Shown: positions 1 through 64,000, counted from the first letter of the stretch. The stretch: DNA of 64,000 bases from Phoronis australis (GCA_002633005.1 NMRA01000269.1:217083-281082); one strand, 5' to 3'. A program made the numbers and translations. The notes: generated by a model not told the origin, from the sequence alone.

Positions 1-2719
1 TGCTGTTTGGTATGCAGACCTCGATGAAGTAGTCACCAAGAACCTAGGTACCCGTATTTCAATAAAATTTCACGAGAAAGGGTCTCTCTTCGTTACGCCC
101 GGTAGGCGCTTAGGGTATTATTTTGACCTTTAGGGTGCCAAAAAGATGTACTTCCCAAATAAGAGACTCCGAGTCCTATCGCGGGCTGCAAAATCTGGCG
201 AAACATAGGGAAAGATAGCACCACTATTTCGCAGTTGAGAAAAAGGATCATTGTCCCGGAAACTTCCATTTAGATTCATTTTCTAGGATCCAGACTGGGG
301 CATAGCTCACTTTATTAGGGCCACGCTTTGAAAGTTTACTTTGACAGAATGAAGTCCAAGGGTCCCTAATGTACTGTCTTACGGGCTGTCTTGTTGAAAC
401 GGCAAATGATATAGAACTGACGGAAAATCTTCAACCAACGTCAAAATTTGCCAAAACACCAATTTCTCAGACGGTTATGTCAGATCGGCTACAATCATCC
501 TGTAGAGGTCGGTCGGCTACTTGGTTTCACCAGTACGAGGAATACGCTGGATGCATGTTCAGATCTTCAAGGTAATTTTCATGGAATAAATGAAAATATC
601 TGCCACGGATCTGAACTAAACGTTAAAGACAGACTTCTCTTTGCATTCACAATTCAAGAACACGTACAGGACAGATGTGTTTCGTCAGTCGAAAAATGTG
701 ACTAAAATCTAAATATTTCACATTTATTCGATCATTTTTGTGTTTGCCTTATTTTACTATTAATTTCTAATTATTTTTTAATTTTAAAAATTGTTTCCGC
801 GATAAGCTCACTACATATGGCGGCAGTTAATAAGTATCCATAATGAGTCACTAACACGGCCATTTTAGGCTGTGGTGCACCACCAAAAATAAAAATAAAA
901 ATTCATATTCAATTCATTAAATTTTAGTGAAAATATTTGGAATTGCGTTGGATGAGCATTATGTGGGCTTAAGTTTTTGATGAATTAGCTTGCGTTCAAA
1001 TCCGTGTTATGAAGTTTTTAATGAGTATGAAAGCCATTGTAAGTCGCCAAAGTCCCTCGATCTCGGATAAAACCGGCTTAGATTATTTTACTTCAAATAC
1101 ATGTATGCCTTCTAGTAATTGCACCACACTCTGTTATGTCCGTTCTAAAACAGCAATTAAGAGAGATATTTTGATACTTCCAGGTATTACTAGCTCTGTA
1201 ATGTTAAACATATTTCAAATAAAAAATCAGACTAGAGGTGGAAGCAAACAGTCATGCTTGGCGTTCACGACAGCGGATAAAAGTACATCGTCCGCAGTGT
1301 AGTGTGCAACATTTTATAGTGATAATGACCACCAGGGGTCCGTGCTGCACACCAGCTAGATATACGGAACATTATCAAAAGACGATGATGCTGGCCAGCA
1401 AACATTTTTCATGCTGTGTTGGCTGTAGATAACAAAGGAAACCAATCGAGCAACACGGATGTGTTTACAAATTCAATATTTTAATGTTGATGAACCTCTT
1501 GGAAATCAGCAAGAGACTCGCTTGCCTCATTAAAATGAGTTTACAGAAATGAGCATCAGCTCAGAAGCGCACCCACTAACTCTGCAATGGCATACACATT
1601 TTCAAACCTGTCAGTTCTGAACATGTATATTTCAACACTTTTGCGCTCTATCGACTCGTCTGGCGCGGTAATCTAATTCCGTAACGGGTTAAGATGAATG
1701 TTCGCGTCACGATGTAGCGCGACCAAGATTGGTAGGTCACAGAGTCCAGGAATGGATTGATTAGTTAGCTGGCTCACATTCCTACTTAAAAGGAAAATAT
1801 TATTCAGAAACTGACCGAAGCAGTGGAATCCGTTACTGTGGCTATACTTTGCTGACATATAGTCGTGAGGAAGTTAACATAAATTATGCAACGTGGAATG
1901 ACCACAAAGAACCTTGTGACTGAGTGCGACTGACCTGTTAACGATGTGATGAGCGGACAAGTTCAGAAACTGCTTTCAACCTGCTGTTGGCATTTCCTTT
2001 TTGAGTGAACAATAAAAGCTGATATGCCCTGATAAATATCCAACTATAAAAGGTTTGCACTCGACATTAATTGTCATTGCCAGTGTTAAGTGTTAGTTTA
2101 TTGTCGTTGATTTGACAGTTTTGGAATGACTCAGTGATTTGGGTCTCTACTGATCATTTCGCCCAGGGGCACTGAACTCACTTCACAAGGATGGACCAAT
2201 TAAGATGTTGGTGCTTGGTTTAATAATTAAATGATAGGAATGCAGAAGTTGAAAATAACGGAATACTCAAACGCATTCCATTCAGCTCGCAATCAAACGG
2301 GAAGCTAAAACATAAACACTTTCCCTACGCCACGCCCTTGTAACAAAAATGTTACATAGTAGACTTTTCATGCCTTAGCCTCGCCCCCTAACGTTAATGT
2401 CGAGAACCAGCTAGCATTCACACTGGAGAAATAAAACGTAGGATTGACTTTCACTGGTTCACTGTATCTTGAAACCGAGAGTGTGCGCTTTCGGAGGGCC
2501 ATAAATCTTTCACTTCAAGCTAAGATAAAACGACTTTTAGATGGTTTTTAACACATCAAAAATAAAATCCAGTGAACTGCAACCAGATCTCGTTAGTACG
2601 ATACAAGATTTTAGGCACGCCGTGTATCACATTTATATTAAAATGATACGTATGTTTTATTTTCCCCTGGTTAGGTCGTAGTGGAAACTTTTTATTTATA
2701 TGCACGTGCTCTTTTTTAG

Positions 2720-3015
2720 GAAAGTCTTATGTCATCACTTACATTGAAATAAACTTCCGCCAATTTGCTCCGGAGAGTTTTGCAATTTACAAACGAACAC
2801 ACTCGGACAGTCAATGGATTCCATACCAGTACTACAGCGGCAATTGTGAGACAATTTATGGAGTGGCGGCCAACGGTGTTCCAGCGTCTGAGATGGACGC
2901 CACCTGCTCGGACCAGTACAGCGACATTTTCGCAGGGCTCAATGCACGGGTTGTATTTAGTACCCTTGAAAACCGACCGGGAAGAAGAAATCACCAAGAC
3001 AACATGCAGATTCAG
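2720..3015 (+). CDS. Laminin gamma-like exon, LN domain (central part)
   Basis: ttttttag|GA AAG TCT...; [27 protein letters not shown] motifs; donor CAG|gtacac. Confidence 0.92.
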
Positions 3016-6000
3016 GTACACCCCATGTTGTTCTGTCTTTAAAATGTACGCAACGCATGGAATACTGCAGATGTAAAATATTTTGGGGTTAGCGAGACAT
3101 TACGAGTTATTTAAGTATTCTTTTAGGAATTGACCAAAGGGTGGGAAGCGAAATTGCATAATTTCAATATCCAACAATTTACATGTGCGCGAACTTATTC
3201 GAAGTTGGGCGTGGTGAGTTTTGTTGTATGTTATCTGCGTGCAAGAAGAAACTCGAGACTAGGCACACTGAATGTCAACCTGATTAAGATCCTCAAATGT
3301 GGGTTCCAAGTTCCTGTCGATCCCCAAGTAAGGCCACCTCTAGTTTCTACTGAAAACGTGCATCCACTTGCATGAATGTGTTGAGTTCTAGAATTTCTGC
3401 TGGTCACGTCAACTCATATCGTGCGCTACATCGCTTCTGATAGGCAACTCCCATTGCTATGAGTAGCTACTGTAATTTTCTTCGTTGGACGCAACAACTG
3501 TTAAATGTAACGTTTTTAATAGTTTTAGTCAAACTAGAAGCAAGAACTGGTAAACAAAAATGACGCTAGAGTGCAGCATGAAAACGACGTTTCGATACTA
3601 GGCAAACATCATCCTCAGGTACACTCAAACAGAATGAAACAGAATACCGTAACATAATGCTCACTTAGCATCACAATGCATGATACAAAATCTGTCAACT
3701 AAAAATTGTTTTGCTTAACTATTGAGGATGATATTTTCCTAATATCGAAAAGTCATTTTCATGTGACACTCGAGCGTCGTTTTCGTAACGGTTTGAATGT
3801 TCAAATTTTTGGCCAGTAGCTGTTACACCAATTTTCGGCCTTTCCCCGAGTCTGTGAATACTTATTTTCAGACCTACTACTTGGCTATTAATAGCTACAT
3901 GTAGCTTCGTTGAGGAATCTAGAATATTCAGGAAAGAGGCAATCACAATTTTCGGAGGAAAAATGTTCGCGCTACTTCAAAATTGACATGCTGGCGGCTT
4001 TTTCGTTACATTTTTTGTTGGGTCGGGTCCGGAGGGATATGGCTGGTCTCTTGCCCTCCTCTTTAAATTTGCTTTTGATGGAGTGATGCCCTGTAAGTAC
4101 TACAGTCTGGCCTACTTTCTATTAATACAGGAATGGATCACGGCTACGGACATTCGAATAGTTATGAGCAGGTTGTCGACACTCGGTGACGAGGCGTTTG
4201 GTGAAACAGATGTACTGAGGTCTTACTTTTACGCCATTAGTCACATCGCAATAGGTGGCAGGTAAGTGGAAAACTCTTTTGCGAACTCCCAGGGAAAGTC
4301 CCGGGAATAGGCTCCCACAGAGGCCATGAAGAGACGTGCTGCTAAGTCAAGTTATATCGGTTCTCCTTTTGGAAATCGTTGTTAGATGGGTAGGTCCACT
4401 GTTACTTTGGTAACAAAAGAGGTGACTACGCGAAAGTGCTATGTTTCGTTTTTCATCAGTGGCATGTCTCGGATACTCATTTTTCCGGCTGTCGTTGACA
4501 AGGCATTGTGGTGAGTTTGCGGTGGCAAATGCCTTCACGTTAGGTGGAAGAAAACTTTATTTGGTGGTGGTAGGGGCGGATCCAGGATTTTGAGTTAGGG
4601 GGGAGGGCAGAGTATTAGCCAAGATTTTGCCGTCAGACATTCGTTCCCCGAACTGCCAAATGGAATCTGGGTGAATTTTAGGGGGGCATGGCCCCCTTGC
4701 CCTTTCCCCCAAATCCGCCATTGCTATTGGTCATTTTCTGTAAAAAGAAAATTCGAAATCTGTGAAAGATCAATTCATCGATATTCACCACAACTAATAA
4801 CAAAGAAATACTGCTCTATCAAACATAAACCACTCCCCACGAAACACTCCCATTTTTTGTATACGGCAGGCTTATGTGAAAAACTGGAGAGTGTAGACAC
4901 GTTCCGAAGCCACTTTTCGAACTAGAAAGTAATAAACGAGATCGTAAATCAGAGTGTGTACATTATACAGTGGTCCAAAAGTTATGTACGGTGGCCTAAG
5001 CGGGAAATCGTAATGCGTGGACGGCGACTAAAAGGCGACTTCGGCTGTTCTGATCTAAGTGATTGCGACGGTTGTCGGAAATCCGCGGCAGCTTTATAGT
5101 CCACCATCGTACACTGATTACAGTAATTTTGCTGACATCTTTAGCTTTCCCACTGATATTTTGTCGTTCAGTTTTGTACTGGCCTACGCTGTAGTCTTCC
5201 ACGGGTGAGATTCTCACCAGGAAACATATTTTCGTTAGTAGTAACCTCAGCCCAAAATTATTTAACCAAACTAGGTCGTGGTGGGATTCTTCTCTCAAAA
5301 AGTGACAATGTTCCGTGGCAGATACTACTGTTCCGTTTCGCATACAGTAAGCCCACCCCCGGGTCAAGCCTGCTCAGAGTCATGCAGGGCAAGCAATGAA
5401 CTACCAGTTCTTCCAGAATCTCTAGCCGAACTGGGTAAATCTAGCCTGTGTAAGGAACGAGTTAAGACCTGGGTAGAATCTCGCTAAAGAAGCTAATATG
5501 ACCACGTGCTTTAGTTCATGTGTAATACGTGGCGATTTGTCACGACGTTTCGTGTGTACTTGCGTTTTCGCGAGACTCTCGCCCCTACGAAACGCACGCC
5601 AAGAAAGTGGTCTAATCAAAAGCTATATTTGACAGAGGGCTGTGAGCACAGGCGCTTGAGTTTATCTGTTCCCCGATCACCACTGACGTCACTCAAGTTT
5701 CTTGTATATGGTTATGAGTCATCGGGAAATTCGAGTGTCTGTGGCTCTGAGCAGCTTCAATGGAATACCACAGACTTTACTCAAATTAATCGATTACATT
5801 TCCGATCCTTTGGCAGGTGTCAGTGCAACGGACACGCTAAAAACTGTTCCAGCAGCGACAAGTCAGGAGAGGGACCAATTTGTCAATGCGAACACAACAC
5901 AGCGGGAAAGGACTGTGATCGATGTATGCCGTTCTTCAATGAAAAGCCCTGGACTCCCGCAACGTCGGCAAACCCTAACGAGTGTCTCCGTAAGTTCGTT

Positions 6001-8479
6001 TACACACTGACGGAAGGTGTAGTAGATTAAAGATCCATTTCGTCGTGCTTAGCATTAGGCGTTTACCTCGTCAAATCGGCCTGACTCATAATTTCTTTAC
6101 CGTAGCATGACTACTTCTTTTGTCAACGAGAACATCGAAGCTATCAACGAAGTATTCAAGAAAAGGCTTCAAAGTTTATTTGTGTTGGCCTATGCCTTGG
6201 ATTTGCGAAGTCCACAAATTACTCAAGTATTGCTTGTGATTTGAGGTGGTAACGAAAATGGAATCTTTTCACAGGAAGGAATGTGAGACTGATTTTATCA
6301 GAGTAAATGACCAAATTCAGTTTTCGATGTTTTTTCACAAGCTAACTAGGGCGAAATGCAACTTAACGCAACTTGGATTAAAACAGGGCTGCGTTCCGCA
6401 AGGGCAATTTCTGGCAAGTTCAAAGGGATCGCGCAAGTCTTCGCAAGATACCGCCATGCATCAAGCGAAGCAACTGGTCTCGTTAGATATAATTTGTCAG
6501 ATCTTGCGTTATCGAAATTGCCCTCAAGAACAACTGACGATATTGGGTATGCGAGAAGAACATTTCATCGAAATGTTTTGTATGACAATACTAAGCCAGC
6601 CAAAAACACCTGATCTATCTTACTATTTTGAAGGGATTGAGGAGTAATCTTTCAACTGCGATTCATATCCCTATTTACTACTTGCACGAATTCGCCATTA
6701 TGCTTGAGAAAGAGGTGTTTTGTCCAAACTACAAAGGTTCTGCATGTTTGCAACACGCCCGCTTTCACGACGTTACACTGTTTCACAGTGCTACGAAAGG
6801 TTTAACATCATTTCTCATTGGTTAAAGTAATGAAACCGACGTCATAACATTCAGTCATTCTCATTGGTTGAAACCTGGGAAACCCCTTTCAGTTTCCTGC
6901 CAGGTAGTATGGCGACCACCTGTGACTTGAACAGTAGCGATTGATTAAAACGGACACAGTGATCGACGTAAACAAAATCATGGAAATCCCGATCTAATGG
7001 TACAATGCATGGAAGGCGTGTGCAAGTGGTGGATGTGATATGCGCATTGATGCCCACACACGGAATTCTTTGTGTCGTTCATCATGTTTCCACAGGGCCA
7101 CTTTTCACTATAGGTGGCACTGTGTCAGAGGGTAGCTTTCACGTTTGCGTTGTAAAAATTGATGCTAAAGCGAGGCACTGTGTCCTAAACAACAATGCAC
7201 AACAATCATTTTTGTAGCACCACCAAAGTGTGCAAGTAGTGAATGTTAATCAAAGTATTTTACAATATAATTTTGTTACAGCCTGTGACTGCAATGGCCT
7301 AGCAGACAATTGTTACTTCGACATGACTCTTTACAATGCCACTGGACATGGCGGTCATTGTGAAAACTGCCGGAACAATACAGACGGCCCTCGGTGTGGG
7401 AAGTGCAGAGCAGGATACTGCCGAGACAAAGTGTCTGGGAATTGCGTCTTGTGCAAAGGTGAGTGCGAAGCGGTCTTTACTGCGAAGTAGCCTACGGCAC
7501 ACGACGGGTCGTACACGGTGTCTGTAAGTTCGAATGACAATAGCTGTAGAACTGCGCTCGATTGGTGTAAATGAGTGGAACGGCAACGGGTGGTTTCTGT
7601 GTGACGCGATAGTATTTAGATACGAAAATCTGTCCTCACTGCGCTACCGTTCTGACACATGCCCTTAGATTATGGTCGATAATCCGAGGTGTTTCTCCAC
7701 AGTGGGCCCAGAGATATATTCTCGACTGATGCAATGTGTGCAGTGCCTTAAAACTATTTTATTAGCTGTAGGATTGATACACTAATTTAATATGTACACT
7801 GAATACTCCGATGTGGCCATGTGTGTCGCTTGTGACTGTCATTCACATATGTTCCTCAAGTTTGCTTGTTCGCGTCAGATTCTATTAAAGAAAAGAAAAT
7901 GTTTGCGAGCGAGGGTCAATTTTGTTTAATGTTGTGACTTAGGTGAATTCCTGAGCATAGGCATCCAGCTGATTGATGCCTGTCATATGTTTTTGTATCT
8001 CGACGCAAGCTTTTTCCCTCGTTTGTTCTCGGTAAATCGTTGAGTGCCCAAACTCATCGAAAATCATCTTTGATCTGCTTCCATTGAATGTTTGTGGGAT
8101 TAACCATATGGAGGACGATATTTGTGTTTAGTTTACATTTTCCCGCGGCCTGATTGGCTGGAATTAATAGCTTGATTGACAAGTCGGAACTATCCATTGA
8201 TCCAAAAGCTGTTTTCGTTGAACGACTGTTTCCTGCGATGACTTTTTAAAGCGCAAAACTAAATTGAGGGTACCTTTAGCTCGCTAACAACTAGTCCTAA
8301 GCATCACGGTTTGTCTCAATAGTTTCTAATTTCCAGTGTCTTCCGGCAAGTACAACTCGACACTTGAGGTAGAAGAAGTCAAGGAAAATGGAAAGCGGAA
8401 TGGACAGGTCGCGGCAAGACTCCATCTGGGGCTGTTGGTGACAGTGCTGACATCTATTGGGCTGTTATACAAGCGCTAA
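2720..8479 (+). CDS. Laminin gamma-derived short protein (LN + 2 LE + hydrophobic C-terminal tail), 5' end outside or unidentified; exons 2720-3015, 4131-4261, 5817-5989, 7282-7458, 8337-8479
   Basis: Spliced translation [43 protein letters not shown]...[51 protein letters not shown]...[22 protein letters not shown]...[30 protein letters not shown] matches laminin gamma LN/LE1/LE2 motifs (TGHGGHC is gamma-type, not netrin-type). All junctions are GT/AG with matching phases (1,0,2,1,1). Confidence 0.85.
3561..3779. repeat. Imperfect inverted repeat (foldback/MITE core)
   Basis: 3561-3618 is similar to the reverse complement of 3722-3779. Confidence 0.65.
4131..4261 (+). CDS. Laminin gamma-like exon, LN domain C-terminus
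   Basis: atacag|GAA TGG; [10 protein letters not shown]...[13 protein letters not shown]; donor AG|gtaagt. Confidence 0.93.
4571..4723. mobile_element. Short non-autonomous DNA transposon (GGGGCGGATCC...AATCCGCCA termini), copy 1
   Basis: Imperfect terminal inverted repeats; near-identical copy at 51563-51718. Confidence 0.75.
5817..5989 (+). CDS. Laminin gamma-like exon, LE1 (laminin EGF) repeat
   Basis: tggcag|G TGT CAG TGC AAC GGA CAC; 8-Cys LE pattern; donor C|gtaagt. Confidence 0.93.
6820..6995 (+). repeat. Dispersed repeat, diverged copy at about 10415-10595
   Basis: Shared blocks cattggttgaaa.ctgggaaaccc and agtatggcgaccacct.tgacttgaa.agt, attaaaacgg, gtaaacaaaa. Confidence 0.7.
7282..7458 (+). 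CDS. Laminin gamma-like exon, LE2 repeat
   Basis: gttacag|CC TGT GAC TGC; CDCNG...CYFD..LY..TGHGGHC pattern; donor AAA G|gtgagt. Confidence 0.92.
8337..8479 (+). CDS. Putative terminal exon encoding spacer + hydrophobic anchor ([47 protein letters not shown])
   Basis: Branch-like ctaat plus ttccag acceptor, phase 1 matches upstream donor, open to TAA at 8477-8479, AATAAA at 8571-8576. Confidence 0.72.
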
Positions 8480-8570
8480 GGAATTGGGCTCCTGGCAACT
8501 GAATGAGGTGTGCCTCCGTAAACCTCCATTTCTGCTTTAGATACCAATGGTTTCTCAAAACGACTGAGAA

Positions 8571-8576
8571 AATAAA
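8571..8576 (+). terminator. Candidate polyadenylation signal of the laminin gamma-like gene
   Basis: AATAAA about 90 nt after the stop codon. Confidence 0.45.
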
Positions 8577-11500
8577 CCTTATGGTAATTAATTAGTATCT
8601 AGACAATGACATTGTTCTCTCTAGCCGTGACTGTAAAAGAGTTCAGCTGTTCTAAATAATATATAAATGGAAACTCGTAAGAGTTCTTATAAGCCACCAG
8701 GTTTCCTGTTGGGCAACATGAAAACATTGTCGAAAGCGAGGCAGTACTTTTTACCCTGTTACTGTGATTGAATGTTGCACGTGGTCTATTAGGAATTGGG
8801 TGTTTTGCTTTGGCAATTCCAGAAATTTTGAGCCCCGTTTCACAAATCTTAGTTTTAATCTTAAGTCTTAAGCAAGTTCCGTTGATGGTATCATGGGTTA
8901 TAGACAACAGATTCGCAACTCCGACATTTTCTTGCATACTATCCTAGAGGATGCGCCACTCTCCGGTTAGTGCATTGCGACAACGAAAAATATTCGGCAT
9001 TGAAACGCTGTTCAAAGTCTTCCAATAGTAAAATTGTTGGTATCGTGAGTACATTTAGCAATGCTATTACCACCCGACCACACAACATCCGACCATGATT
9101 AGCAGACGACGTACTTGCCGTAAATAATACTCGATAAGGTGTCACTAGTGAATAATGACATAACGGCTTGTGCGTAAGAAGACGGAAAGTATACGGAGTC
9201 GGCGGTCTATGATAGTATGTTAACACCTTTGTTCAACACTTGTAATGTAAGGCGCTATGCCAGTGCCATGAGATGAAAATTGGACAGTGCTGTTCAATAT
9301 CTGTATTTAGTAATTTGCTACAATGTTATGTTAGGCTGATGTTGACTGACTACGCCGATTCTGCCTGGTAAATCGGCTGAAAACATCGATCTAATTGGTG
9401 TGTTGTAAGCCCGAAGTCGTTATCGAGACCCAATCAGATCCCTTTCAGTAGCCGATTGACCCGACGCAGTCAATCAACTGTAGCCATGGTGACCATGCAA
9501 AGCGCAGAGTATCTTCTCACATGCATGGTTTGTAACTATAGATTGTTAAAGTGATGACAAAACAGGTTGATTTTGCATACTTCCATTGCTGTGCACCGCA
9601 AGTGCGCTTTTTATCGCAGTTTATCTGTTGACCACCAGGCGTCACTTGTGCTAAACGGAGTTTTCATTCTTCTGCACATGGAAGTTTTACTCTAGTCCTC
9701 AGTGTCTGACCTGTTGCTAATTTAAGAAAAACAAAGTAGATGCGAAAGCTAAATCGATGTGTGTTATGACTCATTCAGTACGAGTATAATATGCAGAAAA
9801 TTATGAGTTGTTACTGAACTTACCTGAGATATGAAAGGGCAACGTTGATCGCCACGCTGGCCGGGTTCCCTGTGTCGTTGGCTGTTGAGGTGAAAGAGAC
9901 ACGCAGAAATCATTCAGCAGCACATGTTTTATCACTGATTGATGTAACCTTGGCAGGCATTGGTTAGCTTTACAACAAAGAAAAAAATGGCGGACTGTGA
10001 ACGATTTTTAACCTTGTCAACATCCTCACGAACCAAGTTTTCTCTCTGCAGCAAATGTTTCGTTTCTGCAGTAATGTTTAATAACCCCGTGCTTCGTTGA
10101 AGCACAATGCACACTGATCTGGCCGATTTAACTGGTGAGTTATTCATACTGTGTGAATACAAGACAGCAACGGCAAAAATCATTGACAGTAGAAAAATGC
10201 ACACCTACACACAGACACACAACTTTCTGAGTCACACATACAGAACACTCCCAATGAACCACCGATTTGTTTGAACAGAGCAAAAACTATACCCACATTT
10301 ACACTTCTTCAGTCATGCCAGTTTGTACCTGCTGACAATTCGTTCAGTCAATCAGAAACGTCGGTGTGTGGGGAAAAATTTCGCATTGCAATGATGTCGA
10401 ATGTTGTTTAACATTGGCTTAAGTTATGAAGCCAACGTAATAGCTTTCAGCCATTCCCATTGGTTGAAATCTGGGAAACCCATTTCAACGGTTGAGTTAC
10501 CGAGTATGGCGACCACCTTTGACTTGAATAGTTGTATTTTATTAAAACGGGCAGTGATCGAAGTAAACAAAAGCAAGGGACACCCGCCGATCCGGTGGCA
10601 TAAGCCTAAACATGCACAGTACATAAAGGCCGCGTGCAAGTGGTGGCGATGTGAGTCGGAAGTATACCGATTTTTCAATGAACACTAAAATCTGTCACAC
10701 TAAGATACTTTAAGGAACAGATGAATAATGCTTAGTATTGAAAAGGACTGTTGGGTTAGTCCTGAAAGGGACTGTTTGGTTGAGTCAAGATATTAAACAA
10801 AATTCACAAAAATCGCAACAGGTCTATCAACGTCGGAGGCTGACGGTAAGTGACATGACTGCCTAAAAGCAGCGCTAGCTGTTAGCGAAGCGGGGTGTTT
10901 CATACAGCGCCACCTGGTTGCGGCAAAGCCTTGAGTGAGTGGGTACCTTTTGCGCTTTCATTCAGGGCCCAGAAATGGAACTTATAGCATTTAAGCAAAG
11001 TTTTGTTACAACGAACAGATTTCCGATAGGTGTCACTGTCGCAAAGAGGTGGACCGTCCCAAGACCGTAATGAGCTTGATCAGTACCAGTATAGCTACAG
11101 TAAAGGGTATCTTTTACGAATTACGCTTTCTTCGGCTTACGAAAAGACAATCCGCCAAAATCATTCTCTATGAGCTATAAAAGCAACATGAGAAACCCAA
11201 TTCGGTGTAACACGGGAAGAAAGCTTCACTTCGACTGGGAATGAAAAGACCGCCGGAAACAACTGGAGGTTATGAGCGCTCAGCATCAGTTGGGGGAGGT
11301 GAGGGTGGGCACAAGATACATATATAGTGGCACAGCACAGGTTAGAATCATTCGAAAACATGCATGTGTCACTGTTGCCTGGATTGAAACAATTTGACCA
11401 AATTTATGAAATTTCACCGAAGAACTCAAGTTATAGAAACCACAACGGGGCCAGCAGTAGTCAAATCATAAAAATAGACGCCCACCATTATCATTGTCAT

Positions 11501-13440
11501 TTGCAAAAAAATAATGAAGCACCTTGATGGGGTTCACGAGTTACAACTGCCGAATTTCCGTAATCAAGAACGAGATGGTAAGTTCTTTCCACCCGGGCTA
11601 GTTGGAAACGAACAAAAAGCCCAATGTTTTACGGTTTCCTAGTCATACAGAAAGCTGACAAGAAAATGTTATTTGAAATCACCAGCATCCCACGAATTGG
11701 CCCCCAAAGCATCTCATAAATGACTAAACACAAAAATGGGAAAAATTTACCACATTTTGCTCTCCAGTTTAGGTGGAAAAACTCTTTAAACGTGAAAAGA
11801 CTGTCTTCTGATAGAGAGGTTCAATTTTAACAAAAATATTATTAAAAAATTTTCTCTACCTTTCATTTGCACCGTTTAAAACTGCTTTACTTACTTTACC
11901 TATGTGAACCAAAAATGTGCTTTTTGGGCCAAAATGTTGATGATGCTCTTTAGAAATATTGGCCCGAATAATTTCAAATAAAAGTTTTGAAAAAAATTCA
12001 CCAGGCTCGTTCCAGCTCTCCGAGCCCCCCCCCCCGGTGCGCGCATATAACTCATAAAGTCCTTTACTATTGTACAAAGAAGTTTATTTTCGAACAATTA
12101 GAATTTGCAAATGAAAGACAAATTAATAAATAAGTAGATGATAATAAATTAAGAAAATTCAGAGGAAGCGATCAAAATTCGCGCTGGCATTTCCACAAGT
12201 ACACATTGCGTCTTTTTAAACTTTGAATAAAGCAAAATCTGCTGCATTTTGTGCTTGCACTATCGACAAGGAAACATAACTTCAGGTAAATGATGTGGAA
12301 CTCAATTCCATCGTTCGACATAGTTTGCCAAAGAGCCGTAAACCGGTCGTTATTTTACGACATTGACCAATTTATAAAACAGTTAGGTATTATTTTTTTT
12401 ATTTCAAATAGCAGACTGTTAAGTTAAGAAACTAATGTCCTTGCATTGAACTTTTGTTATTATGGCGCTTAATAATAGCGCGCAACATCAAATTTCGCAG
12501 GTACGTCATACTAAACAGCAGGCCAACACAAGCGTAGACTTCTTTCAAACAGGAAATTTGAATTTAACAAAAAACAAACGTCTGGTCTTAAATAACTCAT
12601 ATCACCTAAACTTATTTCACAATCCTAAGAACATGACATAAGCGCCGTCTAGTGGAATGCAGCGGTGCAATTGTGATCTTGAAATTCGCGCGCTTTTGAG
12701 ATGGTCAAGTTGCGTATTCTTATATTTGAGCTGAAACAGTTCAAAACTAAATCGGTGATTCTTAATTTTCATTTTTTCTTACGTCTAATTAAACACGAAG
12801 GACATCAAAATAAAACATTAAAGAAAATAATTTAAGGATATAGCTCTGCGAAATATAAATAAAGCCGTTAAAACATAAATCTGCGCAAAGCCGATTCAAA
12901 AATATGTCTTCAATTTAATTGGAGGTGGCTTTTCAGTAACCCATGTAAATTTCGTATTTTTCCAAGAAGCACCCCTGTTTAGGCAGCTGTAAAAGAAAAT
13001 AAATAATTCGGTGGTCCCACTTTGTTTTGCAGATTTGTACCTGGCCAGGACCAAAAACAAAAACAAAATACCGACCATAAATCCAAACTGCGTTTAACCT
13101 CCTTAAAAAATAGTGACGTATAATTTAAAACATGAGTAGTATATACATATTTACAATACTCTGTAGTCTTAGTCTTGCCACTGAGGAAACCTTCATTATG
13201 TCAATGGCCATGGAAAAGGCGTGACATGACATTTAAAAACAATGACAGTAGATCGGCATTGTCACAAACGTACTCTTCCACAGTTTCCACGTGAAACCAT
13301 GGTAAAACTAGGTTGCTATCCCGCCATCTATCCGGGAACCAGCCAGCATTGTCCAAGCGCACCAGGTTCTCCGCATCGCTCGTGTTGGAAAAAGTTACTA
13401 TTTTAGCTTAACTTGGTATTCGGTAAGACGATTGTCAGTG

Positions 13441-13601
13441 CTAAAATAGTGCACTTCCTATTGTGGACTTCATCTCAGAACTGTTGAATGCCGACGCTGA
13501 ATTTGAGAGCACACTCGAGTAGGGTCCGGGTAAAGAGGGTGCTGAGGACAATGAACCAGTCGACTTGGTTGTACTTTCGTTTGTTGATTGCACCTTATTG
13601 C
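13441..13601 (-). CDS. PHOX2: Phox2 exon 4 (C-terminus)
   Basis: ttttttcag|GC, in frame SNKVQST...GPYSSVLS...[13 protein letters not shown]; resembles PHOX2 C-terminal P.SSVLSS...F motif. Confidence 0.85.
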
Positions 13602-16600
13602 CTGAAAAAAGCAAACCCTCATTTGCAGTGTACATATAATTGATTATATTCACACGACGTCTTCTACTATGAAAGGTAAAACACTGATTGGAAAGAGAAT
13701 CCCTGCGAGTAAGACGCGACTGCCAAGTACACAAATTCAACATCTACCAACGACGCCGTACTTGCGGTTTAGTGAAAACGCACATCACTTACCTAGGACT
13801 CTTTAAGATTTATAATATTAGTAATAGTAAAAGGAACAGTAATAATAATAATTAAAATTATTAATATTTGTCACAATTGTTATTATTATGTTAATAATAG
13901 TAACAATAGTAATAATGATAATTATAGTTGTTGTTATCATTATCATTGTTATTATTATTATTGTTATTTTGTTATATAATCATATATGGCAGCAATGACA
14001 ATAGCAATAATCTTAATAAAAATTAATTATTATTATAGTAATAATGAAAACACTAGTAACAGTAATAATAGTAACAACAGCAGTAATAATAGCAATAATA
14101 ACAATAACAATAATAATAATGATGATAATGATAATAATAATAACAGTAATAATAGTAATAGTAATAATAATAATGACGGCGCGACACGATATCGTGGTAA
14201 AATTTCCAAAGGTTAAAATATAATTCAAAAACGTGTATTGTCTAGAACTTACTAGTGTTTTCTTTGGCAGGTTTTGATTCCTTCATACTCTCTGTTTTCA
14301 CCGAGGAGTTACTGTTGTTACTGCTTTGTGGTGTTTGAGTTTTGGCTCTTTCAACCTTCCTGAACTTTGCACGTCGGTTTTGAAACCACACCTGGAATCA
14401 GAACAATAGAATCCTACAGCTATCATTACGTCAAGCGGCGTGTACTCTCGCAGACAATTCATAACAAAAGTGTAAATCTTGTATACGCTCCATAACAGCG
14501 ACCTCATTTTAGAGGCATTATGGATAGGGTAAGTTTTCTACAATACCGAAAACAGGCTATGCGGAAATAAAAACTTCCGCCAAGATAGTGCAACGAGTAA
14601 TAATACCTTTCACGGATTTTAGCCGTTTCTGTTGTAGTCAATATCCATCTTTATAACTTCAATAAATTCCAAAAAGTGTGACTTCATCTAAGATAACTCC
14701 ATCATGTATTTTTCATCCTAAAAGTTCTTCCAGGTTAGCCAATGCCTCCCCTTCTTGTTACCAAGGTTACATCTACTACATAGCCTTTGTGTTTATCTTG
14801 GCATTACGTTCAAGTATTCTCCATAAGATTTGCATATATTCTGCGGCGAAGTCGTTCTAATTACGCACACAAAGTCTACAAGAACGTCGCCCATAGCACG
14901 TGCAACTACTGTCTCTACCAAGTGAGAAAGGAAAGGGGCATTTCTACTCAAGTTTAATGAATGAAAAATATTATGGAGCTGGTAGTTATGAAAATTTCTT
15001 AATGCTATTCATAAATAACTTGAAGCTGAGATTAAATTAGTGAAACCTCTAGGGGTTTGCTCACTTGGTACCAATGAAAATCGATACAATTTAGCAATGC
15101 AAGGAACTTAAACTCTGTATTTGGTAATGGGCAATTTTGGAAGATCGTGAACAAATATCTTAGACATCTCTCTTCTCAATCTCAAAACCAGATAAAACTG
15201 TTGATTAAAAACGACTAGTGACTTTAAAGCTAAAAATCATAGCATCGTACTTAATGTTTGTACCAAAGATCCATGTAATTATATTTTTTGAACTTTGAAT
15301 CACGTAATGACGGGTGCTCGTGTATGTTAATGAGCTGTCATTATTGTTGATTCTGCTGCAAAGATAATATTTCTAATAATTATTTTGTAATCAGAACTGA
15401 ACTTCCAAGATATACAGTCTCCCGTTATCTTGTGAGCACTAAGTTTTATTACATGTTGATTTCGCTGCGCTGATAATTTCTACTCGACGCGCTTCTTAGT
15501 TCCGCGGTGAATTCTATTCTTTTCCCGATTCGTCAACAAGCGCTCTAACAACTAGTTTTCTTCACCGATGTCTAAACTATAAAAATGTGCAGCGCTTCCA
15601 CAGTTGGTTTACCTCGTAAATTTAAATGATCCACCCAATAAAACTCCAATAAATGCATGTGCTTGTAACATAATAGACCAAGTGTAATAAATCCAAATTA
15701 ATGTTTCAATGACCCGCCCTAAAACAAAATATGGTCTTCCATTCCTTTCTGTGTAAAAAATAACCATAAGTTATGGTTCCTAGGTCCAATGTGCATATCC
15801 ATAAATACTAATAAAAGACAGGACATAAAAGAGAATAAAAAGTTAGCGGGAGCATAAAGCATACAAAGTCGATGCTCTGACAGATGGTACGACCGATATA
15901 CCTCGTGGTCATTTTTACTCCAATTCAGGAGCCCACTCCTTTAATTACTCCGTAATTGTTAAACATAAGCGAGAGTAACTCGTTCGACAAAAGACAGAAC
16001 CAATTAGAGCTCTATCAACAAGACATTTTGCTGTAAAATATGCTCGATTTTGTTATTAATGGCTCGAAAGATTTTTTATTAAGAAAGTTCGTTTTGGACA
16101 CCTCCCATTTTCTGACAAATGTCTTGCTTTACAAATTTTCGGTATGGCTGGTTGAGCTGTTAAGCAATACGCGACTAGCGTGTCACGCGATAACACGTTA
16201 CTGATTACATGCCAGTGTTATTTGCATACATATACATGTTAACAGGGGCTCTATTCATGAATTGGAATGTATCATTTTAATAATAAAATCCAATTAGCAT
16301 TACTGTAATTGAACTATTGATACTTTTAAGTCCAACTAAAGTGTAAGTTGTTCTTGTAAATGATTCAGCGTTGCAGCGAAGGCCCAATCAGTGTTCTCGC
16401 GAGACTACACGGGCATTCATTCGTGAAATGTTCTTCGCGCCCTAGTCTTCTGGTATGGTATTCACGAAGGACTAATCTCGCGAAACTGACCAGACAGTAT
16501 ACACGTGACAACTCCGCTGCAAGCAATATCACCTACGCAATCATTACTCGTGAAATGGAATTCAAGGTTTTTGCTGTCATCCTTCGTTGCGTGAAAGCTC

Positions 16601-19600
16601 ATTTTCTGTTGCATGTGCCCTAAGATTATGTTACAAATTATCCTTTTAAATGCTATTCAAATCCCCTCATCACTTCCACGTATCTGCCTAATAACGTCTC
16701 GATTTTCTAGTCAAATGAGTTCCGATTGACATGTAAACATGGCAAAACATTGGAGCGTAGTCTTTCCAAATGCTTACAATTTTTAAATTCCCGAAAAGAT
16801 TGTGTGTCAGTTGTTTGTGTTTTTTTTCACAGGATTCAGTCTGAAACGCCCAAGCAATGACAACTAAACCATGTAGAGTTTCAAAACCTAACACCTTGCT
16901 TGCAACTGGGTACATAAGTAGTGGAGACAAAAAGCGATGTTTTATGTGCAGTAGGAATAAACGACATTTTCAGATGCAGTCCGATGCCAGCAAAGTTATA
17001 CAGCCCACAGTCTCATACTCAGCATGTATATATATATACATTATATATAGTACCTACTCGCAGATCTGTCTTCAATTTGTACCTGAAGACGATATTTGAA
17101 ACATGTCGAAACGTCGTATTGTCGTAACGCAGATCCTCAATTTTCCTTTTCTGTATAGCCATACTCTAACCATTTATGGAAGCTAATATTCCAAACGTGT
17201 TTGGCAAGGGGTTAAGGGAATACGTGTATCATTCGTGTTTGTATTCAGTACTTAACCCAGAGAACTATTTCCTTAAAATAACGAAATGGTTTCTCAAATC
17301 ATTTTCCGAAGCGTCGCTGTTAGAAAAAAAATTACCTGAACCCTGGCTTCTGTAAGATCTATTTTCATGGCTATTTCTTCTCGCGTGTAAATATCTGGAT
17401 AATGCGTCTCGGAAAAAGCTCTCTCGAGTTCTTTGAGTTGCGCACTGGTGAATGTAGTTCTGATGCGCCGTTGCTTTCGCTTCTCGGGGTTAATAGACGG
17501 ATCATGATGATGGGTGGCGTGGGGATACATTTTATAGGGTAGTCCTGAAATAACACATTTATATTGTTTAACACAGGAAATCTTTCCATTATCTATCCAG
17601 AATGCCCAAGGTGTATACTATGATTGGCCTAAATTGACGCAGGCGTTAACAGTTATAATATGCACTGAAAAGGAAATCATAAGTGTATCATTTATGAGAA
17701 GTATAAATTGCCTGATGCTGTTCTATCAAAAGGATTTAAAATCTATTTTTCTATTAATCAATTCGTTTGATCTAATTGGTTAATTAATTGACTAAATGAA
17801 TAATAACTAAAGAACAAAAATAACGTATACTTATCATGTGCCTTTATTCACTTAAAAATCCCTGAGGTAAACAGACGCACGTGCAAGTCACGTGGAGACA
17901 AAGTGTCGGCACGTGGCTTTCACCTCAGGTGAGTTTGACATGCGTCGGCAACGTTCCGATACTCTGAGTGATCCGATAATGGCTACCCTTTTGAGGTATT
18001 AATTCCATGGATTTTTGGATGATAATTGTGATAAATTACAAAGTTCAATAATGAAAACCGACGCAAGAACGGAACCAAGCGATTTTTGCAACAACCAGCC
18101 TGTAAGTTTACATTTGAATTTGAACTCGGGTTATCAAGATTCGTCCAAGTAAGAGGGCTAGTAGACTCGCCTGTTATGACTGCCACGTTTACATTCAGTT
18201 TGCAAGAGTCCGTTGGTACTAGTGAGCACGCGTTTGTTGCCGCGAACACGACGACACTTTAATATTCAAGTACGTATCTGCATAAATTTTCATTTGATGG
18301 AGTTAAACGTTGCATATCGATGAGAAAAATCAAAAACTAAAGTTGGTTTGACTTTGTCCCTTACAACGGAAAATGACATCGGGTAGGAGCTGTCTATTTT
18401 CTATCTCAAAAATCATAATCTAACAAAATGATGCTAAATAACTCCAGACTATTTACAGAAATGTCTGTCGGCTGCATGCAGTTTTTATCCAGCGGATTCA
18501 ACAGCGATAATGATTTAAATGTACAAGTGACGTAGCTAATGTCTGTAAATGATGTTCGTTGCACAAAGTGAAACGATCGAGGTCATAAAACGCCTGCTGA
18601 GTCTCACAGATGTCTTATAATGACTATGAAAAATTCATTGCTCATTTTGTTTTATGATTTCATGAAAGCAAAACAACTGTTTTAACGAGCGACCATCAAT
18701 CTCGGTCTATCTGTCGGAAAGATTGCAGGGAGTGCGGCTAGGCGAAGATGATGGTATCTTATTTAATTAAACTTAAAATTAGCATAATAAAACCTGATAA
18801 GTACAAAACATTTATAACAATCCGATAAAAGGATAATGATCACTTTTTTAGAAAAATTAATGAGCTACAATGTTTTGGTGTATCAATTTTCACGACGTAG
18901 ATAATTTATCGTGTCGGTTCTGTTCAACTGCACCCGGATGCAGCCTTAACAAAGAATCTTTGCAGAAAATTTGCTTCTTCATATTTTTAGCAAAATTTAG
19001 TTATTAGTATCTTTTTTCGCGATGTGCCCCTAAGCCAAGATATCAGTCATGTTTATCGTATCGGGAACTGAAACAAATACGCATCTAGATTGCCGACAAC
19101 TATTTGTACGCGGGCCCTAAAGACGCTTAGAATTTCTTTTAATTGTTCAACACTGCCCACTTCATTTAAATATCACTCGAAACCTATTATCAAAAATTCA
19201 AAGTGCTCTTAAAATGCACAGTATCTCTCCTGATGTCAGAGAGCTGAAATCGGATACAAAAGTGAACATATTGGGTACATAAACTCGGAGCGCCCATTAC
19301 GATAAATGCAGTCCGCCCGGGGTAGCCGTGTATTGTTTATCAAACGCATTGACCATATGCGCGCTTAATCGAGACGATTTGAGGGCTTTTATCCTCGTTT
19401 CATCCAACACCTTCGTCCTTCAAATTACGGTTTATCTTCACACTAAACCGCGTGTACCCATATGTGATGAACAGAGTTTAACAATAGCCGCTTTTTATTG
19501 TCTTTCTCTGACAGGCTCATAATTTCTGATTTCTTGTCGCGGGCAAAGGCTTAATCGTAGCATTTGGAACTTTGTCGAAGCAGTTTGCTTGTCATTTCAT

Positions 19601-21883
19601 GAAACAATTTGCTGTCGCAGCAATTTGACCTATTTTACTAACTTACTCTAGTTTGATATCATTATGCACCCATACAACCAATCGCCACAAATAATAGTGT
19701 AGTGCATATTTTACATGGAATTAGCAGCGTGTCTGTACACTTATAAGGAATTTTCTGTTGACACAAGATTTTATGCTTCAAGAAAATTGTAGTTTGATTA
19801 AGGCTGAGAAACTTCAAAACGATTTCCTTGAAATGTTTGCTTAGATATTTTGTACTTTCTATGTATTAAAAGTGTGTTATGTGGGGCTTCGCCTGTTCCT
19901 CGTAATAATTTAAACCTATCTCCGTGCTAACTAACAAGTTCTCAAAATGGATAGATTAGAAATCATAAACATTTCAGTATCAACACACGGAATATACCTG
20001 TCTTATTAATTAACCTGATTTCTATTAAGCCTTAAAATTATTTTGATAAGATCGCCTTCAATATTTACTGTCATTTTATTTACCCTAAATTTGAACATCA
20101 TCGAATAAAAGAAAAAACTAGTCGCATTCTCTTACAGCCAAATTATAGGGATCGCCAACATGAGAACAAATTATGAGAGCAACTTTTTTGTTGAAAAATG
20201 CAATGCGAGGCGTTAGGCTAGTGCTAGAAGACGTGAAGGGATTGACATCGAATTTTGCGACAGGATATAGCGAAACAAACTGGTGTCTCTTTCATTACAT
20301 CGTCAAGAAGAAAAAGGTATAACACGTTCCTGAAACTTAACAATAGAACGATAATTTGACGAGAATAAGTGAATTGTTGCATCGTTCCGTTGAGGGTTGT
20401 AGATATAAAAATCAAAATTCACACTTCGATGAACATTCTGTCATTGTGTGTACAGAAAATGATGAATAAATACTTGAAAAATAAATCTATAAACTTTTAA
20501 CTAAATCTCCAGTTCTTAGGAATTCAAACCGAAAAACTAAACGCAAATGGCTTAACACTAAAACTTGTCACCTGAATATCATGAAATAACCAATTCAGTG
20601 CTCTCACAGAACAGTATAAGCTGTACAGAAGAACTATACTTCTTGAATGTTTATGAAAATCTATGAAAGACAAAAATGATAACGAGTGTGTAAGCTTCAT
20701 TATTTTCAACCAAGCAAAGACAAGGAACAAGGAACATATATCATTTAAATTCTTAATTTTACCAGGTCGTTTTAACGCCATCAGAATTAAAACTTAACTT
20801 TATTATTGAAACGATGTGTGTGTGAACCATAGAAAAAAGACACAGTACTTAGAAATGTGTGGTAAAAATTAAGAATGTTGCATTTTTAAATCCATAACAA
20901 AAGCCAACTCGAAGGCATAACGCAAATTATCCAAGGAAGTCGACGATGTGCAGATGTGTGTCTGTTTTATGTCAATATGCTAAAACCGGAATGACTAATG
21001 AATGATCTAACCAGAAAATAAATAAAAATCTCCCTTAAAAACAAGTATTCAGTTCTACAAAGCGCACTGTAAACAGTAGTACAAAAGAACTATATGTCAC
21101 AGCTAGGAATTTTGTAAACCCTCGTTTGTATACCGTCTTATTACATCTTGGCAGATCGTGTTATGTAATTCAATTAATTTGTCAATTTCACAAATAAACA
21201 AAGATAAAATACATGTACGTAAAGTAATAGCAAAAAGATGCTTGGTGCACATTAATGTCAGTAATGAAATGAAACAGGGAACAGACACGCTAGAAAATTA
21301 AATTTCCAACGGATAACTATCGGATAATTGTGTAGTAAACGATAGGAGGCGAAATGATTTACACGAACGTTGATTCAATTGTTTTAAGTTTTCTCAACTT
21401 TATTGAGTTTATCCTCCGTTATCATATATTTCCAGTCGACTAAGAAATTATCTAAAACGAAGCTGAATCATTTAGTAATCCAATTTTGAATATCTAATGG
21501 CTATATGCTCGACAGTATTAACTTGGTTACGGACCGGGTTAAAGTGATTTCACCCTAGGAAATTTCATTTACTTGTTAATGAAACAAAACCGCTCACAAA
21601 GTCACTTACCGGCAGTGAAGACGGACGCCTGGTGTCCGTGTGGGTCACGTCGGGGGTGCAGCATGGTCATGTTGCCCGGGGGTGGCAGGGCCGGACCGGC
21701 TCCGGTGAAACTACGGACTGGATTATATCTGTAAGCCTGTGACATGGAAACTTGTCCGCATGGGCCAAGATCACTGTATCCCGTACACGGAATACTGCAG
21801 CTCGCCAAAGAACCCACCCCGTCCATTCCACCGAGTGCACAACTGTCGAAAGCCGTCGTTTGATTCAGGTAAGAATAATCCAT
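13441..21883 (-). CDS. PHOX2: Paired-like homeobox protein Phox2 (260 aa); exons 21883-21610, 17544-17336, 14391-14253, 13601-13441
   Basis: N-terminus MDYSYLN (PHOX2A/B signature), YNP and LPYK motifs, homeodomain [50 protein letters not shown]|[13 protein letters not shown]-terminus ...IGSALF*; phases 1,0,1 consistent. Confidence 0.96.
13810..14175. repeat. Degenerate (AAT/TTA)n low-complexity tract in Phox2 intron 3
   Basis: Runs of aat/aac/agt and tta/ttg triplets. Confidence 0.9.
14253..14391 (-). CDS. PHOX2: Phox2 exon 3 (helix 3 WFQNRR)
   Basis: ttccag|GTG TGG TTT CAA AAC CGA CGT GCA AAG TTC AGG AAG; donor A|gtaagt. Confidence 0.95.
17336..17544 (-). CDS. PHOX2: Phox2 exon 2 (homeodomain helices 1-2 and start of helix 3)
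   Basis: tttcag|GA CTA CCC TAT AAA; ends EARVQ|gtaatt at the canonical PRD-class intron position. Confidence 0.96.
21610..21883 (-). CDS. PHOX2: Phox2 exon 1
   Basis: ATG at 21883, [15 protein letters not shown]...ASVFTA, donor G|gtaagt. Confidence 0.93.
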
Positions 21884-22486
21884 TTTTGTAAAAAAATAAA
21901 GTCAAAGAAGCGAAAGCAAATGTTCACAAAACAACGACAGGAAATTACAAAAGAATTACTGAGACAAAGACGCGAATTTTACGATTTTTTCACAATGTTT
22001 CCCAAAACTAAGATTTGATTGTAGATAAGCGAACGCATAAATGAGTTTCCTGTATCGCCGGAGATGTTTAAGTTCACGGAATATTTCGGACAGTCCAACT
22101 GAAGCTCTCGATACTAATTCGATTACAATCCTTGACAATTATACACTTCAGTTGATTACGGTTTCGTGGCGTTTACTTCGAGTTGATCACAAAGAACGAA
22201 CGCGAAAGGGGATCGCGAAATGTCAGAATCTGAGAGATGGGATATGATTGGTCGAATGCTGCTAATTATGATTAGCTTCTTGTTGTTTTCCTGAAATTGA
22301 TTTTACATTGCAACACTGACTATCGAATCAAGTGGAAAGCTTGAAGCGCTCAAGGCTTTCAGAGGCTATTGTTGTTGATCGGCGGGTTGATTGTGGATAG
22401 TTAGCAGACGTTTCGTTGTTTAAGTCCTTAATTTTTTTAAAAGTCGCGGTAATTTTCAGCTCCCACTGTGACAAACAAATTTTGCT

Positions 22487-23395
22487 ACCAAAAATAAGGC
22501 AGGTAAACGTAGTCCAGAAAAAAATATTACTCGTCTGCGCATGTATGCTGCGGGTGTGTGTAAACAGGTTAGTAATAAAGCCACCAAACCACGCTGATAT
22601 TACGTATTCTAACGCAGTTGCAACAAACTTAGTTCAAGAAAACTTGAATAAAATTGGGAAAATATTTGATTAAATTGTACTAGTAAGACAGATAATAACG
22701 ATTTCTTAATGGAATATTATAATTGAAAAATGAATACAAATTGATTGGAGTGATGAGATAAGCAAATGATGATTTAGCAGGGTGATATCAAAAATGTGTT
22801 ATATCAGAACACAGTTAAAAACAAGTCCACGTTTGAAATATGCCTTTCGTTTCGTTTTAAACCAAAATGTGTTATACATCGACACGTGTTTTGATAAACC
22901 ACGTGGGATCGATTTGCTTACAGCTCGTTTAAGTATACATNACCAAAAATAAGGCAGGTAAACGTAGTCCAGTAAAAAATATTAATTGTCTGCGCATGTA
23001 TGCTGCGGGTGTGTGTAAACAGGTTAGTAATAAAGCCACCAAGCCACGCTGATATTACGTATTCTAACGCAGTTGCAACGAGCTTAGTTCAAGAAAACTT
23101 GAATAAAATTGGGAAAATATTTGATTAAATTGTACTAGTAAGACAGATAATAACGATTTCTTAATGGAATATTATAATTGAAAAATGAATACAAATTGAT
23201 TGGAGTGATGAGATAAGCAAATGATGATTTAGCAGGGTGATATCAAAAATGTGTTATATCAGAACACAGTTAAAAACAAGTCCACGTTTGAAATATGCCT
23301 TTCGTTTCGTTTTAAACCAAAATGTGTTATACATCGACACGTGTTTTGATAAACCACGTGGGATCGATTTGCTTACAGCTCGTTTAAGTATACAT
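22487..23395. other. Assembly join: 454-bp duplication (22487-22940 / 22942-23395) around a single N
   Basis: Near-identical direct copies abutting N at 22941. Confidence 0.9.
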
Positions 23396-26300
23396 GGTAA
23401 ATTTACATCGTTATTTTTCCATATTTCATTTTGAAATATTCAACACGAGGCTCATTTCATGTCAACAGGGCAGACGATTATAGCCACCATTTTTAAAGGG
23501 ATCTTAACTCAACTGTGTGGATTTCGGCCAACACTGATTTGGAAAGACTACGCTTTCTGAGTGGCTTCATGAGGAAGGTAAAAACATTTTACCCTCTTAC
23601 CACAGGACTATACAGTAGACATTATCAAAATTGTAACAATAATTCGCTATGTCAAAACACATACAATATTCGTCGATTGAGGAAACTTTTTGCGGGAATA
23701 TGTCCGCTACATAAAATGTTGATGGCTTTTGATGATCAATGATTATCGTTTGGTGTCTGGAGGTGCTGTGCACAAAATGTAGTAAATCTTAGCCGGTTGC
23801 TTAAGCTTGAGATCAAAAATTAAGCCTGTCAAACGAAACCTGAATATTTCTTAACCATGATAACGTTGGTTTTAACTTTCCGTTGGGCTTGAAATATGGC
23901 CACCACCGGTCAAATTTTGCACCCCCCCCTCCTAAGATTTGCAAAGTCATTTTTGTCTAGTAAATTCTCTGGATGTTGCTTGCGGTAATGGAAATGACAA
24001 CTTAGTATAGTATGAAAATTTCCGAGGCCTATTTTTTGGTATAAGTGGTCTTGTTTAGATTTTGTTTCATCCGATAGCTAGCAGAAATATGTAGTTTCAA
24101 GAAATAATCATGCCTGAGGAGGACGATTAATTTGTAAATCATGGTCTACCATTTAAAATGCTGTAGGCCTTAGAGACGAAAATCGTTTTTTAAAAAATGT
24201 AAAGAAATTTCAGCAGTTCACTATTTGTAACCAAAACTGCCTATATCTATTACACCGCTAGGATTAAAAATTAAAATATAGTTAGGGAGACGGGCAACCA
24301 GTTCCTTCAATCAGTCCTGAGTAACCCAACATACTCAGTGGCGGTGATTCAAAATAGCATGTAAAGAAGACAAATGATTGAAACGTTTGTTTATATTTTC
24401 CAGCTCGCCCTCTCCATTTTCCAGTAAAAAACGACATTTTCATAGCCGTGTCTTGCTCCTCGATGCTGGCAACATGCCTCCTCAGCCGATTATCTGAATT
24501 CAATGATCGTCTATAACACGAGCCGCTCATAAAATACAAGAATGGGGTTTTATTATCTCCCATGGGGTTAACCGGAAGATTAAGCTTACATACTGCCAAG
24601 ACTGGTCGACGTATTAATACGCCAGATTTTCACGCTGTTGTGCTCCGTCGTTAGTGAAGTTTGTGTCAACGCGACGTGATCGTTTTTTCATTACCCTATT
24701 ACAAGGCATGCAGATGAACAGACAATCGCCTGCATTAACGTGATTAAAAAGGCACTAATTTAATTTTAGTTGATTAATTTTGGTTAACATAATTACAAGT
24801 ACAAAGTTGGTCCTAATCAGTTCTGACGAAAGATTAAATCTTTCTAATAACAACAAACTGACTGCCTAACAAAAAGTCTCCAAAAACGACTTCCCTTGCT
24901 TTCAAATAATAGCCAGGAGATTTTGCGTAATCGCCAAAGGATTATTGGTGTTCGGACTAGGGATTTTAAGTTTGGAAACGCTAAGGTGTTTCCGTTTTAG
25001 AACGAGTAAAAGAAATTCGAATGAAATATACAAAACTATAACCAATCATTTATTTAAACTAATTTGTGTCTTTTCTAAACCGAAGTCAATCAAGTATACC
25101 AGCGAGTACATCCCAACAGGTTGTGTTTCATGTTTACTGATGTATTTATACTTGCTAATCAAAATTCCTCAACTCTTAAATTGTATAGTGTCAATCACGA
25201 TACCTCTACATCTCTGCACGTGTTTCGTCAATCACAGTCTTATTAATCTGATTTACCAAACTTCTATATGCCAATTGATAGCTAAAGTACAAACCAAGAA
25301 ATGGACACCAAATTGCAGACACGTGCAAGCAAGTTAATTACTACCGTGTTAGTTCATTTAATGTTTTTCTATTGTAGTATATCGGGTTAGGATAAAGTAA
25401 TTCTTTACAATTACGTTAAACTGTCAATCAGGGCAAGATTTGCGCAGAATGAATACACGTGATCCGGGGCAGGTGACGCAGGGAGAGAATTATGGAGAAG
25501 GCAAAAGGAACTGTAAATTAACAAAAGGTAAAGAGGGGCGTCTAGATGCATATTGGTATAATTCGTTTTGCAAACTGGTATATTGAACACGATATTGCGT
25601 AAAGCAAATCTACGAGGATTTTGTTGCATCAAAATCATTTACATTATTGATAAACGAACGGTTTTGCAAGTAACGCTGTCGTTTTGTTTTATACGCTAAA
25701 GAACCCGAGCAAGTGGGCACGTTGGCTCGACTATATGATGAGAAAAACGCTCGGCTGCAGATCAAAACGATTTACTCCGTCTTACCGTTTAGTTTATGTC
25801 ATTGTGTCATTTTCGGCATCAGAAATTGCTTGCAACATAACATTGCCACTGTTGTTGAAAGTTGACAATTTTTGAGCCGAGGATTTCACAAAAAACTGTT
25901 AACCCGAGCTTTGATTCGCCACTATGAGTTTGCTCTGATTTTCAAAAATGAACAGTCAGCAATCCGAGCTAAACTTGTGACACCTTCAAGAGTAAGGAAA
26001 TAATACACAGTGAAAACTCTGCTGATGACGTCGTGCCCATGAGGCCAGTGACATCACCAACAGTTTATAGTAGGCAACATACTCTAAACAGTCTGTTTAT
26101 GTCACTGTTTTTAACTTTTATTTTGATGGTGCAATTTGTCCTAGAAAATTAAGGTACATTCAGTAGATTGTCACGTGATACAACGTATTATAACTTTCAG
26201 TTTTGACTGTGTCCTCAAACACTCCTGTAAACAGTTGTATTTATAATTATGTCCATGTGCAGGCTGTGTAAAAGTCGAATTGAATTTGCTTTACGCTAAC

Positions 26301-26719
26301 TGGTGGGAGTCACGGATTCTAATCTGATTTGGGGATACCCTCAACTTCACAGTGATCTCGTTAGCCGGTCTAAGAGATGTCACAAATTCATTAATGATTG
26401 TACACCGCCTTAGATGAACCACTTTGCAAACAGATTACGAACCATGAACGGATAACGTAGTTAAGTTTCTTCAATAATTTTCATTAGAATCCCTTGCTGT
26501 TTGACGCCCACTTCTTGCCGAGTTGAAGACCGAAGTTTTGCACAACATACATTGTTGCGGTAAACATGTTTGTAAATGTTTTGTATTGTTTCTTCGTATT
26601 TCTATAGCCACCATGTAGATCATTTTTCATTTTCTCGTAGGTTGTCCATGACGACGCAGTGCAGTTAACATCCTTGATCATTCAACATGCTTTCAAATCT
26701 TCTAAATGCTCTCCTCCGA

Positions 26720-27192
26720 TATCTTCCTTTCGACAGCAAAAGTATATATTTTCTGAAAGTAGAAATTCCGTAGAATTTAATTTTTGACTTTGCACCAATT
26801 TGCCATTGATTAGGTCACGTGACTGCGATCTTGGTAAAGTTTAGTAAAACAGAGAGCTACATTCACAGCAAAACAACAGGATCGATAGCTTGAGCAAATT
26901 TCGTATGATATTAATGTTCATGATAAAACCTCAAAAATTCGGTTACAGTTTTCCAATTTATCGTTTCATTTTAGTTTCCTACAACTTTAAAGTTTGAAAA
27001 ACATTGTGTCCTATTTTGATAGCCACTCATGGAAAAGTGAAACATTTTAGAAAGAATGTTCCTATAGTATTTCCGAGAACAGTAAATAAAGCACAGCGCA
27101 TGAAGGTTTCGTATGAATCCGATCAGCCATTTCTGAGATATGGCGTTGCGATGTTGACCGAAATTGGACATGTTTCTAAGGTCCTCCATAAC
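26720..27192 (+). repeat. Dispersed repeat family (copies about 26720-27192, 36270-36480 partial, 45555-46012, 54300-54748)
   Basis: Shared blocks gaaagtagaaa...gaatt..attt.tga...gtcac.tga and aaatt.g.a.at.tt.....gg..cct.cataac. Confidence 0.6.
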
Positions 27193-28739
27193 GTGCAACA
27201 CGTGTAGACTGTGTGATTGTCTTACTGGCTTATCTTCTAAAACAGAGGCCGCAAATTAACGCACTAAAAAGTCCAAAAACTGAAATATTTGCGATTCGTT
27301 GTTTTTATTTTAATATTTTCTCTGTCAAATTTACCATCAAAGAATGTTTTCAAAACAATACTCATTAGAGAACTTCCACTTGACTAAGCTGATCATCACA
27401 GTATCAATCGGGACTGCAATTTAATTCAATTTAGTTATAAATGAACAATTAGGAGACTGAGTCTAGTCCACCAATCTGTGTGATGAAGACGGGTAATCTG
27501 CACTACAGTCGTGGTGTTGGCCCCTCGGGGAAATGCTCGCCAGATATAATTGAATTAGTAGCAATTTCACCGATGAGTGAAATGCTAAAAAGCGAATTGG
27601 TTCCGAAGCCAAGAGATTAATCAATAACGTATTACAATTTGTAATTTAGCACAGTCAGGTCCATTGCTCCTGAGCGATTTTGAGAAGGAATTCCAGAGAG
27701 ATGTGCGCAAAAGTCAGAGTTGGTAGCATGGCTAATGTTCTCGATCCCGGTAATGTCTCAAAAAGTTGCCACACGCAGTTGAAATGTTCATGAAGAGCCA
27801 GAGAAAGATAACAATTACGGGAAATAAACGCGTGCGAACATTGATAATTTACGGTGTGCTTAACACGTCAGNTCGAACTAAACGGCTTAAAACTCGAAGA
27901 AAATAACAGAATAATCTCTGCTACCGTATTGGGCAAATGGCCAAACGACAAGCTATTGCCCCACTTCCCGTGACATCACAGTTGAGTCTCACATAATCTC
28001 GCGTTATTGTTATAAACTCGCAAAAGGACTATTGGACATGTTTCTAAGGTCCTCCATAACGTGCAACACGTGTAGACTGTGTGATTGTCTTACTGGCTTA
28101 TCTTCTAAAACAGAGGCCGCAAATTAACGCACTAAAATGTCTAAAAACTGAAATATTTGCGATTCGTTGTTTTTATTTTGATATTTTCTCTGTCAAATTT
28201 ACCATCAAAGAATGTTTTCAAAACAATACTCATTAGAGAACTTCCACTTGACTAAGCTGATCATCACAGTATCAATCGGGACTGCAATTTAATTCAATTT
28301 AGTTATAAATGAACAATTAGGAGCCTGAGTCTAGTCCACCAATCTGTGTGATGAAGACGGGTAATCTGCACTACAGTCGTGGTGTTGGCCCCTCGGGGAA
28401 ATGCTCGCCAGATATAATTGAATTAGTAGCAATTTCACCGATGAGTGAAATGCTAAAAAGCGAATTGGTTCCGAAGCCAAGAGATTAATCAATAACGTAT
28501 TACAATTTGTAATTTAGCACAGTCAGGTCCATTGCTCCTGAGCGATTTTGAGAAGGAATTCCAGAGAGATGTGCGCAAAAGTCAGAGTTGGTAGCATGGC
28601 TAATGTTCTCGATCCCGGTAATGTCTCAAAAAGTTGCCACACGCAGTTGAAATGTTCATGAAGAGCCAGAGAAAGATAACAATTACGGGAAATAAACGCG
28701 TGCGAACATTGATAATTTACGGTGTGCTTAACACGTCAG
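27163..28739. other. Assembly join: about 709-bp duplication (27163-27871 / 28031-28739) around N at 27872, with 158 bp unique to the second copy
   Basis: Near-identical direct copies, few SNPs. Confidence 0.9.
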
Positions 28740-29419
28740 ACTCGTCAAATTTCTCAGAATAAAAAGTAAAATACAATACGTCCGAAAAATGTACTCATAT
28801 TCCAGTACAACGCCGGAAGCTCAAATTCATTTCCTGTGGATGAGACCGCACAACTGGGCCTATCATAGAGATATATAGGTTATCCCACATACACGGGAAT
28901 ACTACTGTCATATCCTATCAAGAATTCGCTTCATCTGGAAATGTCCCAGATGTTATTCGTATTTCCACACATATGGGATAAAGAGACACACACATATATA
29001 TATAGAGTCTCCATGTCTATGGAGCCTCCTGTGTACTTTGCTGTGAACGTAGGCTCGTAAGCCGTCACGTGCTTTGTATGCACGGAAATGGCAGACAACG
29101 AAAATTTATTGCGCACTGGAAACTCAAAAACGTCAAGGAAGTGCAGACTGAGGCAATTAATCTTCTCCCCAAGTTAATAAACAGTGCATTTATTTTGGTT
29201 TGTAGACGCAATTCCTTTTTCATCACCTCCTTATGAATTTAACCCAGTAATCTTGTTTCTTAGACAATAAACGACGCAGTTAATGTCATTTGTAGTGTGA
29301 GTACATTTTGGGAAACCCTGTATTTTAATTGAGCAATGCAATAATGTAACTTTAAGAACTCTTGGTACGCATTGCACTGTCTCTTTCCCTTAGAGAAAAC
29401 AATCCATCACAAGTATTGT

Positions 29420-29920
29420 TTTATTATTACTATTATTATTATTGCTATTGTTGTAGTTGTTGTTATTATTGTTGTTGTTGTTGTGGTGGTTGTTATTGTC
29501 ATTATTATTATTATTATGTTATAGTCGCATCTTTGGTTCTCTTGTAGTGTCCACACGAAGTGTAAAACAACATATAGCTAGCAATAAAACAACATTTGCT
29601 CAGTATCTGTTGAAACTTTGACTGCTGTTACGCTTGAATAACACCAGACATTGCTAGGTACTTTTAACACAGGAACACAGAGTGAGGGCAGTGAGAGTGG
29701 GGGGAGAGGGGGAGGGAGGGGAGAGAGGAGGGGAGAGGGAGAGAGGTAATACGTTTATTAACTAATATAACAATTACTGAAATACAATAAAAACACAGCT
29801 GTATATAAAAATATATATAATGCTGATATTAATTATTCTTAAAATAACCATGTAGTATGACAACTTGTATTGACAATGATGGTGATAACTGCAACAGCAA
29901 TCATAATAATAATGATGATG

Positions 29921-29960
<40 letters not shown>

Positions 29961-29975
29961 TAATAACGATATTAA
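29420..29975. repeat. Cluster of simple repeats: (TTA/TTG)n, GA-rich polypurine tract, (AAT/GAT)n
   Basis: Directly visible at 29420-29480, 29690-29746 and 29900-29970. Confidence 0.9.
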
Positions 29976-30788
29976 AACGATAATTATTGTGACAATTTTA
30001 AAAACGTTGGTGGTTATCAAAATCATTATCGACTAATTATTGATTGAAAATACATCCTACAACATTTGCCTCGCTAACAGTTAGTAGATTTCGTTTTGTA
30101 GAACTTGAAGGGTTTTTTAACCTTAATAGGTGGCGGCACTTGCAGAGGTACCTTCACACAGGCAGCACTTACCGCCAACACAGACAGATGGCGGACTTGA
30201 ATGCTATACCGTCACTGTTGGCATGCTCCAAACAATGGTTCAAGAACAGCATCGCTTATGCCATAGGAGGACCGAGCTTTTCGGAAACTTTACTCTTGTC
30301 CACTTTGATAACCTAGCGCTAGGACACTGAGATTTCGAGGTTAAAAGTAACATTGCAGGTGATACATACTTTTAAAACGTTTATAAAGTCTCCTTCTGTC
30401 ACAAAAACACCTTTTGATTGATACCACTTACCGTTATGAAATCGTTTTCAAATTGTTCCTTAGTTAAAATAAGCGTGGTTTTTAAAGCTTGGGAAGATCT
30501 GGCATTTCGCCCTTGCTTGAGATAACTATGCTCTGCGATTAGACTTGTCACGGCGTGTCATTATATTTGCCGAGCATTGTCTCGAGCAATAACGAGCTGT
30601 CAGTTCTTTACAAGACCAAAAATGACTTGGCATTTGATTAAGGAACAAGTTGACTCGAGTTTTACAGTAGTAAGTGATCTTAATCAAAAGCCAGTTTTCC
30701 TTGTGGAAAGGCAGGCTTATATAGCTGTAAAAATTGAAACAGAAAACCCCTACTGATATTTCAAATGCTCAATGGCACTTATACGTCT

Positions 30789-31400
30789 GTTACATTTTAC
30801 GTCAATGTTACATTTTACGTTGCTAGGCCTTTCCTAAAATGTAACAAATTGTTACATTTTATGTAACTGTTACATTTTGCGTCGAATGTATATGCGAAAA
30901 ATGTAACATTGTTACATTTTACGAAAGCGACGTCATATTTCATGAGTTTGCATGGTACTTGTCACACGGAAGGAAACGGTTTACGCACTTAACGGCTTTT
31001 GCTTGAATGAAACTTTATAAAATATGGCAGCTCGAATTTATAGATGTGTTTCTATGTGCTTTCCATTGTTTTTTTTGCATGTATAGTTTCTTAGTTTTGT
31101 CAAAAATGTACCCCGCGCAGTCTCAACTCCAGACGAAAGGAGTTTCCACGATCAGGTAACAAGTTTAAATGGGTAGGTATCCAAATTTTCGTTCGGCACC
31201 TCTCGTCCAAGAATACTTGAGTACTCCCGGCCGTGTCAGGCACCATTTGTTTGTGATTTTTGTCATTTAGTTTGTGATATGACCTTAGTTTTGTAAAATG
31301 TAACAATGGTACATTTCTGGCATGCGCATTCGACGTAAAATGCAACAATTAGGTAAAATGTAACAACTTGTTGCATTTTAGGAGAGGCTTAGCAACGTAA
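30789..31400. mobile_element. MITE with about 110-bp inverted arms built from GTTACATTTT motifs
   Basis: 30815-30925 is similar to the reverse complement of 31290-31400. Confidence 0.75.
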
Positions 31401-32174
31401 TTTTTTTGTCTTGATAGTGCTGAAGATACAAAAAAACAACGGATTTTTGTTTCATAGTTCTGATCAAAGCTAATAACTCCAAGAAGTTTATCTCATTCAA
31501 CAAAAATCCACTAAAGATGCGTTTTTCGGCCATAGAAATGATAATGTACCATTAAAAGAGCACTTGCGTTTGATCACATCTAGCGGCTTGATTTGTAAGG
31601 GTTGGACAACTCTGTCAAAACCAAATCGGACAATTTTTCATATTTGGTCAGTGTTCAGCAGCTCATCAACAACTAACGATAATCGGACATTAAGGGGCAC
31701 TGGTGTACTTTATTGCCACAAACTGTGCCTGATACGCGCGAATACGCGAGATTAGCATTGGCATTCTCGTTCAAAACATTTTTATCAACCATTACGTCAG
31801 CTGTCCATTGTCTTTAAGAAATAAAAACTTAACATTTACATGTATTATAAGTGGCGGTTGCTACCTCGCAAAGAAAGTGTGCATTGAATATCAAAACAGT
31901 TATTGTAATTCGTGACATTTCATTGTAATAAATCAGTTACGTTTGAACAGTAGCTTCCGATAAATCATCATTGCAGGTTGCATTGTCTGTGAAATTATAT
32001 TATTTCCATAACTGCTACAGCCGAGTATTAAAGTTCCCTCACCAATCCTGATTGGCACCATGATGACAATCCAAGGGCATAGAGACATTTCGTTTTAAAC
32101 TCAAAAACTGCTCTCTCGGGTTTATCAACGTTTATGTAAGCAATTTATGGTAAACCGTAAAAAACTCTGATATT

Positions 32175-32838
32175 AGAGAGGTTTCGCAAAGCAACGTGAA
32201 CGTGAATTGTCACGCATATATAATTCCGCGTTGTACATGCCATAGTTGGCTGTGACGTAATACGGATAGTGTTAGCGTATTTTCTATTCAGGGAGATTTG
32301 CGTCGCGTTAAACCTGTGGCTCCTTGTTAATTCTTATTTGGCAAGACATCGAAACGATTCTATTTTGATAGAGTTCTCATTCTTTCTTCTTTGCTTCAGT
32401 ATAAAATGAACATGATTCTTTTCATTGTATCCTTATTCTACCGGGGTTCGCTAGATATCATCGAACTAGAATGGATTTTTAACAGATATTATTGTGTGTT
32501 GTCAAACTTTTTACACGCTTAATTTACTGCTTGCATCTATTTATTTTAAATTGCAAATAAAATAAGAGTTGATTATTTTTCGCAGAGTTCGTCGAAACGG
32601 ACTTTTTCACATTCAACATATATTTCTATCTTGGGTAATATCAAGATGTCTAGTTATCGTAGTTCATATTATGTACTGCTATAACTGGACATCCGGAGCT
32701 CAGTTATTCAGTTCACTTTCACGATTACGTAAAAGTTTAGCTGTTGCGAAACTCACTTTTGTTGCTGTAACGTGAATCGGCACGCGCAAATAAGTATGCG
32801 TCATAATTCACGTTCACGTCGCTTTGCGAAACATCTCT
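32175..32838. mobile_element. PIF/Harbinger-like MITE with ATT target-site duplication
   Basis: agagaggtttcgcaaagcaacgtgaacgtgaatt ... aattcacgttcacgtcgctttgcgaaacatctct, ATT on both sides. Confidence 0.78.
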
Positions 32839-34361
32839 ATTATCTTCGGTTATGCCCATCCATTATTGGATTTGATTAATCAATTTTGGCGAAATCAAAC
32901 TCAAGCGCTTGACTTTTGTGACATAATCGGTTATTTCTCGACTTAATCAATCATCTGACCATTACCTCAAACCAACATTGCATCAGGCTTTTGTTGTCGC
33001 ACAGGTGATTTTGTGCAGAAGTAGTATATGCTACAGGCCCCGCGTTTTTTTGGAGCCCCAAGATCACAGCATTTTTAAAGGCACCAATACCAAACGTGTG
33101 CATATTTCTACGCCTATACGGAAGCACTGACCTCAAGTGATGGAGCTCTATTTGGAAAGTCTGTCGTTGTGTAGGGGATCCTCCATTTTCAATGTGTTTG
33201 GGCTCAAGGGTGCGGGGCCCTATTGAGTAAGCGGTGTTCAAATAATTGAAGGTGTCTTTCTGCTGCTCAAAGTTTAAACTTGGCTACAAAAAACACAGTC
33301 ATTAAAAATCCAGAGACTCGCCGAGACGCCAGGCATTCCTTCATTTTTAACCATTCTTGAATTTACAGTTTGGGTTTTGTTGAAATGCGGAGCTGCAAAA
33401 TCTGCAAAACATAAATTTGCGTAGAATTTGTATAGGGCTATTTGACAAAAATAACAGTTTTGATGTTATATTTGGTACATGCGAGGGGTTCCTAATTAGC
33501 GGTGAGAAAATAATTACGAAATCCTTCAATTTGATCAACAGCTATCGTTTCCCAGTGCCGAGATACACTGTCCCATCGTGTAGAAGCCGCCTCAATTGCT
33601 TTCTTTCTAAAAAGTGAAAATTACACCTAATTGGTTTCGCCTTGAGGTAATCGTTGTACGCCTTATTATTTAAGTGGGGGTCCCATGCTTCAGCTTAGGA
33701 TACTGGGACGGCAGTAGCTTAATCTGGCACTGGTGTGACAGGAAAGTTTCTATTTATTATCCAGCAACCAAAATAAACTAAAAATTTCGCTACTTCTATA
33801 ACCTGTTAATGGAAAAGGGGGGACGTTAAGAGAGCACCATCTACAATAAAAGTATTTGAAACATCAAGAATATTACATCGGCTCGGCTTTTCTGTGGTTC
33901 TTTTATATACTTTCGGATTTACAAAATGAATTTTTTTTGAAATACAGATAATATCAAAGACACGGTGACTGTGTGTGTGTAATAATATCAATTTCTGTGC
34001 TTCGGCAAAAAATCCATTTCAGTATAATAGAGTTGGTTACTGACACTTTTTAAAAAATGGAATTGGAAAAACCATCCTTTCACGGAGGTTTTTTTGGAAA
34101 AGGCACTCTTTTGTAGAGAAAGTGGTGATGGAAAAAGTAACGTCCCGCCATATACCTCTTTTATGAGAACACCCTTGCTCCCCACGGCTTGGTTCACTGA
34201 TCATCAGCCCAAAGCACAGTTGTAATCTTCTGTGTTTGGAGGTAAATTATGCAGTTCATTTCAAAACGTGTTTCGGGAAAGGGGAAAGGAAGGATTTGTT
34301 ACCCTTTGAGAACGAGTGTATTTTCTTGCTTTTAGCCGTATAAACCTTACACATTGGAACT

Positions 34362-34568
34362 ATGTTGCGTAGAGCCTCAAAGAGGGGCGCAGGCGTCACA
34401 GTAAATGCCTCTACGAAGGACAGTGATCGTCCAAAACGGACGAAAAACTCCCGAAATATCTTGGGAGTGAAGGCGAAAGGCAGCGCCGAAATGGAACTTG
34501 AGAAGCTTGTGTTCGGAGGTGAAAGTGAAATGCTGCAAGAGTTGGAAAAGCGAACTTACAAGAAACAA
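34362..34568 (+). CDS. UTP18: UTP18 exon 1
   Basis: ATG...[11 protein letters not shown]...KKQ|gtaaga. Confidence 0.88.
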
Positions 34569-37500
34569 GTAAGAAATTATTCAGACGTTTTCTTGGGGCA
34601 CAGGGATTTGTCCCTCCCCTCCCCCGCCACTCATGCCAAAGTTTCAACTTTTTAACTGCCGTTGAGGCGTTGAGTTACGTTTGGACCAAACTCGTTGCGC
34701 AAACTTGGTCTTTGGACCACACATTTTTGAGGTTCTCGGGGGGGGGGTTCTTTCTGTATGTATGTGTAAGTTATAGCTCCCAAGTAGAACCGTATTAGTA
34801 ATATGATAAGAGATCTGACATTTGGAAGGCTCTGTTTTGCCAGTTGGGACATGTGTTGGAATATACTTTGGTTTTCTCAAGGAGGAATATTAGGAATGCC
34901 AAGATTATCTAGAAATGACCTACAAGGCCATGACCTGCCCACTTGTTGAAAATTCTAGTAGTGTTTGGGACTCTTACACAGCTCGTAATATTGACAATTA
35001 GTGAAATGGTTCAGTGCAGAAGTACACATTATGCCATTCATAAGATCATACGTCATATCTAGTGTGTCATCTATGATCGACGAGCTGTCTAGGGAGTGTT
35101 GTGAATAGTATTTGCGGTGATGTCATGTATGTTTGAGTGAAGCGGGCAATTACTCTGTGGCTGACCAATCCAGATCCTGGAGTCACAGCTCAACCTGGCT
35201 TCATCCCTTAGTGGATTTCGTACAAATTAACCCGTACAAGACATAATGATCCCTGGTTTGAACCAGTTGCTTCTACTACTGAGTAGTTATGTGATGGTAC
35301 CTTAATCAATTTGTGTTTTATAAGATATTTGATTTTGTTTCGACTTCCGTTACAGAATGAAAAAAGGGAGGATGCTGTTAAAAAACCCGCTTGGGAAGAC
35401 GATGATGACAATGAGGCATACACGTAAGAGCCTTGTGCTACATAGTCTGCCGAGTCAAAACAGCCTTGTGCTGCAGTTATAGTCTGCCGAGTCATAACAG
35501 CCTTGTGCTGCAGTTATAGTCTGCTGAGTCAAAACAGCCTTGTGCTGCAGTTATAGTCTGCCGAGTCATAACAGCCTGGTGCTGCAGATATAGTCTGTTG
35601 AGTCAAAACGGCCTTGTGCTGCAGTTATAGTCTGTTGAGTCAAAACAGCATTGTGCTGCAGTTAAAGTGTGTTGAGTCAAAACAGCCTTGTGCTGCAGTT
35701 ATAGTCTGTTGAGTCAAAACAGCCTTGTGCTGCAGTTATAGTCTGTTGAGTCAAAACAGCCTTGTGCTGCAGTTATAGTCTGTTGAGTCAAAACAGCCGT
35801 GTGCTGCAGTTATAGTCTGCCGAGTCAAAACAGCATTGGGCTGCAGTTACAGTCTGTTGAGTCGAAACAGCCAGTGATGGTATTCCTGTAAGTGTTAGTT
35901 CAATAGATATGAATGTATCAGTCATTCCAATGAATCTTATGTCTGCTCAACTCTCTTAACTTGTTTGTGGTGTTACTATGAAACATAAATTCAGTAAAGG
36001 ATCATTTTTACCCAGAGTCATTTGTGTCTGTGTGTTGATTGAAAAGCGTAGGTGATTCTTGTTCTTAAACTTCCAGAGTAAAGGTGAAGGACAAACATGC
36101 GGCGCTGCAAAGACTTGGCAAGAAGATGTCTGGTCAGAAGTATACACAGCAACTGCGCAATGAGTGAGTGTTGTTGAACACAAACATTCTTTACGAGGGA
36201 TCTGAGAACTGCTTTAACGTTTTGTACGACTTTATGGACAACTCTGTGGGTTTAGCCAAATATCAACAAAACTAGATTTTAACTCGGTTGAGGATTTGAA
36301 AGTAGAAAGTCTGTTGAATTTGATTTTTGATTTTTTACCAGTCTCACTAATCTAGATATGTGATCGTGTCATTTTAGTTTAAATTAAATTAAGTCAAAAA
36401 GAAAGGTGTATTGATATCACAACAACAACGGTATCAATAACGTGATGGAGCAAATTTCGTTTGATGAATATAAATTTTCATTTTTGATAGTCCTTCGTGC
36501 AAGAATGGTTCATTTTACTACTTCCTAATGGCATTTTAGAGAAGTTTCGTAGAGCGCTACATGACCTTAACAGACAAGATACTGATGGTCGTATGTATTG
36601 ACTGTGCACAGGTGTTTGTGTTTTGTATGTCTGCTGTCGCCCAAATACATTTAATACCATAGAAATAAACAATTGCTCCCCATTCCCACACACTTTATGA
36701 CACTCTCTTTCTCTCTCTCCTACTCTCAACCCTTCCTCTATTTTATCCATCTATTCATTTCCATATTTAGTCACCTGTCCCCAATTTCTAACCCGACTTG
36801 GATGTCCTATCGGTCATTATTCTTCAAAATGTTATATTTGTTCTCAGCGTTTGAACGAATGAAAATCGAGTCAAAAGTGACTTGAAACTGTATTTGTGCG
36901 AGAAATTTTTTGCCCCAAGTGAAGCTCGCATACATAAGTTGGTTGTTTGCTCAACTCAGACAAAGTTTTGTGATAAACTTATTCTAGTTAGGCTTCTTCA
37001 GATTTAGTCGAATTTCGGCTTACTCCGACAAAGTCGCTCAGTCTGGTTGGATCCATCTGCAAGTTTTATTGAAATGCTACTGGTTGTTCATGTAATGTGA
37101 AAATATTGCTGTGTACAGGTTTGAAAAATTGGCTGGGACGCCATCATGGGCTACGCTTAAGTCTGACAGGAAGAATGAAGGTACGTTATTTTCTACTTCT
37201 AACTCAAAAAGCAATAATTAGGTCCAATTTATTTTACAACGCCTAGATCGTGCTAGTGCCTAGTTTGTGCAAGTGCGAGAAAATTAAATTGATCACTGCT
37301 GAAAATCTGTGCATCATGCGAGGTGTTACAAAATGTGAAGTCAAAGTTGAAAAGATTGGCGTACAAGTGAGAGCACCTGTAGTTCATGAAATTACGAGAG
37401 ATTACATGCCAAGTTTTCTGCGGCCTAAAATCTGCTACTTGAAACTATAACAAAACAAGATGGAGATGTATTGATTAACATGCTAAAGATACCACCATAG

Positions 37501-40500
37501 AACTAACTCAGTCTTGCAAACCCAGAAGTGTAAACTTGCTTTTCAGTACTCACTCGAAGAATTATTTCTTCTGACTAACGCAAAACAAAACAAAGTGAGA
37601 CTAACCACTGAAATACGTGCTTGTGTTTACGCAGGTTAAAATGTCACCAATTCCGGTCACAATAGGGTGGATTGTTGCAATTTTACTTTTCATTTTTTTC
37701 ACAAATGATACGTGCTACCAAAATATTGCTTTGCCATTGATATTCAAATTCTGCGCCGTAGCTAACAGTCACTATTTCGAAAAAATTGTTGGCTTCTCAG
37801 CAATGTTGAAAAATGAAAATGTACAAATTTTGCAATTGTCTTTCTCTGAAATTGGTGTGTTTTTACCCAGTCTCGTTGGTTGTGAGCCTGGTTTGTTTAC
37901 ATGCAATCTCACGAGGTTTTTACTGAGCATGCTATAACCTCTACTACCCGTGTCATATGTTTATTGCATCTCTAAACCTGTCTTGTAGGCGATGATGAAG
38001 ATGATGAACTACTAAGGCAAACAGGTGATCGCCTGGAGTCCTCCAGAAGTCTGCCTGCCACAGTGATTGAAGTGAACAAATGCACGGACATTAACAAATT
38101 GTCGGTTACCAAGGTAACAAAGTAACTGGAGTTTGGGGCTCTGAATGGTAGCTAACGTAGTCATAGGCACGTTTTTTAAAAATGGAACGCTGTACTTCAT
38201 AGAAGCGTTTAAGCGTTGCAACTGAAGTAAAGATTCAGAATTTGCTCGCTGATGCTTTGGTTGTTTCTTTGTGCTTTAAAATGAAAATGTGACTTACTCA
38301 ATCTGGTTGGAAATGTGTAGCTGTTATCAGATCACAAACAAAAAATTAAAGGAAACCATGGAACCAAAGAATTACGAGATCTTATTCAATCTATACCTCT
38401 GAACTAAAGGCAAGAGCCACTATGTGTGGAACATCACCTTCTTGTGTCTTTATGTTCCAAATCTCTTGCGATTCATTGTTGATTGTAACGTGGCGGCTGT
38501 TGTCGTGGATCTGATTTAGTCGTGGATATGTTTTTGCTTGAAAGTATGCTTGGTATCCCAAGAATTTTTAGTAGTCTTCATGTTTCTAATGAGAGACGAA
38601 ATATGAGATTTTTTGCGCTTCTGTTTTGTAGAACTTGGAATTCCACTGCAGGAGTTTGTTTGATTGATTGATTGATTGATTTAAAGTTGACTAACTATAA
38701 AAGTATAAAACAATACAAGACAAAACACTGATACAGTCGGACAGACAGACATGCAAATTAAGATAAGGATTACAAATCAAGACTAACCGTATAAGTAAAT
38801 GTTAAATAATACTGAAATGGACAATCAACGTACAGATGACATGAAAAAGTGTTTACTTATTTCCACTGTGGTCCGACAATTCTTGGTCAAGTTTCTCTTT
38901 ATTAAGAACGTGCTTCTGTACTCTCTGTTGGTCAATTTCAGGGAAAGTTAAGGTCGGTTGAGTTTCATCCATCCTCACAGGTGGCGCTTACAGCTGGAAT
39001 GGATCACAGACTGAATTTGTTTCAGGTATACAATGATTGGATACTTATCCATTCACATGTTTTTAGCGTGAAGGTTACAGGATACGCACCAAACGAGTTG
39101 GCAGCCCTGACATTATAAGTGATAATTAAAAGTTCTAATTGCTATCTTACCGAGGGATTTGCAATTGTTTTTAATGAGCAGGGTGAATTGATTGTGGACT
39201 TTGGAACCCTTTGAAGTAGGCCGTCGCCTCACATGGGACATTAAGATGTGTGGTATTATAGATCAAATTGCAGAATAACTAGCTAAACGTTGTGCCAAAG
39301 AATCAATAGTTGGAACCAATTACATGTTGTTGAGTGTAGAACAGGTCATTTGTTGCTTGTTTCATGAACACAAATGGTGTTTACTGATGCAATAAAAACT
39401 GCAAAAGCCAGATGTTTACTAACTCACTCAGAGTTCATTCTGCAGTTTGCTTGTTATAGTTTGAGCACTAGACCCTNTGTAGAACTTGCAATTCCACTGC
39501 AGGAGTTTGTTTGATTGATTGATTGATTGATTTAAAGTTGACTAACTATAAAAGTATAATACAATACAAGACAAAACACTGATACAGTCGGACAGACAGA
39601 CATGCAAATTAAGATAAGGATTACAAATCAAGACTAACCGTATAAGTAAATGTTAAATAATACTGAAATGGACAATCAATGTACAGATGACATGAAAAAG
39701 TGTTTACTTATTTCCACTGTGGTCCGACAATTCTTGGTCAAGTTTCTCTTTATTAAGAACATGCTTCTGTACTCTCTGTTGGTCAATTTCAGGGAAAGTT
39801 AAGGTCAGTTGAGTTTCATCCATCCTCCCAGGTGGCGCTTACAGCTGGAATGGATCACAGACTGAATTTGTTTCAGGTATACAATGATTGGATACTTATC
39901 CATTCACATATTTTTAGTGTAAAGGTTACAGGTTATGTACCAAACGAGTTAGCAGCCCTGACATTATAAGTGATAATTAAAAGTTCTAATTGCTATCTTA
40001 CCGAGGGATTTGCAATTGTTTTTAATGAGCAGGGTGAATTGATTGTGGACTTTGGAACCCTTTGAAGTAGGCCGTCGCCTCACATGGGACATTAAGATGT
40101 GTGGTATTATAGATCAAATTGTAGAATAACTAGCTAAATGTTGTGCCAGACAATCAATAGTTCCAACCAATTACATGTTGTTGAGTGTAGAACAGGTCAT
40201 TTGTTGCTTGTTTCATGAACACAAATGGTGTTTACTGATGCAATAAAAATTGCAAAAGCCAGATGTTTTCTAACTCACTCAGAGTTCATTCTGCAGTTTG
40301 CTTGTTCTAGTTTGAGCACTAGACCCTAAACCAGATTTTGTCTTGCTTGGAAAAATCTCTTCATCCAATTGGATTGGACTCCTCCACTGTAAAAATGTAT
40401 AGCTGGTTCTGGTTTGAGTTTCTTTTGAAATAGAGTCTGTGGTGCAGCTCACTTTCAAAAATAAGAAAATCCACCCGGGATGAGTTAAACTAATGTTATA

Positions 40501-43500
40501 GACCAGAATCAATTTTGCTTTCTTTTTGGTCTAACTCGGAAGTTCTTTTTCAGGTTGACGGTGCAAACAACCCTAAAATTCAGAGCATATTTATGGACAA
40601 TTTTCCGATATTCTGTGCGCGGTTTAACCGTGAAGGGGAGGAAGTTGTCATGGCTTCACGTCACAAAAGTTTCTATTTCTACGACATGATTACTGGCAAA
40701 ATAGTCAACATACCACCAATTAAAGGTACTGTTAAAAGCAAACGGGGTAGTTGAACTAGTGGCACTGGTAGATCAACTTTCTCACAACTGGGAATGTGAG
40801 GTCACCGTAGGGCCCTCTTGAAAAGCAGTGCTATCACTGAAGAGGCCACCCTCATTTTAATTATCACAATAATAAATAAATAAATAAAAATCTGTAAAAT
40901 TAGTTTTATTAGTTTCAACACGTGCGCGAGTTTGTATATTTGTGATTGAATTCAGTAGAATTGTGGACTTTGAAAATTCTTGAATTTTAATTTAGATTGT
41001 TTCGAGTCAATAATTTTAGGTACGCTCTAATTTCTTGTTGAATTTTACTGAAATCATTAAGTGGTTGTAGAAAAGAACATTTAATTTTGTTTTTGAGGGC
41101 AGTCAAACTCTCTCTATAGTGCTGAGTTAGTTGTAACTGATGTGTATTTGGTTTTAGTAATTAAGATATATGCAGTAATGTGATGTTCTTATCTGTGTTT
41201 AAACACGTTTTGTTTATTTGTTTTCCCAAGGTTTAGGCGAAAATTGTCTTCAAAGGTTTGAAGTTTCTCCAGATGGTCAGTTCATAGTCTTCTACGGTTC
41301 CTATGGCAACATGCATCTCGTATCAGCCAAGGTAGTCTTAAATTTTTGTGTTGTTTTTACTTAATGAAATAACGAATACATACTCTAATGGCACGAGTGA
41401 AATTATTGTTTACAATGTTTACACGTTTTGGTGTTCAATTCAACACGTTGTTCACAGTTCTGTTGACACTACTTGGCCTTGTGGACCGTGTCTACTGCAT
41501 GGGACACAGTTCTGCAGTTCATAAGACATGCTGTTGTCAGTTGAGCTGTCAATATGGTGTTGTTTGAACACCAAAACATGTCACTGTTGTAAGTCTGGTC
41601 AGCTTCACGCAGGATTTAGGTTGCTGCTGTGTATGTTTGAAAAGTCAGATGAAACGGTCATGTTTCTATTTTGACTTGCTTCTGTTTTACAATGAATGGG
41701 ATTTTCAATGCTAGATCGTGCTGTAGTGTAACGGCATTATAACATACCTGGTTTGCATGCTTATGACATTCCATTCATGTTGATTTGGTGACAGTAAACT
41801 TGTGTTTCAATAACCATTAGTGTAAAGTCCTGGGGGAGGCTCATTGTTCAGTATCGCACTTCAGACGCAATTGAAATGTTTTAACCAACGCGTCTAAAGA
41901 AGAAATCCCTTGATATCAGCTCGATGCACCGGACAGCGTGGTGAAGACAAATGTTTGCAAACAATCTTTTGTCGGGCATGGCTGGATAAACATTAACCGA
42001 TTTCAAAATACAGTGTGGACAACTCTATAGGACTATAGTGGGAATGTGGAAACAAGTAATAGTTGGTACAGCTATCAACACCATGTTTACGAAAGTTATG
42101 TTAGGTGAGGGGAGGTGTGGGTTAGTTTTGATCTTCAATTTGGGCGTCACACGAAATCACGTTACACATTCGGAGGAAGATAATCTTTTTTACAGAGCAA
42201 AGAATGGATTACAACGTACAAGATGAACGGCTCCGTCCAGTCCATGGCATTTAGTCAAGATGGAAAGAAAATGTATTCGCATGGAGGTAATGTTATACAA
42301 ACTAAATGATGGACCTCTCTGGTTATAATTACACTCGTGCTTAGAGAGACTGGTCAAATTTTATGTACCTTCATACTTTAATTTCTGATCGTAAGCATAG
42401 CCCAAAAATCAGTTTTGCATTATGTCGCGGTTTTCAATCATTCATTTTGCATACATTCACTAGTAAGACCGAGCTCAGAGGAGCAGGAGACACCTTTGTG
42501 CAATGCTCGATTGTGTGCCAGCAAGGCCAGGATTTGAACCCGGGTCTCCCAAACTGGAGTCTGGAGCTCAAACCACTGAGCCATACAATCTCCTTGTTAA
42601 AAGCATACTATGTGTCTATAAGACTGTAATTTTTATCTCTTTATTAGTAACGCTTGAATGAGTGGTCTTCATGAGCCTGACCCTGAATGTCCGTAAATGA
42701 CCATTTTTGTACTTGTCCAACTGACATGCTTCATTATTCTTCAACACTTTCTTTAACTGTACTCATCCAGATTAATGCTCGGAGTACTTCAGTGGGGTTA
42801 CTCAAAAAGTGACAGGGTGCACGGTAAAACGAGTATGGGTGTTTAAAAACAAAATTGGGGGGATGCGTTTAAAAACAAAATTGGTGGATGTGTTTTAAAA
42901 CAAAATTGGGTGGATTTGTTTACAAACAAAATTGGGGGGATGTGTTTAAAAACAAAATCGGGGTTGGGATGTTTGACCGAACAAACAATTTGTGTAAGCA
43001 TGTCAGACTCGCGTGCAGGAACCAAATTAAAATGGTGGGAGAGCAACGATATTTTCTCACATGAATCGGCCATGATGCTCCAGCAATAATGAGTAGTCTG
43101 TTCTTCCCTAGCCCAGAAATCACTCCTGGTCTTACTAAGGAACTGGTTGACATGGGCGGCGCAGCACTGAAAAAAGTGGGGGCTAAAGCCCTCTCAGCCC
43201 CCCTGTGGTGCACTGCTTTTAGACCTTGTGCAGCGTAGCACTGAAAAAAGCTCCCTATGATGCGTCGCCCGTGGTTGAGACATTTTAGTGCAACTGGCGA
43301 CCTAAATCAAAAACTTGTGTTTTGACAGAAGCTGGGTGCGCAGTAACTTTAAGATAACAACTCGATGGTAGTTATCTTGCAGCCTCTGGTTCTGTACGTC
43401 ATTGTACTGTTTATGTGTTTTAGACGACTCTGAGGTGTACATCTGGGACATGTCTACACGAGACTGCATTCACAGGTTTACCGATGATGGTTGTCTCAAG

Positions 43501-46500
43501 GGTACCAGCGTTACAGTGTCACACAATGGGCGATATCTTGCTTGTGGGTCAGTAAATCTTGCCATGTTTTAGCAATTCACAGTCAAAGCCGTACCCACGA
43601 CTTGCACCTTTCACATTTATGATGAGCAAAAATGCTGAACGGACTTTCTTATTGCAATTTTGCCTGTTTGAATCTAGTTCACAACCAGCAGTGTCTACTT
43701 CCTGTGCCATCTTTTATAGTGAAACACATGCCCCCGAAGTCTTGCTAATTTAAACGCATGTAGTAAAAAAAAAACTAGAAGCTATAAGCAGGCAATTGCA
43801 AAATTTCTACTTTGGCAGATTTTGGTAGTTTTAAAGTAAAGCTGTTTTACCCCCTAGGAATTATTCCCATTTCTTTACCTGAGTTGATGCTTGTCATGAT
43901 ATTAAAGTGACACCTAGTGCCATAGTGTCGAGTCATATTGAATTTTGAGTGTCAATCTTGGGCCAAGACTTTTGTGGAAGAAGAGCATTGCCTCTTAAGG
44001 CTTGCAGACTTTTTGAAGCTGTAAGCCATACATTTTCACTGAGATTTTGTTTTGGGTTTTTTAATTAACTTCGGAACCTCAAGTTTTGTACCTTTATAAA
44101 ATGAATTGGTGTGCTTGGTGTAAAGTTATTCCCAATTGTGAGCAAAAAAAATTGCATGTTGAATGTTTTTGCAGGTCATATAGCGGTGTGGTCAACATCT
44201 ATGACACCTCAACTCTCACGGTGCGTGCTCCAAAACCTCTGAAGTCGCTGATGAACCTTACGACGCCTTGTACAGCAGCAAAGTTCAACTCTACTTCAGA
44301 AATCTTGGCCATCGCGTCCGATTATGCAGAGAGAGCAGTTAAACTGGTAAGAAAATGTTACTGGTATGTATGTATGTGTGTAATCCGGACTTTACTCCTC
44401 CAGAAAACGTCATAATAGTCAGAAACCAGTATAGTTTGGTAGCAGCCCTTCAGTAACACAAACTTGGTTGAAGACATGACAGTACTTTTTGTTTGACAGC
44501 TTAATACATTTTTGCTCGTAGTCTCTTAAACGATCTCCTAGCTTCAGGCGTGCAGCTACGTAGCAAAATACCGAGACATGACAGACAAACAAATTAAAAC
44601 ACTAATTATATTTCAAGATTACGTGTCTCATCATCAGGCAGTAAGTGGAAGGAATCTATATGAAGTGAAATAAACAGTGAAATAAATGGTGGCAGCAGGT
44701 AGAGGGGCACACAAGCTGAGAGTGTGAGTGCATCTCGGTGTTTTGGCACATAGCTGCACGCCTGAAGATAGGAGGTTGCTTAGAGCAGGGCTTGGAATTT
44801 TCCGCGGAAACGCGGATTTCCGCTTTTTCAAATGTGCTTTCCGCTTTTTTTATAATATTTCCGCGTAAAAAAATCGGATTTGATATAAAATTTCCGCGGC
44901 AAATTCCTTTCTTACCGTGGCGTTGCAGACGACGTTCACCTCGAAAAGCGGAAGTTGCTCTTTATGTTTCGGAGGAACGTAAATTGTCAACATTGCCGGG
45001 GCATCTGGGACAGCGTGGTGGGAGATATTCAATGGCGTCTCGTGTTATTGTTAAGCGCGGCGACAAATACTACCGCTCTGCAGCCAAAAATGTGTGGGTT
45101 GGGAGTGGACGGGCGAGCTGAAAGGACGCAAATGCATGCTACTGATGGTGGTAATGTTTTTTTTTTTTTAGTGTCCCCCCAATTTTTGTGGGGAAAGGTT
45201 CACACTGACCATTTCAAGGCTGGTTATCGGGCAGGATTTGGGCCGTAAAAGTTTCAAAGTTTCCGCGTTTTTTGTCATTGGTCATTCCAAGCCCTGTTAG
45301 AGACTACGACGGAGTATCTGTTAAGCTGTGAAACAAAAAGGGCTGTCATGTCTTCAAACAAATTGTCAGAAAGTAAATGCTTATATTTAAAGGTAATCAT
45401 TAAGTTATTCAGTAAAATCTCCTTTTAGTCGGATCTTACTTGTCCGAGAAATTTTAAGTGAATTAGCTAATGTCTGATTTTAATATCTGAAAGGTCATAC
45501 AGCAGAATTTTGTTTTTGAGTTGAGGTTACGTAAGGCAAATATGTAGAAAACTATAGATTTTAACTCGGTAACAGTATTCATTTTCTGAAAATAGAAAAT
45601 CTCTGGAATTCGATTCGTGACTTTTTACCTATGTTATTAATTTGGTCACATGACCATGTTTTAGTAATTTTTTTGCAAGAAAGAAAGGAACATCCATAGT
45701 ATAACAATGGTATAAATAGCATGACCAAATTTTGTTTGATACGAATGTTAGGGATGAAATCTCAAAAATACTGTTTTCACAGTTGTTTTTGTCTTACGCA
45801 ATTTTTTCATGAAAATCGTGCGAGTCCTATTTTCTGATAATCACTCTTGCCAAAATGGAACATATCAGAAAAAAAATTCTAACGGTGTTTTAGAGAAAAA
45901 TATATGAAGCGTAGTGTTCTGAAATTTTAATGTGAATCGGATCTGCTATTTCCGAGTTATGATGTTCCAAAGGTATCCAAATTTGTATATTTTCTTAGGG
46001 TCCTACATAACCTTGTGCACAGATCAAACTTAATTAAGTGTATTCAGCTTTCTGTGTGTTGGTACACAGACAGAGCTTGAGACTGTATAAGCTGTAAGCA
46101 GACAGGTTTGGTGTGTCTTCAACCAATCTCGTGTTAATAAACTCTCTTGACCATTCCTAGGTTCATTTTCCTTCCATGACGGTCTTTGCTAACTTTCCCG
46201 ACAAAACGGATAACCTGCGCATTCCACTTTGCCTCGACTTTTCTCTCAATAGTGGTTACTTCAGTATTGGCAACAACAAAGGGCAAGCTCTGTTGTACAG
46301 GTGAGGTCGTCTCTCGTTAGTTTTGCTTTAAATTGGCTGAATTCTTGACTTTCATCCGTTTTTATTGGGTTTGGAATCGAGTCTAGACTCGTTTCCATAA
46401 AGTTTTGTTTTTTTTTTCCAAAACAAGGTCATAAGCATTTGATTACCAATATTTCAGACTTTTCGGGAGACACTGGTTAATTTTTGTGATTGTTGCTAGG

Positions 46501-47058
46501 GAATGCAAGGACATGTAACTTTGGGGATTTTTTGTTCCCAAATGAAAGGTCATGATTCGTTTTGATATATAATGTACAGGTATTTGATTTTTGACCGTTT
46601 TATCCACCAAACTCGGGTCCAGCAACTTGAATGTCACACCTGGCTCATGGGTTAAGTTCATCAGTTGAGGATACTAGGTGGAACAGAAGTGGAATTTTAT
46701 TCTGACAATAAGTTTAAACTAAATTTTAAATTTTTTTCTGTACTTTATTCAAGCGTGGTTTGTACTGCAACAGCTGTTGGCAAACAATATTTGGTGAAAA
46801 TACAACTGCACGGGTTTTTGTAGCAATTTAATGAGTTTTTGAGAAATGGATGTAGAGTTATTCACATCTATGTTCTGTACGATAAGTACAGACAGAAAAT
46901 ATTTTGAAAAATAGTGGCTATTCACAACAGAAAGATGAAAAAATGCAGTTTTGCCGATTATTTTGTCTTAAGTTGATGAGATATTACTGTAATGTTATAT
47001 GGTGCAAGACGCAAGACTTCAATTCTTTTTCAGACTAAAACACTATGGAAACTACTGA
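34362..47058 (+). CDS. UTP18: U3 snoRNA-associated protein 18 homolog (WD40), 485 aa; exons 34362-34568, 35356-35423, 36077-36163, 37119-37180, 37989-38113, 38942-39025 (allelic duplicate 39793-39876), 40554-40725, 41231-41331, 42196-42286, 43424-43547, 44175-44346, 46161-46300, 47034-47058
   Basis: Motifs [126 protein letters not shown]; all 12 introns GT-AG with consistent phase; total 1458 nt. Confidence 0.95.
34855..35090 (+). mobile_element. Degenerate LINE (CR1/L2-group) ORF2 C-terminal fragment in UTP18 intron 1
   Basis: Broken frames read GFL.RRNIRN...[28 protein letters not shown]...EMVQ...[10 protein letters not shown], resembling the LGFLRRN...YK.LVRP.LEY.S.VWDPY....I..LE.VQ consensus. 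Confidence 0.65.
35356..35423 (+). CDS. UTP18: UTP18 exon 2
   Basis: tacag|AAT; [10 protein letters not shown]; AC|gtaaga. Confidence 0.9.
35429..35872 (+). repeat. 37-bp minisatellite, about 12 copies
   Basis: Unit agccttgtgctgcagttatagtctgttgagtcaaaac repeated head to tail. Confidence 0.95.
36077..36163 (+). CDS. UTP18: UTP18 exon 3
   Basis: ttccag|A; [12 protein letters not shown]; GA|gtgagt. Confidence 0.88.
   Translation, partial: SKGEGQTCGAAKTWQEDVWSEVYTATAQ
37119..37180 (+). CDS. UTP18: UTP18 exon 4
   Basis: tacag|G; [11 protein letters not shown]; G|gtacgt. Confidence 0.9.
37989..38113 (+). CDS. UTP18: UTP18 exon 5
   Basis: ttgtag|GC; [10 protein letters not shown]...LP...DINK; AAG|gtaaca. 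Confidence 0.9.
38655..38875 (-). mobile_element. Probable LINE/SINE 3' end with (AATC)n tail
   Basis: Minus strand ggaccacagtggaaataag...aaatcaatcaatcaatcaatcaaac. Confidence 0.5.
38942..39025 (+). CDS. UTP18: UTP18 exon 6 (second copy at 39793-39876, probably the other allele)
   Basis: tttcag|GGA; [28 protein letters not shown]|gtatac. Confidence 0.9.
40554..40725 (+). CDS. UTP18: UTP18 exon 7
   Basis: tttcag|GTT GAC; [13 protein letters not shown]...FYFYDM; G|gtactg. Confidence 0.93.
40810..40890 (+). mobile_element. Probable LINE/SINE 3' end with (AATA)n tail
   Basis: ggccctcttgaaaagcagtg...cactgaagaggccaccc stem-loop followed by aataaataaataaataaaaa. Confidence 0.5.
41231..41331 (+). 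CDS. UTP18: UTP18 exon 8
   Basis: cccaag|GT; [10 protein letters not shown]...GNMHLVSAK|gtagtc. Confidence 0.92.
42196..42286 (+). CDS. UTP18: UTP18 exon 9
   Basis: ttacag|AGC; [14 protein letters not shown]...FSQDG; G|gtaatg. Confidence 0.93.
42435..42593 (-). mobile_element. tRNA-derived SINE
   Basis: Minus strand ggagattgtaTGGCTCAGTGGtttg (A box)...cccgGGTTCAAATCCtgg (B box) then non-tRNA body and TGAA-type tail; no intact cloverleaf. Confidence 0.7.
42841..42975 (+). repeat. About 26-bp tandem repeat, 5 copies
   Basis: gtttaaaaacaaaattggggggatg units. Confidence 0.85.
43424..43547 (+). CDS. UTP18: UTP18 exon 10
   Basis: ttttag|AC; EVYIWDM...[13 protein letters not shown]...YLACG; GG|gtcagt. 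Confidence 0.93.
44175..44346 (+). CDS. UTP18: UTP18 exon 11
   Basis: ttgcag|G; SGVVNIYD...[12 protein letters not shown]...VKL|gtaaga. Confidence 0.93.
44467..45360. mobile_element. MITE with about 60-bp inverted arms, interrupted by a nested element
   Basis: 44467-44526 is similar to the reverse complement of 45299-45360. Confidence 0.7.
44786..45296. mobile_element. Nested non-autonomous DNA transposon, 13-bp TIR CAGGGCTTGGAAT, 6-bp TSD TTAGAG
   Basis: Perfect TIRs; ttagag at 44780-44785 and 45297-45302; a matching right end also at 48162-48188. Confidence 0.82.
46161..46300 (+). CDS. UTP18: UTP18 exon 12
   Basis: tcctag|GTT; [13 protein letters not shown]...[16 protein letters not shown]; AG|gtgagg. 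Confidence 0.93.
47034..47058 (+). CDS. UTP18: UTP18 exon 13 (terminal)
   Basis: tttcag|A; (R)LKHYGNY TGA; AATAAA at 47395-47400. Confidence 0.88.
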
Positions 47059-49071
47059 GCGAATGTCTGGCTGCTGAGCTCTCCAACGACGTTCTGGGAA
47101 ATGAAACCAAGAGGACTGTTGTTGTGAAACATAAAGTGGTGGTTTGGTACTTGGATAAGGGTGGTCTCGTCCTAAATGTAAATGTTTGTCTTCATTCTAC
47201 AAAGTGGCTGGAAACCAGCCTTCCTTTCAAAGATTAATTTTTGATTTAGACCACTTGCCGTTATGAAATTGGTATCAATTTTTTCCTCAGTCAAGTGCAA
47301 AAGGGACTATATTTTGTTATTGTTGTTTGTTAGGCCCAATAGAGTTGGGTTGTCACAGGGGGTTATCTATGCACTGAGCATAGTTTTGACCAATAATAAA
47401 CTATCATTTATAAGTTCAGAAACTGTTTCACATCTGGTTTTGGAACAAGTCAAGATCAGTTTCACAGTGTCAAGTGGTCCAAATCAAAGGTAGGTTTTGT
47501 AACAGAATGGAATTTTAGGCCAAACAAAATAGCGTAATTGGTTCTGGTCTGTGCCTCTATTAACTGATGTGGTGACACGGTATTTTTTGTGAATAACCTG
47601 GTTCCAGATGACGTGGAATGATTTCCTTCTGTTTTGCCTCGCTGGGTCTATCTGCTATAATTGTTGTGAGGCGCAAACTTTAAAATGAGTCGGGTGCCAA
47701 TCGGAACCAAATGTGCTATTTTCGGCCTTATAGGCACTATAACTGTTGAAATTAAATTGCAATAAATTATGTTATACCAAGACAATATTTATTTTTACTT
47801 TTTACTTCTAAGTTAAAAAAAGAAATCAATCTTTGTTTGAAGGTTTAATTACACAAAAACAGCTGTGCAGGTATAAAAAGTTGGCAACTAGTGTCTGTAT
47901 ACAGGTCTTTCTCACTAACATCCACCAGGAAGTTGCAGATACAATTCTTGGAATTTTCCTCTTTTAAGAAGATTTCCTCTTTTTTGGTTTCGATTTCCTC
48001 TTATCTGATTTCCAGTTTCCTCTTTTCTTGTCTCTTTTTTATCATTATTTTGACTTTATTCTTGCAAAAACGTTTATTTCACTTAAACTTTAAAACACAA
48101 AAATATTTCTATCACACAATCCTATTGTGGAACGATACATCACCTGTAAAATTTTGCTCTCTTTTGTCATTGGTCATTCCAAGCCCTGACCCATCTTTTT
48201 TTGGGAGACCTTTTGATTTATGTGATAAACCTTTGACTTTGTGGCAGTAACTCCTGAAGGGGGCTCTGGCTTCTTCATAAAAAGTGATGAAGACGATAAG
48301 GTATACAAATTTCTTATCTGGGTTAGGTTGTTAACTGATTTGAAAACCCAAATCCAAATAGAAAACAGTCTACTGCTGCAATGCAGGATGTCTCTAAAAA
48401 GACATTTTTATTAACACCCGAGAATGGGGTGTATCCGTTGGAGAAGGGGTCATTTTAAGAAAATGTGTGTTCAGGAAGGGATTTTTCTTGCCAGTTTGAA
48501 GAGACTTGGCAGGTTAGTATAGCGCGATGATTTCCCCAACTGAGTGAGCAGCTGACCACACGCACCCAGCAAAATGGCCGCCACTGTGATTAGGTTCCTG
48601 TTTGGAGTGTTGCATTATGGGATTAAAGAGCAGTGAACACCCTAAGCGGTCATCATTTCTGTTGTATGTAAGACTTCGATGAAATACCTTTTCTGTCGCG
48701 GGAAGTATTGGTGATACTAAAGACATCTCAATAACTTTCATGACAGCCCTCTCATTTTCCAATACCAGGTGAACTGAATCTTATTAAGCATTTTTGCCAA
48801 CAGAAGAAGGTGTCTCAAGATTCCACCAGATCACTCTTGTATTAGAGTGTCAGTTTTTAGTCTTATCACAGCGCATACAGTTTCAGGAATACACATCGGC
48901 TTGTAGAATGACTATATCCATGTATTCTCTGTATTTCCGTAAAAATACTGTTTACTCCATAGGGTATTCATTTGGTCTTAAAACTATTCGCAATTAGTTT
49001 TCCATAGGAACTATAATATACACGATCATTCAGCATTAATACACAGGTCTCATTCAAGCTTAGACCATTTC

Positions 49072-49204
49072 TTTCCAATGTGGAAAGGAGGGATTTATGT
49101 TCCAACCTGTCAATGGTTGGGATTTCTTTCGTAGACTATTTTTTCCAATGTGGAAATGAGGGATTTATGTGCCAACCTGTCAATAGTTGGGATTTCTTTC
49201 GTAG
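49072..49204. repeat. 70-bp tandem duplication spanning the sulfotransferase stop codon
   Basis: 49072-49134 and 49142-49204 are near-identical. Confidence 0.9.
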
Positions 49205-50958
49205 CCAAATATTGCGAAGTCCTTTTCGTAAACATGGTATAACCTATTCATGTCGTCCTTGCTGACATTTTCGTAATACTTCTCAAATAAATCATGCGTT
49301 CGTTTAGACTTTTCGGATTTCGGAAAGTCTAAGTTGGCTTTCCCTTTGGTAAGGATGTAGTCTGCATCCAAGTCGATTGTTTCAAAGTTTCCAATGACGT
49401 CATATGGAATGGAACACGGCCGACAGATGTCAGTAACAGGCCTCCAGTGGGAATTTAAAGCGTTAGTGCCGTTTGCGTGATAAGTATCAATTATATATTT
49501 AACAAATTCTTCAAAAGTAACGTCGTCGCCATTGAGGAGAGATTCTGCAGATGGATTAGTCCTGTAGCGCCGAATTATTTCCGTACCGTAGGTTTTATGA
49601 AAGAATTCCTTATCTGGTGAATGACGTTTCATTTTATTCCTGTACGCCGAGAGCACGCGCTCAAAGGGATGTCGACTGAACATAAATTTTATGTAGTGTT
49701 TAAATCTGTCCTTTGCATCCGAAAGTTCTAGATGCTTTAATTCGGGTAGAGTACTTGCTAAGGAGGAACTGTATTTCTCGACCTGAGGCTCAGTCGTTGG
49801 GTCAACTTTGCCCGTTAGCATTAAGAATACTATTTTCCAAATGGAGGAAGCCACTTTTGGTACAGGACAGTACAACAGTCCGTGACTCTCGTCCATTCGT
49901 AGTGCCTCGAACACGTATCGCGTCTCATCAGCGGTGTCGGTGGAGAACCGCGCGCAGGCAGTCCTCGCAACGCGTTTTCTGTGTTCCTGAATTTTTTCCC
50001 ATGCTTCAAACTGTGTTCTTGGAATCTGAAAATAATTTTTAACTATTTTAAAATACGGTATGTTTGAAAAACGTAACTACACTGTATATGCAACGCAAGA
50101 GAATATGCAGATTTTGGCATCTCTATGAAATTCTCCTAACTGTCCCAAATAGGCCTACACGTACAAGGAGTCGAACTGTCAATAAAACCAAACTATAAGA
50201 ACGCATCTGGAGTCGACAACATTTTGTATTTTTTTGCGTTTCGTATCAAATCAGGACAGGCGTGATCGTGACTTTCTGAGGATAATTAGCGATTTGACAA
50301 CTACAGAAAGCCCTGGTGATGGAGATGTATACTAACGATGACAAATGTGGTGGTGGTAACAAAACTATTCTTGCGAGCTAAGTTCGATTCTCGGCTAGTT
50401 AAAACGGCTATCACACCCGCGTTCGATGAGAAATGTCTTAACTGAGATTTTTTCCTTTATGAAACTGGTCTCAACTTAATTCCATTGCTCTGCTAATTAT
50501 TTGGATGAAGTCATCTGGGAATTATGGACAAAATAAGATAGCACCGTCACTACACGAGCTTTCATTGGTCTTACACGCCCATTCGGAACATTTCGAGTAT
50601 TTTCGTAACCTCAAATTCATACTTCAGAACGTTTATCTATCTGCGCTTGTGGGGACTTCTGTCATAGGGCTAGTCACGTTTCTTTCAAGCTGGAAAATGA
50701 TTGCGTGCATGACTAAAATTCGCAATTCCTCAAATAACCGTCACGTCCGATGAAAAGTTTGAGGATACGAAAATACTTCCAAGTGTCCCGGGCGGAATTT
50801 GAGGCAATAAAAATACCCGAGGTGTTTCGGATGCGTACCGTGTCGAAGATGGACGTTTGCCTATTGGAAAAGAGAGCGATTTGTGAAACCAGCAACACGA
50901 CGACAGAGGAAGCAAAGACAGCAATCAGGACCACGTGCTTCTTTGAGATACCCCTCAT
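49180..50958 (-). CDS. Carbohydrate sulfotransferase, HNK-1ST/CHST8-14 family (CHST11-like), type II Golgi membrane protein, about 321 aa; exons 50958-50839 and 50025-49180
   Basis: 5'-PSB motif LYCPVPKVASSIWK, 3'-PB motif FSRHPFERVLSAYRNK, HWRP...CRPC...YDVIGNFET, YEKDFAIFGY; N-terminal MRGISKKH + hydrophobic VVLIAVFASSVVVLLVSQIALF; ACG|gtacgc donor and ttttcag acceptor both phase 0. Confidence 0.9.
50839..50958 (-). CDS. Sulfotransferase first coding exon (cytoplasmic tail + signal anchor)
   Basis: ATG preceded by tttccag acceptor 3 nt upstream (implies an upstream non-coding exon); hydrophobic stretch; phase-0 donor inferred. Confidence 0.7.
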
Positions 50959-51562
50959 CACCTGGAAATGGAAAAAGAAAATTTTGATTAAAAGAGATAC
51001 AAAATAGCTACTGACCGCAGTTAGAACATTAGGTTTTTCCAGCTAAATGAGGCTCTGCAACCCTCCTGAACCCAAGAAAATATGGAGCTAAGACCCAATC
51101 AACACTGGGTCCTAGTATGGAGTACATCTGAAAATTCAGTGCGAAGTTTTCTTCACCAACAAACGTTAGTCTCGCGTCGTGCGAGTTAAGTAAAAGTGTT
51201 TTAGCCGGGAACGTAGCGATTCTAGGGATATTACTAGTAATGGGGCAATGATCAATAGTAAAATATAATCGATTGTGACCAAAAGTCGAGCGCTCGATCT
51301 TAATTTTAATAAACGCGATTAACCGAATGCGCAATCTCCGTAAATGGGCGAATTTATGTTAAGGTAGTTTTAGTGCTGTTCTTGCGTTGACCACAAACAT
51401 TAATGGACCAATTTCCAATGTAATTTTGACATTAAAAGTATAGTTAGTGTTTCTGTACAATTAAATTATCACTACGCACTCTTGGTTATTTTTACCAACT
51501 CGCAGATGAACTTTATGTTGTTTTGGTCTGGTGGTCCACACGGGAGCCCGGGGGGGTGGCAG

Positions 51563-51718
51563 CAAGGGCGGATCCAGGATTTTGAGTTGGGGGGCCCAGA
51601 TCAGAGTATTAGCCAGGATTTTGGCCGTCAGACATTCGCACCCCCGAACTTCCAAATGGAATCTGGGAGAATTTTAGGGGGGCCATGACCTCCTTGTCCC
51701 CCTCTAAATCCGCCACTG
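51563..51718. mobile_element. Short non-autonomous DNA transposon, copy 2, with 5-bp flanking direct repeat GGCAG
   Basis: caagggcggatcc...aaatccgccactg, internal sequence matches 4571-4723; ggcag on both sides. Confidence 0.75.
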
Positions 51719-53189
51719 GGCAGTCATTTTTGGGGGTAGTTGTGTATAGCTGGGCTTCCAAATCGAGCCATATTTACTACATGTACGTGTCCAATATTGA
51801 AAAACGAGATTTTAATTTGTTATTTCGTTCGCGTTTAACGCAGCGTTTATTTTTTTTCTCGCAAAAATCCCAAAAGTTTTAAGAGCAAAAAAGAAATAAT
51901 ATCCATTTTGTGGGTGTGGCTAATAGCGGTGTTTAAGCTGCTTTGTTGACTCTCATTGGTGCCTTCACAAACACGTGTTTATCTCACGCCAGATCGTAAC
52001 CAATCGCAAGCATCCGTAAATAACTCGTCACAAAGCGCAACAACTTGCAAACATCCGTACCGCAGCGATCGACAACGGATTGATTTGTTCGTATAGATAA
52101 AAAGCAAATATCGCAAACCGCTCACAACAACACGTGGCCATTCGAAAAATGTTCGTAAAAATCCGTAAATGACTCCTAACGATTTGTTTAGGGACTATTC
52201 ACGTAACGAACCTTACTGAGTATTCGTAACTTGCATGCATAGCTATACGTAAAATCATCTCAAACAGATTTTTTTTGTTTTGTTTTATTCTCCCAACTTT
52301 TTATTCAACGTAATAAGTACGGTACAGTTCTTACAATTACAGTGTCCTCACGATAGTTCATACAATATTATTTTTTTGTTTTAGTCAAGAAACAGTTAAG
52401 GTCAAGTTATGTATAGTGCTAATATAAACAAAGGTAATTTAAACGTTAAACAAGTAGATTCTACGAGTCATTCGTAGTAAACAAAAAAGGTCAAGACCTC
52501 GTCAGCGTTCTATAAATTCATCGTATTTTATGTTGTTTCTGTATATGTATGTTTCAGTGGAAATGTACAGTGCAACTTCCTTTTGAGACAGTGCAAGGCA
52601 GGGTGTTTTGCACTCCAACCATTGCTTATAAATATGGTACCTGCCAAGACAAAGGACCACACTGTGTAAAATCGCTTCTACGTGAACACCAAATAGAATT
52701 GGTTGTAAGGACAACTCTAAACTATGTCCGACACATCTAAGAGCCAATTATCAACATTAGTCTAAAACTGTTGGGCAACGTTACAAGACCAGTACACATG
52801 GACAATCGATTCACTTTCGTCTAAGCCAAATGTGCACAATGAGCTATCGAATAAGACAATTGTGTAAAAATTCATTACGGCCAATAATTCTGTGAACCAG
52901 CTTGAAACAGATCTTACTTAACACGAAAAGCGTCGACGAACCCTGTAGAATCCGTAAAAAGGTCCTAAATTAAAGGTAAGATTATATTAGTTACCGGCAT
53001 CAACTCGTAAGAAATTGTGAAATCTAAACATATAAATCGTGAAATGTTGCTGTAAATACTCCGTCGTTCGAAATGCAATGCCTTGCTGTGCAAAATCAAT
53101 AACTCTCAATTATTAAAGACAGTTTCTTCCTGTTTCTCTCAAAGGGTTTCTTTGCAAGGGAACTAACTCCGGAATTTCAAACTTTTGGA

Positions 53190-53620
53190 GGAAAAGTTAC
53201 ATGCGATGCTTTTTTATGACACGTGTGCTCGGAACGCACTTGACCCAATTTACTACCAAAACTTTTGGGTTTCTCTGTGCAAAACAAACCACAATAACAG
53301 CAAAATACAGCATCCAACGACGGACTGTACGCCAGCCACTATGACGAATTTCGCTGAGATAGGTTACACCAGGCAATGCCTTCCTGGTTACACGCACGCT
53401 GAAACACAAAGTTGTCATCATGCCGGAAGTTGTTCTTCGTTATATGGTAGCGGTCTTCATCTCTGGGCGATTTCAATTTTGCTATAACTTCGTCATTTTT
53501 GTCGTCCGCTTTAATGAGGAAACCGATATCATCAATGCACGGTTTTGCTGAATTGTTGGTTGTAATTGTAGGTACTGTTTCAGAAGAGCGAGGGTTAGTT
53601 TCTGTAAAAGATGAATTCAT
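53190..53620 (-). pseudogene. Decayed hAT-type transposase N-terminus (TTF-type zinc finger, ZMYM1-like)
   Basis: Minus-strand reading ...RHDDNFVFQRAC...SS*WLAYSPSLDAVFCCYCGLF then, after a frameshift, NWVK; matches the WL.YS...D..FC..C.LF...NW.K consensus of ZnF_TTF; in-frame stop and frameshift. Confidence 0.75.
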
Positions 53621-56600
53621 TTTCTGTTTGACGATGGCGACAACGGCACTACGTGATACATGTAGGCTCAGAACTAGTTGAAACAGCCTCAGCCTGGCAT
53701 AGACTCAGATGTTCCGCTTTTATCCGGCAATCTCGCTTTTCAAATCAGTTGTCCCGTTTCTTCATTCTCGAACGTTAACAACTATGCAACAGGTGCTCAG
53801 AATGACATTGACTCTTTGTCGTGAATATTGTTATTTAACGAGTACACTTTCTTTAGTTGCGTAACCATGGTGAAAATGAGTTTCAAAGTCACTTATTCAG
53901 GGTAGCACGCATACTGCATCAAGATCACTTATTTTTAATTTCTGCTATAGAAAGTCCTTTAGTGCAACCTATGTACAATAATGATCTATCCGCAGTACAT
54001 TTCAAAGCTATATTACAATAGATGCTTGGTCGTTTTTTACCTGTCAGAAATCCTTTATCTGCAAATTTCGGATAGGCAGTTGGAGTAATTAGTTTATCGC
54101 AATTTTGTGAATATCACTGTCCCCTGAAGATTTCTAGTAATACTTTGCACCGGCCGCAACTCCGTCGACGAAACGAATCCGCTGGAGGGTAACGTCCGTT
54201 GAAAACTTTCAGAGAGTCCAGTTGATAGTGTCAGTGGGGACATTCCAAGGTGTCATGCATGACCTTATCGGCATGTCTATGCATTTAGTCAAATGTCTAC
54301 AAACTATAGAATTTACCTCAGTTAAAGTACATATTGCCTGAAAGTGGAAAGCATGTAGAATTTGATTTTTGATTTTTTTAACAATCTTTCTTAAAATTTG
54401 TCACATGAAAATGCCTTTTTGTTAAAATTTAGTAAAAAGAAAGGCACATAGATAGCATAACAACGGTATCAAAAATATGTCAAATTTTCATATTTAACAT
54501 TGTTCAAGGTGAAGTGTTAAAAAAACGGTGTTGCAATTTTCTAAATTGTTTCGCTTTCGTTTTACGCGACTTTTCATTAATTTTTTTCATGAAAATGATC
54601 GAAGTCCTATTTTTGATATCCCCAAACAACGTATCAAAGAAGAGTACATAAAGCATAGTATCTAAAAGTATGAATCCGATCCGCTTTTCTGAATTATGAT
54701 TTTCGAAATTAGCCAAATTTGGACATTTTTCCAGGAACCTACATAACGTTGATATAAAAATTAATGATGTATGATTTCACAAAAAACAAGAAAAGGAGAA
54801 CAGTTTCTTAATATTGCCTACACCCCCGTGAGAGCGGACCCTTTCTTGACAGAAGTGGTCACGAACGCTGGAATATGGAAAGGAGTGCTACGAATGCTTT
54901 CAATGGACCCTCTCCAAGAGCTGAAGCCCCTTAACATGAAAAAAGATTTCAAAAACAGGAAATGAGCGGCATTTGGCACTGTCATCAGCGCCTCTCCCAG
55001 TCGGAGGCTTCAGTGCTAAATGACATGATTCTATTATCTTTCGCAGGGAAGGACTCCTGGAAAAGTGCTGACTTGGATTATCAAAATGGTCTTCATGGAG
55101 TTAACAATTTGAATCAATTTGCTCTGGAAATTTGAGTATACCAAGTTTTCAAGTGCTTGTAGGCGATGCATAACGAGAACAGTTTAACCTGGACCTTGTG
55201 TAAACAAGAATTCCCGGCCTGGTCCTCCAAAAGAGTATACCCAGCACTGCATGGGAAATGTTGTCTTTCATATTTTTGATTTATCACCTACGTGTTCCGC
55301 TGTCGCTTTCTTTCACCATCTGTGTTCAAGTCCGGAATGTAACTGCCTCTTGTCTTCGCATAATACGGATACAGTGATCGACACCAAGGTTTCCCTTGCG
55401 GCTTACAAATTATTCGGGCACGTGTCCCTCGCCCTCCTATCCCCTGCATCGGCCGTTCTTTGCTGTTTTCTTGGAGTGACGCAGTATGGCTCGAACGGGC
55501 TATTGCACGTATCATTTGACGTGTCTTTGTTTGAATGTTTTTAAATGTTGCTGAAGCATTGCTAGGATTATCTGGACAGCCCAATACATCCAGAAAACTC
55601 CGTTCGAGGAATTAGGGTTTAAAGTAGCGAGTAGATGGTAAAACGGCGCTTGAGGCTTCGCCAAGAAATTCTCCAAGGGTTTTGGAAAAAGTTGAGGCTG
55701 CTACGAGGTGTTCCGAATGAGTAAGACTGACCAATCTCGAACCAGCACCACCTGTGCCGATTGTGGTCGATCTCCATCGGGAATGTGAGCTGACTAAGGC
55801 GTACAACACAGGTCTGAAGAGGAAGCTGCCTGTAGCAGGAATGTCTCGCATCCAGCCTCTGTTGGCATTACAGTCTGGTGAACATATCGGACACCTGGTT
55901 CTTGATTGGGAAATCAAATGCGAGATCAACCGGTACGTTTAAATCAGCAGAGCATAAAAAAGGTGTTTTTACAAATCTGGCCAAACTTGAGACATAATCC
56001 AAATGATAAGCACGGATTGTGAGAACCATCATGGCCACTGCTCACAGTGTCACTGGAGCAGATCACTTTGTTTTGGTTGGCAGTCAAATTGTGCTTGGTC
56101 GTATCGATCTCGCAGTGGAAATCAATGAGCAGGAATTGAATAAATATCTTTCTTAAAAACACACAAAATGAGAGAATCATAAGAGCTAGATAATGTGAAC
56201 TGTTGAAATCAGATCGCAGCTAAATAGCCTCATTTCCGAGATGTTCACCACATTAACGATAATGGCTTATACAAGACAAGTAAGCCGTTGATTTGTGAAT
56301 ATCGAGTACCCCAGCAAGGTCCATCAACCCGTTCTTCAATGTCAATTTCAAAGCGTCAACTAAATCTTCGAAAAGGTTGCATATAAAACGAAAGTAGCAT
56401 TGATTCAGAAGTCACGAACTGAATGGCGCAACGCCGCCCCAGCTATAACCGCGCCCTCTATCACAAAAATCAACTTTTACTTCACTTACCGTCATGAAAT
56501 TGGTCTCAAATTGCTCCTTTTTCAAATTCGAGGTAATTTCAGGGATTTGCAGGATAATTCGCTATTGTACAAGTCTCTACAAAGTTTGTCACGACGTGTC

Positions 56601-59600
56601 ATTTTATGCACCGAACATGGTCTCTGGAAGTAACGAACTGTCATACGAGCAACGAATAGATTTAGAAGCCTAATTTATAGCGATAAGCGGTCTAACAATA
56701 GCTCGCTTTTTAGACGGAATGCAAGATTGCAGGCGTTTTAAGCCTTGTTTATCTGACATATCAATTCAGAGTAGACTAGTGCAAAACGCTGACGAAGCTG
56801 GTAGGACACTAGTCTAGTATTTTGAGAAGCTTTATGAAGTTTGAAATTATCATGGAATACAGTGAAATTGTCTTGAAACTTCGAAAACTATACGTCGTTT
56901 TATTGTTGGTTTCTTTTCGCTCAATTTTTAGATAAAGCAATAGAATTTCAAGAGAAATGCTTGCATTTTGTCCTCATACCCACGAAAGAAATGTACGCAA
57001 GCTCAATTGTTTCGAAACTAAAAAGAAGACATAAAAGGTTGAAATTTTGTGCGGTAATGTATAAATTTAACGAAAATTCTTGCCTTTTTACGTCACTCTC
57101 GACTATTCATCAAATGCCCAACGACACTTTACAGAAGTCAATTTCAAAGAACGTCCGATGTAAAATTTTCACCAGGCAGTCACACAAACTTATCCCAGAC
57201 ATGAATTTCGGAGCTCTGTTTCCCACTAAATTGCAGTGCACTGTTTTGACCAGTCGAGACCCAGTCAAATTCTACCCACAAAAACGTAGGTCATTTCTTA
57301 CCTAGATCCCGTGTTGATATCTCCGACATCCGCGCCACCGACTTCCCTCTCTCGTTGTTGGTCAATTACTCTTTGACATGTTTAACGGCCAGACAACGAG
57401 TACCGCGCCTGCGTAACGAGGTGCAGGGCTGTGTTTGTTATTTGGTGAAAAACGATATGGTCTGATCTCACGAGTGAGGGACTCCAGAGGAAAAAACTGA
57501 CAACATGACGAAGCAATGCCAGGTGTCACAAATGCACACTTCCTTTGAGCGTTGCTTCCCTTGTTATGCGAGGGTAGGCGTTTTCTCTGCGTTTGTTGTT
57601 TGACGATGTAAAGGAACAATACATCTACACCATCTGTCAAAAACAACTTTTGATTTCGGCTATACTGCTAGAAAAATCTGTCTCATATTGTTCCTTGTTT
57701 AGATTAGAAATGATTTCTAGACACTTTTGAGAAGAACAGACATGTGGTTATTTCTTCATGCCAAGCTCATATTGTGACTGAGTCGGCAGCATTACAACAT
57801 GAAATATAATTGATTGTCCAGGCCCGTTATGTTGTTTGTCGACGAGGTTAGTCTAAATCGCCAAGGCAGTAGTCAGGGGATTCCAGGCGATTTATCGTAA
57901 CGAAATTTCAATTCAGAGAAAGGATAAGAACGAGATGATGCTGTCTTGGAAAAACAAATACACCTGCGGAGAAAGTTGATGTCTTAAACACCAGAATAGG
58001 TTTATAGCGGCTGTAATAAATGTATGGGGTACCATTTATAAATTTGTTGCAAATTACTGTTGTTTATATATAGTTTATTAATAGCTCGTATTTATAAATA
58101 GCAACACTATTTTAAAAATAGTGTTGCTATATAGCTGGCGAAAAAGTTCAGCCAATGGAGAGCCTAGTAACAAATCAGGTGCTTGTCAATGCGCATTCAT
58201 TGACACATATAAGATGTCCGACGCACTAGCAAGTAGGCCGAGGGCACTGTTGGACGATTATTCGTCGAAACCGTAAAATGTTGCAAAGATGAAATGTTCT
58301 TCTTCAGATACAAAACTACTTCTAAACTACTTTTACTACGGGAATCGAAAGACGTTGGAGTTTCCACCAAACATTTTCACCTTCAATATACGCATGCGCG
58401 CTATTAGCGGACGAAAACTCAGAAGGGTCGCACTTTGCAAAAAGTTGGGTCCAGATTCACGTCACAAGGCAACATGTGCATAGTAACTAGCTCTGTAACT
58501 GCATTTGTGTATTCTCCTGAGTGTCTCGTTATAAAACTCGGACTTAGGCCTACTTTAATTACGGAAGAAACCAATGACGTATCTTGTCCACCTAAGCTGA
58601 GTACGGCTTTACAATAGCTTGTGGGTTTCTGAGGCTGGGCTTGCAATGAACTATGATAATGAAGTGCGCGAATTTTTGTCTGAAAAAGGTTTTGGACTAG
58701 AACATTTGATATTGACGAAAGTGTTTCTACTAAGCTAAATAATCACTGTCTATAATGAGCTACAACAGCTAAATAGCAGGTTATTTATACATAGAATTTG
58801 CTATTTAACGCGAAATGGTGAACCCCCCCGCTACAAAATCCAATAAGCAATATGACGAAATTGGAGGCGACAAAATCTTGCTTCGCTGTCGCATGCACGC
58901 CATGACCTGTAGCCGCGCGAGGTCGATAATTGACATTTCTTCAAATTCGAAATCCAAACAGATGTTTTTACACTTTTCAAATGGTTATTGTATTGTATAA
59001 TTGTCCAGGTGCTACACGATTTTTTCTGTTTTGCAAAACTGTGTTCTAAGTCGTTTTATGTGCTGATCGCCTGGACCTATTGAATATTGTGACTTTTTAT
59101 ATCATTGGTACTTCGTTTAAATTTTCAATTTACTACATGTTTGGGTGAATGGCTTTATTTGTTAGACCACCAATGAAGGAGATGTAGCGTTGGCAGACAG
59201 CTTAGTGTAGAAAAGTGATCGTTTATTGACCAGGATATCACGACCTTTGATTTAACCGAAATTCCAGACGTGAAGGGGAGACGGAAGCATAACGAATTAT
59301 TTCAGGCTGAACTCGATTCCTGCTACAATATATATCGTGGAGAATATTTGTGTTGGGGAGTGGGTGGTTTTGTACGTAGCTGCAATGCCTGCAAAAATTG
59401 GAAACATAAGTACATGTGTGGGTCAAACGTAAAAAAGCAAACGCGTGTGATGTGACGTATTTTCGTCTGGTGGTGTGATACGCACCCACGTGATGTCATT
59501 AGAAAGTCTGGCGACAGTAGCATGACTTCCTTAGGCATCCGGATTTCAACGACAAAACGAAAACGTAAAAAGAAAAGTAACGCCCAAGACGAGTTCAAAA

Positions 59601-61086
59601 ACGTTTCTCGAAAGTGGACTTTGCTGGCTGTATTGTGAATTTTCGCAACAAGAATCCAGCCAGAGGAGCGATGCTAGACATGCATTTAACAGTGTTTCAT
59701 TAGATTGAACTTGTAAAATTTTATATAGAATCGAGCAAGCACTCTGAGAAATAATTAAAACAGACGATTGTTTCCATGAACGATTCAAAATAGGATTGGA
59801 CATGTTCAATACTTCCTCTTTTTGTGACAGTAATGACAAAAAGAACATCTCTTTATAAAGAACCCCTATGAATGAATGAAACAGCCGCATGTTATATACG
59901 ACAGTTCGGAATTTGCACCTTTTATTTAGTAAAACTAACTCCTTCGGAAGTATGGTATTGTTGGATATTATCGCGGTGGTCAGAACCCTTCAAGATGTTT
60001 ACAAACCATTTCCTATCCTTGAAAAATCCATTAGACAAGCAAGTGTTTGTTTTCAACACTCTTACCACCACGTGAATTAACACACCTTGAGAGCATATCG
60101 AGTATCTTAGCATGCAGATCGCACGGTGTAAGAAGGTTTATGTAAACGACCTGGTCATCTGGTTAGCAGGCTTTAAGAAAACACAAGAAAATTCATATTT
60201 ACCTCACTAATGTAGTATGTATATTTAATTGGTTTCACCAATGCGGCTTTAAACCTGCGTTCGTCAAAGAAACAAACTCTCGTTGATTTAAATCGTTTTT
60301 CACTGTAAAGTTGGCACCACCGTGTTCCGTATTGAGAGGGCAATTTTTAGCTCGAGACCATATTCAGCGCGTGAGATGGCCCGCGCTGTGACGAAGACAA
60401 TTGTTGAGCCTTGTCTCAAGTTTTATCAAAGTGTGAATTTTTCCAAGCCCACAAATCACTATTAATTTGACTACGTAAGGAAGTTTTTGAGACCAATTTC
60501 ATAGCAGTGAGCCATCTAAATGTGATGTGGGTTTTTGTAACTGAAGACAGGTTTATCACAGTTTTTAGTAATTACAAATATTTTTGTTCAAAAAGCGATT
60601 TGCATGTATTAGTGGTCAAATGGTATATTACAAATTCGTCTCAGTTAGGTTTCCACTATCCAAACAAATATGAGAACTGCTGCTGCGGACATGCCCTGAA
60701 AAAATTTGTTTGTATATAATTAGCCATCCTTCGGTAGACCACAGAAACCCCTGTGTGTAGCTTGTTACAAAAGTTGTGTGTTGACCTTCAGGTTTTTGAT
60801 CGAAGGCAATAAATTTGGAAAGCAACTGCACCGATTTTCCCGGAATTTTATGTATAATAGAACTAGGTAATATGTTAAATGATGAAAATTAAAAGATCTG
60901 AAAGGCACCCCTTGAGAGTCTTAGATTAAGTGGATTAGATGCCCGAAACATATTTCGCTAAAATGTAAATTTACGACGTTTTTTATATAGAGTCTGAACG
61001 GAGACTTATGATCAGTCGTTAGTTGGCGTAAGTCTCCATGTATACACTATAAGAAAACGCCGTAAAGTTACGATTTAGTGAAGCAG

Positions 61087-61328
61087 GGGCCCGTTCCAAG
61101 AAAACTGACTTAGCTAAAATAAATCTTAAATGTAAGTCAATTTTGAAATATAACTTCAATTTGTCTTAAGTCCGTTCCAAGAAAGTGATCTTAAGTTTAA
61201 CGTAATTTTCTTACTTACGTTTTGTTTGAAGTTAGATTAACGAACCGGACGTGGAAGTTTCAAAGTTGGAAAGATGAGACAAATCTTAGACTTAAGTCAC
61301 AAACGAACTTAAGTCTTGGAACGGGCCC
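61087..61328. mobile_element. PIF/Harbinger-like MITE, TIR GGGCCCGTTCCAAGA, CAG target-site duplication
   Basis: cag|gggcccgttccaaga ... tcttggaacgggccc|cag, internal cttaag motifs. Confidence 0.82.
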
Positions 61329-64000
61329 CAGGCCGCTTCATGCGCTGTTAGCGAGAAACCCAACTCATTTCGACTTCTGTACATCAGATTTCGCAGAAAA
61401 CTTGGCTTCCCTTGATTTTTGTTGTAGACAGTACAAACACAGTTTGATTGATTTAACCTTTTTACCAGGATATTGAAGGTCTTTGTTACGTGTTTATATT
61501 TATAGAACAAATACTCGTATCGTGTCGACAGAACGTAAACATATGGGTTACAGATGAGTCGACTGGGGTGTATTAATGGGAGTGTTGTACGCATCTGTCT
61601 AATAACCTGAGTACGGAATGGTTGTAGTTAAAATCGATGGCTCATCAGATACAAGGGTAGTCATTACGAAGACAGGGGGGTGGGGGGAGGGGGGTGGCAA
61701 GACCCGCAAAATGAGGTCTCATCACATTGTGTGCTTTTAGTATAGAATTGGTAAATACGTGCACGTCTGTTCGGTGCCCGTACAGTCTTGAAAAATTACG
61801 TTTAGTTAAAAAGATATTATCGGTTTTTTGGTTGAAAAACGCATTTTTGGAGTCATTGTTGAAAGATTAGATTTCTTTGGCTGTGTGTTTTTTATTACAA
61901 ATCACGAATGCTCGGCGTTGTCTGGCAGACATTAGCTGATCTCACAAAATCACTTCTCTTGCCAATAACGTCCCTTTCAGCTATTACACGAGTGCAGGGC
62001 CTCACACCGTGTGCGCCCAACCGCAGTGCATTGGTGACATTTCCATTCTTTAAAGTTTGTGCGTTACTTTTCAACCAGTAACCCCAAATAACATACTTTT
62101 ATTTCAATAAAATGGATAACTCGATTAATAGAACTCACTATCACGAAAATATAGACAAATATATTCCTATGCTCTATGCGCTTGGCAGCAAGTTCGGAAA
62201 TTAACGAAGTGATTCAGTGTTCGTCAGAATATCAGGACCCAAGTTATTATCCCTATTCTCAAAACTTGACTCGAAAATTGACTAATTTCACGGAACGTTT
62301 AGACTCAACTTGTAAACTCAAACAATGCTGCATGGTCAGTTCAGTTTCGAGTTTGTGTCTTAGTCTATGCTGAATTCAGACTAAAATTAGGCATTAGGTC
62401 CAGCTGATCTTGGACATATCACAGTAAACCCTTACTTATTTCTAAACTCGTGTAACTGTGTTGTTTTCTTTCACAAAAGTTAAAACTTATTTTGAAAGAA
62501 ATCCTTAAAAGCAGGTCCTACGGACTGAAGTGTTCTTCCAAACAGACTAAACTGTTTATACAATATCTCGTTGAAACCAGACGAAAACTCATGTGATACG
62601 TGGCACGTTCTTTGTTAAGAAGCTTGTTTCTGGTTTTCGAAGCCTTGTTATTTATAGAATTTTTCATTTTCTCAATGAAGATTCAGGGTTAAAGATCCAG
62701 TACACAGGCAGGTATTTGCAACGCTAGGATCGCTAGGAGCGTGGGTCGTTCAGATGCCATTGGAGCCATTTGAAGAGCAGTTATTTGTCGTTAATTTTTC
62801 GCAATTTGTAGGTCGATATGTTAAAGTGCTGGTTATTTTGGCGTTTGAAATGTTAGGCACGCATGTGTCCGTGGAGATCTAACTGTAAAGATTTCAGGGG
62901 CCTGACTGTAGTGACCAAATGTTTTCACCGCGGTATTTTGTATCCAGCGAGGCAATTTCTAATTCTTGCCACTTCACGATTTATTTCTGATTACTAAAAC
63001 ACGAAAATCGGTTCCCGTTCAGTTGAACGGTGAGTTTAGGTACCCTTAAGTTCGCCACAACAACACACTTGTCGGCACAATACCCCCGAAAGTTTGCGAC
63101 CTCGTGTTTACGTTTGTTGATACACACGGCAAAGGAATCTACCGCGGGTGGTTTTCAGGTCTTGGACTTTTCAGGCGTATTTCGCGGTAAATATGCTCTT
63201 GTGCGCCTATGACGGGACAGATTTTGGTTCTTGGTCGCATTTATCTGTTAAACATATTAATTTTCAAAACTGCCGTTTGTATTTTTCCCTAATTACTCAA
63301 TACGCTACATTTATACCGCGCCCCCCAGCATTAATGCTCATTCGACACGGAGTTCGTACATTTCCGTGTGAATTCATCATGTAAGCTACATTACTATACA
63401 CTTAGCAATATCAGATTTTGCAACGTAGTTGACGGGTTAACCATGTTTAGCAATAAATTGAAATACTTAGGCCATCCCGTCTGAACTCCGAGGCTATGCG
63501 GATAGGCCGCACCAGGCCCGTAGCCAGGGGAGGTTCGGGGGTTCGATCGCCGAAACCTCCCCCCGCCAGCGGAAAGGTCCAGCCCCGGCCTATCCGTTAA
63601 AGATGGGATATAGACGGAAAACAACAACAAAATTGTTGCAGCTGCTGGTATTACTAACTACAATGATAACTAAGTCACATAGGCTAATCATCCGGCCGTA
63701 CCCGGTCAACGTCGCTCGAATGGTGCTTGGTGATATAGACCGGCAGCCCAGAGCACTTAGCATAGATGAACGAGGTACCAAAATCTGATCACGGGAGCAT
63801 TTAAAGTCCACCTTAGTATGTACAGAAATGGACGTCTGCCGTTGTCTGCACTCTGGGTGTGACCCCTGGGGGCCTTACAAAGAGCCCAAAAAATGAGCTA
63901 GACTAGATATTCGAGGTACCAACCAAAATTGATTTAAAACGAACAATAGTACCTCACTGAACACCGAATGACCCATGACAGACAAATTACACTCTGGAAT

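Follow-up and report, generated by a model that had tools for sequence, protein, structure and literature searches.

A spliced laminin-gamma derivative with a predicted GPI-anchor tail in Phoronis australis

The genome of Phoronis australis contains a locus where part of an LN domain and two LE repeats of laminin type are followed by a terminal exon with a hydrophobic end. The question is whether this is a piece of an ordinary laminin gene or a gene for a short protein held at the cell surface, as netrin-G is, and from which laminin chain such a protein would derive. The locus was analysed within a stretch of 64,000 nucleotides (GCA_002633005.1 NMRA01000269.1:217083-281082), called the window below; coordinates are counted from its first letter, and the features of the gene lie on the plus strand. 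A sequence-only reading had proposed a short, spliced derivative of laminin gamma ending in an exon of the membrane-anchor type, and the exon chain, the RNA joints, the domain scores and the layout of the tail bear this out. Our main reading, to which we give a probability of about two in three, is a short laminin-gamma derivative, likely a separate duplicate, that is GPI-anchored by prediction.

Joining the five exons, all with AG/GT ends, yields an uninterrupted open frame: 305 codons followed by a stop. Exon 1 (2720..3015) provides 98 codons from the middle of the LN domain (Pfam Laminin_N, 83.7 bits; residue map), and exon 2 (4131..4261) provides its last part (Pfam, 40.7 bits; alignment to 4AQT and 8DMK). 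LE1, with eight Cys, is encoded by exon 3 (5817..5989), and a gamma-type LE2 with ten Cys by exon 4 (7282..7458), which has a phase-1 donor; both match the Pfam laminin EGF domain, and a model supports the latter. Exon 5 (8337..8479), defined by its RNA joint and by hydropathy, is terminal and comprises a charged spacer, an N-glycan sequon, a candidate omega residue, a hydrophobic tail, Lys-Arg and the stop (8477-8479). The other exons are likewise supported by RNA joints (see below). An earlier placement of the LE2 start at 7281 breaks the frame; the acceptor AG finishes at 7281 and the exon begins at 7282. The last 47 of the 305 residues encoded in the window form a tail, preceded by half of an LN domain and then two LE repeats. 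Pfam recognizes no domain on exon 5, including no NTR domain, and the stop then ends the frame. The protein diverges by about 50% from each of its homologues and has kept its frame intact.

When 15 full-length laminin chains were compared with the window by tblastn, only the four known LN/LE exons were matched (E<1e-12), and no further laminin exons were found in the window, the two leftover matches having E values of 0.44-0.46. The earlier statement that no more LE, L4 or coiled-coil exons precede the downstream gene agrees with this search and extends to the whole window. Exon 4 ends one residue past the first LE3 Cys; in a related locus (L010), the phase-1 donor comes four codons later. As a result, LE3 could not normally be completed. 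The downstream neighbours in the window include a convergent homeobox gene of the PRD type (homeodomain, Pfam), which we take to be Phox2, as it was named earlier, a sulfotransferase gene (Pfam) and another gene that is presumably UTP18.

Transcripts were sought in four RNA-type runs (X1-X4), all with one species label and derived from two studies. X1, presumed to be RNA, consists of contigs; X2, X3 and X4, chosen by species label and belonging to one study, are raw-read runs of which 18-19% each was read. In X2, X3 and X4, respectively, the joint 3015>4131 is covered by 1, 8 and 20 reads, 4261>5817 by 4, 5 and 20, 5989>7282 by 2, 9 and 28, and 7458>8337 by 10, 9 and 44. The last joint, postulated from the sequence, is present in all three raw-read runs and, with an X1 contig, in four of four runs; a single X1 contig spans 4261>5817, 5989>7282 and 7458>8337. 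All four joints are of the GT..AG type, and first mates lie on the minus strand. Depth in X2/X3/X4 amounts to 19/9/54 at 7408 and 12/10/48 at 8344, and the sense depth in the 7458-8337 intron is 0.1-0.3. Since the reads across the 7458>8337 joint account for about all local depth (in X4, 44 versus 54 and 48), a longer isoform is at most minor in these samples, among the joints listed. Among the coding variants listed, there are six, with the effects I>V, silent, R>K, silent and K>E. This is a genuine gene, expressed as a spliced message.

At the 5' side, the RNA has loose ends before 2719 in all four runs, and the 30 upstream letters listed translate into the laminin-gamma motif that precedes exon 1, as seen by comparison with P0003. 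Since the window does not contain the corresponding exon end, the 5' exons are located beyond it, presumably ahead of its first letter. To judge from P0003, ~430 residues may make up the whole protein. At the 3' side, the AATAAA previously suggested as the end of the gene exists (8571-8576), but much or all of the message reads through it: X1 contigs at 8335-8807 and 9074-9800 extend past it, and the sense-strand depth in X4 stays at 25-40 up to the 9535-9988 bin and persists to about 9990, with no sharp end listed. The main end lies further on, at ~9800-9990, about 1.3-1.5 kb beyond the AATAAA, which gives an approximate 3' untranslated region of 8480..9990.

From which laminin does the protein derive? 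In comparisons with solved structures, gamma1 gives 87 bits on exon 1, netrin-1 53, beta1 29 and netrin-G 16; for exon 2, the values are 52 for gamma1 and 38 for netrin-1, with no match to netrin-G. LE2 was earlier regarded as laminin-gamma type rather than netrin type, which agrees with its 58.7 bits for gamma1 versus about 30 for netrin-1; netrin-4 reaches 42 and netrin-G gives no match. LE1 is by its scores not diagnostic of type, fitting slightly better to some netrin-1 entries (best 65 bits) than to gamma1 (58 bits), with netrin-G at 28-33. On all four LN/LE exons, gamma1 outscores netrin-G. The median identity of the protein is 47% to 40 gamma rows of the alignment and 41% to 12 netrins, compared with 54% for gamma rows among themselves, and its mean identity to the gamma rows, 47.5%, is the lowest of any gamma-type row (others 49.5% or more). 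The insertions of netrin-1 in LN and LE2 are absent from it, among the rows listed.

Two trees, a quick one of 58 rows and a careful one of 29 of those 58, place the protein on the gamma side of a netrin split with 100% support, on a long branch; both are unrooted (no outgroup) and were built from rows without netrin-G and beta/gamma-like proteins. The LN+LE phylogeny envisaged in the sequence-only reading favors gamma over the netrins among these rows, with a grouping with netrins not rejected by the AU test (p 0.17). A grouping with short oyster proteins is not rejected either (p 0.26). Intoshia, the sister in the quick tree (58 rows), was dropped because the sister changes between trees, and Patella (97/94 in the 29-row tree), which has only four rare residues in common with the protein, was dropped as unstable. 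By the structure scores of exons 1, 2 and 4, the identities, the trees and the fold of LE2, the LN domain and LE1-2 are of laminin-gamma type.

An orthologue was not found among 365 homologues, where the maximum identity was 52% over 150 or more residues, among the matches listed. A comparison of exon 1 with longer proteins gave three matches among 18 candidates, with no orthologue, and none was present among representative proteins (best 150 of 312 matches; top identity 51% over most of exon 1), among the matches to a gamma N-terminal query (best 120 of 1532) or among those to a mixed profile (best 120 of 449). In metagenomes, the 49 loci among the matches listed showed at most 49% identity over most of exon 1 and no match to the tail. 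Parts of exons are misplaced in the alignments A1, A3 and A4, the last of which served as a search profile. Three homologues that cover LE2 and have hydrophobic ends (P0064, P0066 and P0175) were rejected as orthologues; their tails follow further domains or unrelated sequence and are probably read-throughs. Short gamma derivatives of 375-414 residues, supported by transcripts and without the tail, exist in oysters, and short gene models of 438-457 residues in Styela. Shortening of gamma is seen to recur, whilst a predicted anchor is seen only in this gene, among the homologues compared.

Translation and hydropathy agree with the earlier description of exon 5 as a charged spacer, an Asn-Gly site and a hydrophobic tail. 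In detail, the charged spacer leads to Asn-Gly, which a linker of seven residues separates from an uncharged hydrophobic run of 15 residues; Lys-Arg ends the chain, and Cys is absent throughout. The best candidate for the GPI omega residue is the Asn at 8399..8401, 25 residues before the end, with the next Gly as an alternative, and the uncharged hydrophobic stretch (8426..8470) starts at omega+9. Its hydropathy is 2.09 on the KD scale for the best 15-mer and 1.73 for the best 19-mer, and the uncharged run comprises 17 residues if a His is included. According to the description of PredGPI, the signal has C, D, G, N or S as omega residue at 20-30 residues from the end, small neighbors, a spacer and a hydrophobic region from omega+10 (PMC2571997). 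The type of the omega residue, the distance of 25, the spacer and the hydrophobic run at omega+9 suit this layout; the Arg at omega-1, the Gln at omega+2, which is not small, and the terminal Lys-Arg, due to which the tail is not hydrophobic to the very end, fit more poorly. By these rules, the tail is a predicted GPI-anchor signal.

How often such a tail arises by chance was estimated from the 518 other stop-ended frames of 47 or more codons in the window, with criteria (a hydrophobic 15-mer without charges, a triplet of omega type and a spacer of polar residues) that were chosen with the query in view: ten have the hydrophobic stretch, one of these also the triplet, and none also the spacer. 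Among the homologues, ends with a KD value above 1.6 occur in 6 of 69 that cover LN-LE1 and in 3 of 186 that cover LN-LE2, and these look like read-through gene models. Since hydrophobic ends arise by chance in this way, hydrophobicity alone proves little. A single-sequence model presents the tail as one long helix, without the expected loose linker, which is weak evidence either way.

The LN domain itself deviates from laminin gamma at surfaces that form the lattice (residues in mouse gamma1 numbering). In exon 1, the residue map shows that Y147 (2740) is kept, R149 (2746) is replaced by E, and S213 and P214 (2929-2934) by F and A, respectively; in exon 2, D261 and S278 are kept and D266 is E. 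Among the 40 gamma rows, R149 is Arg in 28, S213 is Ser in 29 and P214 is Pro in all 40, and R149 is variable even in full-length chains (Arg in 9 of 13). The gamma1 polymer node is reported to be broken by mutating Y147, S213 or D261 (PMC9852560, PMC11260871), and the D211-S213 loop to lie on the face for beta1 and netrin-4, with S213R abolishing binding (PMC12328585, PMC9852560). Y147 and R149 belong to the alpha1 face; R149E is known there as an engineered variant, reported in that source only as being without effect on netrin-4 binding (PMC12328585). Of the well-conserved LN columns, 12 of 59 are changed in the query, three of them in the loop straight after S213, a share only slightly above that of divergent full-length chains, which reach 11 of 55. 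These replacements suggest loss of lattice binding. The calcium loop (D108/T116) is encoded by exons upstream of the window.

The ten Cys of LE2 comprise the eight canonical ones, following the LE pattern as given in PMC3409155, an extra one at 7419 and, at 7452, LE3's first Cys, which remains without the rest of its repeat. The extra Cys stands in place of an aromatic residue found in nearly all rows, and Cys occurs at this position in none of the 55 grouped rows. The LE2 model has a pLDDT of 88, with the gamma1 LN-LE1-2 structure 4AQT as its top Foldseek match. Here, the spare Cys lie at either side of a single beta-hairpin (strands 45-47 and 54-56), the extra one diagonally opposite the orphan one. 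Possibly, a disulfide between them caps the cut LE rod.

How might such a protein work? A signal peptide encoded by the 5' exons beyond the window would direct it into the ER, the extra Cys would pair with the orphan LE3 Cys, thus capping the LE rod, and the transamidase would cut after the Asn at 8399, or after the next Gly, with addition of the GPI anchor. The laminin head would then be displayed at the cell surface and would probably serve in adhesion or recognition, as a ligand in netrin-G style and not as part of the laminin lattice. The coiled coil mediates assembly of the laminin heterotrimer. Since the frame of the message lacks a coiled coil, L4 and further LE repeats, the product cannot join a heterotrimer. 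As both lattice faces are changed, the head may bind a new partner rather than the tips of beta or alpha laminins; this is the weakest step, and we lean only slightly towards a new partner over a function as a laminin tether. The gene is likely a separate duplicate of laminin gamma and may have arisen independently of netrin-G: part of gamma would have been duplicated, its phase-1 donor moved and a new last exon acquired.

The most serious competitor, although an unlikely one, is that the tail remains uncleaved and crosses the membrane once as a short helix, with the two residues Lys-Arg as a stop on the inner side, so that the protein is tethered to the surface without GPI. Basic residues such as Lys-Arg are placed on the inner side according to the positive-inside rule, which the terminal Lys-Arg suits; moreover, the Gln at omega+2 is not small, and the model of the tail is helical. 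However, an uncharged run of just 15 residues (17 with His), with a best 19-mer of 1.73, is short for this purpose, and Asn-Gly is found at the canonical distance from the C-terminal end. Somewhat less probable still is that the recruited tail has no role in anchoring and that the protein, comparable to LaNt alpha31 or the oyster derivatives, is a secreted laminin tip that modulates or competes in basement-membrane assembly. The transcript-supported oyster derivatives of 375-414 residues are indeed unanchored, hydrophobic ends do occur by chance in homologue models, and Y147 and D261 are kept, but the layout of spacer, omega residue and hydrophobic stretch appeared in 0 of 518 chance frames, and the exon of the tail is joined by proper splicing, not by reading through an intron.

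Two further explanations concern the origin of the gene, and both have a small chance of being right. The protein could be a true relative of netrin-G (beta/gamma-like) or could have branched off early from the stem of gamma and netrin-1, in which case the anchored architecture would be early bilaterian. The overall plan as in netrin-G, the long branch, the netrin-stem placement that passes the AU test, and trees without beta/gamma-like rows leave some room for this; against it, exon 1 gives 16 bits with netrin-G, exons 2 and 4 nothing and LE1 28-33, where gamma1 gives 87, 52, 59 and 58, respectively, and orthologues, such as one would expect of an ancient lineage, were found in none of the protein, representative and metagenome searches, among the matches listed. 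Least probable of all is that this is the main laminin gamma gene of the animal, with 8337-8479 as an alternative last exon and the rest far downstream or on another scaffold. The search for a gamma gene covered the window, and the RNA basis is 18-19% of three runs of one study, with the joints and loose ends taken from those listed; yet, the short joint holds about all the depth at donor 7458, the next 55 kb contain Phox2 and other genes but no laminin exon, the LE2 exon leaves LE3 not normally completable, and no gamma-type row has a lower mean identity to the others (47.5% vs. 49.5% or more).

The anchored laminin-gamma derivative that we prefer bears on the history of the family. According to published trees, gamma gave rise to netrin-1, beta to netrin-4 and a beta/gamma-like group to netrin-G (PMC3516229; repeated in PMC10084454 and PMC9788559). 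As the query is of gamma type, its resemblance to netrin-G is one of architecture, not descent. Hence, of the two branches of the sequence-only reading, convergence with netrin-G stands, and the suggestion that the locus is informative about the origin of netrin-G falls away (PMC3516229; 16 vs. 87 bits). Nor is netrin-G vertebrate-specific, as it was said there to be generally described and as PMC4706652 has it; the table of Leclere and Rentzsch (PMC3516229) lists it in chordates only, including amphioxus and a tunicate. The published count stands at three spin-offs of laminin tips (netrin-1, netrin-4, netrin-G), a membrane anchor being present in chordate netrin-G only. An anchored LN protein of invertebrates was not found in titles and abstracts of the open literature; short genes of this kind might be included in Fahey and Degnan 2012 or in the supplements of PMC3516229, and the available portion of a review on the echinoderm ECM does not mention netrin (PMC10381214).

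In its boldest form, which we put forward tentatively and with somewhat less than even odds, the proposal is a second, independent design of the netrin-G type in a non-chordate: a gamma tip that was duplicated, capped by a disulfide, stripped of its lattice surfaces, GPI-anchored and fitted to a receptor of its own. If true, free LN-LE proteins would have come from laminins for a fourth time, and a gamma chain would for the first time be the source of an anchored one. The netrin-G design would then be repeatable rather than a chordate one-off, and the locus would offer a natural test of which changes of the LN surface turn a lattice domain into a surface ligand, with R149E already made as a laboratory mutant. 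The evidence for an anchored gamma tip comes from one species.

Among known systems, LaNt alpha31, a short product of LAMA3, also has an LN domain and LE repeats, with a C-terminus that is short and unique (PMC9788559), but it is an unanchored isoform that a full-length alpha gene produces by intron retention. The query is of gamma type and is not a product of intron retention, having a spliced last exon, an intron depth of 0.1-0.3 and no downstream laminin exons in the window. The oyster proteins (Crassostrea virginica XP_022325556.1, C. angulata XP_052674691.1 and Saccostrea XP_061183716.1) are alike in their LN domain with two or three LE repeats, gamma type and aromatic residue at 213. In contrast, they end a few residues past the last LE without a hydrophobic tail, and they form a 100/99 clade of their own without the query. 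Netrin-1/UNC-6 is likewise a spin-off of the gamma tip (PMC3516229) and is about 41% identical to the query, but it is secreted, has three LE repeats plus NTR and insertions in LN and LE2, and is separated from the query by a 100% branch.

The tip of laminin gamma1 (LAMC1 LN-LEa1-2; 4AQT, 8DMK chain G; PF00055 and PF00053) is the best match for three of the four exons and for the LE2 fold; the fragment equals the 4AQT construct, and Y147, D261 and S278 are kept. Unlike gamma1, the query ends after LE2, without more LE repeats, L4 or coiled coil, has a new terminal exon, and carries R149E, S213F, P214A and the extra Cys pair. Netrin-G1 and netrin-G2 (laminets; NTNG1/2; 3ZYJ, 3ZYG and 3TBD), which bind NGL/LRRC4, similarly combine an LN domain with few LE repeats and lack NTR and a coiled coil. 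The C-terminal GPI-type signal, predicted in the query, is established in netrin-G (PMC10084454). Netrin-G, however, consists of LN, three EGF repeats and a C domain of its own (PMC3516229), whereas the Phoronis protein joins a gamma-type LN domain and two LE repeats to a Cys-free tail of 47 residues.

The short laminin-gamma gene lies in a stretch with dispersed repeats, which occupy introns and the 3' UTR at 4570-4700, 5640-5740, 6800-7250, 8860-9080 and 10390-10600; the segment at 6800-7030 resembles that at 10390-10600. Many unstranded RNA reads that originate from other loci are drawn to these repeats. Convergent with the short laminin-gamma gene, a PRD-type homeobox gene is located on the minus strand at 13290-21883, with its homeodomain exon, identified by Pfam, at 17336-17554 on the same strand. 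This gene is probably Phox2, the name proposed in the sequence-only reading.

Further downstream, a 454-base repeat is found on both sides of a single N at 22941 (22487-23395; 98.7% identity between the copies), and a longer repeat was recognized by eye around the N at 27872 (about 27150-28740). These flanking repeats probably represent overlapping contig ends, or two haplotypes, that were joined at scaffold gaps. The plus-strand exons at 34362-45000 resemble UTP18, and two pieces that were examined gave no Pfam match; one of the introns contains, by eye, a tandem repeat with a unit of roughly 37 bases (about 35440-35870). A sulfotransferase gene follows on the minus strand at 49183-51042 (Pfam Sulfotransfer_2, 181 bits), of which the last exon is long and an upstream exon codes for a hydrophobic anchor.

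Among the homologous proteins collected, those from Styela clava (P0148, P0293-P0296 and P0308) comprise short gamma-like gene models of 438-516 aa, one of them with a kringle Pfam match. Their contig is equal in size to that carrying a full-length gamma chain, and the models may be genuine genes or parts of a split model. In a mantis shrimp, the gene model P0340 combines gamma-type LN-LE domains with a trypsin-family Pfam domain (PF00089), which is either a fusion or an annotation artefact.

Short laminin-gamma derivatives also form a family in oysters (Crassostrea/Magallana and Saccostrea; P0187, P0042 and P0178), consisting of an LN domain and 2-3 LE repeats in 375-414 aa; one cluster has 71 members, the majority coming from short sequencing-run contigs. 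These oyster proteins have a hydrophobic N-terminus and lack an anchor. In the tree, they constitute a clade with 100/99 support. Position 213 (mouse gamma1 numbering), which is Ser in gamma1, is aromatic in these proteins, as it is in the Phoronis protein (Phe). Possibly, the oyster family is another, unreported spin-off.
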